NCBI GenBank assembly: GCA_963695825.1
Contig: CAVOHX010000031.1
Location: 19,538 to 83,537 of the forward strand
DNA from: an uncultured Chloroflexia bacterium
GTDB lineage: Bacteria; Chloroflexota; Anaerolineae; Promineifilales; UBA4811
Length of the DNA: 64,000 nucleotides
Direction: 5' to 3'
Part shown: positions 1-64,000 of the stretch, in pieces
How positions within the stretch are numbered: position 1 is the first letter of the stretch
How the letters are laid out: each line of letters begins with the position of its first letter
The notes under the pieces: model-generated
What the model was told of the DNA's origin: nothing
Database searches by the model: none
The model's input: the letters and a program-made list of their open reading frames with translations, nothing else
Position numbers and translations under genes: made by a program

Positions 1-314
1 TGGGGGTACCCGAGAGCCGGATCAAGGCGTACGAGCAGGGACAGGAGCCGATGCCGCTGGCCGAGTTGGAGGCGCTGTCCGAATTCCTGCAGGAACCCCT
101 CGAGACCTTTGTCGATCAGGACTTTAATCCCCTGAATCGCCCTGTGGAAGAGAAACCGGCCGCCGAGTCCTACGATCAGCTTCCAGACGAGTTGCGCGGG
201 TTCGTGCTGGACCCGCTCAACGTCAACTACCTGCGCACCGCCTATCGCTTGAGCCAGACCTCGGCCGTTCAGTTACGCGGGCTTGCTGAGGCTTTGCTCG
301 AGATCACCTATTAG
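1..314 (+). CDS. C-terminal part of an XRE-type helix-turn-helix protein (5' end outside the window)
   Basis: The frame is open from nt 3. The translation GVPESRIKAYEQGQEP looks like the end of an XRE HTH domain and is followed by an acidic/Pro-rich linker. Stop at 312-314, 8 nt before the next gene. Confidence 0.45.
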   Translation, partial: GVPESRIKAYEQGQEPMPLAELEALSEFLQEPLETFVDQDFNPLNRPVEEKPAAESYDQLPDELRGFVLDPLNVNYLRTAYRLSQTSAVQLRGLAEALLEITY

Positions 315-322
315 GAGCCGTC

Positions 323-868
323 ATGTCCGAAACAGAAAACGCGCCCAAGATCAAGGAAAAAGGGTTGCAGCTTTTTAGGGATGGGATGTACCCGGAGGCG
401 TTGGAGGCTTTTGCCCAAGCACGCGACGCTTTCCTGGCAGAGGGTGACAAGCTCAGCGCGGCCGAGATGCTCAACAATATTGGGGTCATTCATCGGGTGG
501 AACGCAACAAGGCAAAAGCCGTCGCCGCGCTGCAAGAGGCACAGGCGGTTTTTGAAGAGTTGGGCGACCAGAGCCGGGTGGCCCAGACATTGGGGAACCT
601 TGCCAGCCTGCATGCCAAGGAAAAAGAGCGGGATGAGGCTGTGCTCTGTTACCGCCAGGCCATCGAGATCTTTGCAACTTTGGGCGATGGGGACCGGCAA
701 GGGGAGACGCTGTTGGCGCTCAGTAGCGTCCAAATGAAACAAAAGAGGTGGGGGGAGGCGATGGCGACCTACCACCAGGGATTGGCAGTGATGGAACGCC
801 CCTCGATCCTGCAAAAGCTACTGTTGCGTCTGCTCGAGGTGGCGTTGAACCTGATGAAGCGACAATAA
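323..868 (+). CDS. Tetratricopeptide-repeat (TPR) protein, 181 aa
   Basis: Intact ORF with four or five ~34-aa repeats carrying the TPR signature (A..Y..A...F...GD......L.N.G). Followed by a terminator. Confidence 0.75.
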   Translation: MSETENAPKIKEKGLQLFRDGMYPEALEAFAQARDAFLAEGDKLSAAEMLNNIGVIHRVERNKAKAVAALQEAQAVFEELGDQSRVAQTLGNLASLHAKEKERDEAVLCYRQAIEIFATLGDGDRQGETLLALSSVQMKQKRWGEAMATYHQGLAVMERPSILQKLLLRLLEVALNLMKRQ

Positions 869-872
869 AAAG

Positions 873-902
873 AGGCCTCACCCAATCGGGTGAGGCCTTT
901 TT
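873..902. terminator. Rho-independent terminator between convergent genes
   Basis: Perfect 11-bp stem aggcctcaccc (873-883) / gggtgaggcct (888-898), 4-nt loop, then TTTT at 899-902. An A-rich tract on the other side also suits the minus-strand EF-G gene. Confidence 0.7.
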
Positions 903-934
903 GGTGAGAACCCGCGACAACGGCGCGGGTTTTA

Positions 935-2998
935 TTATGCCTCTTCTCTTTCGCGCCTGATCTTTTCGATGATTTCTTGCTGGATATGCGTGGGAACCTG
1001 CTCATTGTGGGAGAATTCGAGGGTATAATACCCCCGCCCACCGGTGAATGAGCGCAGGTCGTTAGCATAGCGTTGTATCTCAGAAAGGGGCACCTGGGCG
1101 TGGATAACCCCCTTGGTCCCTTCCTGCTCCATTCCCTGAACCCGGGCGCGGCGCGTGTTCAGGTCGCCAATCGTGTCGCCCATGTTTTCCGCTGGTATTA
1201 CCACCGTGACATTGTAGATCGGCTCCAACAACACTGGGCCGGCGCCCAGAACGGCCAGCTTGAACACTTCACGTCCAGCTATCTGAAAGGCGATGTCCTT
1301 TGAATCGACCGGGTGCTCTTTGCCATCAAAGACGGCCGCCCGCACATCTACCACCGGATAGCCAGCCACTACGCCCTGGTTCATCACCTGCTTGATGCCT
1401 TTTTCGATAGAGGGGATAAAAGAGCCCGAAATGCGGCCGCCATAGATCTCGTTAGCGTATTCAAAGCCCTCACCGCGCTCGCGTGGCTCTACGCGCAGGT
1501 GTACCTCGGCGAACTGGCCCGCGCCGCCAGTCTGTTTCTTGTGGCGATATTGGGTGGAATGGCTCCTGGTGATTGTCTCCTGGTAGGGGACTTTGGGTAC
1601 CGCCGTGTCGAGAACAGTGCCAAAACGCCCCTCTGCCCGCTTGATCGCCACGTCCAGGTGAACCTCTCCCATGCCCGAAAGAATAGTCTCTTTGGTGATG
1701 CCGTCCATGCGCCAGGTCAGGGTGGGATCCTCGTCGGCGAGCCGATTGAGCGCTACCGCCATCTTGGCCTGATCCGCCTGGGTGTGCGGATGTACCGACG
1801 CCTCGTAAACCGCCGTGGGGTAGGTCGCCAACGCCATGGTCAGCGGGTGCCCCTTGTCGCACAGGGTGTCGGCCGTTTCCGTCTTGCCCAGCTTGACCAC
1901 CGAGCCAATGTCCCCGGCATAAAGCCGGGGGACGGGCAATGCTTCCTTGCCTCGCGTGGTGTACACCTGGCCCAGCCGTTCCTCGGCGTCCTTGTTGATG
2001 TTATGGGCGCGGTTGTCCGATTCGACCGTGCCGGAAAAGACGCGCAAGAAGGAGCGTTTCCCGTATTGGTCGGTGTAGGTCTTGAACACGAGCGCTGCCA
2101 GCGGGGCGCTGCTGTCGGCGACCACCTCTGCAGGGCCGGTTATACCTTCGGCCGTGTCTGGCCTGACCGCGGCCGGCGAAGGCAGCAGATCGATCACCGT
2201 CTCTAGCATCGGAATGACGCCCACGTTGGCCGACGCGGAGACAAAACAGACGGGGACCACGTTGCCCGCCTTGATGGCCGCTCGAAGACCGAACTTGATC
2301 TCTTGGCCGGTCAGTTCCTCTTCCTCGAAATACTTCATGATCAGGCTGTCGTCGCCCTCGGCGGCGGTCTCGACCAGTTTTTCTCGCCATTCGGCCGCGG
2401 CTTCCAACACGTCGGCCGGGGCATCGCCCAACTCGCCCTTGGCGCCCATCCGCGCCTTCATCGTGATGAGGTCCAATACCCCGCTCAAGGATTGCTCTTT
2501 CCCGATGGGCAAGAACAGCGGGACGAATTCCGCGTCAAAGGCGTCGGACAGGACGCTTAACGCCGTCTGGTAGTTGGCGTTGTCGCGATCCATCTTGGTC
2601 ACGATTGCCATGCGCGGCAGGCTGCGCTCATCCGCATAGCCCCACACCAGTTCCGTCCCAACTTCGACTCCCGAGACCGCGTCTATCACCACCAACGCAC
2701 CTTCGACGACACGAAGCGAGTTCTTGACCTCGCCCACAAAGTCCAGGAACCCCGGTGTGTCGAGCACGTTGATCTTGTGGCCCTGCCACTCCACTGGAAT
2801 CAAGGAGCTGCTGAGTGAGAGACCACGGCGAGTTTCTTCCTCGTCAAAGTCGGAGACTGTGGAGCCGTCTTCCACCTTGCCCATCCTGGTGGTGACCCCG
2901 GTGTCATACAGCATCGCCTCGGTTAGCAACGTTTTGCCAGATCCGCCATGCCCGATCAGGGCGATATTACGGATTTGATCGGTTTTGTACTCTTTCAT
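935..2998 (-). CDS. fusA: Elongation factor G family GTPase (stand-alone EF-G paralog, not in an str operon context)
   Basis: 687 aa counted from MKEYKTDQIRNIALIGHGGSGKT (G1), with DTPGF (G3) and TKMD (G4), colinear with EF-G domains II-V. I chose the ATG at 2998 rather than the ORF-track start at 3043. Confidence 0.9.
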   Translation of the reverse strand: MKEYKTDQIRNIALIGHGGSGKTLLTEAMLYDTGVTTRMGKVEDGSTVSDFDEEETRRGLSLSSSLIPVEWQGHKINVLDTPGFLDFVGEVKNSLRVVEGALVVIDAVSGVEVGTELVWGYADERSLPRMAIVTKMDRDNANYQTALSVLSDAFDAEFVPLFLPIGKEQSLSGVLDLITMKARMGAKGELGDAPADVLEAAAEWREKLVETAAEGDDSLIMKYFEEEELTGQEIKFGLRAAIKAGNVVPVCFVSASANVGVIPMLETVIDLLPSPAAVRPDTAEGITGPAEVVADSSAPLAALVFKTYTDQYGKRSFLRVFSGTVESDNRAHNINKDAEERLGQVYTTRGKEALPVPRLYAGDIGSVVKLGKTETADTLCDKGHPLTMALATYPTAVYEASVHPHTQADQAKMAVALNRLADEDPTLTWRMDGITKETILSGMGEVHLDVAIKRAEGRFGTVLDTAVPKVPYQETITRSHSTQYRHKKQTGGAGQFAEVHLRVEPRERGEGFEYANEIYGGRISGSFIPSIEKGIKQVMNQGVVAGYPVVDVRAAVFDGKEHPVDSKDIAFQIAGREVFKLAVLGAGPVLLEPIYNVTVVIPAENMGDTIGDLNTRRARVQGMEQEGTKGVIHAQVPLSEIQRYANDLRSFTGGRGYYTLEFSHNEQVPTHIQQEIIEKIRREREEA

Positions 2999-3122
2999 CT
3001 TGCCAGCGTCTCCCGTTGGTCTCCTGCTCCCGATAAAAAACATGCAAAGAGGGAGCGTCCTGATCCGCCGCTCCCCCTCTCAACTCGATAGGTATCGTAT
3101 TCTTTTTCCGTTGAGCACGGCA

Positions 3123-3151
3123 ATTTTAGTCCAAAGAGAACGAGTTGTCAA
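3123..3151 (-). promoter_or_regulatory. Sigma-70-like promoter for the EF-G paralog
   Basis: The minus strand reads TTGACA (3151-3146), a 17-nt spacer, then TAAAAT (3128-3123), about 125 nt upstream of the ATG at 2998. Confidence 0.5.
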
Positions 3152-3164
3152 CGCGCGTTCTGCG

Positions 3165-3197
3165 AAAAAAGAACCAGGTCCACACGGGACTTGGTTC
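3165..3197 (-). terminator. Rho-independent terminator for the upstream membrane-protein gene
   Basis: On the minus strand an 11-bp stem (one mismatch) pairs 3187-3197 with 3171-3181 around a 4-nt loop, followed by TTTTTT (plus-strand A run 3165-3170). Confidence 0.5.
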
Positions 3198-3292
3198 CAC
3201 GCTCATGACCCAGGTAGCTGGGCGTCAGAGCGCTGAATGTGAGTGACCTGCGGCCGGCGATGGGCCGGCGTGAGGACCCGAGCGGGGTCCAG

Positions 3293-3784
3293 CTACTGCA
3301 CGCGGGACCAAGAGGGTTCGATCTCTTCCAACCACTCCCCGATGTAGGGGTACTTGGTGTCTTGGCCGCGGCCCACCTCCACCGCCGCATAGACCCCATA
3401 TCCCGCCATCGCCAGGGGAAAGGAGAGTGCAAAGAATACCATGACGAGGGTGATGACCAAGGCGACCGGCATCAATAGGATGCCCACCAGCAATACCGTG
3501 AGCAACCCCGCGACCAACCAGGCAACCACTGTCAGGAGAATGAGCACGACCAGCGCGATGGCATAGACGATAAGCCCGATCAACTGGAACGCGGCCGCTT
3601 GCAAAGCGTGAAAAGCGACATACCGTGACCTGTCACGAAAGGCAACATAGATGCCAAGCGGGATGAGCGCCAGGAAAATGACCCCCAAGCCACCGGTCGC
3701 AATTCCTACCAGGACTGACAGCAAGGTGCTGGCGTGGGCGATAGCCGCCCAATTCCGCTCTTCGGCAGTGATCGACGCATCCAT
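3293..3784 (-). CDS. DUF4870-like small multi-pass membrane protein
   Basis: The N-terminus MDASITAEERNWAAIAHASTLL is followed by four hydrophobic helices, as I remember for the DUF4870 family. GGAGG lies 6-7 nt upstream of the ATG at 3784. Confidence 0.6.
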   Translation of the reverse strand: MDASITAEERNWAAIAHASTLLSVLVGIATGGLGVIFLALIPLGIYVAFRDRSRYVAFHALQAAAFQLIGLIVYAIALVVLILLTVVAWLVAGLLTVLLVGILLMPVALVITLVMVFFALSFPLAMAGYGVYAAVEVGRGQDTKYPYIGEWLEEIEPSWSRVQ

Positions 3785-4009
3785 CGTAGAACCTCCATTC
3801 TTGGTCCACCCAACGACCGCCGTCGGCCAGGAACCGTTTCGCTGGGAGCTGACCAGGCTGACATCGGGCGTATGTTGACCAACGTATCTGTCCATTGTAT
3901 CCTCTGTATCTCATACTACGCAGCTCACCCCCTGGGGTTGCAGCTTTTCCATGGGCTGGGGTATGGGTTATAATACGGCATCGATGGGTTTGCGGATGGA
4001 AAGAGGATC

Positions 4010-4207
4010 ATGGTGACCAAGCGGCACATTGGTTTGGGCCTGCTGGCCCTGGGGGGCGCGGCGGTCATCGGCATCCTGGCGGTGGACTGGGTCGGCGCCG
4101 GCGAGTTCGCTGGGCTGGGCCCGGCCCAACGAATGGCGTTGGTGGGCGGTGTCCTGGTCGCACTGTTGGGTCTCAGCTTGATCCCTCTGGGGGATCGCCC
4201 TGCATGA
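4010..4207 (+). CDS. Small two-helix membrane protein, 65 aa
   Basis: AGAGGA lies upstream of the ATG. The protein has two hydrophobic segments. Its stop overlaps the next start as ATGA (4204-4207), suggesting translational coupling. Confidence 0.4.
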   Translation: MVTKRHIGLGLLALGGAAVIGILAVDWVGAGEFAGLGPAQRMALVGGVLVALLGLSLIPLGDRPA

Positions 4208-5889
4208 ACCAGAGCGTCGCGCGTAGCATCCAGGTTCTGGCGGCGTTGCTCGTCGCCCTTGCATTGCTCGTTTTTGTCGTTTACCTGCTGGTGTATGTCA
4301 GTTATGCGTTGGCGCTCTTTCGCTTCCCGTTTGACTATGACCAGGGTGAAGGATTCGAGTTGATGGACACGGTGCTGTTTAGCCGCGGGGAGTGGCCGTA
4401 CCGCGACAATAGCAGCTACCCGTTTTACTCTTCCAACTACCCGCCCCTGTTTCACTTGCTGATCGTGCCGCTGGTCTGGCTATTTGGCCCGCAATACTGG
4501 ACCGGCCGATTGGTCTCCTTTATGGCCACGCTGATCACCGCGGGAGCCATTGGCTGGGCGGTGCATCGACACGCGCGCCGCCCCTGGCTGGCGGCGCTCA
4601 GCGGGCTGGCCTATCTGGCCTCCAACTATGTCTACCACGTGGGGCCTTTGTTCCGGCTGCACATGACGATGGTCATGTTCGAGACCCTTGCCGTTGTCGT
4701 GATCGGCGCCGCTGCCCGGCGGTCCCCGTTTCGCGAGCCAGACCCCAAGGTGGTCAGGGCACAAGGCGGCCCTCTGAGAGCGTTGCTCAAGGAACGATGG
4801 GACTGGGGCAATCCGCTCCTTTGGCTGGGGTTGGGTTTGCTGTTGGCGGCTGGCTTTACCAAACAGACCGCCATTGTCACGGTGGCGGCCGTGTTCATGT
4901 TTCTATTCGTGCGCGGCCCCAAGCGGTCGATGCTGTTGGCAATTCCGTTCGCCATGGCAGCGGTGGTGCTCTTTGGGCTGATCAATCTGGCGACAGATGG
5001 GCAATGGTGGCTCAATACCATCGTGGCTAACGCCAATCCGTGGTTGATGGACCAGGCATTAGGGCTCTACCGGCAGTGGTTCCAGCTCCACATGGTGCTC
5101 GCACTGTTGGCGACCGGCGCTGCGCTCTATGAGCTATACTGGGGCCGGTTGTCGATCTATGCAATCTGGTTGGTCTCGTCCGTGATTGGCAGCGTAATGG
5201 CGGGCAAGTGGGGCGCGGGCGAGTCCTATTTTGCCACCGCCATCGCCGGCTCGTGCATTCTCGCCGGTCTGGGTCTCGGCCGGTTGCTCGATTGGACGCA
5301 GGCATCCCGTCCGCGTGCATACGCCGCGCTCAGCATTGTCGTCCCGCTGCTCTTTCTGGTGCAGGCGCAATTGGTTTTCCACATGCCCACTTACACAGCC
5401 GTCGGGCGGGCGCTGGCTCGTTTTGTGGGACGACCGGCCGAGGCGATGGCGCCGCCGCAGACGTCGTGCTCTGCGCCCCGTCCGGCGCGCCCCGTCCCCT
5501 ATGTGGATAGCGTCGGCGCTACCCTCCTGGGCAAGCCGCCAACCAGGGCGGACGCAGCCGCCGGGAAGCGTATCGCCGCCTATGTCGCTGCGGCCGCCGG
5601 ACCGGCGCTCAGCGAGGAGGCCGGGTTCTCGTTTTATGCCGGCGCCGACGTGGTGACCAACCCGACCCAGTTGCTCAATCTCTATAACAACGGGCAGTTG
5701 GAAATGGACGAGCTGTTAGCCATGATTGACCGACAAGCATTTGGCGTGGTCATCTTTCGCGCGGAGTTTTACCCGGGGCCGGTCTTGCAGGCGATCGGGC
5801 AACGATACCAGACCGTGGAGACGATCGAGATGAACAACTTTGTCTACTGCGTGCTCGAACCGCGCCCGTTGGCAGAGGTGACCAGGTGA
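4204..5889 (+). CDS. GT-C fold membrane glycosyltransferase (ArnT/PMT, GT39-like)
   Basis: About 560 aa with many TM helices, an acidic first-loop motif FPFDYDQGEGFE, and a soluble C-terminal domain. I use the ATG at 4204; the 103-aa N-terminal extension in the ORF track overlaps the small upstream gene. Confidence 0.6.
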   Translation: MNQSVARSIQVLAALLVALALLVFVVYLLVYVSYALALFRFPFDYDQGEGFELMDTVLFSRGEWPYRDNSSYPFYSSNYPPLFHLLIVPLVWLFGPQYWTGRLVSFMATLITAGAIGWAVHRHARRPWLAALSGLAYLASNYVYHVGPLFRLHMTMVMFETLAVVVIGAAARRSPFREPDPKVVRAQGGPLRALLKERWDWGNPLLWLGLGLLLAAGFTKQTAIVTVAAVFMFLFVRGPKRSMLLAIPFAMAAVVLFGLINLATDGQWWLNTIVANANPWLMDQALGLYRQWFQLHMVLALLATGAALYELYWGRLSIYAIWLVSSVIGSVMAGKWGAGESYFATAIAGSCILAGLGLGRLLDWTQASRPRAYAALSIVVPLLFLVQAQLVFHMPTYTAVGRALARFVGRPAEAMAPPQTSCSAPRPARPVPYVDSVGATLLGKPPTRADAAAGKRIAAYVAAAAGPALSEEAGFSFYAGADVVTNPTQLLNLYNNGQLEMDELLAMIDRQAFGVVIFRAEFYPGPVLQAIGQRYQTVETIEMNNFVYCVLEPRPLAEVTR

Positions 5890-6434
5890 CCGATCGTCAG
5901 ACCAGTCCTTGCCCACGCTGCGATGCCCCGATCACCATTCCTGACGAACCTGGCGTGGTGCATTGCGACGGTTGCGGCGCGGCGCACGATTTGAGCAGGG
6001 TGCTCTGTCCGGATTGTGGGTTGGTCAACCCGGCTGGCCGACGCTCATGTGCGCATTGCAGGGGGAGCCTGGTGCGCACGTGCCCGCACTGCGATCGAGA
6101 GAGTTGGGCGGGCGCAGAGCTGTGTGCGGGTTGCGGCCGACCGATCGACCTGCTGGAGCGCATGACTCAGGCGCGCGTGCGGGACGCCCGCCAGCGAATG
6201 CTGGCTCTGCAGCAGGACGCGCTACAGATCAAACAACGGGAGACGGCCGAGGCCGAGGCGCGCATGGCCCACTTTCGCGAACTGGAACGCCAGCGGTTGG
6301 CGGCGGTGCAGGCGCGCGCCGCCCGTCAACAGGAGCAGCAGCGGCGAACACTGGGCGCTATTCTGCTGGCGACCCTGGTCGTTTTTCTACTGGTGAGCGT
6401 CGTGCTGCTCGCCCTGTACCTCCGAGGCCCATGA
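5886..6434 (+). CDS. Triple zinc-ribbon / coiled-coil / C-terminal TM anchor protein
   Basis: Three CxxC...CxxC pairs, an R/Q/E/A-rich predicted coiled coil, and a terminal hydrophobic helix. The GTG start overlaps the upstream stop (GTGA) and the stop overlaps the scpA ATG (ATGA). Confidence 0.6.
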   Translation: MTDRQTSPCPRCDAPITIPDEPGVVHCDGCGAAHDLSRVLCPDCGLVNPAGRRSCAHCRGSLVRTCPHCDRESWAGAELCAGCGRPIDLLERMTQARVRDARQRMLALQQDALQIKQRETAEAEARMAHFRELERQRLAAVQARAARQQEQQRRTLGAILLATLVVFLLVSVVLLALYLRGP

Positions 6435-7198
6435 AAGCCACCTACCGCGTCAGCCTGCCGGTCTTTGAGGGGCCCCTCGACCTGCTCCTTAGCTTGATTG
6501 AACGCGAGGAGCTCGAGATCACTGCGATTTCATTGGTCCAGGTGACCGACCAATACCTGGCCCGCTTGGCCCAGGTCGAGGAGACCCGGCCGGACCTACT
6601 GGCGGATTTCTTGGTGATCGCCGCCCGGCTGATCCTGCTCAAGTCGCGGGCGCTGTTACCCCGGCCGCAAGGTATTGTCTCCGATGGCGAGCTGGACCCT
6701 GGGGAGAGTTTGGTGGAGCAGTTGCGCCTGTACAAGCGTTTCAAAGCCGCCGCCGACCAATTGGGAATCAGGCAGCAGCAAGGCTGGCGCACATTTATGC
6801 GACTGGCGCCGCCTCCCAAGGTGGAAGCGCGAGTGGATCTGTCAGAGGTGTCTGTAGGGGACCTGTTGGCGGCCGCTCAAGAAGCGCTGCAAGTGGCGCC
6901 CCCCGCACCGCCGGTGGATCAAGTGGTTTCTCCGGTACTCATCACCACCAAAGGGCAGATGGACATGATCCGCTTGCAGTTACAGGAAAAACCCCGTTTG
7001 GTGTTCCAAGAGATGCTGTCGGCCGCTGCCAGTCGGCTCGAAGTAGCTGTCACGCTGCTGGCGACGCTGGAGCTGCTCAAGCAGCACGAGGTCATCGTGT
7101 ACCAGGATGGTTTGTTCGGCCGCATCCTGATCGAATCATACCCCGTCCATGTCGCGTCCGCAGCGCGGGCGGACAGGTTCCAGACCACCGCCTCCTAG
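6431..7198 (+). CDS. scpA: Segregation and condensation protein A
   Basis: Starts MKATYRVSLPVFEGPLDLLLSLIEREELEITAISLVQVTDQYL, the typical ScpA N-terminus, and is about 255 aa long. Confidence 0.85.
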   Translation: MKATYRVSLPVFEGPLDLLLSLIEREELEITAISLVQVTDQYLARLAQVEETRPDLLADFLVIAARLILLKSRALLPRPQGIVSDGELDPGESLVEQLRLYKRFKAAADQLGIRQQQGWRTFMRLAPPPKVEARVDLSEVSVGDLLAAAQEALQVAPPAPPVDQVVSPVLITTKGQMDMIRLQLQEKPRLVFQEMLSAAASRLEVAVTLLATLELLKQHEVIVYQDGLFGRILIESYPVHVASAARADRFQTTAS

Positions 7199-7218
7199 AC
7201 TGCGTGTAGCGATCTGAC

Positions 7219-7247
7219 TGGACAAGGGACTGCAATTCAGCTATACT
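7219..7247 (+). promoter_or_regulatory. Sigma-70-like promoter upstream of the DUF362 gene
   Basis: TGGACA (7219-7224), 17-nt spacer, TATACT (7242-7247). An 8-bp GC hairpin (gcctcgcc...ggcgaggc) follows in the leader. Confidence 0.45.
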
Positions 7248-7309
7248 TTTTCTTACGTTGCCTCGCCCGGAATGTCCAGGCGAGGCGATGGTATTGTAAG
7301 GAGTGAATC

Positions 7310-8536
7310 ATGGCAGACTATCCCGGGAAAGGCCGGGTCGCCGTCCTGAAAACCACCCCTGAGACAGTGCTCGACGATTACGGGCAATTGCTCACCCTGG
7401 CCAATTACCAGGAGGTATTGCCCAAGGACAAGGAGACGCTTCTCAAGGTCAACATCTCCTGGCAGACCTGGTACCCGGCCTGTTCCACGGTCCCTTGGCA
7501 GATAGAAGGGGTCATACGGCAGATGCGGGATGATGGGTACAAGCGGCTCATCGCTGCCCACAACGAGACTGTGGTGGTCAACGCCTACGTGGGTGAGCGC
7601 AACAACAAACAGCGCCATGTGACCGACAAATACGGCATCCCCAGTTGGCATCTCTACGAACCCGAGTTCGAATGGGTGCGCTACGAGCCCAAAGAGCCTT
7701 TTCTGGTGCTGGACAAGATATACCCCGAAGGGGTGTACATCCCGCGCTGTTTTTACGATCGCAACATTGTCCATCTTCCGACCGTCAAGACCCACGTCTT
7801 TACGACCATTACCGGCGCGATGAAGAACGCCTTTGGCGGCTTGCTGAACAACCGTCGCCACTGGACCCACGGCGTGATCCACGAGACAGTGGTAGACCTG
7901 TTGCAGATTCAGCAGGATATCCACAGCGGGATCCTGGCGGTGATGGATGGCACCTTTGCTGGTGATGGACCCGGGCCGCGCGCCATGCGCTGGCATGAAA
8001 AGGACGTCATCCTGGCCTCGGCCGATCAGGTCGCAATCGACGCCATCTCGGCCAAGCTTCAAGGATTCGATCCCATGTCCTTGCCCTTTATCCGATTGGC
8101 CCATGAACGCGGGCTGGGGGTAGGTGATCCGGCCGAGATCGAAATAGCAGGCTATGACATCGAGCAGGAACCGGCTTGGGACTTTTGTCAGACGGATACG
8201 TTTGCCAGCCGCGGCCAAAAGATGATATACCACGGCCGGCTCAAGCCGTTAGAGAGTACGTTGTTGCGCACACCGCTCGTCCCCTGGTCCTACTTTGCCA
8301 GCAACTTTTACCACAATGTCTATTGGTACCCTTTTGTCGGCCGCCAGCGGGTCGCAGCGGCGTTGGAGACAAAATGGGGCCAGCTTTTCAAACGCTATGC
8401 TGATGGCCACGTAGTGATGCCCGGTCTAGAGCCGCGCACCGTGGCGATCGCGGCCGGCGGAGTTGTTGCGGCGGGCGCGGCGCTCCTTCTAGGCAACCGC
8501 CTGCGGGGCAACCGTGGCGGCCGCGACCAGGAATAG
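7310..8536 (+). CDS. DUF362 domain protein with a C-terminal hydrophobic tail
   Basis: Intact 408-aa ORF. The motifs PTVKTHVFTTITGAMKNAFGGL and MDGTFAGDGPGP match my memory of DUF362. Confidence 0.75.
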   Translation: MADYPGKGRVAVLKTTPETVLDDYGQLLTLANYQEVLPKDKETLLKVNISWQTWYPACSTVPWQIEGVIRQMRDDGYKRLIAAHNETVVVNAYVGERNNKQRHVTDKYGIPSWHLYEPEFEWVRYEPKEPFLVLDKIYPEGVYIPRCFYDRNIVHLPTVKTHVFTTITGAMKNAFGGLLNNRRHWTHGVIHETVVDLLQIQQDIHSGILAVMDGTFAGDGPGPRAMRWHEKDVILASADQVAIDAISAKLQGFDPMSLPFIRLAHERGLGVGDPAEIEIAGYDIEQEPAWDFCQTDTFASRGQKMIYHGRLKPLESTLLRTPLVPWSYFASNFYHNVYWYPFVGRQRVAAALETKWGQLFKRYADGHVVMPGLEPRTVAIAAGGVVAAGAALLLGNRLRGNRGGRDQE

Positions 8537-8546
8537 AGACCATATC

Positions 8547-9014
8547 ATGCATGATCGAGTACACTATCTAACCCCGGATGGATTGAAGAAGGTCCGGGAG
8601 GAATTGGAGCACCTGACCACGGTAAAGCGGCTGGAAATCGCGGAGCGACTGAGCTTTGCCATTCAGCAGGGTGACATCAGCGAGAACGCCGATTACGAGG
8701 TCGCCAAGGAAGAGCAGGCCTTTTACGAGATCAGGATCAAGGATCTAGAGTCCATCCTGCGCCGGGCCAGGATCATCGAGGATGACCTGCCCAACGACGA
8801 GGTGCAGGTGGGCAATCGGGTTACCATCATGGAACCGGGGTTTGAGCCCGAAACCTATCACATTGTGGGCTCGCCCGAGGCCGCACCCGAGACCGGCCGC
8901 ATCTCGTACGAATCGCCCGTGGGCGCCGCGCTGATCGGCCGGCGCGTCGGGGATACTGTGTCCGTAGAGACACCCGCCGGTGAACTGGCGCTCAAGATCG
9001 TGGAAATCGCTTGA
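8547..9014 (+). CDS. greA: Transcription elongation factor GreA
   Basis: Starts MHDRVHYLTPDGLKKVREELEHL; also has ENADYEVAKEEQAF and the C-terminal ISYESPVGAALIGRRVGD motif. Confidence 0.9.
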   Translation: MHDRVHYLTPDGLKKVREELEHLTTVKRLEIAERLSFAIQQGDISENADYEVAKEEQAFYEIRIKDLESILRRARIIEDDLPNDEVQVGNRVTIMEPGFEPETYHIVGSPEAAPETGRISYESPVGAALIGRRVGDTVSVETPAGELALKIVEIA

Positions 9015-9016
9015 AA

Positions 9017-9997
9017 ATGCCGCCCTCTACCAGTCCCATCATCGGGGTGGACATGGGGGGCACCAAGATCCTGGCGGCTGTGGTTCGGTCCGATGGGCAC
9101 ATTCTTAGCCGCGCAAAAAGGCGCACCCAGGCCGAAGAGGGCCCGGACGCCATAATCGATCGTATTGCGTCATCTGTTCGTCGGGCGAGCCGAGCGGCCG
9201 GCCTGTCGCTGGCTGAGGTCGGGGCTGTAGGGGTGGGCGCGCCCGGACCGCTGGACCCCGATAGCGGGGTGGTCTTTAACGCGCCCAATCTACCAGGCTG
9301 GCAGGATGTCGAGTTGGGGCGGCGTCTGGGCAAGGCGCTGGGTGTGCCGGTCTTTGTTGACAACGACGTCAATGTAGGCACTCTGGGAGAGCATGCCATG
9401 GGCGCCGGGCGGGGAGTGCGCGACATGGTGGGGATTTTCGTCGGCACGGGGGTCGGTGGGGGGGTCATTCTGGATGGTCGTCTGCGCAGCGGCTTTCGCC
9501 ATGCGGCCGGGGAGGTAGGGCACATGGTAGTGGCTGCCGGCGGCCCCTATTGCGGCTGCGGCCGGCAGGGCTGCCTGGAAGCGGTCGCCAGCCGTACCGC
9601 CATTGAGCGTGATCTGCGCGCCGGAGCAGCGGCCGGTCGTGCGAACTCGATCATGGGGCTGATCGATGCTGATCGCCAGCAGTTGACCAGCGGCATCCTG
9701 GCCAAGGCCTGGCGCGCCAGGTGCCCGTTGACCCGCAAAGTGCTGAGTCGCGCACAGTGGTACCTGGGACTGCACGCTGCCGCAATCGTCAACCTGATTG
9801 ACCCCGAGATGCTGGTCTATGGCGGAGGGCTCGTGGAAGCGCTGGGAGAGAGTTTTCTCGAGCCGGTGCGTGAGGTTGCCCGACAGCACTTTGTCAAGCA
9901 GGGGGGAGACCCGGTGCGGATTGTGGCTGCCCAACTTGGCGACGATGCCGGGGTGCTGGGCGCGGCCGTGATGGCCCGCCGGCGGCAGAGTGGCTGA
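9017..9997 (+). CDS. ROK-family glucokinase
   Basis: Contains IGVDMGGTK, DNDVNVGTLGE, GTGVGGG and the zinc motif GHMVV...CGCGRQGCLE. An alternative TTG start at 9011 overlaps the greA stop. Confidence 0.85.
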   Translation: MPPSTSPIIGVDMGGTKILAAVVRSDGHILSRAKRRTQAEEGPDAIIDRIASSVRRASRAAGLSLAEVGAVGVGAPGPLDPDSGVVFNAPNLPGWQDVELGRRLGKALGVPVFVDNDVNVGTLGEHAMGAGRGVRDMVGIFVGTGVGGGVILDGRLRSGFRHAAGEVGHMVVAAGGPYCGCGRQGCLEAVASRTAIERDLRAGAAAGRANSIMGLIDADRQQLTSGILAKAWRARCPLTRKVLSRAQWYLGLHAAAIVNLIDPEMLVYGGGLVEALGESFLEPVREVARQHFVKQGGDPVRIVAAQLGDDAGVLGAAVMARRRQSG

Positions 9998-10059
9998 CGG
10001 CTAGAACCGCGTGGGGCCAACCTCAAGGGGGCGAGACTCTCGGGGCCGGTTGGCGCCGT

Positions 10060-10088
10060 TTGACAAATGAAATCAGTGGGGCTATATT
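10060..10088 (+). promoter_or_regulatory. Near-consensus sigma-70 promoter for the ABC importer operon
   Basis: TTGACA (10060-10065), 17-nt spacer, TATATT (10083-10088). This leaves a leader of about 150 nt before the GTG at 10246. Confidence 0.6.
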
Positions 10089-10245
10089 CCCGTTGGACTG
10101 GTCTATCGTATGACTGGCTGGTGCAGTTGCTCTTGCAAAAGTGGACCGTGACCCGGTTCTGAGGGGAGGTAATGCGACGAACTGATTTGATCACTCTATT
10201 CCACTCGTGTTTCGATCCGTTTATGCTATTCATTTGGAGGGAGTT

Positions 10246-11274
10246 GTGTTCAAGATAAAATGGTTACTGGGTATCCTTGTTTTGGCGGCGCTCCTGATGT
10301 TGGTCGGCTGCCAGGAGCAGGAGAGCAAGGAGTTGAGCTTGTTGTGCGTGCCCCAGGAGGAGTGGTGCCAGGGGATGAAGCAAGAGTTCGAGGCCGAGTT
10401 TGGCATCACGGTGAACTATGTACGCATGTCCACCGGTGAAGCGCTGGCTCGCCTGGAAGCCGAGCGAGACAACCCCCAGTTTGATATCATGTGGGGCGGT
10501 CCCATCGATACCTATATCTCTGGCAAGGGCGAAGACCTGTTTGTGGCCTACGAGTCCCCCAATTTCAAGAACCTGTTGGACCTGGAAAAGTACAAGGACC
10601 CAGACAACTTTTGGGCAGGCATCTATGTAGGTTCCCTGGGCTTTTGCACCAACTCGGATTGGCTGGCAGCAAATCCTGGCGTTGAAGCGCCAACCTCTTG
10701 GGACGACCTGCTGCGGCCCGAGTTCCAGGGCCAGATTCTGGTCGCGCACCCCTCAACCTCCGGTACTTCATACACTGCCCTGGCTACAGTCTTGCAGATA
10801 CTGGGCGAAGATGCGGGGTGGACCTATCTGCAGCAGTACGCTGGCCAAATGCTACAGTTCACCAAGAGTGGCGCGGCCCCGGCCAAGTTTGTCGGCGTGG
10901 GCGAGGCGGCCGTTGGCATTGTCTTTTCCCACGACATCGTCAAGCAGATTGAGGATGGTCTGCCGCTAGTGCTCAGCTTCCCAGAGGAAGGGACCGGCTA
11001 TGAAATTGGTGGTATGGCCCTGGTCAAGGGAGCCAAGCACATGGATGCGGCCAAAAAGTGGTACGATTGGGCTTTGACGGCCGAGGCGCAGGCGCTGGGC
11101 CCCAAGTACCAGGCATATCAAGCGCCGACCGTCAAGGGCGTGGATCTGGCGTATCCTGAGCTGCTTGAGGTCAACCTAATCACTTACGATTTCCAGTGGG
11201 CGGGTGAGAACAAGAAGGCCTTTGTAGACAAGTTCACCAACGAAATCTCGACGGCCGACAACCTGAAGGAATAG
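10246..11274 (+). CDS. ABC transporter periplasmic-type substrate-binding lipoprotein (Fe(III)/FbpA-AfuA-like family 1 SBP)
   Basis: Lipobox LLMLVGC after a hydrophobic signal peptide. The GTG at 10246 is preceded by GGAGGGA. Its position upstream of a two-domain permease and an ATPase fits the FbpABC layout. The ligand cannot be determined from sequence. Confidence 0.75.
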   Translation: MFKIKWLLGILVLAALLMLVGCQEQESKELSLLCVPQEEWCQGMKQEFEAEFGITVNYVRMSTGEALARLEAERDNPQFDIMWGGPIDTYISGKGEDLFVAYESPNFKNLLDLEKYKDPDNFWAGIYVGSLGFCTNSDWLAANPGVEAPTSWDDLLRPEFQGQILVAHPSTSGTSYTALATVLQILGEDAGWTYLQQYAGQMLQFTKSGAAPAKFVGVGEAAVGIVFSHDIVKQIEDGLPLVLSFPEEGTGYEIGGMALVKGAKHMDAAKKWYDWALTAEAQALGPKYQAYQAPTVKGVDLAYPELLEVNLITYDFQWAGENKKAFVDKFTNEISTADNLKE

Positions 11275-11291
11275 GTTTTTCGTTTTGCATG

Positions 11292-11331
11292 CAGGGGGGC
11301 GGATGAGCGAACTGTTGCTCACCGCCCCCTG
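11292..11331 (+). promoter_or_regulatory. GC-rich intercistronic stem-loop between the SBP and permease genes
   Basis: caggggggcggatgagc pairs with gctcaccgccccctg (about 15 bp, two bulges). There is no U tract, so it is more likely an mRNA-stabilising or processing hairpin than a terminator. Confidence 0.4.
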
Positions 11332-11418
11332 TGAATAGGCAACTGAGCTGCGTGGCGCTGTCCTGGCGCCTGGCGGCGCGGTACCGGTGTTAGAGCCGGC
11401 GCCGCCGCTGGCGGCTCC

Positions 11419-13704
11419 ATGAGGAGTTGTCCAATGGCTGTTTCCCCTACCGAGAGCCCATCATGGCGTGACAACATCGTGAGGCGCTATCGCGAGTTTG
11501 CGTTGATCGCTCGGGATCCGGTGCTGCTGATGAGTCTGTTGGTGGTCGGTAGCTTTTTGGTCGTGTTTGTTTTTTTCCCGCTTTTTCGCGCCATGATCCG
11601 CGGCTTTACTGACAAGAGCGGCGCCATTAGCATCGAGTATTTTGCCCGCTTTGTGGACCCCTATTTTGGCCCGTTTGCGCGCCGGGTCTTTACCAACACG
11701 CTGATAATGGGATTGCTGACGGCCACTGGTGGAACCGTGTTGGGTTTTGTCTTTGCGTATACCATGGTGCGCTGCAATCCGCCGGCCCAGCGTTGGATTC
11801 ACATCCTGGCGTTGGTACCCACTGTGTCTCCGCCCTTTGCCATAGCAATGTCCACCATCTTGCTCTTTGGACGCAACGGCCTGATCTCGCGGCGGATTTT
11901 GGGAATGTCATTCCCACAGGGGGCGAACGACATCTATGGCATGGATGGCATCGTATTTGTCCAAGTCATCACCTTTTTCTCGGTGGCGTATTTGATCATC
12001 CGCGCCATGCTGGAACGGCTGGACCCATCCATGGAGGAAGCAGCCCACAGTTTGGGCGCAACCAAGTGGCACATCTTTCGCACGGTGACGCTACCGCTCC
12101 TGATCCCTGGCTTGGCCGGGTCGTTTCTGTTGCTCTTTGTGGAAGCGCTGGCGGACCTGGGCAACCCTTTGCTCATCTCGGGCAACGTGACGGTGCTGTC
12201 AGCTCAGATCTTTCTCGCCGTGGCGGGTGAGTACGACTATCAAAAGGCTTCGACGCTGGCACTGGTGCTGCTTATCCCGACGCTGGTTGTCTTTTTGGTC
12301 CAGCGCTACTGGGTGAGCCGACGGTCCTATATCTCGGTGACTGGCAAGCCCACAGGCGGTCATATCCTGGTTAGAGAACCCCTAGTCCGTTGGTCGTTCA
12401 TCATCGTCACCTATTTGGTGGTGCTGCTCATCATTGTGCTTTATTTCTCGATCCTGGTTGGTTCGTTCAGCCAGGTATGGGGCATCAATTTTACGCCTAC
12501 GTTGGCCCATTGGAAGCAGATGCTCGGCCGGGGCATTGAGGCGATCTTGGATACGACACTGTTGAGTATCCTGGCTACGCCTGTGGCAAGCTTGTTGGGG
12601 ATGGTGATAGCCTACCTGGTCGTGCGCAAGATGTTTAGCGGCAAAGAGGTGCTGGATTTCGGCTCAAACCTGGGAGCGGCTGTTCCAGGCACCATTCTCG
12701 GCATTGGATTTGTGTTGACCTTTGTCACGCCACCGTGGATTCTGGTGGTGTCGCTCTATGTGCTGTTGGCGTTGTTCCTCGTCCGAACCTTGTTCAGTAC
12801 CCGCCGAGAGCAGTTGATCGTGTTGGGGGCCGCCACCGCCCTGGCGGCCGGCTTGCGCCTTTTGCAAGAGGTAGTGGGTGAATTGGGTATCCTGTATGCA
12901 ATCAGCGGAGTCTTGGTGGCGTTAGGCCTGTTTCATCTGCTGGTGCGCCGCCAAAAGCGCGCCGGGTGGGTTGTCATTGGACTTGGAGGGTACCTGTTTG
13001 CAGGCGACTTGGTCACCTACCTGGCACAACCCATTGCCGCCTTTAGCCTGACCCTGCAGAGTGACGTGGCTGCCAATGGTGTGTACCAGTTTGCTGACTA
13101 TATCAAGGTGTTCTTCCAGGTGCCTCCGCCGTTACTGGCGATTTTGTACGGCTTTGTCGCGGTGTTTCTCGTGCAACGTGCCACCGGCCGGCTGCGATTA
13201 GGGTTGGCTGTGGCCATGTTGGGGCTTGTCGGGGCGCTCTGCTTTGTGGGCGAACCGTTGGCAATCGTCGGCACACCATACATCATCATCGCTGCGTTCG
13301 CTGTGCGCAGCCTGCCGGCCTCGGTGCGGGCTGGGGTTGCAGCGCTGCAACAAATCGATCCGGCCATCGAAGAGGCATCCAACAGTCTGGGTGCAGACTC
13401 GCAATATACCTTTCGCAAGGTGACCATTCCGCTGATCACGCCGGCCTTGCTGGCTGGCCTGATCTTTAGCTTTACGCGACACATGACCAGCTTGTCGGCG
13501 ATCATCTTTCTGGTCAGCTCACGCTGGCGCATCGTGACGGCTTCGATTCTCAGCGAATGGGAGCAGGGAGGTATCAGTTTTGCGGCCGCCTATTCGTCAG
13601 TGATCATCGTGCTGGTTTTGGCCGCTATCGGCGTGTTGTACCTAGTGACCAACAAGATGTTTGCAGGCCGGGGTGATGTTGACCTCAGCCTGGGAGCGCA
13701 ATAG
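11419..13704 (+). CDS. Two-domain ABC transporter permease (FbpB-like), unusually long at 761 aa
   Basis: Two EAA loops are present (MEEAAHSLGATKW and IEEASNSLGADSQ). The second half carries an extra hydrophobic block of about 170 aa. Confidence 0.85.
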   Translation: MRSCPMAVSPTESPSWRDNIVRRYREFALIARDPVLLMSLLVVGSFLVVFVFFPLFRAMIRGFTDKSGAISIEYFARFVDPYFGPFARRVFTNTLIMGLLTATGGTVLGFVFAYTMVRCNPPAQRWIHILALVPTVSPPFAIAMSTILLFGRNGLISRRILGMSFPQGANDIYGMDGIVFVQVITFFSVAYLIIRAMLERLDPSMEEAAHSLGATKWHIFRTVTLPLLIPGLAGSFLLLFVEALADLGNPLLISGNVTVLSAQIFLAVAGEYDYQKASTLALVLLIPTLVVFLVQRYWVSRRSYISVTGKPTGGHILVREPLVRWSFIIVTYLVVLLIIVLYFSILVGSFSQVWGINFTPTLAHWKQMLGRGIEAILDTTLLSILATPVASLLGMVIAYLVVRKMFSGKEVLDFGSNLGAAVPGTILGIGFVLTFVTPPWILVVSLYVLLALFLVRTLFSTRREQLIVLGAATALAAGLRLLQEVVGELGILYAISGVLVALGLFHLLVRRQKRAGWVVIGLGGYLFAGDLVTYLAQPIAAFSLTLQSDVAANGVYQFADYIKVFFQVPPPLLAILYGFVAVFLVQRATGRLRLGLAVAMLGLVGALCFVGEPLAIVGTPYIIIAAFAVRSLPASVRAGVAALQQIDPAIEEASNSLGADSQYTFRKVTIPLITPALLAGLIFSFTRHMTSLSAIIFLVSSRWRIVTASILSEWEQGGISFAAAYSSVIIVLVLAAIGVLYLVTNKMFAGRGDVDLSLGAQ

Positions 13705-13712
13705 GAGTCCCC

Positions 13713-14793
13713 ATGTATTTGGAGCTCGAAAACATTGTCAAGACATTTTCCAGTCGCGGGGGTGTGGGCGAGGTCACGGCCGTCAATGGGGTGTCGCTGG
13801 GCATCAAAGAGGGGGAGTTGGTCACGCTGTTGGGGCCCTCCGGCTGTGGCAAGACGACGACGTTGAGACTCATCGCCGGGTTCGAGTTTCCCACTGAGGG
13901 TCGGATTCTGCTCGATGGGAGTCTCATCAATGACCTACCTCCGCACAAACGCGACATGTCGATGGTTTTCCAGAGTTATGCCATCTTTCCCCATCTGAAT
14001 GTGTATGAGAACGTCGCCTATGGGCTCAACGTGCAGCGTCGGCCCAAGAAGGAGATCGAGGATCGGGTGGCACGTGCTCTGGGGCTGGTCGAGCTGACGG
14101 GGCTGGAGAACCGGGCGCCGAATCAGCTTTCCGGGGGCCAGCAACAGCGAGTGGCTCTGGCGCGGGCGCTGATCATGGAGCCCAAAGTGCTGCTCATGGA
14201 TGAGCCGCTCTCAAACCTGGACGCCAAACTGCGCCTTCAGATGCGCACCGAAATTCGCCGCATTCAACAGCAATTGGGTATTACGAGCGTCTATGTGACC
14301 CACGACCAGGTCGAGGCGATGACCTTATCGGATCGGATCGTCGTAATGAATGACGGGGCGATCGAACAGATCGGCGCTCCCACCGAGGTATACCGCTACC
14401 CGCGCACCCACTTCGTGGCCGACTTTATCGGGCGGGCTAATTTCGTATCGGCCGTGGTCCGCGGGTATGACAAGGACTCGTTGGTGGTGGAAGCTTTGGG
14501 GCAGCAGCTTCCGTTGCTGGATGTGCGGTCGTCAGTAGCCGGCCGGTCAAAGGGTTACCCTGGTGGTGCGGCCTGAGATGATTGGGATCATGGAGCAGGG
14601 AGGGACTTTTAGCGGAGTGGTCCGCCGAGCATCCTACCTGGGCGATGTCACCGATTATGACGTCGAGGTGGAAGGAACATTGTTGACGATAATCGAGACG
14701 GATCCCGCCCAGATGGCGCGGTATGATGAGGGGAGTACTATTCAGTTGATGTTTCGGCTCGACTGCATCCATGTGCTGCCTCAGGTGGAATGA
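13713..14793 (+). pseudogene. ABC transporter ATP-binding protein (FbpC/PotA-like), one frameshift as assembled
   Basis: Walker A GPSGCGKTT, signature LSGGQQQR and Walker B LLMDEP are present. The C-terminal regulatory domain continues in ORF 14563-14793 (VTLVVRPEMIGI...). The frame change localises to the GGG run at 14552-14554. Confidence 0.85.
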
Positions 14794-14830
14794 GCGCACT
14801 GCGATCGAGGCAGAGACCCAGGAGAGAGGC

Positions 14831-15544
14831 ATGAGCGCGAACCAGCCGCTGATCGGCAAACGAGTCCCGGTGCTGGACAAGGGATGGGTAGAGCTTCAGG
14901 ATGTAATGGGGGATGACTTGGCGATTGTCAACGCGGCCCGAGTCTCCTACATGGGCGAGAGCAAGGGAGCGGGCCAGGACAAGAAGTTGCTCTTTTATCT
15001 GCTGCGCAATCGCCACACCTCGCCTTTTGAGCAGGTCGAGTTCAAGTTCCGCGTGCGGGCGCCGGTGCTCGTCTGGTGGCAGTGGGTGCGCCATCGCACC
15101 TGGAACTTTAACGCCCAGAGCGGCCGTTATACGTCCTTTCAGGAGAATGATTTCTACTTTCCCGACGCCTGGCGACAACAGGCGCAGTCCAACAAGCAGA
15201 TGAGCGAGGGCGAGTTGCCGGCAAGCGAGGGAGCTGAATTGACGGCCGCGTTGGCCGAACATTACGAGAGGTCATTCGCGCTCTATGAGGCTGCGCTGCA
15301 ACGGGGCGTGGCCCGCGAGCTGGCGCGCATCTTTTTACCTGGATTCAGTCTGTACTACACATGGGTTGCCAAGGTTGACGCTGACAACCTGATGCACTTT
15401 ATGGACCTGCGCATGGGTCCCCACGCCCAGGACGAAGTTCGGGCCTATGCGAGCGCCATCTACCGCGAGTTCTTTTGCCCCGCGCTTCCCTGGACGGCCG
15501 AAGCATTTGCCAAGTATGTACTGGGCAAGCTGGAGGGCCGGTAG
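14831..15544 (+). CDS. thyX: FAD-dependent thymidylate synthase ThyX
   Basis: ThyX motif RHRTWNFNAQSGRY. Starts MSANQPLIGKRVPVLDKGWVEL, with GGAGAGAGG upstream of the ATG at 14831. Confidence 0.9.
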   Translation: MSANQPLIGKRVPVLDKGWVELQDVMGDDLAIVNAARVSYMGESKGAGQDKKLLFYLLRNRHTSPFEQVEFKFRVRAPVLVWWQWVRHRTWNFNAQSGRYTSFQENDFYFPDAWRQQAQSNKQMSEGELPASEGAELTAALAEHYERSFALYEAALQRGVARELARIFLPGFSLYYTWVAKVDADNLMHFMDLRMGPHAQDEVRAYASAIYREFFCPALPWTAEAFAKYVLGKLEGR

Positions 15545-16492
15545 CCCGGCCCATCTGTCCTCTCTAGAAAGGCGGCGACGGCGCAGCGGGTGTCCTCTAT
15601 ATCGCGCGCTAGCTGATCGACCAGTTGTGCCAAGCCGTCGAACCGTCGCTCATTGCGAATCCGCCCCAGGATATCGAGCTGTATCTCTTGCCCGTACAAA
15701 TCCCCGTCAAAGTCAAGCAGATGGGCCTCGATCGATAGACGCTCTCCACTGGTTACCGTCGGGCGGAACCCGATGTTGACCGCCGCCGGGTAGCAGGTCC
15801 CCTGGACGTAGGCGCAAGCAGCGTACACGCCGCGGCCCGGTAGCGCGTGCTGCTCCCACACCTCCAAGTTCGCTGTCGGGAAACCCATCTGGCGGCCACG
15901 TCCGTCGCCCGGTATCACTCGGCCTGGCAGGCGGAAGGGGCGCCCCAGAAAACGCCGCGCATCCTCTACCCGACCCTCCTGCAGCGCCAGCCGGGTGAGG
16001 GAACTGCTGCACCACGTGGCCCTCAACCGCAAAAAAGTCGATAGAGCGCACGACAAACCCCTTGGCCTCACCCTGCCAGCGCAAAAAGGAGACGTCGCCT
16101 TCACGCTGGTAACCGAGCGCAAAGTCCGGGCCTACCCAGATCTCACGGATGTCCAGGTGCGCCAGCAGCATGTCTACGAAATCTGCCGCCCGGATGAGTC
16201 GCACTTGGTCGTTAAAGGGGTGGGTGATCACCAGGTCAACTCCCAATTGGCCCAGCAAACGCGCCCGTTCCTCGGGCGTTGTGAGGTAGAAATGGGGCTT
16301 GGGAGCGCCCAGTACTTGCCGGGGCAATGGGAAGAATGTGAGCGCTGCCGACCGGTATCCTTGTGATCCGGTGGTCGCAATCAGTTGTTGCAGAACATGT
16401 CGGTGTCCGCGGTGAACCCCATCAAAGGCGCCGATGGCAAGGCAGGTGGGCCGATCCGGCCGGGCGAGGGAGAGGGAATCGAGTTGCTCCAT
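15460..16492 (-). pseudogene. ribF: Bifunctional riboflavin kinase / FMN adenylyltransferase RibF, one frameshift as assembled
   Basis: The N-terminal piece (frame of ORF 15713-16633) has GAFDGVHRGH. The C-terminal piece (ORF 15460-16122) has GRQMGFPTANL. The frame change is near 16008-16010. The ATG at 16492 overlaps the truB stop (TAATG). The 3' tail overlaps thyX by about 85 nt, so the stop position may also be affected by an indel. Confidence 0.85.
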
Positions 16493-17370
16493 TAGCTGTC
16501 TGGCGAAAGAACCTTGTGTGGCAACCATTCTGTTTGATCGGGGGAGGGTTTGATCAGCGCAAAAAACGCCCCCCGGTTGTCGTGCGCGCGGGCCAACTCG
16601 GCCGGTGGGTGGGCAGGGAGGCGGGGGGTGCATCGGCCCTGGCTCAGATCGATCACCGCCTGCGGGTCCAGATCGACGCGGGGCATATCAGCCACCGCCA
16701 CTTCCATCGGATGCAAATAGTTCCGCCAGGTCTCTGGCGTCAGAAGGTCCAACGGGGCAGCATCACCCAACATGAACTTTCCACTCTGGGTGCGCTCCAG
16801 GCGCGTCAGGTGCGCACCACACCCCAGTTGCTGGCCGAGGTCGTGCGCCAGCGAGCGCACATACGTTCCGGCCGAGCATGTCACCTCGAAGGAGAATTTG
16901 GGCGGCGCCCAGTCGGTCAATGCGATATGCGAGATGACCGCCCGGCGCGGCTCGCGCTCGACAGTGATGCCGCGGCGTGCCAGGCGGTGTAGGGGTTGCC
17001 CTCCCTGCTTGATGGCGGAGTACATGGGTGGCACCTGGGCAATGACGCCGCAAAAGCCGCGTAACACGGCCTCCACCGCATGGCGTTCGACCGACACGGT
17101 GCCAGCATGGAGCACACGGCCGTCGGCGTCATAGGTGTCGGTCTCGATCCCCAGGCGCACCGTTGCCCCGTAGCCTTTGTCCGAGCGCATGAGATACTCG
17201 GCCACGCGGGTCGCTTTGCCCACGCAAATCAGCAGAACGCCGGTTGCCATAGGGTCCAACGCGCCAGCGTGTCCGACCTTGCGGATGCCGGTCACCTGCC
17301 GCACCTTGTTGACAACGTCATGGGAGGTCATTCCCGGTGGCTTTTGCAGGTTGAGGATGCCAGAGATCAT
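16492..17370 (-). CDS. truB: tRNA pseudouridine(55) synthase TruB
   Basis: Starts MISGILNLQKPPGMTSHDVV, followed by KVGHAGALDPMATGVL with the catalytic Asp motif. Confidence 0.9.
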   Translation of the reverse strand: MISGILNLQKPPGMTSHDVVNKVRQVTGIRKVGHAGALDPMATGVLLICVGKATRVAEYLMRSDKGYGATVRLGIETDTYDADGRVLHAGTVSVERHAVEAVLRGFCGVIAQVPPMYSAIKQGGQPLHRLARRGITVEREPRRAVISHIALTDWAPPKFSFEVTCSAGTYVRSLAHDLGQQLGCGAHLTRLERTQSGKFMLGDAAPLDLLTPETWRNYLHPMEVAVADMPRVDLDPQAVIDLSQGRCTPRLPAHPPAELARAHDNRGAFFALIKPSPDQTEWLPHKVLSPDS

Positions 17371-18379
17371 GGCGTCTGGTCGTCGGGCCCCAGGGCTGAC
17401 GCCTGCTGACGACGTGTGGCTTTCATCATTGTAACCACGCGCTCGACAACCTCGTCAAGTGGGCCATCGATGGTACAACCAGAGGCGGCCGGATGGCCGC
17501 CTCCGCCCAACTGGAGCGCGATGTTGGCGACGTCAAAGCCCGGTCTTGCGCGAAAACTGGCCTCCACCGGGCCCTCATCACTCTCTACAAAGCTGGCAGC
17601 CATGTCCGCCTCCCAGGCGGTGATCAGCAAGGTGACGATGCTGGCGTCGCCCCTCAACTCGCGGGCAACCGCGCGCCGATCAACTGCGGTGGCTTGTACC
17701 CAGATCACCCCTTGCTCCAGATGAACGGTATCGAGCAGCGGTCCCCAATAACGTATTGCGTCGAAGGATCGGCGGTTGACGGTGCGGCCGGTCACATAGG
17801 CAAGGTCGACTCCCGTCGCCATCAACTCGGCGACCAACTGCATCACGGCCGGCGTGACGTTGGGGGTGCGAAAGCACAAGGTGTCTGTGACCAGACCGGT
17901 CAACAGGCAAAGCGCCAAACCCTGATCCAAATCCACACCCCACGCCCGCGCCAAGTGCGCCAGTACCTGGGTGGTGGCGGCTGTCTCGGGTTGCACCAGG
18001 TTGATTTCGCCAAAGTAGGTGTTGGTGATGTGGTGATCGATGTTTATCACCGGCGGGTGATCGCCGGCGCGGGTTTTTGCCGTCAGGTAGACCTGACCGC
18101 CCCGGCGCTCGTCGCTACAATCGACGATGATTATCAAGTCCGCCGGGCTGTCCAGGGAGGTGGTCACATCGGTCGCCCCAGGCATAAAGTCGTATTTGGC
18201 GGGCACGCCGTCATCACACGCCAGTGTGACGTGCTGTGCCCCCACCTGGCGCAGGATGCGACCGGTTGCCAGCAGTGATCCGATGGCGTCCCCGTCGGGG
18301 CAACATGGGTCACGACAAGGATTCGGCCGGCCCGTTGGATCAGATTCAGGGCCTGCTGGCTGAGGTCGGGGGGGACCAT
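17367..18379 (-). pseudogene. nrnA: DHH/DHHA1 phosphoesterase (NrnA-type oligoribonuclease / pAp phosphatase), one frameshift as assembled
   Basis: ORF 18164-18379 (RILVVTHV) joins ORF 17367-18245. Restoring one base in the G run at 18297-18300 gives VAPDGDAIGSLLA. DHH and GGGH motifs are present. Confidence 0.8.
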
Positions 18380-18387
18380 GGGGTGAG

Positions 18388-18745
18388 CTATTCTTCCTCG
18401 TCGCCGAGATTCAACCCATCCAGCAAGCGAGCCACCCGTTCGCCGCGTTCCAGCGACGGATCCCAGTGGAACCGAAGTTCTGGTGCTCGCCGCAGTTGAA
18501 TCCGCGCGCCGATCTGGCCGCGCAGGAATCCCTTGGCATGCTCCAGGGCATCCAATACCTCGTGGCGGCGATCCTCATCCCCCATGGCGTTGACATAGAT
18601 ATCTGCGTATGCCAGGTCTCGGTCGATGGTCACGTCGGTGACGGTGATCAATGCCAGGCGGGGATCCTTGGTTTCGTGCAGGAACAGCTCGCCCAGCTCA
18701 GCGCGAATCCGATCCGCAACCCGTTTCTGTCGAATCGTGCGCCAT
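18388..18745 (-). pseudogene. rbfA: Ribosome-binding factor A, frameshift near the 5' end as assembled
   Basis: The main frame gives RQKRVADRIRAELGELFLHETKDPRLALITVTDVTI. The only plausible ATG (18745-18743) is out of frame by 1 nt near 18730. Confidence 0.8.
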
Positions 18746-18748
18746 GAC

Positions 18749-20526
18749 CTAGGTGACGCGCTCTACGACAAAGAACTCGATCACGTCCCCCTCCTGATAG
18801 TCATCGAACCCTCCAGGCCGATGCCACATTCAAAGCCAGACCGGACCTCGCGCACGTCCTCTTCAAACCGTTTGAGTGAACTGACGTTCGCCATCGGCCA
18901 GAATCTTGCTGTCGCGCCAGAGGCGAGCTCTTGGCATTACGTCGCGCCTCACCTTCGAGCACATAACAGCCAGCGACGCTCCCGATCCGCCGGATATGAA
19001 AGACCGCGCGGACCTCGGCCTTGTCCAATGACGACCTCGGCGTATTCGGGTTCCAACATGCCCTTTAGCGCCTTGTCGATATCCTCGATCAGCTTGTAGA
19101 TGATCTTGTACGTGCGAATGCTGATGTCTTGCACTTCTGCCAACATGCGCGCGGCCGAATCTGGCTCGACACAAAAGCCGATGACTATCGCATCGGAAGC
19201 CGTCGCCAACATCATGTCCGATTCGGTGATGTTGCCGGTGTCCGCACGCAGGATGTTGACCTTCGAGCTCGTCATAGTGCAAGCCGTTGAGGGAGTTCAC
19301 GATCGGTTCCAACGAACCCTGTACATCGGCTTTGACGATCAGATTGAGCGTCTTGGTCTCGCCAGCCTGGAAACGGGCAAAGATATCGTCCAGGCTGTAA
19401 CCCCGGCGCGGTTCCGTGGCTCGCTCTATCTCCAGCTGCCGTTCCTCGACGATTGAGCGGGCGATCTTTTCGCTGACCACTGTCTCAAAAGGGTCACCGG
19501 CCGTGGGGACCACGTCTAGGCCCATTATCTGCACCGGCACGGACGGGCCGGCCTGCTTGATTGGCTCACCTCGATAATCAAACATGGCTCGTATCCGGCC
19601 GCAAGCGTTGCCAGTGACCACGGTCTGACCCACCTTTAGGGTGCCGTTCTGCACCAGCAAGGTGGCAACCACCCCTTTGGAACGGTCCAGCTCGCCCTCA
19701 ATGACCGTGCCAAAGACCTTGCCGAGCGGGTTGGCGCGGATGTCAGTCTCTTCGGCCACCAGCAGAATCGCTTCCAACAGGTCCTCGAGCCCCTCCTGGG
19801 TTTTGGCTGACACCGGAATGACCATTGCGCTGCCTCCCCATTCGTCGGGAGTCAGGTCCAGGTCCGACAATTGCGTTTGACCAGTTCAGGGTTGGCGTTC
19901 GCCCGGTCCATCTTGTTCAGCGCGACGATGATCGGCACCCCGGCCGCGCGAGCATGGTCCAACGCTTCGCGGGTCTGGGGCATGACGCCATCATCGGCCG
20001 CCACCACCAGCACCGCAATGTCGGTGGCGCGAGCGCCACGGGCCCGCATGGCGGTAAAGGCTTCGTGGCCCGGTGTGTCCAGAAAAGTGATGACCTGCCC
20101 TCTGTGGGTGATCTGGTACGCGCCTATGTGCTGGGTGATGCCCCCGGCCTCTCCGGACTGCACGTTGGTGTGCCGGATCGCGTCGAGCAGGGATGTTTTG
20201 CCATGATCCACGTGGCCGAGCATCGTGAGGACTGGTGCGCGTTGCTGCAAGCTCTCCTCTCTCTCCTGCCGGATCACTTGCCGCCACTGAGGAAGCGCCT
20301 CGATCGCCTCCACTTCCTCCTCGGAAATCTCAATCAGGGGATGGCAGTCGAAACCCATCTCTTCAGCCACAATGGCGGCCGTGTCAAAGTCGATCTGCTG
20401 GTTAATGTTGGCGATGATCCCGTTGCTCATCAACTCTTTGATGACGTCAATGGGGCTCACCTCCAGCAGTCCAGCCAAATCTCGAACTGTCAGGAAACTG
20501 GGTATTTCGACTCTTTTCTTTGCCAT
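18749..20526 (-). pseudogene. infB: Translation initiation factor IF-2 (short N-terminus), at least 6 frameshifts as assembled
   Basis: ORF 19852-20526 carries [13 protein letters not shown] and NKMD. The pieces 18863-19870, 18949-19275 and 18801-19028, plus two short frames, join colinearly and end FFVVERVT-TAG at 18749-18751. All frame changes lie in the 3' 1.1 kb. Confidence 0.9.
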
Positions 20527-20550
20527 TTCACCTTCCCGAGATGGACGCTG

Positions 20551-20871
20551 TCATTGCGCGGCAACGGGCTCAAATCCCTTGTTGAGCGCTTGCCAACTGG
20601 TCGTTAGTCCGTCCAACTCGTCGTTGGATAGATTCACGCGTAATGCACGGGACAAAATCCCTTTGGATGCTGCTACCTTCTGCCAACAGGTCTCCTGCCG
20701 ACAGAGATAGGCGCCACGACCGGCTAGTTTGCCGGTGGGGTCCACAACGAGTCCCCGGTCGGCCGTGCGAACGATGCGGACCAGCGATCTTTTGGACATC
20801 GATTCGCCGCAGGCCACACACCGCCTAAGGGGTATATGTTTGCGCCTGCCCTTGAGCTGCTTCTTGGCCAT
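20551..20871 (-). CDS. ylxR: YlxR/DUF448 family RNA-binding protein in the nusA-infB operon
   Basis: RRCVACGESMSKRSLVRIV...GRGAYLC matches the family motif. The position between nusA and infB is conserved. Confidence 0.8.
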   Translation of the reverse strand: MAKKQLKGRRKHIPLRRCVACGESMSKRSLVRIVRTADRGLVVDPTGKLAGRGAYLCRQETCWQKVAASKGILSRALRVNLSNDELDGLTTSWQALNKGFEPVAAQ

Positions 20872-20939
20872 CGACAGTTCTGCCAGCGTCTGCCCGAGTG
20901 ACACCATCGGCCCATCAGGGAGAGGGTCAGGCCTGGTTC

Positions 20940-22926
20940 TCAGCCTGAAAACTCGTCCCAGTCCGCGGCGTCGTCGCCGCGTCCGCGCTTGCGCCGGGTC
21001 ACCAGAGCGCCAGCGTCCTCGTCAAAGACCAGTTGGCGCTTCTGCTTCTTTTGCCGGCGCCTGGTGGTGGGCGGCTCAATTCGCTCGCCTTCTTCGCGGC
21101 GGGCCGGGCGAATGACGGGCGCCGGTGCCGGTTGTGTGGCCTTGGGTTGCTTGCCCAGCACTGGCGCTGGCTCGGCTTTAGGTTCAGGCTCGACGGACGG
21201 AATCTGAATCTCCGGCGGCGGTTCTTCGTAAAGCGCGGCGATCTTTTCGACCGGTTCCGCTGGCTCGTCTACCATCTCGACCAGTTCAGATTCCAGCTCC
21301 ACCTCTTGGTCCGCTTGGTCGGTCTTGAGGTCGAGCGCAGGTTTTGCTTCCTCTTCATCGACTACTTCTTCCTGGTCGATGGAAACCTGAGCCATTGTCT
21401 CGCCGGAAGCGATCAGGTATGCTTCCAAATCTTCAGTTGACTTGGGCAAGTCAGCGGTCGCCAGTTGCTCTTGAACGGTGATGAGGGCATCCTCGTCCAG
21501 CCTGGCGCGCACCTTTAGATCGTTTGCGTCATAGGCGACGGCCGCCATGATGTGGCCCACCGTTTCAAAGCCACGGCTGACAAGCTGCTCGGCCATCGAC
21601 TCTTCAAGTCCCAATGGTGATAGCGGCATTTGCCAGAACAAGAGCGGCACCGCCTTGCGAGCGTCGTCCCGCGCCTTGCGCCTTTCCTCGGCGCGAGCGG
21701 CAAATGGACTCTCGATCAGATCGACGACCCGGTTGAGGGTCTGGAAATCCTCGGCCGTAATCGGCCGTTCGGCCGCCTTTTTCGCCAGGATGATCCGTGC
21801 TTGCTCCAGCAATGTCGCCTCCCGGCGGGAAACCTCGGCGACGAGTGGATGGGATAGTTTTTCGAGCGCCTCACTGACTGCCTCGGTCAGGCTCTTGATG
21901 TCGATGCGCCAGCCGGTGAGCTTGGCGGCCAGGCGCGCGTTCTGCCCCTCGCGGCCGATAGCCAGCGAGAGCTGATCGTCAGCGACGATGACGGTTGCGG
22001 TCTTGCCGCTGGCGGAATCTGGGTGTCAGGTAAACTTGGGAGACGCGGGCCGGGCTCAACGCCTTGGCGATAAAGATTCGCTGGTCGGAGTTCCACTCGA
22101 TGACGTCAATCTTTTCGTCGTTCAGCTCGCGGACGATGCTCTGGATGCGCACGCCGCGCATGCCGACGCACGCACCGACCGGGTCGACGCCGTCCTGCAG
22201 AGCGGCAACCGCTACCTTGGACCGTTGTCCGGCTTCGCGGGCGATGCTCTTGATGTCTACCAGCCCGTTATAGATCTCGGGCACCTCTAGCTCGAGCATG
22301 CGGCGCAGCATGTTGCGATGGCTGCGCGAGACAATGATCTGCGGCCCGCGGCTGGCGCGGCGCACTTCTAGGACGTAGGCTCGCACCTTGTCGTGCGGGT
22401 AGTAGCGCTCACCCGGCACTTGTTGATTGCGTGGCAGCAACGCCTCTGTGCGCCCCAGCCCAATGGTCACCGCTTGCGGTGTCACGCTCTGGACTGTGCC
22501 GTTGATGATCTCGCCTTCGCGGCCGGAGAAATCCTCGAACAGCTGATCTCGCTCGGCTTCGCGGATCCGCTGCAGGATCACCTGCTTGGCCGTCTGGGCT
22601 GCGATGCGACCAAAGTCTCGCGGGGTGCTGTCAACCATCACCATGTCGCCAAGGGCGACCTCCGGGCCGGCTAGCCGGCGCGCGCGCTCGAGCGTGACCT
22701 CGGTCCGCTCGTCGTGCACCGATTCGGATGCCTCTTTTTCGGCATAGATCCTCGCCAAACCAGTCGTAGGATCGATCTTGGCGCTGATGGTCTGGGCATT
22801 GCTTACGCCAATGTTGCGCCGAAAGGCGGAAACCAGTGCCGTCTCTATCGCCTCCAGAACGACCTCCTTGGAGAGGCCGCGAGATTCACAGATCTCGTTA
22901 AAGGCCAACAGGAATTCGCTTTTCAT
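20940..22926 (-). pseudogene. nusA: Transcription termination/antitermination factor NusA with a long C-terminal extension, one frameshift as assembled
   Basis: ORF 21979-22926 covers the N-terminal, S1 and KH1 domains. KH2 ([35 protein letters not shown]) continues in the frame of ORF 20940-21812. The frame change is near 22030. Confidence 0.9.
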
Positions 22927-22973
22927 CCTCCGCTCGCCTCAGTTGGTGGACCGTAAAAGGTCCACATAAGAAG

Positions 22974-22996
22974 AAAAGTGGGGGTCGCCCACTTTT
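22974..22996 (-). terminator. Terminator-like hairpin downstream of the MBL hydrolase gene
   Basis: aaaagtggg ... cccactttt forms a stem with A/T tracts on both sides. It lies between the MBL stop (23078) and the nusA start (22926). Confidence 0.45.
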
Positions 22997-23077
22997 CCAA
23001 AAAGACGCTATCGTAAAACCAACTGCGGCCATTATATCATGGAACGGCCGACAAAGCAAACCTTGCTTACCATAAGA

Positions 23078-23922
23078 TCAAGCGTCAAGCATCTCCCAAT
23101 AGAGTTTGTTCAGATTCGCTGCGTGCAGATCAGTTACCAGCCCGTTGAGCGGGATGCGGGATTTTCCACAGCTCTCGATGTCTATCTTGGTCAATTCGTC
23201 GATGTGGCCTGCTTGCTCAATCAACTGGGTTACACGCTCTCGAATGGTCTGCAAATAGTTGATGTCGCTTTCGATCACGGTCTTTATCTCGCCCCGGAGG
23301 ATTACCTCGCCGTGACCCTGCACGACGTTCTCCACTGACAGGTTGGCGATCGCTTTCAAGGAGCGGACCAACTGCTCCAGGTTGCCGTCGATCAGCGTCG
23401 GCACCGGCATCATCGTGTCGGCGGCAAACAGCACTTGGTCGTCGGGGACCAGGGCAATGATCGAGTCGGGGCTGTGGCCCGGTGAGGGCATCAGTTGAAC
23501 CGTCTTTTTGTCCAGATGCAGGTTGAGGCAGCCATGCTCAAAGATCACATCGGGCAACACGATGTGTAGGTTCTCCAACTCGGCCACTATGGATTGGGCT
23601 TCCTCCAGGCTGGCGCGGCCGACTGTGTCGAGAAGTTGCCGGCAACGGGCGTGACCGACGATGATCGCGTCCGGGAACAGACAGGTGCCATAGGTATGAT
23701 CAGCGTGGTAGTGGCTGTTGACGACATAGCGCACCGGGGAGCCAAGACGGTCCTCAACGAATGCCTTTATCTCCAGCGTCTCCTGGGGGAAGGGCAGCGT
23801 GTCAATCAGGATGGCGCCGGCCGAGGTAACCACGGCGCCGGCTGTCACCCTTGCGTATAGAGCTCACTGGTGAAAACGTAAATATCATCCGCTACGCGTT
23901 CGCGTTGCATACCTGTCTCCAT
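23078..23922 (-). pseudogene. MBL-fold metallo-hydrolase, one frameshift as assembled
   Basis: HYHADHTYG metal motif. The N-terminus (VADDIYVFTSELYTQG) is in the frame of ORF 23845-24087 and joins VTAGAVVTSAGAILIDT if one base is added in the C run at 23848-23850. An alternative start at 23910 has a better GGAG. Confidence 0.8.
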
Positions 23923-24065
23923 GTCAACCTTTCGGCCTTTGCGAGCATAACACAAAAAACGGTTCGATGTCAAGGCGAAAATGAAACCCGAGTGCCGGTT
24001 CTGCCCGGCGTCTGGTAAAATGGAGCTGTGGAGGAGCAACCCTTGCCCACGAGGCGCCCGTTCCC

Positions 24066-27000
24066 ATGACCCTCGACCCCTTTGCACACCTGCACGTCCA
24101 TTCCCACTACACGCTACTGGGAGGGACGGCGAGCGTCGATGAGCTGGTCAACCGAGCGGTCGCCGACAACATGACCCACCTGGCGCTGACCGACACCAAC
24201 GCCCTTTATGGCGCGGTGGCCTTTGATCAGGCTTGTCGATCGGCCGGGATAGAACCTATCGTGGGAATGGCGGCGACGGTGCGTTCTCCGGCCGGAGGCT
24301 TTGACCCTGGCGGGCTCCCGGGTCTCCTGGTCCTGCTGGCGACGGGACCGGACGGTTACCGCTCCTTGTGCCGTCTTTCTTCACTAGTCCAGGGCAGCCC
24401 GGCTCGGGAGACGATTGCGGCGCAGGGACTGGATTGGGATGCGTTGCGGGCGCACAGCACGGGTCTGATCTGCCTGGCGGGCGGCCGACGGGGCTGGGTA
24501 ACCCGCGCCGTGGCGCGGGGCGATCGGCGCGCTGCGTGCCGAGTTGCCGGCCGCGTGGCTGGCATTTACGGCGAGGACAACACGCTTCTGGCGCTCGAGT
24601 TGCACCGCCCGGCGGATGATGAGGTAGCTCGCGAACTGGTTGGGCTGGGCGATCGGCTGGGACTGCCGGCGGTGGCCGTGCAGCCAGTTTATTGCCTCTT
24701 GCCCCAGGACATGCGTCGCCTCCGGCTGCTGACGGCTATCGATCTGAACTGCTCGCTCTCCTCGGTGCCGCACGAATCGCTGCCTGACGGGGGCGACCCG
24801 GCCGTCAAGCTCCATTGGCTCACGCCCGACCAGGTGGCAGACCGTTACGCGGAATTCCCAGAGGCGGCGCGGCGGACCGGGGAGGTGGCGCTTCGCTGTG
24901 CTGCTGCGTTGCCGGACGGGCGCCAGGTGTGGCCTGCGGTGCCGGTCGCAGTTGGCAAGACGCCCGAGGAGACGTTGGCGGATCAGGCTCGGGTGGGTCT
25001 GTCGGAGCGGTACGGCGCCGAGCCGGCAGAGCAGGTGGAGCGCCGCCTGGAGCATGAGCTTGCTGCCATCGGCCGCCATGGTTTTGCTCCCCTCTTTATC
25101 CTCGCCGCTGGGGTGGTCCGCTATGCCCGCGAGCAAGAGATTCCAGTCAGCACACGTGGCAGCGTGGCCAACTCACTGGTCGCCTATTGTACCGGCATCA
25201 CCAGTGTGGACCCGATCGAGCACGATCTGCTCTTTGAGCGTTTCTTGAGCCCTGCCCGCGCCGACCCGCCCGACATTGACCTGGATCTATGCAGCCGGCG
25301 GCGGGACGAGGTGCTGGAGCACGTGCGGCGGACCTTTGGGGAGGATCGGGTGGCATTGGTAGGCGCGGTCAACACGATGCGGCCCAAATCGGCCGTCCGA
25401 GAGACCGCCAAGGCCTTTGGGCTGGACGAGGCAATGATCGACAGCTTGATTGCGCTGCTGCCCCGAGGCTGGCACCCTGACCCGCGGCGGCGCGACCGGC
25501 GCACGGTGGACGACCTGTTGAAAGAGTTGGCCGATCCTCACCTGCAGGAGGTGGTTCGCACCGCCTATACCCTGGTGGGACAACCACACCATCTTACCGT
25601 GCACGCTGGCGGGCTGACCGTCACACCGGGACCGCTGACCGACTGGGTTCCGGTTCAATGGGCGCCCAAGGGTTTTCTCATTACGCAGTACGATTACCGC
25701 GATGTCGAGCGAGTGGGCCTACCCAAGATCGACCTGCTGGGTATCCGCGCCCTGACCGTGCTGGCAGAGACGGCCGAACTGGTTCGCCGGTGGCACGACC
25801 CTGGCTTCCGACTGGACCGGATACCTATGGACGACCTGGCGACCCAGCGGATGTTATGCGAGGGAGAGACGATCGGGGTCTTTCAGTGCGAATCGGCCGG
25901 CGCCCGCCGGACGCTGCGCCAGTTGCAGGCCCGTACAGTGCAGGACCTGGCAATCGCCAATGCCTTTTTCAAGCCCGGCCCTAGCACCGGCGGCATGGCG
26001 CGCACCTTTGTCCGCCGTTATCGTGGGGAGGAGCCAGTGACCTATCTGCATCCGGCGCTCGAGCCAATCTTGGGCCGCACCCGTGGCGTACTCATCTTTC
26101 AGGAGCAGATTCTGAGGGTGGCGCGCGAAATCGCCGGGTTGAGCTGGGAGCAAGCGGATCACCTGCGGCGCGGGATGAGCAAGTTCCAAGCCGATGAGAT
26201 GGGCCAAATGCGGGAGGCGTTTCTCCGTGGGTGCCAGCGACCTGTCCCAACCGGTCCGGGTCTTTCAAGCCAGCAGGCGACGACGCTTTGGGAGCAGGTG
26301 GTGGCGTTTGCCGGGTATGGCTTTAACCAGGGGCACGCGACTGCCTATGCGGACGTCAGCTTTCGCTCGGCCTATCTAAAAGCGCATTGGCCGGCCGCCT
26401 TTCTGTGCGCCCGGCTGGCGGACTGGGGCGGCTTTCACCACCCGGTGATTTATGCGGCCGAGGCCGGGCGCCTGGGCATCGCTGTGCGTCCGCCGCACGT
26501 GAACCAGAGCGGGCGGCGGTTTACCCTGGAGTGGGAGCCTGGCATCGGTGACCAGCGTACGGCTTGCCTGTGGATGGGCCTCGGACAGGTGCGAGACCTG
26601 CGCCGGGCGTCAGTGCGCGCCATAATCGCCGGACGGCGCGAGGCTCCCTACACGGGTCTGCGGGACCTGATGGCTCGAGTTCCCCTGCAAGTCAAAGAGG
26701 TGACTCATCTGATCCAGTGTGGCGCGTTGGATGGCCTGGGCCCTAGCCGGGCGGCGTTGCTAGCAGAGGCTGACGACATACAAAGGGCAGGCAGCGCGCG
26801 CCAGCTTGCGTTTGCCTTTGCCCACCAACAACCAGCGGCCGAGATGCCGGCCCGCAGGCTCGCCTGGGAGCGCCATCTGCTGGGCCGGCCGGTGAGCGTG
26901 CATCCGCTAGAGCTGGTGCGCGAATCGCTGCCCGAGCACACCCCGATGGCCGAGCTTGGCCCGGCCGACGGCCGCCGGCTAACGGTGATCGGGGTGCGGT

Positions 27001-27194
27001 TGCCCGGTTGGACCGGAGAGCGCGGCTTTTTTCTGGGCGACCAGGCCGAGTTTGTCATGGTGCGACACAGCGGCCCACGGCCGCCGCGGCCGTGGGAGCC
27101 AATGTTGATCAGCGGCCGATGGCAACAGGACGAGTGGGGGACCAACTGGCTGCAGGTAGAACAGATGCGACCCCTGTCAACGGCGCAAGAATAG
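24066..27194 (+). CDS. dnaE: DNA polymerase III alpha subunit
   Basis: Intact 1042-aa ORF. PHP domain HLHVHSHYTLLGG, KIDLLGIRALT, GVFQCESAG and FNQGHATAYA motifs are present. Confidence 0.92.
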   Translation: MTLDPFAHLHVHSHYTLLGGTASVDELVNRAVADNMTHLALTDTNALYGAVAFDQACRSAGIEPIVGMAATVRSPAGGFDPGGLPGLLVLLATGPDGYRSLCRLSSLVQGSPARETIAAQGLDWDALRAHSTGLICLAGGRRGWVTRAVARGDRRAACRVAGRVAGIYGEDNTLLALELHRPADDEVARELVGLGDRLGLPAVAVQPVYCLLPQDMRRLRLLTAIDLNCSLSSVPHESLPDGGDPAVKLHWLTPDQVADRYAEFPEAARRTGEVALRCAAALPDGRQVWPAVPVAVGKTPEETLADQARVGLSERYGAEPAEQVERRLEHELAAIGRHGFAPLFILAAGVVRYAREQEIPVSTRGSVANSLVAYCTGITSVDPIEHDLLFERFLSPARADPPDIDLDLCSRRRDEVLEHVRRTFGEDRVALVGAVNTMRPKSAVRETAKAFGLDEAMIDSLIALLPRGWHPDPRRRDRRTVDDLLKELADPHLQEVVRTAYTLVGQPHHLTVHAGGLTVTPGPLTDWVPVQWAPKGFLITQYDYRDVERVGLPKIDLLGIRALTVLAETAELVRRWHDPGFRLDRIPMDDLATQRMLCEGETIGVFQCESAGARRTLRQLQARTVQDLAIANAFFKPGPSTGGMARTFVRRYRGEEPVTYLHPALEPILGRTRGVLIFQEQILRVAREIAGLSWEQADHLRRGMSKFQADEMGQMREAFLRGCQRPVPTGPGLSSQQATTLWEQVVAFAGYGFNQGHATAYADVSFRSAYLKAHWPAAFLCARLADWGGFHHPVIYAAEAGRLGIAVRPPHVNQSGRRFTLEWEPGIGDQRTACLWMGLGQVRDLRRASVRAIIAGRREAPYTGLRDLMARVPLQVKEVTHLIQCGALDGLGPSRAALLAEADDIQRAGSARQLAFAFAHQQPAAEMPARRLAWERHLLGRPVSVHPLELVRESLPEHTPMAELGPADGRRLTVIGVRLPGWTGERGFFLGDQAEFVMVRHSGPRPPRPWEPMLISGRWQQDEWGTNWLQVEQMRPLSTAQE

Positions 27195-27278
27195 CGGCGA
27201 AACGTCGGGCGGCGGGTTCAGTTGGCTGCCTGATCGGAGGTGCGGCGCCGGTGTCCGGCCGGATACGCGCCCGTCGGA

Positions 27279-28526
27279 TCAGTCGTCAGTGGCAGCGGGT
27301 TCTGGTTCGGGTAGCCCATGTTGACGCCGGGCGCGCCCATAGAGTGGTACCACTGGCGCCAGAATGATCGCACTCGACACCAGGGCGGCGCGCAACGATC
27401 TGACGGTGCCGATAACGCCGACGATGGGGCCGCCAACGATTTGCCCAACCGCGTCCACCTGGCCGGACATCGAGAGCACGGTTGCGCGCACCTCCGAGTT
27501 GATGTACTGATTAGCCCAGGCCGTGCTCAACGGGTCAGATACATTGCGCATGGTGCCAAAGACCCAAAAGGCTGCGATGGCTAGACCAATGTGGTCGGCA
27601 AGCGCCAGCGCCAAGAGCGCTATTATCATGATGCCGTGGATCATTTGGAGCAGCGAGACCGTGCGGTTCGGGGGTTGATCTTGGACTTTACGGCGCACAA
27701 CCTCGGTAGCTGCCAAAGTCAGGACCATGCTCCCCGCCCGCATGATGCCGAACCAGGTTTCATCGTTCAGATGTCCGATGGTTGGAAAGCTCAGGTTCTC
27801 CAAGATGTGAGCCGTCCACAGGCGGTCGTACCCCTCGCTGGAGAGACCGATAAAGACGCCAATGGCGAGAAAGGTGATGAGCACCGGCCGCTGTTTGACC
27901 AGTTGCGCTCCCTGGCGAAAGGTCCCAATCATCCCTGCCCAGCTCTGGCGTGCCTCGGGCATCGCCGGCCGAAAATTCTGCTCTGGCATCCACAGCGCCA
28001 GAAACAGAGCCAGCACGATGGAGAGGCTGCCTCCCACCAACAGGGGCAGGTTGAGCCGATAGCTGCCCAACAGGACGCTGAGCGGGATGCCCAGCAGGGC
28101 GCCAATCTGGCGATACTGGGTGCCGCGCAGGTAGATCGAGGCCACCGCCTCCTGACCGACCTCGTCGGCGATCCAGGCGGCGTGGGCGCCGCTGATAAAG
28201 GTCCAGCCCAGGCCCCAAATCACCTGGGCCAGTAGCACGGTCGCAAACAACGGCCACGATCCCTCGACCACAAAGCCCAACCCCATGAGCGCAAAGCCGA
28301 TGATGGTGGACAGGCGACGGCTGTTGAGGTCCGCCACGACACCGGTGGGGATTTCGAACATCAGAATGGTCACCTCTAGCGCGGTGCCCACCAACACCAG
28401 TTGCAAAGGGTTCAGCCCTACTGTCCGGACCTGGTAGACCATGTTGAGGGTAAAGATGATGGAAGTATAAAGGCCGAAACCCCACGTGGTAATGAAATAC
28501 ACTCGCGCGGCGCCAAGTTTCTTCAT
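27279..28526 (-). CDS. MFS transporter
   Basis: Intact 415 aa with about 12 hydrophobic helices. The loop motif ADLNSRRL lies between TM2 and TM3. Confidence 0.8.
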   Translation of the reverse strand: MKKLGAARVYFITTWGFGLYTSIIFTLNMVYQVRTVGLNPLQLVLVGTALEVTILMFEIPTGVVADLNSRRLSTIIGFALMGLGFVVEGSWPLFATVLLAQVIWGLGWTFISGAHAAWIADEVGQEAVASIYLRGTQYRQIGALLGIPLSVLLGSYRLNLPLLVGGSLSIVLALFLALWMPEQNFRPAMPEARQSWAGMIGTFRQGAQLVKQRPVLITFLAIGVFIGLSSEGYDRLWTAHILENLSFPTIGHLNDETWFGIMRAGSMVLTLAATEVVRRKVQDQPPNRTVSLLQMIHGIMIIALLALALADHIGLAIAAFWVFGTMRNVSDPLSTAWANQYINSEVRATVLSMSGQVDAVGQIVGGPIVGVIGTVRSLRAALVSSAIILAPVVPLYGRARRQHGLPEPEPAATDD

Positions 28527-28602
28527 TGGCTCTCCAATCAGGCCGGCAAGTATACCACGAATCGCCGACGGGGCGCCATCGCACTGGGCAAAAAGATAGA
28601 GA

Positions 28603-28635
28603 GGAGAAAAGCCCCAGGCGGCGGGTCACCTGGGG
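28603..28635 (-). terminator. Rho-independent terminator downstream of the PA14 protein gene
   Basis: On the minus strand the 7-bp stem ccccagg/cctgggg (28612-28618 with 28629-28635) has a 10-nt loop and is followed by CTTTTCTCCTC. Confidence 0.5.
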
Positions 28636-28658
28636 CATCCAGTGGCCAGAGCGGTCGG

Positions 28659-30360
28659 CTAGCGGCGGACCCACTTGACCGCGTCAAAGGCGATCATTCG
28701 TGACAGGTAGCGCTCGTAGGTGACGTCCGAGAGCGACACGTATTCGTCGCCATCACCGTCAAAGTCATAGGTACCGAGGGAGACCCACTCACCGTAATAG
28801 ATCGACTGGTCCACTACGCGCAGGCTAAAGGCATCGGCGTGTCGGACCCAGTAACGCGCGTTCTCGGTAGACGCGAACTGGGGTGGAATGTAGGCGAAAA
28901 CCTCGTACCGGCCGGGCGCCAGGTTGGGATGCCAACGGCCCCAGTTATAGTTCGACCGGGTATAGTCGTTGTTGCGCGTCCAGGTGAGGCGGCCGTCGTG
29001 CCCGACTGAGGCGCTGCGCCAACTGGTCGGCGCGCCGCCCTTGATAAAGCCTGGGTCATCGTCGTCCACGATCACCGTCGCTGGCGCTGGCGGCGCATTC
29101 CCGCCGGGGCTGACCCAAAAGTGGACGCGGGCGAAACCGGAGCGTTCATAGTACTCGACGGTGAGCTGGTTGGTTCCGCTCAGATAGACTCCGTCGGCCG
29201 TGTGCAGCTCGTTTGCCATCTCGCGCCATTGGTCGATCAGCAGTTGGTTGTTCACCCACACCCGCACTCCGTCGTCGGAACGGACAGACAGGTTGTAATA
29301 GCCGGCCGCGAAATCGGTCTGGCGGCTCCAGCGTACCGAAAAGTTGTCGCTGGGCAGCCAGGAGGCTGGGGCGCCGGCGCCCCAATCAAAGTTGATCTCG
29401 CTGTCATCGCGCACCAGTAGAGGGTTGCCCTCCAGGCCAACGTTGCCATAGTACTCACCCTGCCAACCGTTGGTAACCGGCGGCGTGGTACCGCCGAGTT
29501 GTTGCCACCAAACGCGAATCCCTGCCTGACCTCGATCTTCGTAATACTCGACCACAATCTGGTGTGACCCGGCCGAGAGCTCCACATCACCAGAGTGAGT
29601 GTTGGGGAGGTCTCTGGTTGTGCCAGGCGTCTACGACCAGCCGGTCATCGACCCAGATGCGCACACCGTCGTCGCTGCTGGCGAAAACGCGGTAGGCCCC
29701 GGCCGCAGAGCCGATCGACTGGCTCCACCGAACCGAGAAACGATCGGCCGGGATTCGCTCATCGGGCGAGCCGCTGCCCCAACTAAAGTCGATGGCCGAG
29801 TCGGTGCGCCGCAAGGCCGGCTGCCCCTCGAGGTACCGGTTGCCATAGTACTCGGCCGACCAGTTCTGTCCGCTGGCGAGTTGCTCCCAGTTGAGGGTGA
29901 CCAGAGCGCCGCCGGTGTGTTCATAGTACTCGAGCTTGACCTGCCGCACACCCGCGCTCAGGGCCAAGTCGCGGGTGATCCAGCCGCCTTGCTGATCGTT
30001 CCAGGCGTCGATCAGCAGCATATCCCCGATCCACAGGCGCAATCCGTCGTCCGCTCGAGCCCAAAAGCGGTAGGTGCCGCCGCTAAAATACTCGGCTCGG
30101 GTCCATCGTGCGGAAAAGTTGTCGGCCGGGACGCCGGCGGCCGGAGCGCCTCCGCCCCAGTCAAAGCTGATCGCGCTATCGGCGCGGGTGAGGACGGGCG
30201 AGCCGCCCAATATTCGGTTGTCATAGAACTCGGCCCACCAGCGGGCCTCGGCCGAGGCTCGGCCGGTGGCAAAGGGCGACAGGAGCAGTAGGAGGGCCCC
30301 AAGCCAGCGCAACCACCCAAAGTACCGCATCTGCTTTCTTTTGAATCTCTTGACACTCAT
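28659..30360 (-). pseudogene. Secreted protein with three tandem PA14 domains plus a C-terminal carbohydrate-binding-like domain, one frameshift as assembled
   Basis: Signal peptide MSVKRFKRKQMRYFGWLRWLGALLLLLSPFATGRASA, with AGGAGG upstream. There are three ~125-aa repeats, each with D(N/R)FS.RW ... DDG.R.W. ... .EYYE. The frame change is in the G run at 29604-29607. The C-terminal ~190 aa resemble what I remember as the golvesin C-terminal-like domain. Confidence 0.75.
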
Positions 30361-30525
30361 TTTCGTTGCCTCCTGTGTTGCCAGGCCTCTCTGACCATAC
30401 GCATTGGAGAGAGACCAGAGCGCTTTCTGCCAATGAGACGTTAGATGGCCTCGCACAGTTCCAAGGGGGTAGCTCCAGCGCCGTGTTGCGGCCGCCAGCC
30501 TGGCAACCCGCCTCCGCGCCTGCCT

Positions 30526-30564
30526 TTGTGCCTGGCGTCACGCGGTGGTAGAATCTGACGCCAG
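30526..30564 (+). promoter_or_regulatory. Promoter with extended -10, bracketed by a perfect 9-bp inverted repeat (possible operator)
   Basis: TTGTGC (30526-30531), 17-nt spacer ending in TGG, TAGAAT (30549-30554). The inverted repeat ctggcgtca (30532-30540) / tgacgccag (30556-30564) flanks the -10 element. Confidence 0.4.
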
Positions 30565-30594
30565 ATGTGACTCATCAACCGACGAGGTGCAGGT

Positions 30595-31248
30595 ATGCCG
30601 GATGAACAAAGAGGGTGGACGGTGCTGTTGTTGCATGGTTTTGCCTCCTCTGCGGGTTCCAACAAGGCGCGCTTTTTTCGGGAGAGGTTCAAGGTTTGCC
30701 CCGAGGTTGCATTCTTGGCGCCGGATTTTAACCCCACGCCGCGCGATTTCGAATACTTGACGGTCACCGGCATGATCAGCCGGTTGCGCCAGTACTGTCT
30801 CGACCGCCGATTAAAGGACGTTCGCCTGATCGGTAGTTCGATGGGTGGGCTGGTGGGGGTGCACTATGCGCTTCGCTTTGGCGGCGTGTCCAGAATGCTG
30901 CTGCTGGCCCCGGCGCTCCGGTATGGACCCAGGGGGTTGGCCCATGACGCCCGAGAGGCGTGGCAGCGCGACGGGTTCAGTTTGGTGCCCCACTATGGAT
31001 TTGAGCGCGAGATTCCGCTTCGCTATGATCTAGAGGTGGACGGGCAATTCTATGCCGAAATGGTTCCACCGGCCTGTCCCACGCACATCATCCACGGCCG
31101 TCACGATCAAGTTGTGCCGATTGGGGACAGCCGGGCGTATGCATCCGCTCACAACCAGGTCAGCCTGCTCGAGATCGAGGCGGGGCACCAGATCAATGAT
31201 CACCTGGAGCTGATCTGGGAGACCGTGCAGTCCTGGTTGCTGGTCTGA
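30595..31248 (+). CDS. YqiA/YcfP-type alpha/beta-fold esterase
   Basis: LLLHGFASSAGSNKA followed by the nucleophile elbow GSSMGG; 217 aa, similar in layout to E. coli YqiA. Confidence 0.7.
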   Translation: MPDEQRGWTVLLLHGFASSAGSNKARFFRERFKVCPEVAFLAPDFNPTPRDFEYLTVTGMISRLRQYCLDRRLKDVRLIGSSMGGLVGVHYALRFGGVSRMLLLAPALRYGPRGLAHDAREAWQRDGFSLVPHYGFEREIPLRYDLEVDGQFYAEMVPPACPTHIIHGRHDQVVPIGDSRAYASAHNQVSLLEIEAGHQINDHLELIWETVQSWLLV

Positions 31249-31249
31249 A

Positions 31250-31768
31250 ATGCCGATCTTGCCGGACGTCCTGGCGCCGGGTTTGCGGATTGTCTTTTGT
31301 GGCACTGCCGCCAGCCGCCGCTCGGCGCAGGTAGGGGCCTATTACGGGCACAGGGGGAATCGTTTCTGGGAGACACTACATCAGGCTGGTTTCACCCCGA
31401 TGCAGTTGGCGCCGCGGAAATTCCTGCGGGTGCTCGAGTTTGGCATTGGGCTGACCGATCTGAACCAGGCGCAAAGCGGTGTGGACAGCGAGTTGAACCC
31501 GGCCGCTTTTGACGTCGATGGGTTGGCGGCCAAAGTTATTCGTTACCGGCCGCGGGTCCTGGCCTTTACCAGCAAGAACGCGGCACGTTGGTTTCAGCCG
31601 GGTCCCAAGGTAGAGTACGGCCGGCAGCCCTGGAACATCGGCGAGTCGGTTGTGTGGGTACTGCCCAGTACCTCTGGCAGCGCCCGGCCGCATTGGCCGA
31701 GGCTGAAGCATCACTGGTACGAGCTGGGGGAGCGTTTCCGCTCTGGCAGGTTCGAGCCAGCAGGCTAG
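31250..31768 (+). CDS. Uracil-DNA glycosylase superfamily protein (Mug/TDG-like or family-6-like)
   Basis: LAPGLRIVFCG...NRFW...VLPSTSGSAR is colinear with E. coli Mug, but motif 1 reads GTAAS instead of GINPG. Confidence 0.65.
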   Translation: MPILPDVLAPGLRIVFCGTAASRRSAQVGAYYGHRGNRFWETLHQAGFTPMQLAPRKFLRVLEFGIGLTDLNQAQSGVDSELNPAAFDVDGLAAKVIRYRPRVLAFTSKNAARWFQPGPKVEYGRQPWNIGESVVWVLPSTSGSARPHWPRLKHHWYELGERFRSGRFEPAG

Positions 31769-32751
31769 TCGAATAGCCTGAGGTTGGCCTCCATCACGCC
31801 ATCCCAGTCGCCCAGAAAAGCCCACCAGTTGGTCAGCGGCCGGCCGCGGTACTCGATGCCGTTGTTGATTCCGGGCAAGTTCTGCATCCAATAGGTGAAC
31901 CAGGTCAGGCTGTCGCAGTTCCATCGGGTGCAGTTGACGTGCACCTTTTCGCCGCCCCCGTCCGGCCGCCAGTCCTCGATATCGGTCCAGACAAAGGTCT
32001 CGTTGGCCCAGTCGTAATCGCGCACCCCGTTGGGTGGATAGTGGGCCCAGCCGCAGCGCCCCTCGCCCGGCTCGCCGACATACTTTTTCCAAAAGAGGTT
32101 GTAATCGACAAACTTGAGTACCGCCTCGATCTGGTGGATGTGGTTTTCGATGCATTCCGAGGCGCCACGCCCATAGTTATAGTTGTAGACGGTGTAGGTT
32201 TTGCTCAACACCGGTAGGTCGCCGGTGTCGCAATCGCTGTTGCTCACGTCGCCGTGCGGACCGGACATGTTGGATTCCCATATCTTGATGACCCCGCCAT
32301 GGTAGCCCCACATCCAGACCTCTTTGACCCCTCGCTCCTCGACCCAGTGGCGGATGTCGATGCGCTCCATGATGGCGTTATAGTCGGCCATGGGTTCGTT
32401 GTGACCTGGCTTGTCATAGGTGGGCATGGGTTCCAGGAATTCGACGGTGTCCAGCACCCGATAGCGCAAAGCGGGGATAGCCTCCGGGTCCTTGTACCCG
32501 TGGTAGGTGCTACCGGTCTCCAGTGTCTGGATCACCTTGGCGGTGGCCTTGATCGTATGGCGTCGGATATCCTCCAGCGGCGCGTCCACGTCCCCGGTCG
32601 CGTCGCGGTCGATGCGGCCGTTCTTGACCGGAAAATAGTTGACGATCAGAACCGGGACCTCGAAAGCCTGGTGGGAAGCGTAGGGTGTGCTCCCCGCAAA
32701 GAGCATTCGCAATTGTCGTGCCAGCCAGCGCGTGAACAGGGTCAGTCTCAT
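31765..32751 (-). CDS. Conserved-looking hypothetical protein, 328 aa, Trp/Cys/Tyr-rich, no family recognised
   Basis: Intact ORF with coding-like composition, 30 nt downstream of prmC on the same strand. Its stop overlaps the UDG gene stop through the palindrome CTAG (31765-31768). Confidence 0.6.
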   Translation of the reverse strand: MRLTLFTRWLARQLRMLFAGSTPYASHQAFEVPVLIVNYFPVKNGRIDRDATGDVDAPLEDIRRHTIKATAKVIQTLETGSTYHGYKDPEAIPALRYRVLDTVEFLEPMPTYDKPGHNEPMADYNAIMERIDIRHWVEERGVKEVWMWGYHGGVIKIWESNMSGPHGDVSNSDCDTGDLPVLSKTYTVYNYNYGRGASECIENHIHQIEAVLKFVDYNLFWKKYVGEPGEGRCGWAHYPPNGVRDYDWANETFVWTDIEDWRPDGGGEKVHVNCTRWNCDSLTWFTYWMQNLPGINNGIEYRGRPLTNWWAFLGDWDGVMEANLRLFD

Positions 32752-32781
32752 TGTCTCCTCCTTGGGTTCAGCCGTGCAGCG

Positions 32782-33642
32782 TCACGTTTCTATCACTATG
32801 ATACGATCTCGGCCGCTGTAATCCTGTTCCAGTTGGACGCGAGCCGCCGGGAAACGGTCCAGCGCCAACGCCAACGCGGCCGGCCCCTGGGTCGCGCCGA
32901 TCTCGAGCGCCACCGCGCCCTGCGGGCAGAGCGCCGTCGGGACCTGTTCGAGCAGCGCAGCGATCAACTCCAGACCATTGCTCCCTCCCCACAGCGCGCC
33001 GGTCGGTTCGTAATCCCGCACGCTGACCGGCAGAGCGGGCCATTCGTGGTCAGCCACGTAGGGTAGGTTGGCGACGATCAGGTGGACGGGGTGGGGCAGC
33101 GGCGCCAATAGGTGGCCATGCAGGAAGGTGATGCGGTCGGCGACTCTGTGGCGCGCGGCGTTGCGGGCGGCGACTTTCAGCGCGGCCGCACTGCTGTCGG
33201 TGGCAAAGCAGTGGGTTTCTGGTCGGTTGTCCGATAGCGACACTGCCAGCGCCACAGCGATGCAGCCACTGCCGGTGCCGACGTCGGCGACAAGTAGCTC
33301 GGCCGGCTGATTGGCGACGAGTTTTTGGGCAATGTCTACCAGGTGCTCGGTCTCGGGGCGTGGGATCAGGGTATCCTGGGTGACGTGGAACAACAGGCTG
33401 TAGAATTCGATCTCGCCGGTGAGATAGGGTAGCGGTTCGCCGGCGACCAGCCGATCGATCCCCGCCTGGAATCGGCTGTTATGTTCAGCGCCGACAATGC
33501 GCTCCGGATGGGCCAGCAACTGGCTGCGTGTCAAGCGGCAGACGTGCGCCAGCCAGAGTTGTGCATCGAGGGCGGGTGTGGGGCAGCCCGCTGCGTCCAG
33601 GTGACGAACTGCCGGCGCAAGCAGGGCTCCAATAGTGACCAT
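32782..33642 (-). CDS. prmC: Release-factor glutamine N5-methyltransferase PrmC/HemK
   Basis: SAM motif VADVGTGSGCIAV and substrate motif IVANLPYV (an NPPY variant). It lies directly downstream of prfA. The ATG at 33642 was chosen inside the longer ORF-track frame. Confidence 0.88.
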   Translation of the reverse strand: MVTIGALLAPAVRHLDAAGCPTPALDAQLWLAHVCRLTRSQLLAHPERIVGAEHNSRFQAGIDRLVAGEPLPYLTGEIEFYSLLFHVTQDTLIPRPETEHLVDIAQKLVANQPAELLVADVGTGSGCIAVALAVSLSDNRPETHCFATDSSAAALKVAARNAARHRVADRITFLHGHLLAPLPHPVHLIVANLPYVADHEWPALPVSVRDYEPTGALWGGSNGLELIAALLEQVPTALCPQGAVALEIGATQGPAALALALDRFPAARVQLEQDYSGRDRIIVIET

Positions 33643-33652
33643 CGTTCCGCTA

Positions 33653-34732
33653 TCAGGCGGTGTCCACTGCCGCCAGCCGCTCCGCCTGCTCCTGCGTCGC
33701 CAGTTCGTCGATGAACTCGTCCAACTCGTTTCCCTCCATGAAAGCGGGGAGGTTGTACATCGACTCGCCGATGCGGTGGTCGGTGACCCGGTTCTGGGGA
33801 TAGTTATAGGTGCGGATCTTTTCGCTGCGGTCACCGCTGCCCACCTGGGAGCGCCGCTCGGCGTCGATCTCGGCGTCCTGCTTGCGTTGCTCCATCTCGT
33901 AGAGCCGGGCGCGCAGGACCGCCATGGCCTGCATCTTGTTCTGGGTCTGCGAGCGCTCGTTCTGGCAAAAAACAACCATTCCGGTCGGAAGGTGGGTGAT
34001 GCGGATGGCGGTGGCGTTCTTTTGCATGTGCTGCCCGCCGGGCCCGGCCGCCATGGTGGCCACGATCTCTAGATCCTTGGAGTCGATGTTTATTTCCACA
34101 TCGTCAACCTCGGGCATCACGGCGACGGTGGCGGTCGAAGTGTGGATGCGCCCCTGGGATTCGGTGATCGGCACCCGTTGGACCCGGTGCACCCCGCTCT
34201 CGTACTTGAGCCGCGAGTAGGCGCCTTTGCCGTGAATCTGAAAGACTGACCTCTTTGAAACCGCCCACGCCGGTGTCGTTGCTGCTGAGTAACTCGGTTT
34301 TCCACCTGCGGTTTTCGGCATAGCGGGTGTACAGGCGATAGAGGTCGGCGGCAAAGATGCCCGCTTCGTCGCCGCCGGCCCCGGCCCGGATCTCGATGAT
34401 GACGTTGCGATCGTCCCGGGGGTCTTTGGGGACCAGCAGGAGCTTGATGTGGTCAGTCAATCTGTCGAGTTGGCGTTCCAGCCGCTGGATCTCGTCCTCA
34501 GCCATCTCGATCATTTCGGAGGACTCTTCGTCTTGCAGCATTTCGCGAGCGTCGGCCAACTCGGTCTCTACCCGCTTGAGCTCGCGGTAATGCCTCCACA
34601 GACCGGCTCGATATCAGATCGCTCCTGAGCGAATTCAGTTACTTGGAGATAGTCGGCCGCCACCTCTGGGTCCGCCATCAGGCGCTCCAGTTCGTTATAC
34701 CGTTCTTCGACGGCCGCCAATTTCTCGAGCAT
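33653..34732 (-). pseudogene. prfA: Peptide chain release factor 1, two frameshifts as assembled
   Basis: GGQ motif ([17 protein letters not shown]) and an RF1-type tripeptide region ([17 protein letters not shown]). The pieces 33653-34354 and 34104-34559 plus the N-terminus MLEKLAAVEERYNELERLMADPEV starting at 34732 join colinearly. Frame changes are near 34250 and 34600. Confidence 0.9.
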
Positions 34733-34768
34733 AGTGTTCTCCGTCCGATTCGTGTCTATTCAAAGGCG

Positions 34769-34796
34769 ATTATACTGGCTGCAAAAGGCGCGTCAA
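34769..34796 (-). promoter_or_regulatory. Near-consensus sigma-70 promoter for prfA-prmC
   Basis: The minus strand reads TTGACG (34796-34791), a 16-nt spacer, then TATAAT (34774-34769), about 35 nt upstream of the prfA ATG. Confidence 0.55.
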
Positions 34797-34861
34797 GATG
34801 GGAACCTTTATTCACAACCCGGCGTCTTGAGACAAATGAGCAAGCAGAGGGAAGGTGTTCG

Positions 34862-34996
34862 ATGACCGCATTTAAAACCCTGGCAACACTAGTCCTGGTG
34901 GGGATACTCGTTGTGGCGCTGACAACCGGGCCGTCGCCGACGCGGAGACAAGGGTTCACCGGGACCACAATCGCCCCCAGAGTTGCGGGCGCCTGA
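34862..34996 (+). CDS. Possible small hydrophobic/secreted peptide, 44 aa
   Basis: GAGGGAAGG lies about 8 nt upstream of the ATG. The peptide has an N-terminal hydrophobic helix (TLATLVLVGILVVALTTG). It has no homology support and sits in an indel-prone block. Confidence 0.25.
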   Translation: MTAFKTLATLVLVGILVVALTTGPSPTRRQGFTGTTIAPRVAGA

Positions 34997-35111
34997 CGAT
35001 GGCCCGCCCGCCATTCTGGTCTTTTTGACACTGGTTGTCATGCCGCTGGTTGGGCTTGCCAAGCGGATCACGGGTTCAGGATACATTGGGAGAGTTGAGG
35101 AGGAGAGGGAG

Positions 35112-37533
35112 ATGAAGCTCAATCGGTTGTGGCTTGTGATGTTGGTGCTGCTCGCCTGGTTTGGTGGCCGCACCGGGACTGCCGGCCGATGGGATCATTA
35201 TCGTCGAGCCGCCGCCGGACGTGCCGCCGGTGCGGCTGGACGAGGCGCTGACCATCAAGTATCACCGGGTGACGGTGACGATCGACGATCAGGTGGCGAC
35301 GACCCGCGTGGACCAGGTCTTTGTCAACGAGAACCCGTGGACGGCCGAGGGAACGTACATCTTTCCACTGCCCAAGGGGGCAGCCGTAAACGAATTCGTC
35401 ATGTGGGTGGATGGCACGCCGATGACGGGCGAGATTCTGCAGGCCGACGAGGCGCGGCAGATCTACGACGACATTGTGCAGCCGTCTGCGCGACCCGGCT
35501 CTGCTCGAGTACGTCGGCCACGACCTGGTCAAGGCGAGCATCTTTCCCATTCCCGCCCGGCGGAGGAGCGGCGAATCGAGCTGGAATACAGCCAGGTGCT
35601 GCCGGTCGACAATGGGCTGGTGCATTACGTCTATCCCCTGAGCACCGAGAAGTATCTCGGCCCGTCCGCTGGAAGAGGTGACCATCCGGGTCGAGATCGA
35701 GTCGCCGCGATGCTATCAAGGCGGTCTATTCGCCCAGCCACGAGGTCTTCATCGAGCGCGACGAGCGACTATCGCGCGCTGGTGGGGCTGGAGCAGTCGG
35801 ACGTGCTGCCGGACAAGGATTTCGAGCTCTATTACTCGGTCAGCCCGGAGGCGATCGGCTTCAACTTGCTGAGCTTACAAAGAGGCCGGGGAGGACGGCT
35901 TTTTCCTGCTGCTGGCGGCGCCCAACGTCGAGGTCGAACCCCGATGCAGGTGGTCGCCAAGAACGTGATCTTTGTGCTCGACGTGTCGGGCAGCATGGAG
36001 GGCGAAAAGCTGGAGCAGGCCAAGAATGCGGCCGCCTGTTCGTTCTGGAGCATCTGAACTCGGAGGATCGCTTCGACGTCATCGCCTTTAGCACCGGCTT
36101 GCGCAGCTACTAGCCCGAGCCTCGCCGCCGCTCGGCTGGCGACGAGGCGGCCGACTTTGTCGACCGGCTGGAGGCGCTGGGCGGCACCGACATCAACCGG
36201 GCGCTGTTGGAGGCGCTTGAGATGGCAGGCAACGAGCGGCCGACCACCCTCATCTTTTTGACCGACGGGCTGGCGACCGAGGGCGAGGTCGATACGCCCG
36301 ATATCCTGGCGAACGTGGCCAACGCCGCCGGACGCAACGTGCAGCCTCTTTAGCTTTGGGGTCGGCGACGACGTCGACACCGATCTGCTGGACTCGCTGG
36401 CGCTGGACCACGGCGGCACCAGCGCTTACGTCCGGCCCGGACGAGCGGATCGACGAGGCAGGTGAGCGCCTTTTACGCCAAGGTGAGCACCCCGGTGCTG
36501 TCGGACCTGGCGATCGATTTTGGCGGCGTGTCCGGTCGAGCAGCTCTATCCGGAGCGAGGTCGCCCGACCTCTTTGCCGGCATCGCAGCTGGTGCTGGTC
36601 GGGCGCTATCGCGAGGGCGGCCCGGCGCGATCACCCTGACGGGCATGGTGAACGATCAGCGGGTGACGTTTGAGTATCCGGACCAACGTCTGGCGGACGA
36701 GCGGCGGCGATGAGTTCATCCCGCGGCTGTGGGCAACCCGGGCCATCGGCTATTACCTGACGCGCATTCGGCTGGACGGCGAGCAGGCCGAGTGGGTGGA
36801 GACGATCGTCGAGCTGAGCATTCGCTACGGGATCATCACGCCGTACACGTCGTTCCTGATCGACGAGGATGACATCTTTACGCAGACCGGCCGGGAGACG
36901 TTGGCCGATGAGGCGCAGGAAGAGCTCAGCTCTACTACCTTGGACCCTCATCTGGGGCGGAGGCGGTGGAAAAGGCGGCCGAGGCGGGCGAGCTGCGGGA
37001 GATGGAGGCGCCGATGGCGCTGCCGACGATGGTGGCGCCCCGGGAGGGTGGAGAGCCGATCGAGGTGGCGCAAGTGATCAAGTACGTGGGCAGCAAGACG
37101 TTTGTGTTCCGTGACGGGGTCTGGATCGACACGGCCTATGATCCGACTGCCATGGGAGCGGTTCAGGTCGGCTTTATGTCGGACGACTATTTGGACCTGG
37201 TGGCGGCGATCCCGGCGCTGGGCGACTATTTCGCGCTCGGCGAGCGCGTGGTCGCCGTCTACGACGGCGTCGCCTACGAGGTGACTAAAGAGGGTCTACC
37301 GGGGAGCCCGTCGAGATTCCAATCCCATCCACCTCGGAACCGGCCGAGACCCCGGTTTCCACCCGGAGGAGGTAGTTGCGGTTACTCCAGCGACCCAGGT
37401 GGACAGCCCTGAGGACGAGGAACCCCCGGCCGGCGTCTGCCTCGGCGCGATGGCCTTTCCCGGGGTAATCCTGGGGGTGGCCGGGTTCTTTATGGTGCGG
37501 GATCGATCGGCCCGCCGGCAGGAGCGGCTCTGA
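35112..37533 (+). pseudogene. VIT + von Willebrand factor A domain protein with signal peptide and C-terminal TM anchor; many (about 10 or more) frameshifts as assembled
   Basis: VIT-like segment HRVTVTIDDQVATTRVDQVFVNENPWTAEGTYIFPLPKGAAVNEFVMWVDG and VWA MIDAS motif VIFVLDVSGSMEGEKL. Colinear pieces are spread over all three frames. It ends in the hydrophobic helix AMAFPGVILGVAGFFMV, with TGA at 37531-37533. Confidence 0.7.
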
Positions 37534-37549
37534 TATAATTGAGCCGCTT

Positions 37550-39823
37550 ATGAGAGTCGGAGCGAGGACGACAACACGAGCGGTGGGCGCGGCGCTTGGG
37601 GCGTTGCTGCTGGCCTCCCTGGCCTGCACGCTCTCCACAGGCGCCGCGCCCACGCCTACCCCCTCGGCATCGCTCATCCAACCGGCCGCGACCCTTGCAT
37701 CCGGGAACGCCGCTGTCCCCACTGGCGTACCGCAGCCGATCGAGCGTCCCGGCCCGCGCCGGCCTGGCGAGCTATGACCCGGTTCCGGTCGAGGTGGCGC
37801 CCAGCGTGCCGGCCTACACTTTCAGCCTGGCGGCGTTGAGCAATTCGGAAGCGCTCTATCTGCTGTCCGCTGACCAGCAGGCGGCGTTGGAAGCCGACGG
37901 TTTTGTCATTGTTTTTGAAGGGTTCGCCCAGATCTACCAGGTGTACCAGGCGGCCGACCGGCGCGGTCTGCCCAGCTTTGTGACCGTCGATGCGCTATTG
38001 CACGCTTTCCACATCCTGTTCAACTGGAGTTTGCGGTCTGTGGAGGCGGATTTTTTATCCGGTGAACTGGAGGCGTTGAGCGAGACGATGGTCGCGGCCG
38101 CCAGCGCCCAATATCAAGAGTTGACCGGTGAATTTCAGGCGGCCGCGGAGCAGAATCTGGCCTTTTTCAGCGTGGGCGCGCTGTTGCTGCGGCCCGATTT
38201 CCCGCCACCCGAGGCCGTGGCGCGGGTGGTGAGGGAAGAGGTGACGCTGATCTCGGCCCACGACGGGGTTTACATTTCGCCCCTACGGGGTCAGCCCGAG
38301 GACTATACCCAGTACGCGCCGCGCGGCCATTACACTCGCAACGAATTGCTGGAGCGCTATTTCCAGGCGATGACCTGGTACGGCCGGGCAGGTTTTCGCC
38401 TTGAGACTCCCGAGGATCCGGCCGTCGCCCGGCGAGAGACCCGGCAAGCGCTGCTGATACTGACTGCCTTGTATCAAGCCGAACTGGACGGCGCCCCGGC
38501 TCGCGAGAGTTGGGCACGCATCTACGAGCCGACCAGCTTTTTCGTCGAGGGGGCTGACGACCTGACGGTCTATGATTACGCCGCGGCCGTCCAGGCGATC
38601 TATGGACGTCTTCCGGCGCCCGATGAAGGGCTGGAACAATGGGGAGCGGCGCTGGACGACGAGGGCAAGCTCTCGGACCTCATGGTCACCCTGGCTACCT
38701 TTCGTGCGCCGCGCATCCTGGGCGGCCCGCTTACCGACGCCGAGGTCGAGGCGAATGGCGGCCCTCCGATGCAGTTCCGGTTCATGGGGCAGCGCTTTGT
38801 GCCCGACAGCGCGCTGTTTCAAGCGCTGGTGTACAACAGCGTCGGACTCTATCAGGGGGATGGCGAACCGTTCACCCTCTCGCAATCAGAGGTGGGACCG
38901 ATTCGCGGCCTTCCTCGCGGGCTGGATGTCGCGGCCGTGTTTGGCTCAGCCGCAGGCGTTGACCATTTTGGAGAGAGAGGGGGACACGGCCTATGATGGC
39001 TATTTGGAAATGGTGTCCCGGTGGCACGCCGAGTATGCTGCCCTGCCCGTCGAGGGGTGGACTTCGACCTTGTACTGGAACTGGCTCCATGCGTTGCGAC
39101 CGCTCCTGGAAACCAAGGGCGCCGGGTATCCCTCCTTCATGCAGGGAGAGGGGTGGCAGCTCAAGAGCTTGAACTCGTGGCTCGGCTCGTGGGCCGAGCT
39201 GCGACATGACACGCTGCTCTACGCCAAGCAGAGCTATGCGGCCGAGGCAACCGGTGCCGAACTGGAGATCGAGTTGTCCAAGGGGTACGTCGAGCCAGAG
39301 CCCGAGGTATTTGCGCGGCTGGCGGCGCTCGATCGCCAGCTCCTCGATGGGCTCGACGCGCGCGGATTGCTCAACGACGAGTTGCGGGCCAAGCTGCGGG
39401 ACCTGGAGGCGCTGTTGCTGGCGCTCAAGACGGTCTCTGAAAAAGAGTTGCGCGCCGAGCCGCTCTCGGCGGCCGAATATCGGTTGATTCGCGAGATTGG
39501 CGATCGGCTGGCAGAGCTCGACCACCTTTTCGTCCTCGCTGGAGGGCGGGTTGGGCGCCGAGGTGGATGAGCGCATGGCGCTGATCGCCGATGTGCACAC
39601 GGATCCCAACAGCGGCCTGGTGTTACAGGTGGGAGTGGGGGACGCGTTGCCCATCTTTGTGATCGTCTGGGTCGAGGGCGAGCGCACCCTGGCGCTGGGC
39701 GGGGTCTTTAGCTATTACGAGTTCAAACAGCCGCTATCGGAGCGCCTTTCCGACGAGGTCTGGCAGGCGATGGCGCCGCGGCCGCCGCTTCCAGAGTGGC
39801 TGGATTCACTGGTCGTACCCTAA
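37550..39823 (+). pseudogene. DUF3160 domain lipoprotein, three frameshifts as assembled
   Basis: Signal/lipobox LLLASLACT and the motif YTQYAPRGHYT that I remember for DUF3160. The pieces 37550-37777, 37596-38996, 38572-39570 and 39497-39823 are colinear. Confidence 0.7.
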
Positions 39824-39966
39824 CGATCGGGCCTGCCAACCAGACCTCGAGCCCAGTGGCGACGCGGTGGGTCGCGCCCCGGCCGGCGGTTGTGTTTTGT
39901 CCCACTTGTGCTACAATGCCAGCGGTCGTGGAACCCCGTCCAACGACCAGCGACAGGAGGTCAGAA

Positions 39967-40644
39967 ATGGATTTTGGCGAATCATTCACGTTTCCCTTTG
40001 ACGATCAAGAGTGGGTGAAAAAGATCTTGATCGGTGGTCTTGTCATGCTGATTCCCTTTATTGGGCAGTTTGTTGCCGTCGGCTATGCGATGGAGGTGTG
40101 CCGCCGGCTAATCAAGGGGCGTCCGGATCTGTTGCCCGATTGGGATGACTGGGGCACCAAGATCGTGGATGGGCTGGTCTCTTCGGTCATTGGCTTTATC
40201 TGGGCGCTGCCCTTGATGGTTCTGGGCGGCTGTCTGTGGCTCATCATGGTTCCCGTCATGGGCTTTGACGAATCCGGCGACACAGCCGGCGTCCTTTTTG
40301 TGCTGCTCATGGTCTGTTTTGGTCTGATCATGCTGGTGTACGGCCTGCTGTTGGCGTTGGTTCTGCCGGCCTCGATTACCCGCTATGCTGCTACCGGCGA
40401 GTTTGGCGCCGCTTTTCGCTTCGGTGAGGTGATCGGCATGGTGCGTGACAATCTGGGCGTCTACCTGATGGTGCTGGTGATGACCATCGTGGCCCAGATG
40501 ATCGGAGGGATGGGCGGAATCGTGCTGGGCTGCGGCGCGCTCTTTACCGGCTTTTACGCCCAACTGGTGATGTATCATGCCTACGGACAGGCATATCGCA
40601 TCGCGGTTGGGGGCGTCGAGAGCCAGGTGCCGATGGCCTATTAG
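39967..40644 (+). CDS. DUF4013-like multi-pass membrane protein
   Basis: Starts MDFGESFTFPFDDQEWVKKILIGGLVMLIPFIGQFVAVGY, as I remember for DUF4013. AGGAGG lies upstream of the ATG at 39967. Confidence 0.65.
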   Translation: MDFGESFTFPFDDQEWVKKILIGGLVMLIPFIGQFVAVGYAMEVCRRLIKGRPDLLPDWDDWGTKIVDGLVSSVIGFIWALPLMVLGGCLWLIMVPVMGFDESGDTAGVLFVLLMVCFGLIMLVYGLLLALVLPASITRYAATGEFGAAFRFGEVIGMVRDNLGVYLMVLVMTIVAQMIGGMGGIVLGCGALFTGFYAQLVMYHAYGQAYRIAVGGVESQVPMAY

Positions 40645-40727
40645 GCGTGTTGTACTGATCGGACCCCGGCCACACTACCGGTGCGGCCGGGGTCTTGTTT
40701 GATCCGTTGCGAACAGAGGGGGTTGTC

Positions 40728-41108
40728 ATGTACGAGCAGTACCCGACTAAACCAAGCATGGTCCAGGCAATTGCCATCATGTGCCTGGTGGATGGTATCC
40801 TGAACATCATCTGGGGGCTGACCCTGATCCTGGGTCTGCTGGTCAGCCTGGTGGGCATCATCTGCCTGCCGCTTGGCTTTTACCCGATCGTGTTGGGGGT
40901 CATGGAGATCGTCTACGCGGCCCAGTTGCTGTCCAATCCGGTCAAGGTGAGAGAACCGGCCCAGTACCTGGCGATCATGCAGATCGCCAACATTGTCGTG
41001 GGCGATGTGATCTCCCTGGTCATTGGAATCCTGAGTCTGGTCTTGTACAACGACGACCAGGTGAAGGCCTACTTTCAAGCCGCCGAGGCGCAGTATCCAG
41101 GGCGATGA
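40728..41108 (+). CDS. Small 3-4 helix membrane protein of unknown function
   Basis: GAGGGGG lies upstream of the ATG at 40728. The 126-aa ORF is intact and strongly hydrophobic. Confidence 0.5.
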   Translation: MYEQYPTKPSMVQAIAIMCLVDGILNIIWGLTLILGLLVSLVGIICLPLGFYPIVLGVMEIVYAAQLLSNPVKVREPAQYLAIMQIANIVVGDVISLVIGILSLVLYNDDQVKAYFQAAEAQYPGR

Positions 41109-41138
41109 CCCCGGGTTTACGGCATTGAGGAGGGTTAT

Positions 41139-41936
41139 TTGTCTCCGTTGATCGACACGCCCACCGGGGGCGTCTGGTACGCAGAGAGTCGCTCCCCGGC
41201 CCAGGAGGACCGGCCGCCGCTGGTGTTGGTCCACGGCGCTGGCGGTAGCCATCTGCACTGGTCGGCGCAACTGCGACGGCTGCCGTTGACCAGGGTGCTG
41301 GCGGTGGATTTGCCCGGTCACGGCCGTTCCCCAGGACCCGGCCGGGAGGAGGTCGGTGCGTATGCGCAGGGGGTGGTGGAACTGCTAAACGCAATAGAGA
41401 TCGAGCGGGCGGTGGTGTGCGGTCATTCGATGGGGGGCGCGATTGCCCTCTACCTGGCGCTCGAGCACTCTCATCGGACAGCAGGAGCGGTGTTGGTTGG
41501 CTCGGGGGCCAAGCTTCGAGTAGCGTCCGCGTTGCTGGACGGCGTGCTGGAGCACCACGAGTTGGCGTTGCAGTTGTTTGTGGACTGGTCGTTTAGCCAG
41601 GAGGCGCCGGCCGAGCTCAAGCAAAAGGGTATCGAGGCCATGCGTGATGTGGACCCGCGCGTGCTGCGCGGCGACCTGGTGGCGTGCGACCGCTTTGACG
41701 TGCGTCACCGCCTGGGGGAAATCGACAAGCCTGTCCTGGTAGTGGGCGGCGCCGAGGACAAGATGACGCCGCTCCGATTCTCCACGTATTTGCAGGAGCA
41801 TATCGCCAGCGCCAAACTGCACGTCGTGCAAGGCGCCGGGCACATGATGGCGCTCGAGCGACCGGATGAGGTGGCCTCAGCGGTGAGTGATTTCGTGAGC
41901 CAACTCGAGGATAGACGGCCGGCGCTCGGGGAGTAA
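41139..41936 (+). CDS. Alpha/beta-fold hydrolase
   Basis: HGAGGS oxyanion region and nucleophile elbow GHSMGG. TTG start preceded by GAGGAGGG. Confidence 0.75.
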
Positions 41937-42031
41937 GAAACCCGGCTGGCAAAGCCTCAAAGAAAAAGAGCCATGGCGACGGTTTTCGCCTGGGCGAACT
42001 GCTGATTTTCAAGCTTGAAGGGGTGTTTGAG

Positions 42032-44712
42032 ATGAATCAAGACCGACGGACAAGGGACCATTTTGGCGCGCGCGCCACGTTGCGGACACTAGGCGGATCG
42101 GTGATCTATTATCGACTCGGTCGTCTGGCGGACGCAACCGGGGTGGACCTGTCGCGATTGCCGTACTCGATCCGTGTGCTGCTCGAAGCGGTGTTGCGCG
42201 AGGGGGACGGCGACACGATCACGAGTCGGGATGCCGAGAACCTGGCACGATGGGACCCGGCCCACTATGTGGCTCACGAGCTGCCGTTCAAGCCGGCCCG
42301 GGTTCTGCTGCAGGATTTCACGGGTGTGCCGGCGGTGGTGGACCTGGCGGCGCTGCGGTCCGCCATGAACCGGTTGGGGGGCGACCCCGGCCGCATCAAC
42401 CCCCAGATACCGGTGGACCTGGTGATCGATCACTCGGTCCAGGTGGACCGCTTTGGCTCGCGTTTCGCCCTGTTGTTCAACGCCGAGCGCGAGTTTGAGC
42501 GCAATCGGGAGCGCTACGAGTTCCTGCGCTGGGGGCAGACCGCCCTGGATAATTTCCGCGTCGTCCCGCCCGCCACGGGCATCGTCCACCAGGTGAACCT
42601 CGAATACCTGGCCCGGGTAGTGCAGACCCGCCAGCAGGACGGCGAGCGTGGTCGCATTGCCCGATTCGCTGGTGGGGACCGATTCTCACACCACCATGAT
42701 CAACGGGCTGGGCGTCCTTGGCTGGGGTGTGGGCGGCATCGAAGCCGAGGCGGTGATGTTGGGCCAACCCATCTATATGCTGACGCCCCAGGTGGTCGGC
42801 TTTCGGTTGACCGGCGAATTGCCCGAGGGCGCGACCGCCACTGACCTGGTATTGACTGCTACCCAGGTGCTCCGCGCCAAAGGGGTGGTGGGCAAGTTTG
42901 TCGAGTATTACGGATCCGGGGTGAGCACGCTGGCGCTAGCCGATCGGGCGACGCTGGCCAACATGTCACCCGAATATGGCGCTACCGTGGGCTATTTCCC
43001 GGTGGACGACGTCACGCTCGAGTACCTGCGGGTGACCGGCCGGGGCGCAGAACTGGTCGATCTGGTAGAGAGGTACACCAAGGAGCAAGGGTTGTTCCGC
43101 CGCGATGACGCGCCGGAACCGGTCTACAGTGAGGGGTTGGAGCTGGATCTGAGCACCGTGGAGCCGAGCCTGGCGGGCCCCAAACGCCCGCAGGACCGGA
43201 TTGCGCTGCGCGAGATGAAGCGCTCGTTCCAGGTCACGCTGCAAGAGGGGTATGGGAGGACGGCTGCACGGCCGGCATGGATTGACTGACGGCGCGGTGG
43301 TCATTGCTGCCATCACCAGTTGCACCAACACCTCAAACCCATCGGTCATGATCGGCGCTGGCTTGTTGGCGAAAAAGGCGGTTGAATTGGGGCTAAAGGT
43401 GCCGTCCTACGTCAAGACCAGCCTTGCCCCTGGCTCCAAGGTGGTGACGCGTTACCTGGAGAACCTGGAGCTGATGCCCTACTTGCAGGCGTTGGGTTTC
43501 CACGTTGTGGGATATGGCTGCACCTCGTGCATTGGCAACAGCGGTCCATTGCCGGCCGAGGTTGCGGCGGCCGTGCGTGATGGGGACCTGGTGGTGGCTT
43601 CGGTGTTGAGCGGCAACCGAAACTTTGAAGGTCGCGTCCATCCGCTGACGCGGGTTAACTACCTGGCCTCGCCTCCCCTGGTGGTCGCCTATGCACTTGC
43701 CGGTACTGTAAACATCGATCTGCCGAACGAGCCGATCGGTTTTGATCCCAACGAGCAGCCGGTCTTGCTGCAGGACATCTGGCCCACATCGGACGAAATC
43801 CGGGAGGCCATGAATCGGGCGGTCTCGGCCGAGTTGTATGCGACCGAGTACCGCGATGTGTTCAGAGGGGACGAGACCTGGAACCAGATTGCAGTTCCAG
43901 AGGGCGACCTCTATCGCTGGGATTCCGCCTCCACCTATATTCAGGAGCCGCCGTTCTTTCTCCACCTGACACGGGAAGAACCCCCGGTCGCGCCGATCAA
44001 AGGGGCGCGGGTTCTGGCGCTGCTCGGCGATTCGGTTACCACCGACCACATCTCCCCGGCCGGGTCGATACCCGCCGATGGCCCCGCCGGCCGCTATCTG
44101 ATCGAACACGGGGTTGAGCGGAGCGAGTTCAACTCTTTTGGCTCGCGCCGGGGCAACCACGAGGTGATGATGCGAGGTACTTTTGCCAACATTCGGCTGC
44201 GCAACCAACTAGTTCCCGGAAGCGAGGGAGGCGTGCACCATTCATCACCCCACCGGCGAACGTATGAGCATCTACGAGGCGGCGATGCGCTACCAGGAGG
44301 CCGGCACGCCGCTCATCGTGATCGCCGGCAAGGAATACGGCACCGGAAGCTCGCGCGACTGGGCTGCCAAAGGCACGGTCTGCTGGGCGTCAAGGCGGTG
44401 ATCGCCGAGAGCTATGAGCGCATTCATCGCAGCAATCTGGTGGGGATGGGCGTCTTGCCGCTGCAATTCCTGCCGGGCGAGAACGCCGCCAGCCTGAACC
44501 TGACCGGGTTCGAAACCTATAACCTGGAAGGGGTTGACGATACGTTGCAGCCCCTACAAGAGCTGACGGTGGTCTGTAGCGACGAGCAGCGGAATGTCAA
44601 GCGCTTTGTGACCACGGTTCGTATCGACTCGCCGGTAGAGGTAGATTACTATCGAAACGGCGGCGTGTTGCACACCGTGCTGCGCAGGATGGCGACCGAC
44701 GCGACGGGGTAG
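42032..44712 (+). pseudogene. acnA: Aconitate hydratase A, at least 4 frameshifts as assembled
   Basis: Motifs [63 protein letters not shown] and [16 protein letters not shown] are present. The pieces 42023-42844, 42648-43289 and 43252-44712 join, and a compensating pair of shifts lies at about 44230-44390. Confidence 0.9.
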
Positions 44713-44733
44713 AGACAGTGCTTTGAGGATCTG

Positions 44734-44768
44734 ACGCTCCAGGAACCTTCCTGGGGCGTTTTCATTTT
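44734..44768. terminator. Bidirectional terminator between convergent acnA and the MetE-like gene
   Basis: 11-bp stem acgctccagga / tcctggggcgt (one G-U pair), 4-nt loop, then TTTTCATTTT. Confidence 0.55.
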
Positions 44769-45809
44769 GGCCAATAGCTACAGATATCGCGCTCGCATCG
44801 CGGCCAGACACCGACCGTCAACTCGAGAGCCCGTTCCGCTTGCTCGACGGTAAGGGTACCGAGACCGCAAGCGGGGGTGATCAACGCCGACTGGAGCAAG
44901 TCGTCCAATGGGATGCCCTTGCGCACCAGCAGGTTCATCCCCTCATGCAGCCGTTCCACCAGGCTGTCCACCGTCTCGCTCTGAACCGCCGGACTGTTGG
45001 GCACGATGCCCCAGGCGATGATTCCGCCGCCGCGCGATAAAGGCGCGCACGTCTTTTGGGTACAGCGCGAGGTTGTGGGCATATTCGTAGGCGTCCAGGC
45101 TGAGGATATCGACAGAAGTGTCCAGCAGTATGGACCAGTCGGTGTTGCCACAGCAGTGGACTCCCTTGAGTCCCTGCACGCCGGCCAGTACCTCCTCCAT
45201 CAGGGTAATCACCTGGTCCCGGGCGATAGCCACGTAGGCAGAGCCAAAGCTAGCCATGTAGGGTTCGTCGATAAAGATGATCGTCTCTGGATGCACCTGA
45301 CGCAGTTGCTGCTCCTGCCAACTGGCCTTGAGACGCAAATGGCGGGTGATGGCGTCAGCCAGCACCTCTTCATACAAGGTCGGACGGCGGTTCTGGTCGG
45401 TGACGACCAAGCCCCAACTGACGGGTCCGGTGACCTGGCCCTTGATGGCCCGCGCCCGGGCCACGCGATCGGCCGGCAGCGTCGCCAGGCCGGTGGCGTA
45501 TTCCGGCCCAAATTCCCCATAGCCCAGGTCTTCTTCCAGGTAGGCGGTGTAGAGACCCTCCAGCGCCGGGTCCAGGTCCTGCTCGCGATCCACCCAGATA
45601 CGCTCCTCCTCAAGATCGAGCACCACGCCAGGGAAGCGTTCGCTGTACTGGACGTACATGTTCTCGAAAAAGGCACGGCGAGGAAGTTGGGGCCAGGCAG
45701 GGATATCAGGGACGCGCGCCAGGATCAGTTCCCAGGCGGCGTGTACGTCGCGATGAGGCAGGCTGCCGATGGTCATCGGCAAAAGATCCGGTCGAAAGGT
45801 CATGGTCAT
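44762..45809 (-). pseudogene. Cobalamin-independent methionine synthase (MetE C-terminal / UROD-like fold) family protein, at least 1 frameshift as assembled
   Basis: Starts MTMTFRPDLLPMTIGSLPH, with HCCGNTDW and ITPACGLG motifs. ORFs 44943-46430 (3' part) and 44762-45151 join near 45040. The ATG at 45809 overlaps the reconstructed rdgB stop (ATGA). Confidence 0.6.
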
Positions 45810-46424
45810 TCCTCTCCGGTCCCATGGACTCCTGTCAGGAGCTGCAGGATGAGCGGCCGGGCAGCCATGGCGGCGCGGGCCGCGGTGGCTGATCTGGTTC
45901 TTTTCCCCATCCACCAGTTGGGCCATGGTGCGCCCGCAGTTCGGTAGGTAGAAAACCGGGTCGTAGCCAAAGCCATTGTCGCCGGCCGCCTCCAGGGCGA
46001 TGATTCCCTCGCAGGCGCCCTCGGCGGTGAGGGTCAGGCCTTCCGGAGTGGCGAGGGCAATGACGCAACGAAAGCGGGCTGTGCGCTTCTCCCAGGGGAC
46101 CCCATCCAGCTCTTGCAGCAAACGCCGCCAGCGATCGGCATCGCCCAACCCCGGGCCGCCATAGCGCGCCGAGCGGACGCCCGGCCGGCCGCCCAATGCA
46201 TCCACCTCGAGCCCGGAATCGTCTGCCAGTGTCAGACGATTGCTGGCGTTGGCGAACGCCAGCGCCTTGAGTTGGGCATTTTCTTGATAGGTCTCTCCCG
46301 ACTCGTCTACCTCGACGTTGAGCTCAAGCTCGGCTGGACCGACGCATTGGACCGGCAGGCCGGCAAGCAGGTGGTCGTATTCGCGTACCTTGCCCGGGTT
46401 ACCGGTGGCAATCAGCAGATCCAT
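45806..46424 (-). pseudogene. rdgB: dITP/XTP pyrophosphatase RdgB (HAM1 family), frameshift near the 3' end as assembled
   Basis: Starts MDLLIATGNPGKVREY, with FGYDPVF and ISHRG motifs. One indel near 45870 fuses it in silico to the next gene; the corrected frame ends at TGA 45808-45806. Confidence 0.8.
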
Positions 46425-46614
46425 GGTCACCTATTCCTGGGTTGCAGACCGGGCCAATTATACCAAGTCCGCCATTGCGGCACAGGGGAGGCGGCGGTAC
46501 GCCGCCTGTTTCCCCCGCTTGCGCCACGGCAGCTTGACTTTTTCCCTGCCCGGTAAAATTCCAGGGTGCAAATGACACCCTGCAGATCCCACGAGCAAGG
46601 AGACTGAACCCAAG

Positions 46615-47699
46615 ATGAAAGGACTGATTCTCAGCGGCGGCAAAGGGCACGCGCCTGTACCCGCTGACCTATACCAGCGCCAAGCAGTTGATCCCGGTGG
46701 CCAACAAGCCGGTGCTCTTCCGCGTGATCGAGGCCATCCGCGACGCCGGCATCACCGAGATCGGCATCGTGGTCGGCGACACGGCCGACGAGATCAGAGA
46801 GGCGGTGGGCGGGGCGAGCGCTGGGGCGTCAACATCACCTACATCCCGCAGGATGCGCCGCTGGGGCTGGCCCACGCGGTCAAGATCTCGCAGCGACTTT
46901 CTGGGCGACGATCGCTTTGTGATGTTCCTGGGCGACAACGTGATCCAGGGCGGCATCAGCCCCTGATCGCCGAGTTCGCCGACAGCGACTGGAACAGCCA
47001 GATCGTGCTGACCCGGGTCGAGCAGCCGGAGCAGTACGGCGTGGCCGAGCTGAACGACGATGGGCGCATCATCCGCCTGATCGAAAAACCCAAGGAGCCG
47101 CCCAGCGACCTGGCGCTGGTCGGCATCTATATGTTCGACCACCACATCTTCGAGGCGGTCGACAGCATCAAGCCCCTCCTGGCGCGGCGAGCTGGAGATC
47201 ACCGACGCCATCCAGTGGCTGGTCGAGCACGGCTACCGGGTCTATCCCTACGTCCACCGGGGCTGGTGGATCGACACCGGCGCGCCCGGACGACATGCTG
47301 GACGCCAACAGCCTGGTGCTGGAAGAGCTGGCGCACATGATCGAGGGCTACGTGGATCGGGACTCGCAGGTGGACGGCACGCGTGACGGTGGAGCACGGC
47401 GCCGAGATCATCAACAGCGTGGTGCGCGGCCCGGCCATCATCGGCGAGGACACGCGCATCGTCAACAGCTACGTCGGGCCCGTTCACCTCCATTTACCAC
47501 CACGTGCTGGTCGAAACAGCGAGATCGAGCGCTGCATCGTGCTGGAGCACAGCCGGATCCGCGGACATCCCGGCGCGCATCCAGGACAGCCTGATCGGCC
47601 GGCAGGTGGTCGATCGAGCGCTCGCCGATCAAGCCCAAGGCCCACAAGCTGACGTTGGGCGATAATAGCCAGGTTGGCATTCTGAACGGTGCAGCATGA
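46615..47699 (+). pseudogene. rmlA: Glucose-1-phosphate thymidylyltransferase, long form with C-terminal left-handed beta-helix; many (about 8 or more) frameshifts as assembled
   Basis: MKGLILSGGKG, then [41 protein letters not shown] and hexapeptide repeats, recovered across all three frames. The stop overlaps the rmlB ATG (ATGA). Confidence 0.8.
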
Positions 47700-48736
47700 A
47701 ACGATTTATGATCACCGGCGGGGCCGGCTTTATCGGCTCCAACTTTCGCCGCTATATGCTGGAGCGGTATCCCGACTATTTCGTGCTGGTCTATGACAAG
47801 CTGACCTATGCCGGCAACCTGGACAATCTGAAGGATGTGGCGGCGAGCTTTGTCGGTCGCTATGCCTTTGTGCAGAGGCGACATCTGCGATCCGCAGGCG
47901 GTGGCGAGAGGCGATCCAGACCCATCAGATCGACACGATCGTCAACTTTGCGGCCGAGACCCACGTCGATCGCTCGATCATGGACCCGGATGCCTTTATC
48001 CAGACCGACGTGTACGGCACCTACGTGCTGCTGGAGGCGGCTCGCCAGTTCGAACTGGAACGCTACCACCAGATCTCGACCGACGAGGTGTATGGGCACG
48101 TCCCGGTGGGCTCTTCCAGGGAGACGCGATCGTGGTCGCCCCGCGCAGCCCCTACGCCGCCAGCAAGGCGAGCGGCGACCTGATGGTCAACGCCTACCAT
48201 GTCACCTATGGACCTGCCGGTCACCATCACCCGCGGCGCCAACAATATCGGCCCTACCAGTACCCGGAAAAGGTGGTGCCGCTCTTTGTCACCAATGCCA
48301 TCGACGACCAGCCGCTGCCGCTCTATGGCGATGGGCTGCAGGTGCGCGACTATCAGTACGTGCTCGACCACTGCGAGGGGATCGACCTGGTGCTGCGCCG
48401 AGGCCAAGTGGGGAGGTCTACAACGTGGGCACCGGCACCGAGATGCACAACATCGACATGACCCACCTGATTCTTGAGCTGCTGGGCAAGCCCGCAAGCC
48501 TGATCCGCCACGTGCCGGACCGCGCCGGCCACGACCGCCGCTACAGCCTGAACGTGGACAAGATCCGGGCGCTGGGCTGGGAGCCAGAGCACAGCTGCGA
48601 GGAGGCGATCGAGCTGACCGTCCGCTGGTATGTCGACAACGAGTGGTGGTGGCGCAAGATCAAATCCGGCGCGTACAAGGAGTATTATCGCCAGCAGTAC
48701 GGCTGGCGGCTGGCCCAACCAGACACGGCTGGCTAG
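47696..48736 (+). pseudogene. rmlB: dTDP-glucose 4,6-dehydratase; several compensating frameshifts hidden inside one open frame
   Basis: The N-terminus ITGGAGFIGSN and the C-terminus are in the frame of ORF 47696-48736. The central part ([28 protein letters not shown]) reads in the frames of ORFs 47835-48461 and 47980-48183. Confidence 0.85.
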
Positions 48737-48878
48737 AACACTCTCGCCGGCCGGTCGGGCAACAGCCCCTGGTGCGTGGGCAGTTCCGGCACACAAGCGA
48801 ATACAACAAGTCGCGCTGATTGGGGGTCATCGGGGCGAATCGCGCCCGCCACAACCGCGTCAGGCAACTTGTTCCGAC

Positions 48879-48907
48879 TTGCAGACCTGATAGGTCTGAG
48901 CTATATT
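48879..48907 (+). promoter_or_regulatory. Promoter of the thiolase/DUF35 operon with a palindromic operator-like site in the spacer
   Basis: TTGCAG (48879-48884), 17-nt spacer, TATATT (48902-48907). The perfect inverted repeat CAGACCT-gat-AGGTCTG occupies 48882-48898. Confidence 0.5.
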
Positions 48908-48944
48908 CCGCTTGTCTGAACCCAGCAATTCTCAGGAGGTACGC

Positions 48945-50097
48945 ATGAGAGGATCCGTTGCCGTGGTCGGGGTGGGTTGGGCTGGCTTTCGGCCTACCAC
49001 GCCCGATCAATCCTACAAGGAGCTGATGTACGAGGCGGCCGTGCGAGCCTATGCCGACGCCGGGGTGGACCCTCGCCGCGACGTTGACAGCTTTGTCACA
49101 GTGGCCGAAGATTTTCACGAGGGGACCAGCATCTTTGACGAGTACGTGCCTGATCAACTGGGCGCCGTCCTCAAACCGGTGCACACGATCACTGGGGATG
49201 GGCTCCACGGCCTGGCGACCGGGTATATGCTCGTCTGCACTGGACAGGCGGATATTGTGGTGGTGGAAGGGCACAGCAAGGCGTCGAACGTGGTGACGTT
49301 GCCCGAGGTCACCGCTACGCTCAGGACCCGGTCCTCAACCGGCCGTTGCGCCTGAATACCCATTTTGTCGCCGGGCTAGAGATGAACCGCTACTTGCACG
49401 AGACCGGCGCCACCCGCGAGCAATGTGCGGCCGTGGTTGCCAAGAATCGGCATAATGCGCTCTGGAACCCTCGAGCCTCATTTGCCGCCGACTTGACGCT
49501 CGAGGATGTGTTGGCTGGCCCGCCGCTCGTTGGCCGTTGGGACGCCGCGAGACGGCCGAGCACGCTGACGGCGCGATCGTCATGGTGCTGGCCTCGGAGG
49601 ATCGAGCTGGCGCACTGACCGACCAACCGATCTGGATTCGGGGAGTCGGCTGGTGCAACGGTTCGGCCGGGCTGGAACAGCCGCGATTGGGCCCAGTTGG
49701 AGTACATCCGGCGAGCGGCCCGGATGGCGTATCGCCAGGCTGGCATTCGCACTCCCCAACAAGTGATTGACTTTGCCGAGGTGGACGACACCTATGCCTA
49801 CAAGGAGCTGCAGCACCTCGAGGCGCTGGGTTTGTGTCGCTTTGGCGAGGCCGGGCGAGCTGACAGAAGACGGGTGTACCTCGGCCGACGGCGATTTGCC
49901 GGTCAATGTCTCTGGCGGCAGCCTGGGGATGGGTCATCTGTTGGACGCGACCGGGCTCGCCCGGGCGCTGGAGGTGGTGCTGCAATTGCGCGGCGAGGCC
50001 GGGGCGCGTCAACTGGAGGACGTCGAGGTCGGCCTTGTGCCAGTCCTGGCGCGGCGTTCCCACCACTAGCGGCGCCGTCGCTGTGTTGAGCAACTGA
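48945..50097 (+). pseudogene. SCP-x/Ltp-type thiolase-like protein 1, several frameshifts as assembled
   Basis: VAVVGVGWAGF..., NRYLHETGATREQCAAVVAKN, PVNVSGGSLGMGH and ALEVVLQLRGEAG are recovered from the pieces 48912-49355, 49346-49618, 49697-50089, 49767-50069 and 49906-50097. AGGAGG lies upstream of the ATG at 48945. Confidence 0.75.
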
Positions 50098-50110
50098 GGA
50101 GGAGAGACCC

Positions 50111-51281
50111 ATGGGCATGAGAAAAGTTGCAGTTGTTGGGGCGGGTATGACGAAATTCGTCCGCCGGGCGCAAGAGACGGGCAAGGAGCTTTCCTGGCAG
50201 GCGACCCACATGGCGCTGGAATCCTGCGAAATGACCATGGATGACATCGAGGCGGTCTGCATGGGCACCGCCCCCGACGCCTTCGATGGCGTTCACATGA
50301 ACGGTGAGTACCTGAGCGACGGAGCCGGGGCCTGGAGCAAGCCCTATATGCGCTCCTACGTGGGTGGCGGGACGGGCGTCTTCGCCCCCATCCAGGGCTG
50401 GTATCACGTCGCCTCGGGTCTGTTTGAACCTGCCTGGTGGTGTGTGAGGAGAAAATGTCCAGCTATTATCCCGCACGCGCAGGCTGCTTTTGTGACCATC
50501 TTCGACCACACTACCGAACGGCCGCTAAGCCCAACCTGTTGTGGATCTTCGCCATGGAGATGAATCGGTACATGCAGACCTATGGCATCTCCAAGGAGGA
50601 TATCGCCCAGGTTTCGGTCAACACAAGCGCAACGCGGCCGACCATCCGTGTGCGCCGTTGCCTGGGGGATGCCAATATCACGCGTGGAGGACGTGCTGAA
50701 CTCTGAGGTGCTTGCCTGGCCGGTGCAGCCGGTTGGACGTCAGCCCGGTCAGCGATGGCGCGGTGGCCATCGTGCTGGCCGCCGAGCACGTAGCCAAGCG
50801 GATCACCGACAAGCCGGTCTGGATCCAGGGCGTCGGTTGGAATCTGGACACCGCCTACTGGACCAACCGAGATTTGGCCTATCCGCGCTATGTCGAATAC
50901 GCGGCTCGTATGGCCTACGATATGGCGGGCATCAAAGAGCCGCGCAAAGAGATCCACATCGCGAGCCCTATGATCCCTTTGATTACAAGGCGCTGCACCA
51001 CCTGGAAGGTTTGCAGTTGGCAGATCGTGGGCAGGCCCCTCAGCTGTACACGCGATGGCGTGGCGGCGAGGGATGGCGACATGCCGGTCTGCCCCTCGGG
51101 CGGGCTGCTGGGGGTGGGCAACCCCATCGCTGCTGCCGGCTTGATGAAGATCGCCGAACTCTTCTGGCAGTTGCGCGGCGAGGCGGGCGCGCGGCAGGTG
51201 CCCGGACAGCCCAAACGTGGCCTGGCACAGGCCTGGGGTGACCTGATGCAGGTCGGCACGGTAGTGATCATGGGTCGGTGA
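50111..51281 (+). pseudogene. SCP-x/Ltp-type thiolase-like protein 2, several frameshifts as assembled
   Basis: KVAVVGAGMTKF, EMNRYMQTYGISKEDIAQVSV, VCPSGGLLGVGNP and LFWQLRGEAG are recovered from the pieces 50111-50563, 50437-50706 and 50712-51281. Confidence 0.75.
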
Positions 51282-51292
51282 GGAGGCGAAAA

Positions 51293-51814
51293 ATGACTGC
51301 CAACATTCAAGATTTTCCAGGCACCTCGCTCAGCGAGAGTGATTTTGCTGAGGGAAAGGTCCTGTGTACCCACGACCGGATGAACGGCGTCTACGCGTGG
51401 GATACTGGCGTCGCCATCGGCCGCTATCTCGCCGCCCTAAAAGAGGGCATGATCCTGGGCGCACGGTGCAAGACCTGTCGCAGAACGGTTGTGCCACCAC
51501 GCACGGTCTGCGAATGGTGCTTCCGGCCGATGGACGAGTACGTTCCGCTTCAGGATACCGGGCACGTCAATACGTTCTCGCTGTGTTACGTCACGTGGGA
51601 CGTGCAACGGATCACCGAGCCCGAAATCCCCGCCGTGATCGAGATCGATGGAGCTTCTCCCCTGCACGGCATCATGCACATGTTGGGCGAGGTGGATCCA
51701 GAGCGGGTCAAAATTGGGATGCGCGTGCAGGCGGTGTGGAAACCGGCCGAGGAGCGCCAGGGAGCTGTCACCGACATTCGCTACTTTAAACCGGTGGACG
51801 AGGTGCCATCATGA
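51293..51814 (+). CDS. DUF35 (zinc ribbon + OB fold) protein 1
   Basis: CKTCRRTVVPPRTVCEWC zinc ribbon followed by an OB-fold-like C-terminus. GAGGAGG lies upstream. The frame is intact. Confidence 0.75.
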   Translation: MTANIQDFPGTSLSESDFAEGKVLCTHDRMNGVYAWDTGVAIGRYLAALKEGMILGARCKTCRRTVVPPRTVCEWCFRPMDEYVPLQDTGHVNTFSLCYVTWDVQRITEPEIPAVIEIDGASPLHGIMHMLGEVDPERVKIGMRVQAVWKPAEERQGAVTDIRYFKPVDEVPS

Positions 51815-52278
51815 CCCTGCTGGAAAGAGACTCTAACGCACCATCCGCCTGGACCGGCGAGATGTTTGTAACCAGCCGGTATACCTTTGGCCTGGCAGGG
51901 GAGCGGTTCTTTCGCGCCATCAAAGATGAGGGGCGCATCCTGGGCGCTCGTTGCGCCAAATGCGACCTCACCTACGTGCCGGCGGCTCTCTATTGTGAAC
52001 GCTGTCTGGGCGAACTGACCGAATGGGTGGACGTCGGCGTGTGTGGCGAGGTTCATTCCTTTACGCTACTGTACGAGAACTTGGACGGCAGCCATCGCGG
52101 CACGCCCGAGATCGTTGCCTTGGTCCAACTGGGCGATGGTGGCCTGGTTCATCGGTTGGGCGAGGTAGAGCCCGACGATGTCGCTATCGGTATGCTGGTC
52201 GAGGCGGTGTTCAAACCGGTTGAGGAGCGCCAAGGGTCGATCCTGGATATTGCGTTCTTTAGGCCGGTGGATGAATAG
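51811..52278 (+). CDS. DUF35 (zinc ribbon + OB fold) protein 2
   Basis: CAKCDLTYVPAALYCERC zinc ribbon. The start overlaps the upstream stop (ATGA). The frame is intact. Confidence 0.75.
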   Translation: MTLLERDSNAPSAWTGEMFVTSRYTFGLAGERFFRAIKDEGRILGARCAKCDLTYVPAALYCERCLGELTEWVDVGVCGEVHSFTLLYENLDGSHRGTPEIVALVQLGDGGLVHRLGEVEPDDVAIGMLVEAVFKPVEERQGSILDIAFFRPVDE

Positions 52279-52361
52279 TCGCCCGGCCGCCCCTATCGGT
52301 CTTTGGGCGCGGCGCTTGGGCCTCCAAGCCGTTCGCTGGTGGGCCAAGTCCGCCCATCTGG

Positions 52362-52390
52362 TTGACACGCCAGACCGGCTGTACTATAAT
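52362..52390 (+). promoter_or_regulatory. Perfect-consensus sigma-70 promoter upstream of the corrinoid/MttB genes
   Basis: TTGACA (52362-52367), exactly 17 nt, TATAAT (52385-52390). Confidence 0.65.
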
Positions 52391-52511
52391 GTTTCGCGAG
52401 TTGCAACGCAGTTGCGTAATGCGGGACACACGTGTGATGTTTGAGCGGCATGGTGTGACCGACGAGTTGCGTGATGCCGATCAGGAACGGTTGTCAAAAG
52501 CATTTGTGTCA

Positions 52512-52557
52512 AGGGAACAGGTCGCCATCGGCGTAGGAGCCTGTTCCTTGTTCTTTT
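52512..52557 (+). promoter_or_regulatory. Terminator-like stem-loop inside the 5' leader (possible attenuator)
   Basis: Perfect 8-bp stem ggaacagg (52514-52521) / cctgttcc (52540-52547), extendable by wobble pairs, with an 18-nt loop, followed by TTGTTCTTTT. It lies about 25 nt before the corrinoid protein start. Confidence 0.4.
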
Positions 52558-52582
52558 CTAGTCATACTTGGGAGATATGAAC

Positions 52583-53223
52583 ATGGCCGACGTTTTTCAA
52601 AAGATCGCTAGCAAGCTGTACGACGGAGAGGACCAAGAGGTCGCCGAGTTGGTGCGAGAGGCGCTGGACCAAGGAGTCGCACCCCGAGGAGATCCTAGCC
52701 AATGGCCTGATCGCTGGCATGGACGAGGTGGGACGCGATTTCAAGGCCGGTGACCTCTTTGTGCCCGAGGTGCTGATCGCCGCGCGGGCCATGCACGCCG
52801 GGATGAACATCCTGCGGCCGCTGCTGGCCGAGAGCGAGCGTGCCGAGCGCCGGCAAGTACGTGATCGGCACCGTCAAGGGTGACCTGCACGACATTGGCA
52901 AGAACCTGGTCAGGATGATGCTGGAGGGCGCCGGTTTCGAGACGATCGACCTGGGCACCGACGTGGAGCCGCAGGCGTTTGTCGAGGCCGTGCGCGAGCA
53001 CCAGCCCGACAGCTGATCGGGATGAGCGCGCTGCTGACCACGACGATGGTCAGTATGGGCACACCATCGAGGCGCTTGGAAGAAGCCGGGCTGCGTCGAC
53101 TCGGTCAAGATCATGATCGGCGGGGCACCGGTGACGGCGGCCTTTGCCGAGGAGATCGGCGCCGATGCCTATGCGCCCGATGCGGCCACGGCCGTGGATG
53201 TGGCCCGCGAGCTGGCGGGCTGA
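52583..53223 (+). pseudogene. Methyltransferase cognate corrinoid protein (B12-binding cap + Rossmann domain), about 3 frameshifts as assembled
   Basis: Cap region ILANGLIAGMDEVGRDFKAGDLFVPEVLIAARAM and the DxHxxG motif in GTVKGDLHDIGKNLV, then MSALLTTTM and IMIGGAPVT. An alternative ATG is at 52577. The pieces span all three frames. Confidence 0.8.
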
Positions 53224-53282
53224 GCGACGCGAGGTGCGTGACCCTGGCTGATCACGCGCCTCCTCACCGCTGACAATAGAAG

Positions 53283-54768
53283 ATGATGACCAAACGACGA
53301 TCGCCGGTCAAGGGGTTGCCCGGTGGACAGTACAGGCCGTTGACCGACGAGCAGGTGCAGCGGATCCACCAGGCTGCGTTGGCGGTTCTCGAACGGACTG
53401 GCGTTCAGGTCGATGAGCCTGAGGCGCTGGCGCTGTTCCGTGACGGGGGGGCGCAGGTGAGCGGCAATCGGGTGCGCGTGCCGCGTTCTCTGGTCGAGGA
53501 CGCCGTCGAGCTGGGCGCCGTAGCGGGTGGTCCTGGCGGGCCGCGACCCGCAGTGGGACCTGGAGCTGACCGGGGCCAAGGTCCACATGGGGACGGGAGG
53601 GGCGGCGCTGACCGTGTTCGACCTGGAGACCGGCGAGCCGCGCCACGCCGTGCTGCAGGATGTGGTAGACCTCGCGCGGCTGGTGGACGCCCTGGATAAT
53701 ATCCATTTCTACCTGATCCCGGTCTTTCCCACCGACCTCGGCCGGGACGACGTCGACGTGCAACAGTACTATGCCGGCCTGGCGAACACCGGCAAGCACG
53801 TGCAGTCCGGCGTCTATAGCGTCGACGGGATTCGGGACACGGTGGCGATGGCCGAGCGCATCCAGGGGGGGCGACTGCCGCCTGCGGGAACGGCCGGTCG
53901 TCTCGTTCATCACCAGTTGGATGGTCAGCCCGCTCCTCTTTGCGACCGAGGTCACCACGCTGTTGATCGAGAGCTGCCGCCAGGGCATGCCGGTGGTGCT
54001 GTCGGCCGCGCCCATGGCTGGCTCGACCGCGCCGATGACGCTGGCGGGGGAGTTGGCCCAACTGACGGCCGAGCAGCTTGTCCGGCGTCGTGCTGACCCA
54101 GTTGGTGCAGTCGCGGCACCCCAGTGGTGATCGGTCCGATTCCGGGGACGGCCGACATGAAGCGGGCCGCTACCTGGGAGGATCGGCCGAGTTTGGCATG
54201 GCCAACGCCGCCATGGCGCAGATCGGCCAGTTCTACCGCCTGCCGCTGTACAATTCGGCCGGCATGACCGACGCCAAGATCCCCGACATCCAGGCGGGGT
54301 TTGAGAAGGGGATCGGCGCCGTACTGGCGGCGTTGGCGGGCAGCAACTATATCCACCACGCGGCCGGTATGCTGGAGAATATGAGTTCGGTGGCTCGCCG
54401 AGCAATATGTGATCGACAATGAGATCCTGGGGATGACGATGCGCGTGCTGCGCGGTATCGAGGTGGACGACGACAGCCTGGCGCTGGAGGTCATTGACCA
54501 GGTGGGACCCGGCGGCCATTTCCTGATGGCCGATCACACCGTGAGGCATATGCGCTCCGAGTTTTACTACCCATCCCCGGTGGTGGACCGGCAGGGCTGG
54601 GAGCGCTGGCAACAGGCGGGCGGCCTGGACGCCCGCGAGCGGGCGCGGCAGATCGCGCGCCAGATCATGGCCGCCATCACCCGGAACCGTGCCAGAGCCA
54701 CTGGACCCGGGTGCGTTTTTCGCACAGGTGGATTGGCGCTGAGGGCCGGGGCGACGATCAAGATCTAG
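53283..54768 (+). pseudogene. MttB-superfamily (trimethylamine methyltransferase family) protein 1, no pyrrolysine codon, about 5 or more frameshifts as assembled
   Basis: LTDEQVQRIHQAALAVLERTGV, FITSWMVSPL, PMAGSTAPMTLAG, YNSAGMTDAK and VIDNEILGM are recovered from the pieces 53283-53699, 53527-54096, 53771-54130, 54078-54422 and 54409-54768. None of the breaks is an in-frame TAG. Confidence 0.8.
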
Positions 54769-54783
54769 AGAGGAGGTGAACCG

Positions 54784-56256
54784 ATGACAAAACAGATTCC
54801 CATCTCAACTAGCGCCCGTGCTGCAGATGCTATCGGAAGAGCAGGTCCAGGCGATCCACATGCCAGCCTGGACATCCTGGCGCAGACCGGCCTGGTGATG
54901 AAGAATCAGGTGGGCCGGGAGTTTTGCTGGACGCCGGTGCGTGGGAGTCGGAGCGGCCTCCGGCTGCGGTCGGGCGATCCGTCGTATCAAGATCCCCGAA
55001 TTCATGGTCATGGACGCGATCGCCTCCGCTCCTACGCGCATCCCAATGTTCAACCGGCTGGGCGAGCCGATGATGCCGCTGGAATCGGGGCAAGGTCTTT
55101 TTCGGGCCCGGCTCGGATTGTATCTTTACCATGGATGTCGAGACCGGAGAACGGCGTATGGCGACGGCGCTGGACATCCAGCGCATTGCGCATCTGTGCG
55201 ACGGCCTGGGGCAAATCGACTTTATCATGTCGATGGGCAATCCATCGGACGTGCTGGCGCTCGATATCTATGTGCACGAATTCGTCAGCATGATCCGGGG
55301 GTCGGTCAAGCCCAACATCTATACGGCCAATAACCGGGCGGACATGGAGGCGATCTACCAGATTGCCTCTGCGGTGGCAGGCGGGGAAACCAAGCTGCGC
55401 GAAAAGCCCTTTATGATGCTGTATGCCGAGAGCATTTCGCCGCTTCTCTACCCTGGCGAATCGGTGGACAAGCTGCTCTTTTGCGCCGAGATGGGCATCC
55501 CAGTCACCTATCCCCCTTCGCCAAACACGGGAGGCGGCGGGCCAATCACGCTGGCGGGTGCGCTGGCGCTGGGCAACGCCGAGTGCCTGGTTGGACTGGT
55601 GCTCGCCCAGTTGGTTCGTCCGGGCACGCCGTTTCTCTATGGTATGAACACGGCCGCTCTGGACATGAAGTCGGCCATCGTGAGCTATGGCGCGCCCGAG
55701 TGGCCCACCGGCATGGCGGCCTGGTGCGACCTGGCGCGGTTCTACGATCTGCCCACCTGGGGCGCGGCCGGCGCGACTGACAGCAAGGTCGTGGATGCCC
55801 AGGCCGGGATCGAAGCCTCGATCTCGATCATGACCGCCTTTTTGACGCGCTGCAACCTGGTGCACGACGTGGGCTATATCGAGTATGGCACCACCTCGTC
55901 CATGGAAATGCTGGTGGTGGCAGATGAGATCATCCGCGACGTCCGGTTCGTCATGGAGGGGGTTGAGGTGAGCGAGCGGACGCTGGCCCGGGATGCGATT
56001 CACAGGGCCAAACCGGGCGGGGGCTTTTTGGCCGACGACCACACGCTGGACAATTGGAAGTGGGCGCAATGGCGGCCGGAGCTCATCGAGCCGCGACCGC
56101 TATGACCGTTGGGTCAAGCGCGGAAGCCAGGACATGACTGCGCGAGCGAATGCCCGCGCTCGCGAGATCCTATCCGAGCACCAGGTGCCCCCGCTCTCCG
56201 GGGATGCCGAGCGGGTCATCGCCGAGGTATTGAAACAGCGCGCCGCCAACGGCTAG
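54784..56256 (+). pseudogene. MttB-superfamily protein 2, no pyrrolysine codon, several frameshifts near the 5' and 3' ends as assembled
   Basis: The central 975 nt (ORF 55131-56105) are intact: MLYAESISPL, PNTGGGGPITLAG, GATDSKVVDAQAG, VVADEII. The N-terminus from the ATG at 54784 (AGAGGAGG upstream) and the C-terminal tail (ORF 55993-56256) are in other frames. Confidence 0.8.
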
Positions 56257-56270
56257 GCGACGCAACGGCC

Positions 56271-56305
56271 GACGGCGCCAGGCATTGCCTGGCGCCGTCT
56301 TTTTT
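56271..56305 (+). terminator. Strong rho-independent terminator after the MttB genes
   Basis: Perfect 12-bp GC-rich stem gacggcgccagg (56271-56282) / cctggcgccgtc (56288-56299), 5-nt loop, TTTTTT at 56300-56305. Confidence 0.8.
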
Positions 56306-56412
56306 ATGGCGATGCGTCACCCAGGGGCGAGGTTGAACTTGCCGATACCTGTTCAATGGTGTACTGTGGTGACTGATCTGATTGACAAGAATCGAGGGCA
56401 AAGGAGCAGTTG

Positions 56413-57678
56413 ATGGCCAAATTGGAATACTCGAAGGAACCGGTGCATTCCGAGAACCGGCGGGCCGATGCCCGATTCCTTGATATGCAGCCGGCAACCC
56501 AATGCCTGCACGCTGGAGAACGGTGGGAAAAACAGCTCTTTTGGACCTCGAGCACACCGATCTACAACTCGACCACCTATTTCTATGACAGCGCCAGCGA
56601 TCTGGACGACCGGGTTTACTATCGCAAGCCAGGGTATGTCTACTCGCGTAGCGGGACGCCGACCAACACGGCGCTGGAACGGGCGCTGGCGACGTTGGAG
56701 AACGCCGAGGTGGCGCAGAGTTGCGCCTCGGGGATGGCAGCCAGCCATCTGGCGCTGCTAGCCGCCGGCGCGGGTCGGGAAGAGCTCATTCTCTGCTCGA
56801 GCGATGTCTATGGCAGCGTCTATACGATGGTGGAGAACATCTTCCCGCATCTGGGTGCTCGTAGCATCCTGATGGACTTTACCGATCTGGAGCGCGTGGA
56901 AGAGGCGATCCGAAAGGAGCGTCCCAAGGTCGTCTATTTCGAGGTGGTCACCAACCCGATGACCAAGGTGATCGATGCCCCGGCGGTCACCGAAATCGCC
57001 CACAGGTACGGCGCGACCGTGGTTGTGGACAATACGTTTACCACCCCCTATCTGATGCGGCCGTTCGAATACGGGGCGGACTATGTGACTCATAGCGTCA
57101 CCAAGTTCCTCGCCGGGCACGGCGACGTGCTGGCGGGGGCGGTTCTCTGTCGGCGCGAGGATTTTCACCGCCTGCACGACCTGTTTATCCAGGTCGGGTG
57201 TACGCTCGGGCCCAACGAGGCGTGGCTGGCGCTGAGGGGGATCAAGACCTTTACGTTGCGGATGGAGCGCCATTGCGCCAACGCCATGGAGGTGGCCCGC
57301 TTTCTAGAATCCCACTCTCTTGTCAAGCAGGTGCGCTATCCGGGCCTGGAGAGTCATCCACAGCACGGGACCGCCGGGCGTGTGTTCAGCGAGCGTCCTG
57401 GAGAGTACGGAGCGATGCTGAGCTTTGAGATCGCGGATTGCGACAAAGACAAGGCCTTTCGTTTTCTGGATGCGCTCAACGTGATCCTGCCCGCCACGAC
57501 CCTGGGCGACATCTACTCTCTGATCGTCAACCCGGCGCGCACGACCCATCACTGGCTCACCGAGGAGCAGTTGGCCGAGATTGGCGTTTATGCAGGCACC
57601 TTTCGCATGTCGGTCGGTGTGGAGCACGTCGATGACCTCAAGACCGACCTGGACCATGCCCTCCGTGCCAGTGAGTAG
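56413..57678 (+). CDS. Cys/Met-metabolism PLP-dependent enzyme (cystathionine gamma-synthase / methionine gamma-lyase / O-acylhomoserine sulfhydrylase family)
   Basis: Intact frame. The PLP lysine is in HSVTKFLAGHGD, with the family motif YSRSGTPT. AAGGAG lies 6 nt upstream of the ATG at 56413. Confidence 0.85.
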   Translation: MAKLEYSKEPVHSENRRADARFLDMQPATQCLHAGERWEKQLFWTSSTPIYNSTTYFYDSASDLDDRVYYRKPGYVYSRSGTPTNTALERALATLENAEVAQSCASGMAASHLALLAAGAGREELILCSSDVYGSVYTMVENIFPHLGARSILMDFTDLERVEEAIRKERPKVVYFEVVTNPMTKVIDAPAVTEIAHRYGATVVVDNTFTTPYLMRPFEYGADYVTHSVTKFLAGHGDVLAGAVLCRREDFHRLHDLFIQVGCTLGPNEAWLALRGIKTFTLRMERHCANAMEVARFLESHSLVKQVRYPGLESHPQHGTAGRVFSERPGEYGAMLSFEIADCDKDKAFRFLDALNVILPATTLGDIYSLIVNPARTTHHWLTEEQLAEIGVYAGTFRMSVGVEHVDDLKTDLDHALRASE

Positions 57679-57797
57679 GTAACCGCGACGACATCTGGTT
57701 CAAACATTATTGCTGCGCCAGAGACCAAATCATCAACCACAGGCCGGGCCAGGAGCAGACAGCGCAGACCCGCCGGGCTTGAGACAAAGGAGACACG

Positions 57798-58577
57798 ATG
57801 TATCAGAACCGAGACATGGGGATCAACCAGATCAAGGCCCGGAAGAATCACGTGTGTTATGGCATGGGGTTGGGCATTATCCTATTGGACGACGTCTATC
57901 CCGGATTTCCGGGTGACGTGCGCAACGCCAGCGCTTTTCCGTTCCCGATCCAATACGAGATTGCTGAGGGGGTGGACATCTGGGCCCTGGTGCAAGAAGA
58001 GGACAAGTCGCCGTGCCTGGCCCCGATCCAGCGGGCGGCGAAAAAGCTGGAGCGGATGGGTTGTCGCGGCATCGCGGCCGAGTGCGGCTATTTCGCCTAC
58101 TTTCAGCAGGACATCGCTGGCTATGTGGACGTACCTGTCTTTATGTCGAGTTTACTCCAGGTGCCCTTTGCCCAGCAGTTGATCGGGCCGAACAAGGTGG
58201 TGGGCATCTTGGCGGCCCGCGAGGACCGTCTCACTCAGGCTCACCTGGAGGCGGTAGGCGTCCGGCCGGGCAGCAACTATGTGATCACCGGCGCCGAGCA
58301 GGAGGTCGAGGAGTTTCAGCATCTCTGGTACGCTCCCAAGCGCACCGACCCACCGGGCGCCTTTTACGACAAGACGGAACGAGAGTTTGTCGGTCTCACC
58401 GTCGAGTTTTTCAACGCCCATCCCAACATGGGCGCCATGATGCTCGAGTGCACCGGCATGCAGCCGTTTGCGCGGGCGGTGCAGCGCGAGATCGACATCC
58501 CAGTCTTTAGCTGGGGCACCCTGCTCGATTTCGCCTACTCGGTCGTGGTGCACCGGGATTATTACGGGCACGTCTAG
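57798..58577 (+). CDS. Asp/Glu/hydantoin-racemase-fold family protein, 259 aa
   Basis: Intact frame. N-terminus [25 protein letters not shown] and two candidate catalytic Cys residues in EC motifs (AAEC96GYF, MLEC218TGM). AAGGAG lies upstream. The family assignment is from memory of similar unannotated racemase-family proteins. Confidence 0.6.
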
Positions 58578-58600
58578 AGCGCGTTCCAAGGAGGTGTGAC

Positions 58601-60250
<1,650 letters not shown>

Positions 60251-60284
60251 GCTGGACCCTGAAACGCAGTAACGGAGACGGTCG

Positions 60285-61850
60285 ATGAGGGAGATACTAC
60301 TCGACGGCGAACACCTGACCCTGGAGCAGGTTGTGCTGGCGGCTCAGGACGTGAACGTCCGGGTGGGGTTGGCGCCTGAGGCGCGGCGAAAGGTAGACCG
60401 CGCGGCGCGAGCGGTGGATGATTTCATCGCGCGAGGGCAGACTGTCTATGGGATAACCACCGGCTTTGGGGCGTTCAAGGACCGGATCATCCCGCCAGAG
60501 CAGGTGGCGCAACTACAACGCAACATCCTCATGAGCCACGCAGTCGGCGTGGGGGAGCCGCTAGACGAGGCGGCGACCCGCGCCATGTTGCTGATACGCG
60601 CCAACGCGCTTGCCAAAGGGCATAGCGGCATTCGCATTAGCACCCTCGAGCTCTTGATCGAGATGCTGAATCGCGGCGTTCATCCGGTGGTGCCCAGTCA
60701 AGGGTCGTTGGGCGCCAGTGGTGATCTGGCGCCGCTGGCCCACATGTCGCTGCCCTTGATCGGCTTGGGAGAGGTTATCTATCAGGGGGAGTGTCTGACT
60801 GCCGCAGAAGCATTCCGGCGGGCCGGACTGAGCACGGTGACGTTGGCCGCCAAGGAGGGGCTGGCTCTGACCAACGGGACGGCCATGATGACGGCCGTCG
60901 GGGTGCTCAACGCCCATCAAGCCGAGAACCTGGCATGTGTGGCGGATGTGGCTGGCGCCATGAGCCTCGAGGCGCTGCACGGCACCACGCTCGCTTTTGA
61001 CCCTCGCATCCATGCAGTTCGGCCCCACCCGGGTCAGGTCCGGTCGGCGGCTGTCATGCTCCAGTTGCTCGACGGGAGCGCCTTGACCCGCGCCGCGGAC
61101 CCTCTCCACGTGCAGGATGCCTACACCCTGCGCTGCATCCCCCAGGTTCACGGCACAGCGCGGGATGCAGTCGCCTATGCGCGCTGGGTGTTGGAGGTAG
61201 AACTCAATTCGGCGACCGACAATCCGCTGATCTTTTTCGACGACGAGACCGGCGAGGCGACGGTCATTTCGGGCGGAAACTTTCACGGCGAGCCGCTGGC
61301 GACGGCAATGGATTATCTGGGGCTGGGGCTCACCGAGCTGGGCAACATCTCGGAACGACGGTTGACCCGTCTAACTGACGAGGCGAGCAATCAGGAGACG
61401 TTACCCGCCTTTCTCATCAAGCATGGGGGCCTCAACTCGGGCTTTATGTTGACCCAGTACACGGCCGCGGCGCTGGCTTCCGAGAACAAGGTGTTGGCGC
61501 ACCCGGCCAGTGCGGACACCATCCCCTCCTCGGCCAACATCGAGGATCACGTCAGCATGGGCCCGGCGGCCGCCATGCAGACCCGGCAAATCGCCGCCAA
61601 CGTGGAACGGATCCTGGCGCTGGAGCTTTTCGCGGCCGCCCAGGCGATCGATTTTCGCCGCGAGGCTCTGGGCGCTGACGCGTCATTGGGGGCCGGCACC
61701 GGACCTGCCTACAGGCTAATCCGGGAGAGTGTTCCTTTCCTGGAGCAGGACGACGTCATGTACCCCTATATCGAGGCAGTGCGGCAGCTGGTGGCCAGTG
61801 GTGAGATGGTGGCGGCCGTCAACCAGGCGCTTGCGAAAGGTTGTTGGTAG
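60285..61850 (+). CDS. hutH: Histidine ammonia-lyase (MIO-type aromatic amino acid lyase)
   Basis: Intact 521 aa. The MIO-forming triad is present in GSLGASGDLAPLAHM, with NGTAMM and the HAL-like length. Substrate specificity is inferred from the hutU neighbourhood. Confidence 0.85.
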   Translation: MREILLDGEHLTLEQVVLAAQDVNVRVGLAPEARRKVDRAARAVDDFIARGQTVYGITTGFGAFKDRIIPPEQVAQLQRNILMSHAVGVGEPLDEAATRAMLLIRANALAKGHSGIRISTLELLIEMLNRGVHPVVPSQGSLGASGDLAPLAHMSLPLIGLGEVIYQGECLTAAEAFRRAGLSTVTLAAKEGLALTNGTAMMTAVGVLNAHQAENLACVADVAGAMSLEALHGTTLAFDPRIHAVRPHPGQVRSAAVMLQLLDGSALTRAADPLHVQDAYTLRCIPQVHGTARDAVAYARWVLEVELNSATDNPLIFFDDETGEATVISGGNFHGEPLATAMDYLGLGLTELGNISERRLTRLTDEASNQETLPAFLIKHGGLNSGFMLTQYTAAALASENKVLAHPASADTIPSSANIEDHVSMGPAAAMQTRQIAANVERILALELFAAAQAIDFRREALGADASLGAGTGPAYRLIRESVPFLEQDDVMYPYIEAVRQLVASGEMVAAVNQALAKGCW

Positions 61851-62396
61851 ATGGAGAGCTGGAAGACGGTCGCCCGCAAGACGATACTGGACCACAGCAA
61901 GTATCTGAGGGTGGAGGAACACGCGGTGCAGTTGCCTGACGGCCGGGTCATCGAGAATTGGCCATGGGTGATCACGCCCGATTACGTCAACGTGGTGGCT
62001 CTGACAGAGGCGAGAGAGTTCATCCTCTTTCGCCAGGTCAAGTACGGGGTGGCGGGAGTCTCTTTGGCGCCAGTGGGTGGGTACCTGGAGCCAGGCGAGG
62101 ATCCGTTGGCGGCCGCCAAAAGGGAGACGCTTGAGGAGACAGGGTATGCGGCCGCCGAGTGGCAGAGTTTGGGGACCTATCGCGTGGGTGCCAACCGGGG
62201 TTTTGGAACTGCGCACTTTTTCCTCGCTCGGGGCGCCCGCCGAGTCGCCGAGCCAGACGCCGACGACCTGGAGGAGCAAGAGCTGTTGCTGCTCAGCCAG
62301 TTCGAGGTGGAACAGGCCTTGGCGGATGGAGCGTTCAAGGTGTTGGCCTGGGCGAGCGTCTTTGCGCTGGCGCTCCTGTTCGTGAAGCGAGGTTGA
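61851..62396 (+). CDS. Nudix hydrolase (ADP-ribose pyrophosphatase-like)
   Basis: Nudix box GGYLEPGEDPLAAAKRETLEETGY. The ATG directly abuts the hutH stop (TAGATG). Confidence 0.8.
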   Translation: MESWKTVARKTILDHSKYLRVEEHAVQLPDGRVIENWPWVITPDYVNVVALTEAREFILFRQVKYGVAGVSLAPVGGYLEPGEDPLAAAKRETLEETGYAAAEWQSLGTYRVGANRGFGTAHFFLARGARRVAEPDADDLEEQELLLLSQFEVEQALADGAFKVLAWASVFALALLFVKRG

Positions 62397-62422
62397 GCCG
62401 GCGGCCGGCAGACGGAGGAATA

Positions 62423-63844
62423 ATGCGCATCGTTGACCTGATCGTGGTCCCGGCGGTGGGGGGGTATTTTGTTGAAGATCTGACCGCGTTACAGGCCAGA
62501 TCGATTCCCATTCCCGAGCGCTATCAGGCCATCCCAGAGACGCCCGGTTTCCACGCCGTGCGTCAGGTGGCGCAGGGGGTTTCGGTGGGGCTGGTGCTTG
62601 AGGGATCATCAGGGGCCAGGGAGGTGGTCTGGGGGGACTGCGTCGCGGTGGCCTATAGCGGCAAGGCGGGGCGCTCGCCAGTTTTCCTGTCCAGCGACGG
62701 CTTAGCGACGATCCGGTCGGCCGTAGCGCCGCAACTGGTGGGCCAACAGGTCGCCGGTTTCCGCGAGATGGCGGCCGAGGTGGATGCGCTGACCGAGCAG
62801 GTCACTGTGACCCGGCCGTTGCCCGAGCCAGAGGCGGACGATGACGAGTTGTCGGTCACAGGGAGCATGTCGCGGCGCGACCTGCTGACGGCGCCGGCCC
62901 GCTTTTTCCGCGCCGTCCAGCGTGACCTGGAGGCCGCAGACGAACCCACGACCGAGCAGGTGGTCGTAGAGCGGCCGCTCCACACGGCGGTCCGATACGG
63001 CGTCAGCCAGGCACTACTGGCGGCGAGGGCCTTGGTCGAGAAGGTGACCATGGCCGAGGTGATAGTTCAAGAGTGGGGGCTCCCTCTCCCCACGGAGCCA
63101 GTGCCCATTCACGCCCAGTCGGGCGGCGAGCGGTACCACAACGCCGACAAGATGATCGCCCGCCGGGTTGCTTCGTTGCCCCACGCGCTGGTGGACGACA
63201 TCCCGGACCAGTTGGGCGTCGATGGAACCAAGCTGACCGCCTATGTGCGCTGGCTAGCAAAGCGGATCAGAGACCTGGGAGGAAGCGACTATGCGCCGAC
63301 CATCCACCTGGATGTGCACGGCGCGCTGGGCAAGCTCTTTGAAAACCAACTGGGCAAAATCCTGGGGCAGCTCTATGCGCTCGATCAGGCGGCAAATCCG
63401 TTCAAGTTGCGCATCGAGTGTCCCGTCATCATGGAGAGCCGAACGGCGCAGATCGAGACCATGTTCAAGCTGCGCGACTATGCCCGCTTTCGCAAGCTCA
63501 AGCTCCAGTTGGTGGCTGATGAATGGGCCAACACGTTGGAGGATATCCGCGCGTTTGTCGAGGCGGGGGCGGCCGACATGATCCAGGTCAAGATGCCTGA
63601 TCTGGGAAGCATTCATAACACAGTCGAGGCAGTTCTCCTCTGCCAGGACAATGGGGTCGGCGCCTTTTTGGGCGGCAGTTGCTGCGAGACCGATCTCTCG
63701 GCCCGCGTGTCGGTCCACGTGGCGCTGGCAACCCGGCCGGCGATATTGATGGCCAAGCCAGGGATGGGGGTGGATGAGGGGACAAGCATTGTGCAGAACG
63801 AGATGACGCGGACCCTGGCGTGGATTCAGGCGCGCGGTGGGTAG
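62423..63844 (+). CDS. Methylaspartate ammonia-lyase (enolase-superfamily 3-methylaspartase) with a ~60-aa insertion
   Basis: Intact 473 aa. Motifs HTAVRYGVSQALL, LPHAL, ADEWANTLEDI, IQVKMPDLGS and AKPGMGVDEG are colinear with clostridial MAL as I remember it. GGAGG lies upstream of the ATG at 62423. Confidence 0.85.
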   Translation: MRIVDLIVVPAVGGYFVEDLTALQARSIPIPERYQAIPETPGFHAVRQVAQGVSVGLVLEGSSGAREVVWGDCVAVAYSGKAGRSPVFLSSDGLATIRSAVAPQLVGQQVAGFREMAAEVDALTEQVTVTRPLPEPEADDDELSVTGSMSRRDLLTAPARFFRAVQRDLEAADEPTTEQVVVERPLHTAVRYGVSQALLAARALVEKVTMAEVIVQEWGLPLPTEPVPIHAQSGGERYHNADKMIARRVASLPHALVDDIPDQLGVDGTKLTAYVRWLAKRIRDLGGSDYAPTIHLDVHGALGKLFENQLGKILGQLYALDQAANPFKLRIECPVIMESRTAQIETMFKLRDYARFRKLKLQLVADEWANTLEDIRAFVEAGAADMIQVKMPDLGSIHNTVEAVLLCQDNGVGAFLGGSCCETDLSARVSVHVALATRPAILMAKPGMGVDEGTSIVQNEMTRTLAWIQARGG

Positions 63845-63923
63845 GGTAGCTCAAACGGCCTGGACCAAGACCCGGGTCCTGACGCGCTCGAGTTGCGCGC
63901 CGCGTCAAAGGGGGATATGATCC

Positions 63924-64000
63924 ATGAACTACCCAGACAGGCTCGAAAGAGATAGAAAAGAGGTTCGGGTGAAGTCAGTCTTTGTCAAGCAGTTGCAGGC
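63924..64000 (+). CDS. 5' end of an unidentified gene running off the window
   Basis: AGGGGGA lies about 9 nt upstream of the ATG at 63924, and the frame (MNYPDRLERDRKEVRVKSVFVKQLQ) is open to the window end. It is too short to classify. Confidence 0.3.
   Translation, partial: MNYPDRLERDRKEVRVKSVFVKQLQ

Follow-up and report, generated by a model that had tools for sequence, protein, structure and literature searches.

A corrinoid/MttB demethylase gene set adjoining histidine utilization genes in an uncultured Chloroflexia bacterium: a possible part of a recurrent Anaerolineae island

The window analyzed here is a 64,000-nucleotide stretch of contig CAVOHX010000031.1 (assembly GCA_963695825.1) from an uncultured Chloroflexia bacterium of the Anaerolineae. 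Toward its end, the initial annotation had described nine same-strand genes, all of which were found by profile matches and frame-by-frame reading, and the identities assigned to them were correct. As listed in Table 1, a promoter-like site and an intrinsic terminator divide the nine genes into two units. Unit 1, bounded by the promoter-like site (52362) and the terminator (56271), comprises the corrinoid protein gene and the MttB paralogs "a" and "b". Unit 2 is a tightly packed predicted operon of the genes for the PLP enzyme, RACE, hutU, hutH, the Nudix hydrolase, and the MAL-like enzyme, with gaps (from the coordinates) of 119 nt between the PLP enzyme and RACE and of 23, 34, 0, and 26 nt from RACE through MAL. 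The start previously given for the region, 52362, proved to be the first base of the promoter-like site, and the strong terminator proposed between two transcription units is real, with its G-C-rich stem and T run. An Rfam search of the leader before the corrinoid gene returned no riboswitch. In a short public contig with the identical MAL protein, the gene begun at 63924 encodes at least 205 aa.

Table 1. Features of the two units and their flanks, with positions in the window.
Feature	Position	Strand	Evidence or remark
Promoter-like site, sigma-70 type	52362..52390	+	TTGACA-17-TATAAT, 12/12 match; ~185 nt 5' of the corrinoid gene
Methyltransferase-type corrinoid protein gene	52577..53223 (about)	+	B12-binding_2 and B12-binding; read in three frames
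MttB1, MttB-superfamily methyltransferase, "MttB_a" type	53283..54768	+	four frame changes as assembled
MttB2, MttB-superfamily methyltransferase, "MttB_b" type	54784..56256	+	at least two frame changes as assembled
Intrinsic terminator	56271..56305	+	13-bp stem (56271-56299), 11 G-C pairs, 3-nt loop, T run
Cys/Met-metabolism PLP enzyme	56410..57678	+	PF01053, 383 bits
RACE, two-Cys Asp/Glu/hydantoin racemase superfamily	57798..58577	+	NF005679/PRK07475, 266 bits (cutoff 231)
hutU, urocanate hydratase, canonical	58601..60250	+	TIGR01228, 909 bits (cutoff 375)
hutH, histidine ammonia-lyase, MIO type	60285..61850	+	TIGR01225, 636 (cutoff 539)
Nudix hydrolase	61851..62396	+	start codon directly after the hutH stop codon
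Methylaspartate-ammonia-lyase (MAL) family enzyme	62423..63844	+	TIGR01502, 448 bits (cutoff 286); complete catalytic set
Start of next same-strand gene ("MNYPDRLERDRKEVRVKSVFVKQLQ...")	63924..64000	+	runs to the window edge

The corrinoid and MttB genes had been reported as frameshifted, which holds for all three but is not specific to them. In the same assembly, the essential gene infB (18.8–20.6 kb) shows at least three frame changes, and the genes for an epimerase, a nucleotidyltransferase, a DUF3160 protein, and aconitase are also split in the window. Because these genes are broken alike, the frameshifts of unit 1 were attributed to assembly indel errors. It seems very improbable that the corrinoid and MttB genes have been decaying into pseudogenes since paralog "c" (MttB_c) and a transporter were lost; the roughly nine frame changes in the 3.7 kb of unit 1, while the 7.4 kb of unit 2 are free of them, and the lack of MttB_c and an ABC transporter in the window would suit such decay, but the split genes extend over about 18–52 kb and unit 1 retains a perfect promoter-like site and a strong terminator.

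The DxHxxG motif of the corrinoid protein reads GDLHDIG. Its orthologue at a related locus (L002) is intact and scored 216.6 bits with TIGR02370 (cutoff 215.3); it is MtgC-like, yet falls under the cutoff of the MtgC model. Both MttB paralogs lack a Pyl codon, as had been claimed: MttB1 has an ATG (Met) at 54264 in alignment with the pyrrolysine of MttB (7XCL), and MttB2 has no stop codon in the corresponding stretch. An intact 324-aa stretch of MttB2 is 84–91% identical to metagenome proteins among the matches listed, several of them labelled Anaerolineae. MttB_a scores best (258 bits) against the Pyl-containing trimethylamine methyltransferase MttB (7XCL), with which it shares a Tyr at the position of MtgB Arg312 but from which it differs by the Met in place of pyrrolysine. 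All Anaerolineae paralogs tested fell short of the TIGR02369 cutoff of 525, with 384–441 bits.

These genes can be compared with the non-Pyl systems MtgB/MtgC/MtgA (glycine betaine), MtpB, MtcB, MtyB, and MthB (Eubacterium limosum). As in those systems, a corrinoid gene adjoins PF06253 methyltransferase genes without a Pyl codon, and relatives also have genes for a pterin-binding methyltransferase and for an ABC importer, either betaine-type (OpuAC) or CBS-bearing. In contrast, the Anaerolineae clusters have two to three tandem paralogs, and extra paralogs are interleaved with RACE, the MAL-like lyase, and a Mo-hydroxylase. A resemblance to MtgB, for which a check had been proposed, was not observed: identity is about 32–33%, and Arg312, which according to the MtgB paper is conserved in superfamily members of known function and was proposed to bind their acidic substrates, is Tyr in MttB1 and Trp in MttB2, and Tyr, Trp, or Met in all MttB subfamilies examined. 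Tyr97 and Phe356 are likewise replaced, leaving His348 as the only one of the four glycine-betaine contacts. Since the glycine-betaine site of MtgB is retained in none of five MttB subfamilies, their substrates are probably new. The MttB paralogs of unit 1 would transfer methyl groups from such a substrate to the corrinoid.

In unit 2, the best solved relatives of the PLP enzyme are methionine gamma-lyases, and its orthologue at locus L086 (73% identity) sits before hutU-hutH. RACE belongs to the uncharacterised family PRK07475, in which Cys96 and Cys218 are invariant across the alignment; with PF01177 it scored 27.8 bits, under the threshold of 31. The Nudix hydrolase has an orthologue (79% identity) at the end of the MttB/ABC cluster of L002. 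As in the Hut pathway (hutH, hutU, hutI, hutG/F), hutH and hutU stand together and pass their equivalog models, but here they are embedded between the racemase-fold gene and the Nudix and MAL-like genes, and neither the window ORFs scanned nor the neighbors of hutU-hutH in L086 included hutI or hutG/F. Because hutH and hutU appear ordinary, one carbon skeleton handled would be histidine or something converted to histidine.

The proposal that the region serves ergothioneine catabolism, in which 2-thiohistidine-type chemistry would be combined with a PLP enzyme that removes sulfur and a racemase-fold protein that handles hydantoin, draws on the adjacency of the genes for these two proteins to hutU and hutH. 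However, hutU scored 641 with the thiourocanate hydratase model (curated cutoff 930) and 688 with the S-methyl-thiourocanate hydratase model (curated cutoff 880), while hutH carries the MIO motif Ala-Ser-Gly (ASG, residues 144–146), so that the proposal is unsupported; moreover, no hydantoinase or carbamoylase gene was found in the window. Ergothioneine is therefore disfavoured as the substrate and appears hardly credible.

The true start of the MAL-like gene is 62423, replacing 62159. The enzyme has the fold, family, and catalytic residues of the MAL of the clostridial methylaspartate pathway (PDB 1KCZ, 1KKO), retaining Lys331, His194, Gln329, Gln172, Cys361, and the Mg ligands, but differs from it in the substrate pocket (Ala at Gln73, His at Phe170, Met at Leu384) and in an insertion of about 60 aa. 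The clostridial pathway pairs MAL with glutamate mutase, whereas neither the window ORFs scanned nor the annotated MAL-containing relatives nor the labelled recurrent gene clusters showed a glutamate mutase. With this and the altered pocket, the suggested entry of glutamate into a methylaspartate route is not supported. The Ala at Gln73 is the same change as in the engineered Q73A variant of MAL (PDB 3ZVH), which accepts alkylamines, and is a new lead.

The survey of the neighborhood covered 80 species-representative loci plus additional metagenome contigs, and the arrangement was seen again on related Anaerolineae/Chloroflexota contigs. RACE orthologues (74–85% identity) lie behind an MttB array or its ABC transporter in 13 loci (L001, L004, L005, L009, L012, L014, L030, L063, L083, L166, L167, L169, and L171), and the window RACE is syntenic with the gene behind the array in L004, L005, L063, and L171. 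The last of these, which has the closest MttB_b on a sizeable contig (91% identity over the intact stretch of the window), shows the order IclR, corrinoid, a, b, c, RACE. In L014, L166, L167, and L169, MAL lies directly or almost directly beside RACE, and in L083/L084 a single Zn-ADH gene comes between the two; an MttB gene follows MAL in L043, L046, L057, L083, L084, L085, and L167. The RACE-MAL pairs are often accompanied by more MttB genes and a molybdenum hydroxylase. Beside their counterparts of the unit 1 genes, relatives carry the parts that the window lacks: a methyl-corrinoid:THF methyltransferase of the pterin-binding type, paralog "c", an IclR regulator, and an Opp-type ABC importer containing CBS domains. 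hutU (79–86% identity) lies behind the transporter of MttB clusters in L026, L027, L032, L034, and L087; these loci and the window fall on three separate branches of a simple neighbor-joining MttB_b tree built without support values, and one metagenome contig also has hutU beside an MttB cluster. The initial annotation had made its proposal depend in part on conservation of this adjacency in relatives, and the adjacency is indeed conserved, with hutU in three MttB_b lineages and RACE and MAL regular in MttB clusters. As versions of the pairing recur in related Anaerolineae, the link between the demethylase set and the histidine genes looks real.

These comparisons point, with roughly even chances, to the region being part of a recurrent Anaerolineae island whose products would break down one or more methylated nitrogen compounds, with demethylation depending on a corrinoid. 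Unit 2 would merge two modules of relatives, the pair of RACE and the MAL-like C-N lyase, which may be the signature of the island, and the PLP-hutU-hutH trio; a pathway shared by both units, and its direction of flow, are putative. Against a single island stand the strong terminator between the two units, whose shared expression is only putative, and the lack of a transporter, THF methyltransferase, activase, hutI/hutG, or regulator gene among the window ORFs scanned. In addition, the trio stands alone in L086 amid housekeeping surroundings (gyrA on one side, unrelated genes on the other), in L088 hutU was found but no cluster gene, most MttB_b loci have no hut gene within 10 kb, and the many MttB paralogs in these genomes raise the chance of adjacency. 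The terminator and the stand-alone trio would also suit mere juxtaposition in a variable chromosome region, where unit 1 would demethylate a small methylated amine and unit 2 would be an unrelated amino-acid catabolic operon (a methionine gamma-lyase-like enzyme, histidine utilization, and a MAL-family lyase). So would L002: its synteny with the window covers Ham1, nucleotidyltransferase, and epimerase at one end and Nudix at the opposite end, yet an ABC transporter and a ferredoxin-like gene occupy the place of the PLP enzyme, RACE, hutU, and hutH. We consider juxtaposition possible but unlikely, as RACE stays behind the MttB array both in the closest relative found and in about a dozen others, the genes of the RACE-MAL-MttB operons are adjacent or overlapping, and the hutU adjacency recurs in three MttB_b lineages of differing architecture.

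The suggestion that hercynine is the substrate was weakened by the absence of Arg312 from all MttB subfamilies examined, with only His348 of the glycine-betaine contacts kept, and by the trio standing alone in L086. In such a route, histidine betaine would be imported, its three N-methyl groups removed via MttB and the corrinoid, and the histidine passed to hutH and hutU. An MIO-type hutH is expected to need a free amino group and would therefore require complete demethylation, which counts for the route, as do the position of hutU directly behind the transporter in several lineages with MttB_b/c clusters and the up to three tandem paralogs (a, b, and c), which would suit three methyl groups. 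On the other hand, we know of no MttB-family enzyme that demethylates the dimethyl or monomethyl products, the paralogs are a and b alone in the window but b and c in its hutU-linked relatives, and hut genes are not nearby in most a-b-c clusters. A lyase-first hercynine route, moreover, already exists (bioRxiv 10.1101/2025.08.13.670108). Lyase-first catabolism of ergothioneine and hercynine (ergothionase, thiourocanate hydratase, and the histidine betaine trimethylammonia-lyase of Shewanella woodyi) likewise employs HAL-like and urocanase-like enzymes, there acting on histidine-derived betaines, whereas the window HAL is an MIO-type histidine ammonia-lyase, its urocanase is canonical, and any betaine would need demethylation first. 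Neither hercynine nor ergothioneine has direct support as the substrate, and we regard the hercynine route as improbable. No paper in the literature searched links MttB to hercynine; if true, a demethylation-first hercynine route would be new.

The genes of the island were located by family searches, and the frameshifted ones were traced across frames with intact orthologues. The window has a G+C content of approximately 62%, and its proteins have their closest relatives in metagenome-assembled genomes, of which many carry an Anaerolineae or Chloroflexota label; its other genes are mostly housekeeping, encoding EF-G, GreA, ThyX, TruB, NusA, DnaE, and others. The first transcription unit (unit 1), comprising the corrinoid protein gene and two MttB genes, is bounded by a promoter-like site at 52362–52390, a perfect 12/12 match to the sigma-70 consensus, and by a strong terminator at 56271–56305. 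Its leader of approximately 185 nt before the corrinoid gene showed no riboswitch and no match to an Rfam family. Six intact same-strand genes were confirmed at 56410–63844 in the second unit (unit 2), with spacings of 23, 34, 0, and 26 nt from the gene for the PRK07475 racemase-fold protein (RACE) to that for the methylaspartate ammonia-lyase-family (MAL-like) protein. An ORF scan of the window, covering the first 34 kb, 37.5–40.6 kb, and the part from 43.3 kb onwards, revealed no hutI or hutG, glutamate mutase, pterin-binding methyltransferase, activase, transporter, or island regulator, confirming for the scanned parts the absence of all but the last two as noted in the initial annotation.

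Coordinates of the island genes (window positions) and of a recurrent operon in related loci (locus positions)
Feature	Coordinates	Strand	Basis or remark
Corrinoid protein gene, frameshifted	~52577-53223	+	traced across frames with intact orthologues
MttB1, frameshifted, "a" type (MttB_a)	53283-54768	+	traced across frames with intact orthologues
MttB2, frameshifted, "b" type (MttB_b)	54784-56256	+	traced across frames with intact orthologues
Cys/Met-family PLP enzyme	56410-57678	+	family search
RACE, PRK07475, putative Asp/Glu/hydantoin racemase superfamily	57798-58577	+	family search
hutU	58601-60250	+	family search
hutH	60285-61850	+	family search
Nudix hydrolase	61851-62396	+	family search
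MAL-family protein	62423-63844	+	true start is 62423
MttB-RACE-MAL-Mo-hydroxylase operon, L083	8092-17973
MttB-RACE-MAL-Mo-hydroxylase operon, L166	8475-17322
MttB-RACE-MAL-Mo-hydroxylase operon, L167	10001-19389
MttB-RACE-MAL-Mo-hydroxylase operon, L169	8538-17278

Both flanks of the island carry further genes. Directly upstream, at 48900–52278, are two frameshifted thiolase-like genes, called by eye from their translations with no family match, and then two DUF35 (ChsH2-type OB-fold/Zn-ribbon) genes; all of these are missing from this position in a syntenic relative (L002). Downstream, another same-strand gene begins 79 nt past the MAL gene (63924–64000). It extends to at least 205 aa on a short public contig carrying an identical MAL protein, and its 25-residue N-terminal stub found no match in 170 fetched loci.

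The frameshifts reported for the corrinoid and MttB genes as assembled were confirmed by the tracing, and they are assembly errors. The essential infB gene (18800–20600) contains at least three frame changes, and genes for an epimerase, a nucleotidyltransferase, a DUF3160 protein (37596–39570), and aconitase are likewise split. Together with infB and the DUF3160 region, the stretches 46600–48740, 48900–51280, and 52577–56256 are affected, including many genes between approximately 37 and 56 kb, while reading frames stay intact in the remaining genes checked in the first 34 kb and throughout the 7.4 kb of unit 2. Such patchiness suggests a long-read assembly whose polishing or coverage was uneven, and the frameshifts therefore carry no information on decay of the MttB module. 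The frame changes in infB also led us to reject a pseudogene reading of the corrinoid and MttB genes.

The fragments of both window MttB genes and their intact orthologues matched the MttB superfamily, with TIGR02369 scores of 384–441 bits covering nearly the whole model, and the listed homologues carry PF06253. The initial description of two paralogs lacking a pyrrolysine (Pyl) codon was borne out: in MttB1, an ATG (Met) codon at 54264 aligns with the Pyl of the trimethylamine methyltransferase MttB (7XCL), and no UAG occurs there; the corresponding stretch of MttB2 is free of stop codons, and the orthologues are uninterrupted ORFs. The sole Rfam match, to the mttB pyrrolysine insertion sequence family PYLIS_3 (54264–54363 in MttB1; 44.7 against a gathering score of 38), begins at this same ATG and looks like coding-sequence homology without a UAG. 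The adjacent corrinoid gene encodes a DxHxxG motif, and its orthologue meets TIGR02370.

The MttB paralogs share approximately 27–33% identity with the glycine betaine methyltransferase MtgB and 30–51% among themselves. In MtgB, glycine betaine is contacted by Tyr97, Arg312, His348, and Phe356; Arg312 is reported to be conserved in superfamily members of known function, and a salt bridge to acidic substrates has been proposed (PMC13080624). Only His348 is retained in the island enzymes, whereas Tyr97, Arg312, and Phe356 are replaced in both, the four positions reading G/Y/H/M in MttB_a and S/W/H/G in MttB_b. The Arg312 position is occupied by Tyr in MttB_a, in MttB_c (a third paralog present in relatives), and in true MttB alike, by Trp in MttB_b and in a paralog encoded after a molybdenum hydroxylase, and by Met in a MAL-linked paralog. 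These replacements point to substrates or binding modes that would lie outside the characterised set. For placing the paralogs relative to the characterised clades MtpB, MtcB, MtyB, and MthB, the missing Arg312 is the one piece of evidence, and an indirect one.

In unit 2, HutU scored 909 bits against the TIGR01228 equivalog model (cutoff 375) and HutH scored 636 bits against TIGR01225 (cutoff 539). HutH contains the MIO-forming Ala-Ser-Gly motif at residues 144–146, together with "SH" and "IEDHVSM" motifs that we take, unaligned, to be the equivalents of His83 and Glu414 of Pseudomonas putida HAL. A complete Hut pathway was not found, with hutI, hutG, and hutF absent from the scanned window ORFs and from the surroundings of the hutU-hutH genes in a related locus (L086).

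The MAL-like protein scored 448 bits against the TIGR01502 equivalog model (cutoff 286), and Lys331, His194, Gln329, Gln172, Cys361, and the three metal (Mg) ligands are conserved in all 120 clade members. It shares the family and catalytic residues of characterised MALs and differs from them in its pocket. Residue 77, which corresponds to position 73 of the Clostridium tetanomorphum enzyme, is Ala, whereas the solved MALs 1KCZ and 1KKO have Gln73; within the clade, this position is Ala in 83 members, Glu in 35, Cys in 2, and Gln in none. His replaces Phe170 and Met replaces Leu384, and an insertion of approximately 60 residues relative to the solved MALs (approximately residues 125–184; 62795–62975) is found throughout the Anaerolineae clade. 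Across approximately 100 MAL-family representatives, the canonical pocket is in the minority. Among solved structures, the engineered Q73A variant matches best; it takes linear and cyclic alkylamines, giving N-substituted aspartates (PMC7586795). No glutamate mutase was encoded near MAL in the Pfam-annotated relatives (L083, L084, L085, L166, L167, and L169) or seen in the window; the MAL neighbours in annotated loci are MttB, RACE, a Zn-dependent alcohol dehydrogenase (Zn-ADH), and a molybdenum hydroxylase. The altered pocket and the missing mutase thus make a methylaspartase fed by glutamate doubtful, and the methylaspartate route inferred in the initial annotation was not supported. The constant company of methyltransferases would be in keeping with a lyase whose substrates are N- or C3-substituted aspartates.

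RACE fell below the PF01177 threshold (27.8 bits against 31) and exceeded that of NF005679 (PRK07475; 266 against 231), with Cys96 and Cys218 invariant. Sequence searching detected no solved relative, and its AlphaFold model was too poor for use, the mean pLDDT being 52 because of the shallow alignment. An 80%-identical RACE lies beside an MR_MLE enolase-superfamily gene, with no MttB nearby, in a genome labelled Candidatus Bathyarchaeota (L168 10001–12121; CP070659.1), suggesting horizontal transfer and a partnership of RACE with enolase-superfamily enzymes that is independent of MttB.

We then compared the neighbourhood in relatives, using 80 Chloroflexota loci from a scan for MttB2 orthologues (one genome per species) and further annotated contexts from MAL, RACE, and MttB homologues. 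The common core consists of an IclR regulator, the corrinoid protein, MttB_a, MttB_b, MttB_c, and an SBP_bac_5 ABC importer with CBS domains, often with a pterin-binding methyltransferase and a hydantoinase-A-like ATPase between IclR and the corrinoid gene. As a clue to the substrate, the solute-binding protein was discarded, being of a generic peptide/opine/nickel type that points to none. A 680-aa hydantoinase-A/oxoprolinase (ASKHA) ATPase is encoded just ahead of the corrinoid gene in L026, L032, L034, L063, and others (e.g., L038 7211–9250), following the pterin-binding methyltransferase gene in several loci, and is a candidate corrinoid reductive activase for these systems.

The genes after the core are drawn from a small repertoire: RACE, RACE with MAL, MAL then MttB, or hutU. 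RACE homologues of 74–85% identity were seen at about a dozen loci; in L004, L005, L063, and L171, the gene comes right behind MttB_c, and L171 carries the closest MttB_b on a sizeable contig (91% identical). RACE and MAL are adjacent or nearly so in L014, L166, L167, and L169 and separated by one Zn-ADH gene in L083/L084, and these pairs usually run on into an MttB gene, genes for a molybdenum hydroxylase and its FAD subunit, and a second MttB gene. MAL is followed by MttB in L043, L046, L057, L083, L084, L085, and L167. hutU (79–86% identical) immediately follows the transporter in L026, L027, L032, and L034; in L087 (19–3668), MttB_c is followed by an overlapping gene for a 461-aa polytopic membrane protein and then by hutU; a secondary transporter appears to stand in for the ABC importer there. 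In a neighbour-joining tree of MttB_b without support values, the hutU-linked loci fell on three branches, namely the window, the L025/26/32/34 group, and L027. A metagenome scan with hutU yielded mostly relatives of at most 76% identity with no queried cluster gene beside them, and only L086, L087, and L088 were informative.

Two further arrangements were observed. The conserved operon of the table has the order MttB, RACE, (Zn-ADH), MAL-like, (MttB), xanthine-dehydrogenase-family molybdenum hydroxylase, FAD subunit, MttB, with some gene ends overlapping; N-methylated heteroaromatics as its substrates would be speculative. A second Cys/Met-family PLP enzyme, 34–37% identical to that of the window, occurs in L005, L011, L012, L043, L057, L063, and L171, where it accompanies a divergent, opposite-strand MttB beside the main cluster (e.g., L171 3970–6753), forming a further recurrent pairing of MttB with an amino-acid lyase.

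The best-supported reading of the region is that of a composite island, in which unit 1 would be a corrinoid-dependent methyltransferase module for a methylated amine and unit 2 an operon fusing the RACE and MAL-like pair of the island with the PLP-hutU-hutH trio. The chances that the two units are functionally linked appear to us evenly balanced. Mere juxtaposition is a serious rival, which we hold to be possible and somewhat unlikely: L086 has the trio by itself, with gyrA on one side and unrelated genes on the other (73, 84, and 77% identical, respectively), and L002, whose synteny with the window holds at either end, has an ABC transporter and a ferredoxin-like gene in place of PLP, RACE, hutU, and hutH, whereas RACE, MAL, and hutU recur beside MttB in relatives. 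Through this recurrence, the adjacency on which the initial annotation relied proved to be conserved across the loci and contexts compared.

As to the substrate, the demethylation-first catabolism of hercynine (histidine betaine) proposed initially is distinctly unlikely. On such a route, HutH, as an MIO enzyme, would be expected to act only once histidine betaine has been stripped of its three methyl groups. The replacement of Arg312 in the island MttBs is moderate evidence against hercynine or another alpha-carboxylate betaine being bound in the manner of MtgB. Ergothioneine, the other substrate put forward, is very improbable. HutU remained below the models for thiourocanate (NF058530; 641 against 930) and S-methyl-thiourocanate (NF058531; 688 against 880) hydratases, HutH is of the histidine type with MIO, and neither a hydantoinase nor a carbamoylase turned up in the scanned window. 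The pathway of Burkholderia sp. HME13 employs ergothionase, thiourocanate hydratase, a desulfhydrase, a hydantoinase, and a carbamoylase, and the lyase and hydratase of the island differ from its enzymes in type. A canonical HutU together with an MIO-type HutH thus leaves ergothioneine-type chemistry unsupported.

Beyond the composite island, a broader and, in our estimation, unlikely possibility is a modular system, in which each MttB paralog without the conserved arginine would supply a catabolic enzyme that is specific to one skeleton and encoded next to it. HutH/HutU would be paired with methylated histidine, the "Q73A-like" MAL-family lyase and the PRK07475 racemase/isomerase with N-methylated aspartate-type compounds, and the molybdenum hydroxylase with N-methylated heteroaromatics, while gamma-lyase-family PLP enzymes would be further MttB partners. 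If true, such a system would extend corrinoid-dependent demethylation by several new classes of substrate and by new accessory enzymes, and a demethylation-first route for histidine betaine could be part of it.

Although MttB enzymes without pyrrolysine are very widespread, to our knowledge only a handful of their substrates are known. In the literature searched, MttB was nowhere joined with hercynine, and no link of MttB enzymes to hut genes, MAL, or PRK07475 was found; the sources on MttB with Anaerolineae are, in the parts available, metagenome surveys. A lyase-first hercynine route has already been reported (bioRxiv 10.1101/2025.08.13.670108). One environmental study labels Chloroflexi and other homologues "mtgB", illustrating how surveys can tag such homologues simply by that name. 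The lead offered here consists of MttB subfamilies lacking the arginine common to characterised members, and of conserved partners, namely PRK07475, the Ala73 MAL-family lyase, hutU/hutH, and the molybdenum hydroxylase, that the literature searched does not link to corrinoid methyl transfer. If the link holds, the MAL-like enzyme would be a natural counterpart of an engineered biocatalyst, and these gene clusters would represent new routes of methylated-nitrogen recycling in Chloroflexota abundant in sediment and soil.

What the first reader, a model, noticed from the sequence alone, without database searches (positions are those of the whole stretch)
62789..62968. Methylaspartate ammonia-lyase carries a ~60-aa acidic insertion and has no adjacent glutamate mutase
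The residues I equate with clostridial MAL His194 and Lys331 sit at positions 254 (LPHAL) and 390 (IQVKMPDLG). That is a constant offset of +59/60, which places a single insertion at about aa 123-182 (TEQVTVTRPLPEPEADDDELSVTGSMSRRDLLTAPARFFRAVQRDLEAADEPTTEQVV). The rest of the enzyme looks canonical. MAL normally works with B12-dependent glutamate mutase in the methylaspartate pathway. Here its neighbours are hutH, a Nudix gene and a corrinoid methyltransferase set. The insertion could be a docking or regulatory element, or it could mark a subfamily with a different amino-acid substrate.
Basis: partly seen in the sequence, partly recalled or inferred. Interest (0 to 1): 0.55.

Follow-up and report, generated by a model that had tools for sequence, protein, structure and literature searches.

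The report
Chloroflexota methylaspartase variant with conserved arm
The extra ~56-60 residues are real and mark a large, unstudied Chloroflexota branch of the methylaspartate ammonia-lyase family that sits in methylamine-methyltransferase (MttB) operons rather than beside glutamate mutase. It also has a changed substrate pocket, so it probably acts on something other than 3-methylaspartate.

Summary
The gene (62423-63844, +, 473 aa) is a full methylaspartate ammonia-lyase (MAL) homologue. About 60 residues (aa 125-184, window ~62795-62974) replace four residues of clostridial MAL. It is not an assembly artefact. At least 194 homologue clusters carry the segment, all from Chloroflexota metagenome genomes where a source names a taxon, and about 59 GTDB species genomes have it. 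"Acidic" applies to this copy only (net -7; family median 0).

The family trait is a strand - loose linker - short helix - linker - strand arm. The helix starts with an invariant Ser/Thr-Arg-Arg.

"The rest looks canonical" is wrong. The catalytic and Mg2+ residues are kept, but the amine pocket (Q73 to Ala/Glu) and the methyl pocket (F170H, Y356F, L384M) differ.

No glutamate mutase E gene lies in the 64-kb window or within 10 kb of the gene in any of 62 relatives. Fifty-four of the 62 have an MttB-family methyltransferase nearby, usually the next gene.

A sister group of at least 63 clusters keeps the Arg-Arg arm and the same operon slot but has lost the catalytic residues.

Best reading: a C-N lyase (or epimerase) for a non-canonical substrate in a methylated-amine operon. 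The arm is probably a tethered protein-contact motif. The substrate and the arm's partner are unknown.

The parts
62423..63844 (+). MAL-like gene, 473 aa, insert-bearing and catalytically intact ('group A')
   Evidence: Pfam MAAL_N + MAAL_C. TIGR01502 scores 448.8 bits against a cut-off of 286. PDB 1KCZ E=1e-101. AF2 mean pLDDT 88.8; Foldseek TM 0.88-0.94 to 1KCZ/1KKO.
62414..62419 (+). Shine-Dalgarno GGAGGA, 3 nt before the ATG
   Evidence: Read directly from the sequence. The N-terminus MRIVD aligns with MKIVD of 1KCZ.
62792..62818 (+). First strand of the arm (aa 124-132, TEQVTVTRP)
   Evidence: AF2 DSSP strand E124-132, block pLDDT about 88. Family consensus E-x-V-x-V-x-R-P-L.
62819..62869 (+). 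Variable acidic/Pro-rich linker 1 (aa 133-149, LPEPEADDDELSVTGSM)
   Evidence: pLDDT below 50 for aa 139-149. Length and sequence vary among relatives.
62870..62932 (+). Conserved helix starting Ser150-Arg151-Arg152 (SRRDLLTAPARFFRAVQRDLE)
   Evidence: R151 and R152 are invariant in a 98-sequence alignment. Arg-Arg is 100% conserved in the 190 group A sequences aligned on the motif. In the 61 group B sequences the first Arg is 100% and the second 98% Arg, 1% Lys. AF2 helices 151-155 and 157-170, pLDDT 54-61.
62933..62950 (+). Linker 2 (aa 171-176)
   Evidence: pLDDT below 50 for aa 171-173.
62951..62977 (+). Second strand of the arm (aa 177-185, TEQVVVERP), leading into the canonical helix LHTAVRYG
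   Evidence: AF2 strand E177-185, pLDDT about 92 from aa 181. This strand aligns to MTVNGNRLHT of 1KCZ.
62791..62820 (+). Direct DNA repeat, copy 1 (GACCGAGCAGGT...CGGCCG); copy 2 is at 62950-62979
   Evidence: 21 of 30 nt identical, the first 12 exact, 159 nt apart. The two copies encode the two arm strands.
62651..62653 (+). Ala77 codon, the position of C. tetanomorphum Gln73 (amine pocket)
   Evidence: Among 120 relatives this position is Ala 83, Glu 35, Cys 2. Q73A is the engineered variant that widens amine scope (PMC7586795).
63110..63112 (+). His230 codon, the position of Phe170 (3-methyl pocket)
   Evidence: His in 120 of 120 long forms. F170/Y356/L384 form the methyl pocket (PMC7241714).
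63182..63184 (+). His254 codon, the position of catalytic His194
   Evidence: Conserved in 120 of 120.
63590..63592 (+). Lys390 codon, the position of the catalytic base Lys331
   Evidence: Conserved in 120 of 120.
63749..63751 (+). Met443 codon, the position of Leu384 (methyl pocket)
   Evidence: Met in 118 of 120.
61851..62396 (+). Nudix hydrolase gene directly upstream
   Evidence: Pfam NUDIX. Nudix-MAL adjacency recurs in L023 and L042.
60285..61850 (+). hutH (histidine ammonia-lyase family)
   Evidence: Pfam Lyase_aromatic E=1e-193. hutU-hutH recur beside long-form MAL in 7 of 62 loci.
58601..60250 (+). hutU (urocanate hydratase)
   Evidence: Pfam Urocanase N, Rossmann-like and C domains.
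57798..58577 (+). Asp/Glu/hydantoin-racemase-superfamily gene (NF005679 / PRK07475)
   Evidence: About 80% identical to the gene next to long-form MAL in L002 and L004. Present in 18 of 62 loci.
55005..56105 (+). MttB-family methyltransferase gene (covers residues ~68-430 of the query)
   Evidence: Pfam MTTB; tblastn.
53328..54768 (+). Second MttB-family gene, broken across frames 3, 1, 2, 3, 1
52683..53214 (+). Corrinoid (B12-binding) protein gene, frameshifted
   Evidence: tblastn with the L001 corrinoid protein hits frames 3 and 1.

Best explanation
The window gene belongs to a Chloroflexota-specific, insert-bearing branch of the MAL family. It is not the glutamate-mutase-coupled 3-methylaspartase.

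Shown:
1. It keeps the full enolase-superfamily MAL machinery: Mg2+ ligands D297/E332/D366, bases K390 and H254, Q388, Q232 and C420.
2. The residues that read the substrate's amino group (Q73 to Ala77) and its 3-methyl group (F170H, Y356F, L384M) are replaced across the clade.
3. The gene sits in a conserved same-strand neighbourhood of MttB-family corrinoid methyltransferases. Common members are a Dpp/Opp-type ABC transporter with a CBS protein, a Zn-alcohol dehydrogenase, a Mo-hydroxylase, a racemase-like gene and sometimes hutU-hutH. Glutamate mutase is never present.
4. The insertion is an old, single-origin feature. Two nine-residue strands (aa 124-132 and 177-185) form a ribbon. Loose linkers of variable length carry a short helix that begins with an invariant Ser/Thr-Arg-Arg.
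5. A sister group has lost the catalytic and metal residues but keeps the Arg-Arg arm and the same operon slot.

Inferred:
1. The enzyme is a C-N lyase, or possibly a two-base epimerase, acting on an N-substituted or otherwise modified aspartate-like compound. That compound would be made from, or fed to, the MttB demethylation step of a methylated-amine catabolic route.
2. The arm works as a tethered short motif whose Arg-Arg pair docks into an acidic site on another polypeptide. The partner could be the second subunit of the dimer or an operon partner such as MttB, its corrinoid protein or the CBS protein. The arm is not part of the catalytic chemistry.
For: Family and fold.

Clade-wide insert: all 120 best homologues are 446-492 aa and align through the segment. 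About 59 GTDB species genomes carry it, all Chloroflexota MAGs.

Single origin: in a neighbour-joining tree built without the insert columns, insert-bearing sequences form one clade of 49 tips with 2 exceptions.

Motif: R151/R152 are invariant. Arg-Arg is 100% conserved in the 190 catalytic sequences aligned on the motif. In the 61 non-catalytic sequences the first Arg is 100% and the second 98% Arg, 1% Lys. In the non-catalytic group Ser-Arg-Arg is among the very few invariant or near-invariant columns.

Architecture: the same strand - disorder - helix - disorder - strand pattern, with pLDDT of about 46-66 across the linkers and helix, appears in AF2 models of both groups.

Pocket: Q73 to Ala 83 / Glu 35 / Cys 2; F170 to His 120 of 120; Y356 to Phe 116; L384 to Met 118; all catalytic residues 120 of 120. 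All four glutamate-mutase-adjacent MALs in my loci have the canonical pattern Q-F-Q-H-Q-K-Y-(T/S)-C-L. Residue roles come from PMC7241714 and PMC7586795.

Context: GlmE is absent from the window and from all long-form loci. MttB lies within 10 kb in 54 of 62 loci. It starts less than 400 nt downstream on the same strand in 34 of the 54 loci that have enough downstream sequence. Non-catalytic relatives occupy the slot ABC - CBS - [MAL-like] - MttB.
Against: - No member of the clade has been assayed, and all are from uncultured genomes.
- TIGR01502, an equivalog-level model, is passed, so true methylaspartase activity is not excluded.
- Glutamate mutase could lie elsewhere in the genome. I could not scan the rest of it.
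- In this window the gene after MAL is not MttB, and the nearby MttB and corrinoid genes are frameshifted.
- The arm's partner is unknown. Low pLDDT fits either a docking motif or a mobile lid.
- The insertion site lies next to residues that form the base of the active-site gating loop in CaMAL. That favours a gating role as a rival.
- I had no model coordinates and no multimer prediction.
Confidence: 0.55

Rival explanations
1. The arm is an extra active-site lid or substrate-contact element. The Arg-Arg helix swings over the barrel entrance and binds an additional anionic group of a larger substrate, or it gates access together with the loop that carries residue 73.
For: The insertion is rooted directly before the LHTAVRYG helix. 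In CaMAL, residues H127-R131 of that helix lie at the bottom of the beta5-alpha2 gating loop (residues 70-85, which holds Q73). Flexible linkers and low pLDDT fit a mobile element. The pocket residue under that loop is changed.
Against: The Ser-Arg-Arg motif is kept just as strictly in relatives that have lost K331, H194, Q329 and the Mg2+ ligand D307. A purely catalytic lid should decay along with the active site, unless those proteins still bind the ligand. Linker length varies widely, with the site spanning 39-73 aa. That is unusual for a precisely positioned lid.
Confidence: 0.22
2. It is an ordinary 3-methylaspartate ammonia-lyase whose loop happens to be long. Glutamate mutase is encoded elsewhere, and the MttB neighbourhood is a coincidence in genomes rich in MttB paralogues.
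For: It passes the TIGR01502 equivalog cut-off, and sources name relatives as MAL. All catalytic residues are kept. Another canonical-pattern MAL (P0194) tolerates an unrelated 43-aa insert at the same loop. Only 4 of about 9 canonical-pattern loci had GlmE within the flanks, so adjacency is not obligatory.
Against: Four of ten pocket residues differ across the clade, including both specificity pockets. None of 62 loci has GlmE, while 54 of 62 have MttB, mostly as the next gene on the same strand. The invariant Arg-Arg argues against a neutral loop expansion. A catalytically dead sister group sits in the same operon slot.
Confidence: 0.13
3. The segment is an artefact (compensating indels) or an in-frame mobile or repeat element such as a mini-intein or a MITE-like insertion.
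For: The window does contain frameshift-broken genes. The segment is flanked by a 30-nt imperfect direct repeat. Its core resembles a twin-arginine signal motif (S-R-R-x-L-L).
Against: A second assembly encodes the identical protein. The segment aligns in more than 190 homologue clusters with conserved flanks. GC3 fits the reading frame and the other frames have stops. There is no other copy in the window. In 1.83 Mb of loci, 134 of 142 peptide hits fall inside MAL-like genes and the other 8 are at chance level. It is too short for an intein. Pfam gives no hit, including TAT_signal, at E<=10. It is internal and has no hydrophobic h-region.
Confidence: 0.02

Closest known systems
3-Methylaspartate ammonia-lyase (EC 4.3.1.2) of Clostridium tetanomorphum and Citrobacter amalonaticus (PDB 1KCZ, 1KKO/1KKR)
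   Same: Same two-domain enolase-superfamily fold (TM 0.88-0.94), with 37-39% identity. The Mg2+ ligands, Lys331, His194, Gln329, Gln172 and Cys361 are identical.
   Different: About 56 extra residues replace the VNGN turn. Q73 is Ala, F170 is His, Y356 is Phe and L384 is Met. It is not next to glmS/glmE but lies in an MttB/ABC-transporter neighbourhood. It occurs only in uncultured Chloroflexota.
Engineered CtMAL Q73A (PDB 3ZVH)
   Same: Ala at the amine-pocket position. 3ZVH is the best-scoring PDB sequence match. In CtMAL this change lets the enzyme accept alkylamines and make N-substituted aspartates (PMC7586795).
   Different: Here the change is natural and occurs together with changes in the methyl pocket and the arm. 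About 29% of the clade has Glu instead of Ala. Activity has not been tested.
[quoted passage not shown]
   Same: It is a precedent for an enolase-superfamily enzyme acting on a quaternary-amine substrate. The family is named in bioRxiv 10.1101/2022.03.03.481873. Its role in betaine catabolism is from my own knowledge.
   Different: It belongs to a different subgroup with different catalytic residues, has no MAL-type insert, and its demethylases are not MttB-type. This is an analogy only.
MttB-superfamily quaternary-amine methyltransferase systems (MtgB, MtpB, MtcB, MtyB)
   Same: The partner gene next to long-form MAL is a non-pyrrolysine MttB homologue. It is about equally distant from MtgB (2QNE/9YCE, 206 bits) and MttB (7XCL, 199 bits). 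Corrinoid protein genes are nearby.
   Different: In two full-text searches I found no paper linking MAL-like genes to MttB systems or to Anaerolineae. The substrate of these MttB homologues is unknown.
Twin-arginine (Tat) signal motif S/T-R-R-x-F-L-K
   Same: The core of the insert reads S/T-R-R-D/E-L-L-T.
   Different: It is internal, has no hydrophobic region or cleavage site, and gives no TAT_signal profile hit. The resemblance is most likely a helix N-cap plus two exposed arginines.

Membership tests
Methylaspartate ammonia-lyase family (Pfam MAAL_N/MAAL_C; TIGR01502) | Profile match above the curated cut-offs | tested here: met
   MAAL_C 336.9 bits and MAAL_N 150.9 bits, both against a cut-off of 27. 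TIGR01502 448.8 bits against 286, in two stretches.
Methylaspartate ammonia-lyase family | Enolase-superfamily fold: N-terminal capping domain plus TIM barrel | tested here: met
   AF2 mean pLDDT 88.8. Foldseek top hits are 1KCZ, 3ZVI, 1KKO and 3ZVH, TM 0.88-0.94 normalised by target length.
Methylaspartate ammonia-lyase family | Mg2+ ligands Asp238/Glu273/Asp307 and catalytic Lys331, His194, Gln329 | tested here: met
   D297, E332, D366, K390, H254 and Q388 in the window protein. Conserved in 120 of 120 relatives.
Bona fide 3-methylaspartase (EC 4.3.1.2) | Amino-group pocket Gln73 (water-mediated) plus Gln172 | tested here: not met
   Q172 is kept (Q232). Q73 is Ala77 here; in the clade it is Ala 83, Glu 35, Cys 2 and never Gln. 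Residue role from PMC7241714.
Bona fide 3-methylaspartase (EC 4.3.1.2) | Hydrophobic 3-methyl pocket Phe170/Tyr356/Leu384 | tested here: not met
   His230, Phe415 and Met443, a clade-wide pattern. GlmE-linked MALs in my loci keep F/Y/L.
Bona fide 3-methylaspartase (EC 4.3.1.2) | Genomic coupling to glutamate mutase (glmS/mutL/glmE) | tested here: not met
   tblastn with GlmE from L068-L070 gives no hit in the 64-kb window or in the 62 long-form loci (+/-10 kb). Positive controls L068-70 and L118 are hit. The rest of the genome was not searched.
Bona fide 3-methylaspartase (EC 4.3.1.2) | Deamination of L-threo-3-methylaspartate to mesaconate | not testable with these tools
   Needs an enzyme assay.
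MttB-linked methylated-amine catabolic gene cluster | Same-strand adjacency to an MttB-superfamily methyltransferase and a corrinoid protein | tested here: met
   For the clade: 54 of 62 loci, with MttB as the next gene in 34 of 54. For this window: MttB and corrinoid genes lie 6-10 kb upstream on the same strand but are frameshifted, and the next gene downstream is not MttB.
Tat signal peptide | N-terminal position, twin-Arg motif followed by a hydrophobic h-region; TAT_signal profile | tested here: not met
   The motif is internal (aa 150-156) and is followed by charged or Pro-rich sequence. No Pfam hit at E<=10.
In-frame mobile element or intein | Multiple genomic copies, or intein splicing blocks with a length of about 130 aa or more | tested here: not met
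   There is a single copy, found only inside MAL-like genes. It is about 56-60 aa with no Pfam domain.

The most novel reading that the evidence does not exclude
The insert-bearing MAL-like proteins are subunits of a so-far undescribed Chloroflexota system for breaking down a methylated (quaternary) amine. The catalytic form cleaves or epimerises an N-alkylated aspartate-like intermediate. The Ser-Arg-Arg arm physically docks it onto the MttB methyltransferase, its corrinoid protein or the transporter-associated CBS protein. The catalytically dead sister proteins serve as non-enzymatic adaptors in the same complexes. Natural Ala73 and Glu73 variants would then be ready-made biocatalysts for N-substituted aspartates.
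Probability: 0.2. Interest if true: 0.8.

Novelty: new variant of a known kind. Interest (0 to 1): 0.55.

Why it matters
MAL is a workhorse for making unnatural amino acids. Its amine scope was opened by the engineered Q73A change. Here nature already supplies hundreds of Ala73 and Glu73 variants with a remodelled alkyl pocket, which could serve as new C-N lyase catalysts.

Biologically, the strict link to MttB-family methyltransferases and an ABC transporter, with no glutamate mutase, points to an unrecognised step in methylated-amine or osmolyte catabolism in Anaerolineae-type Chloroflexota. In this set these genomes are known only as metagenome assemblies.

One point is unusual. The Arg-Arg arm is kept more strictly than the catalytic residues in a sister pseudoenzyme group. 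That gives a direct handle, by mutating the arm, for finding the partner and the pathway.

It also warns that automatic annotation of these genes as "methylaspartate ammonia-lyase", and any inference of a methylaspartate pathway from them, is probably wrong.

Tried and rejected
- **Compensating-indel artefact.** Rejected: identical protein in a second assembly, GC3 and stop pattern consistent with the frame, and clade-wide alignment.
- **Mobile in-frame element or intein.** Rejected: no other copies and no domain hit.
- **Functional Tat signal.** Rejected: internal position, no h-region, no profile hit.
- **"Acidic insert" as the key property.** Rejected at family level: median net charge is 0.
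- **Divergent paralogues next to the long-form gene.** I looked for heteromer partners; none were found in the 85 loci then in hand or in the window.
- **Literature.** Searches pairing MAL with MttB, with Anaerolineae, and with enolase superfamily plus insertion returned nothing.
- **Full source contig.** The look-up of encoding contigs returned only a 3.2-kb Logan contig without DNA, so the gene downstream of the window end stays unidentified.
- **AFDB fold search.** The library was unavailable.
- **Metagenome scan with the full non-catalytic alignment.** It failed for lack of conserved stretches. A 12-sequence subset worked.
- **Origin of the insert.** I considered a tandem duplication of the following helix. 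Only the roughly 10-codon strand repeat (TEQVTVTRPL / TEQVVVERPL; 21 of 30 nt) is evident. The rest shows no convincing similarity and was not tested by profile comparison.
- **Pathway guesses.** Ideas involving hercynine/ergothioneine, nicotinate/trigonelline or hydantoin-propionate could not be supported and are not claimed.
Full report
**1. The observation**

The ORF list gives a 561-aa frame from a GTG at 62159. The real start is the ATG at 62423. It is preceded by GGAGGA, lies 26 nt after the Nudix stop codon, and begins MRIVD, matching MKIVD of clostridial MAL. The product is 473 aa.

Pfam finds MAAL_N in two pieces plus MAAL_C. HMMER against PDB sequences aligns 1KCZ and 3ZVH to aa 1-124 and 185-469. 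So aa 125-184 (window 62795-62974) stand where C. tetanomorphum MAL has four residues, V121-N124.

The offset has three parts: a 4-aa insertion near aa 61-64, about 56 aa at the main site, and a 1-aa deletion.

The segment is acidic in this copy, with 14 Asp/Glu against 7 Lys/Arg. Its third-position GC is 0.85, against 0.77 and 0.80 in the flanks, and both other frames contain stops. An independent Logan assembly of run ERR12037370 encodes exactly the same 473 residues.

**2. It is a clade character, not a peculiarity or an error**

All 120 best database homologues (62-72% identity) are 446-492 aa long and align through the segment. Where a source gives a taxon, it is Chloroflexota or Anaerolineae. 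A scan of one genome per GTDB species found the long form in about 59 genomes. All are metagenome-assembled Chloroflexota: Anaerolineae/Anaerolineales, Ardenticatenales, Caldilineae, Thermoflexia, and some labelled Chloroflexia or simply Chloroflexota. Short forms with 38-46% identity occur in other phyla.

Among sequences of at least 380 aa that I collected:

| Group | Clusters | Insert | Catalytic residues |
|---|---|---|---|
| A | 194 | yes | intact |
| B | 63 | yes | lost |
| Short | 60 | no | mostly intact |

In group A the region spans 39-73 aa (median 57), against 8 in C. tetanomorphum. Median net charge is 0, range -10 to +5. "Acidic" therefore does not define the family.

What defines it is the core motif G-[LM]-[ST]-R-R-[DE]-L-L-T-A-P-A-R-L-[LW]-R. 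Arg-Arg is 100% conserved in the motif-aligned group A sequences. The flanking strands read E-x-V-x-V-x-R-P-L on the N-terminal side and T-E-x-V-x-V-E-R-x-L-H on the C-terminal side.

In this window the two strands are also a DNA direct repeat: 21 of 30 nt identical, the first 12 exact, 159 nt apart. This suggests the arm began with a duplication of about ten codons. I did not test that further.

No other copy of the segment exists in the window. In 1.83 Mb of related loci the peptide is found only inside MAL-like genes. Pfam has no model for it, and TAT_signal does not hit.

**3. Structure**

The AF2 model, built from a 98-sequence alignment, has mean pLDDT 88.8 and pTM 0.86. Its best PDB matches are the four MAL entries, TM 0.88-0.94.

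The insert is modelled as follows:

| Element | Residues | Confidence |
|---|---|---|
| Strand 1 | 124-132 | block pLDDT about 88 |
| Disordered linker | 133-150 | below 50 for 139-149 |
| Helices | 151-155 and 157-170 | pLDDT 54-61 |
| Linker | 171-176 | below 50 for 171-173 |
| Strand 2 | 177-185 | pLDDT about 92 from aa 181 |

A model of a catalytically dead relative (P0156) shows the same pattern. The arm is therefore a beta-ribbon stalk carrying a loosely tethered short helix. The monomer model does not place that helix with any confidence.

Molecular dynamics on C. amalonaticus MAL identified two gating elements: the beta5-alpha2 loop (residues 70-85, which holds Q73) and a helix-hairpin-loop subdomain (residues 12-51). 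Residues H127-R131 lie at the bottom of the beta5-alpha2 loop (bioRxiv 10.1101/583088). The insertion is rooted directly before those residues, so it emerges near the base of the active-site gate. I had no model coordinates, so its distance from the active site could not be measured.

**4. The rest is not canonical**

Numbering follows 1KCZ.

- Kept in 120 of 120 long forms: D238, E273, D307, K331, H194, Q329 and C361. Q172 is kept in 119 of 120.
- Changed: Q73 is Ala (83), Glu (35) or Cys (2). F170 is His (120). Y356 is Phe (116). L384 is Met (118). T360 is Ser, and C357 is Leu.

Published work assigns Q73 (through a water) and Q172 to the substrate amino group. It assigns F170, Y356 and L384 to the 3-methyl pocket (PMC7241714). 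The engineered Q73A variant accepts alkylamines, and L384A accepts bulky 2-substituted fumarates (PMC7586795). The Q73A structure 3ZVH is the best PDB sequence match to the window protein.

As an internal calibration, all four MALs in my loci that sit next to glutamate mutase carry the canonical pattern Q-F-Q-H-Q-K-Y-(T/S)-C-L.

**5. Genomic context**

Upstream of MAL on the same strand the window holds:

- a frameshifted corrinoid protein gene (52683-53214)
- two MttB-family genes (53328-54768, broken by frameshifts; 55005-56105)
- a Cys/Met-metabolism PLP enzyme gene (56410-57678)
- a racemase-superfamily gene (57798-58577, NF005679)
- hutU, hutH and Nudix

tblastn with GlmE, GlmS and MutL from three short-form loci finds no GlmE in the 64-kb window or in any long-form locus. 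It does recover the positive controls.

Counts for 62 non-redundant long-form loci, within +/-10 kb:

| Neighbour | Loci |
|---|---|
| MttB-family gene | 54 |
| CBS protein | 37 |
| Ferredoxin-like protein | 22 |
| Zn-alcohol dehydrogenase | 20 |
| Mo-hydroxylase large subunit | 20 |
| SBP_bac_5 binding protein of a Dpp/Opp-type ABC transporter | 20 |
| Racemase-like gene | 18 |
| hutU-hutH | 7 |

Of the 54 loci with at least 1.5 kb of downstream sequence, 34 have an MttB gene starting less than 400 nt downstream on the same strand.

The adjacent MttB homologue is about equally distant from glycine-betaine MtgB and trimethylamine MttB and scores below the pyrrolysine-MttB cut-off, so its substrate is unknown.

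In this window the next gene (from 63924, 25 codons visible) is not MttB. The closest relatives, L023 and L042, have Nudix-MAL-MttB.

The Ala73 and Glu73 subtypes keep partly different company. Ala73 goes with hutHU, Nudix and ABC-CBS. Glu73 goes with HypA-like, an unknown 442-aa protein, PTE and Zn-ADH.

**6. A sister group without a working active site**

An exhaustive search of 1.84 billion 50%-identity cluster representatives shows the catalytic long form collapsing to two or three representatives. After those the scores drop sharply, from 540 to 355 bits.

Among the more distant hits, about 42 representatives also carry the insert, with the motif [IVF]-S-R-R-[DA]-[LI]-[FLI]-T-G-x-L. They have replaced K331 (mostly by Asp, Asn or Ser), H194 (Tyr), Q329 (His or Arg), Q172 (Glu or Asp) and D307 (Gly).

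In a 40-sequence alignment with 38% mean identity, the first Arg is one of only five invariant columns. The Ser and the second Arg are nearly invariant.

A neighbour-joining tree built without the insert columns puts groups A and B in one clade of 49 tips with two exceptions. Group A is monophyletic. This fits a single origin of the insert.

The named group B members are also from Chloroflexota. Group B genes occupy the same operon slot:

- ABC transporter - CBS - [MAL-like] - MttB (L090, L091, L093)
- ABC - CBS - unknown 338-aa protein - [MAL-like] - aminotransferase - GcvT - DAO - DAO - MttB (L086)
- ABC - CBS - [MAL-like] - Zn-ADH (L088)

**7. Interpretation**

Shown: the insertion is a real, old, lineage-defining arm. 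Its Arg-Arg motif is under stronger constraint than the catalytic residues in part of the family. The window enzyme keeps MAL chemistry but has a different specificity pocket. The conserved partners are MttB-type methyltransferase and transport genes, not glutamate mutase.

Inferred:

(a) The enzyme is a C-N lyase acting on an N-substituted or otherwise modified aspartate-like compound linked to MttB-dependent demethylation. Because it keeps both bases, it could instead be an epimerase. The enolase superfamily already contains a hydroxyproline-betaine 2-epimerase family.

(b) The arm is a tethered contact motif. I favour protein-protein docking, either to the partner subunit of the dimer or to an operon partner. 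The reasons are that the motif survives loss of the active site, the linkers vary in length, and the helix is not packed in monomer models.

The main rival is a lid or substrate-contact role, suggested by where the arm is rooted. I put about 0.4 on docking and about 0.2-0.25 on the lid. Overall confidence in the combined statement is 0.55.

An ordinary methylaspartase with a long loop gets about 0.13. An artefact or mobile element is effectively excluded.

**8. Comparison with what is known, and novelty**

By profile, fold and catalytic residues the protein is a member of the MAL family. It fails three features that define the characterised enzyme: Gln73, the Phe/Tyr/Leu methyl pocket, and glutamate mutase coupling. 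It should therefore not be filed as EC 4.3.1.2 without an assay, even though it passes the TIGR01502 equivalog threshold.

I found no paper that mentions MAL together with MttB or Anaerolineae. I rate it a new variant of a known kind, with moderate to good interest. It offers a natural pool of Q73A-like lyases, a probable new step in methylated-amine catabolism, and an unusual pseudoenzyme pair that share a conserved arm.

**9. Limits**

- No enzyme data and no multimer model were available.
- I had no model coordinates.
- Only +/-8-10 kb of context was examined per relative.
- The remainder of the source genome was not searched.
- Gene calls in fetched loci rest on tblastn with a fixed query set.
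- The tree is a simple neighbour-joining tree without support values.
- The upstream MttB and corrinoid genes in this window are frameshifted. They may be assembly errors or pseudogenes.

Noticed in passing
window 52683-54768, 42648-44712 and 50712-51281: Several genes are broken by frameshifts. One MttB gene runs through frames 3, 1, 2, 3, 1. A corrinoid protein gene is split between frames 3 and 1. An aconitase gene is split into two overlapping ORFs, and only the C-terminal part of a thiolase-like gene is present. These are either assembly indels or pseudogenes. The MAL gene itself is intact.
   Followed up: partly
P0127, P0128, P0152, P0156, P0165 and others; loci L086, L088, L090, L091, L093: A diverse Chloroflexota group of MAL-like proteins (at least 63 clusters) keeps the Ser-Arg-Arg arm but has lost Lys331, His194, Gln329 and the Mg2+ ligand Asp307. 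It sits in the same ABC - CBS - [MAL-like] - MttB slot and is likely a pseudoenzyme or adaptor family.
   Followed up: partly
P0194 (463 aa; 50%-identity cluster representative): A MAL with the canonical pocket pattern carries an unrelated 43-aa insert, with no Arg-Arg, at the same loop. The site therefore tolerates independent insertions.
   Followed up: no
L065:172-5235; also L066, L067, L074, L075: Short MAL-like genes with pocket pattern S73/Q170/S172/H329, mostly from Bdellovibrionota MAGs, lie next to a BCCT betaine/carnitine/choline transporter, a 2OG-oxygenase-like gene and an aldehyde dehydrogenase in the loci where neighbours could be read. They look like another non-canonical MAL subfamily tied to betaine-type metabolism.
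   Followed up: partly
window 57798-58577; L002:8092-8877; L004:9183-9962: A racemase-superfamily gene (NF005679 / PRK07475, named 'hypothetical') is about 80% identical across loci. It is more conserved than the MAL gene (about 65%) and has no relative with a solved structure.
   Followed up: partly
window 58601-62396; L017, L019, L020, L021, L023, L052: hutU-hutH recur beside the long-form MAL in 7 of 62 loci. Nudix-MAL adjacency recurs in the closest relatives (L023, L042). Any link between histidine catabolism and this operon is unexplained.
   Followed up: partly
L001, L009-L011, L013, L043 compared with L002, L004, L017-L023: The clade splits into a Glu73 subtype (with HypA-like, an unknown 442-aa protein, PTE and Zn-ADH neighbours) and an Ala73 subtype (with hutHU, Nudix and ABC-CBS). 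This suggests two substrates or two pathways.
   Followed up: partly
window 63924-64000: A gene starts 80 nt after the MAL stop codon (MNYPDRLERDRKEVRVKSVFVKQLQ...) and is cut by the window end. It extends at least 205 aa in a Logan contig and does not resemble the MttB that follows MAL in relatives.
   Followed up: no
window 44946-46430 (-): In a 495-aa ORF, the Ham1/ITPase domain covers only residues 5-184. The remaining ~310 residues gave no Pfam hit.
   Followed up: no
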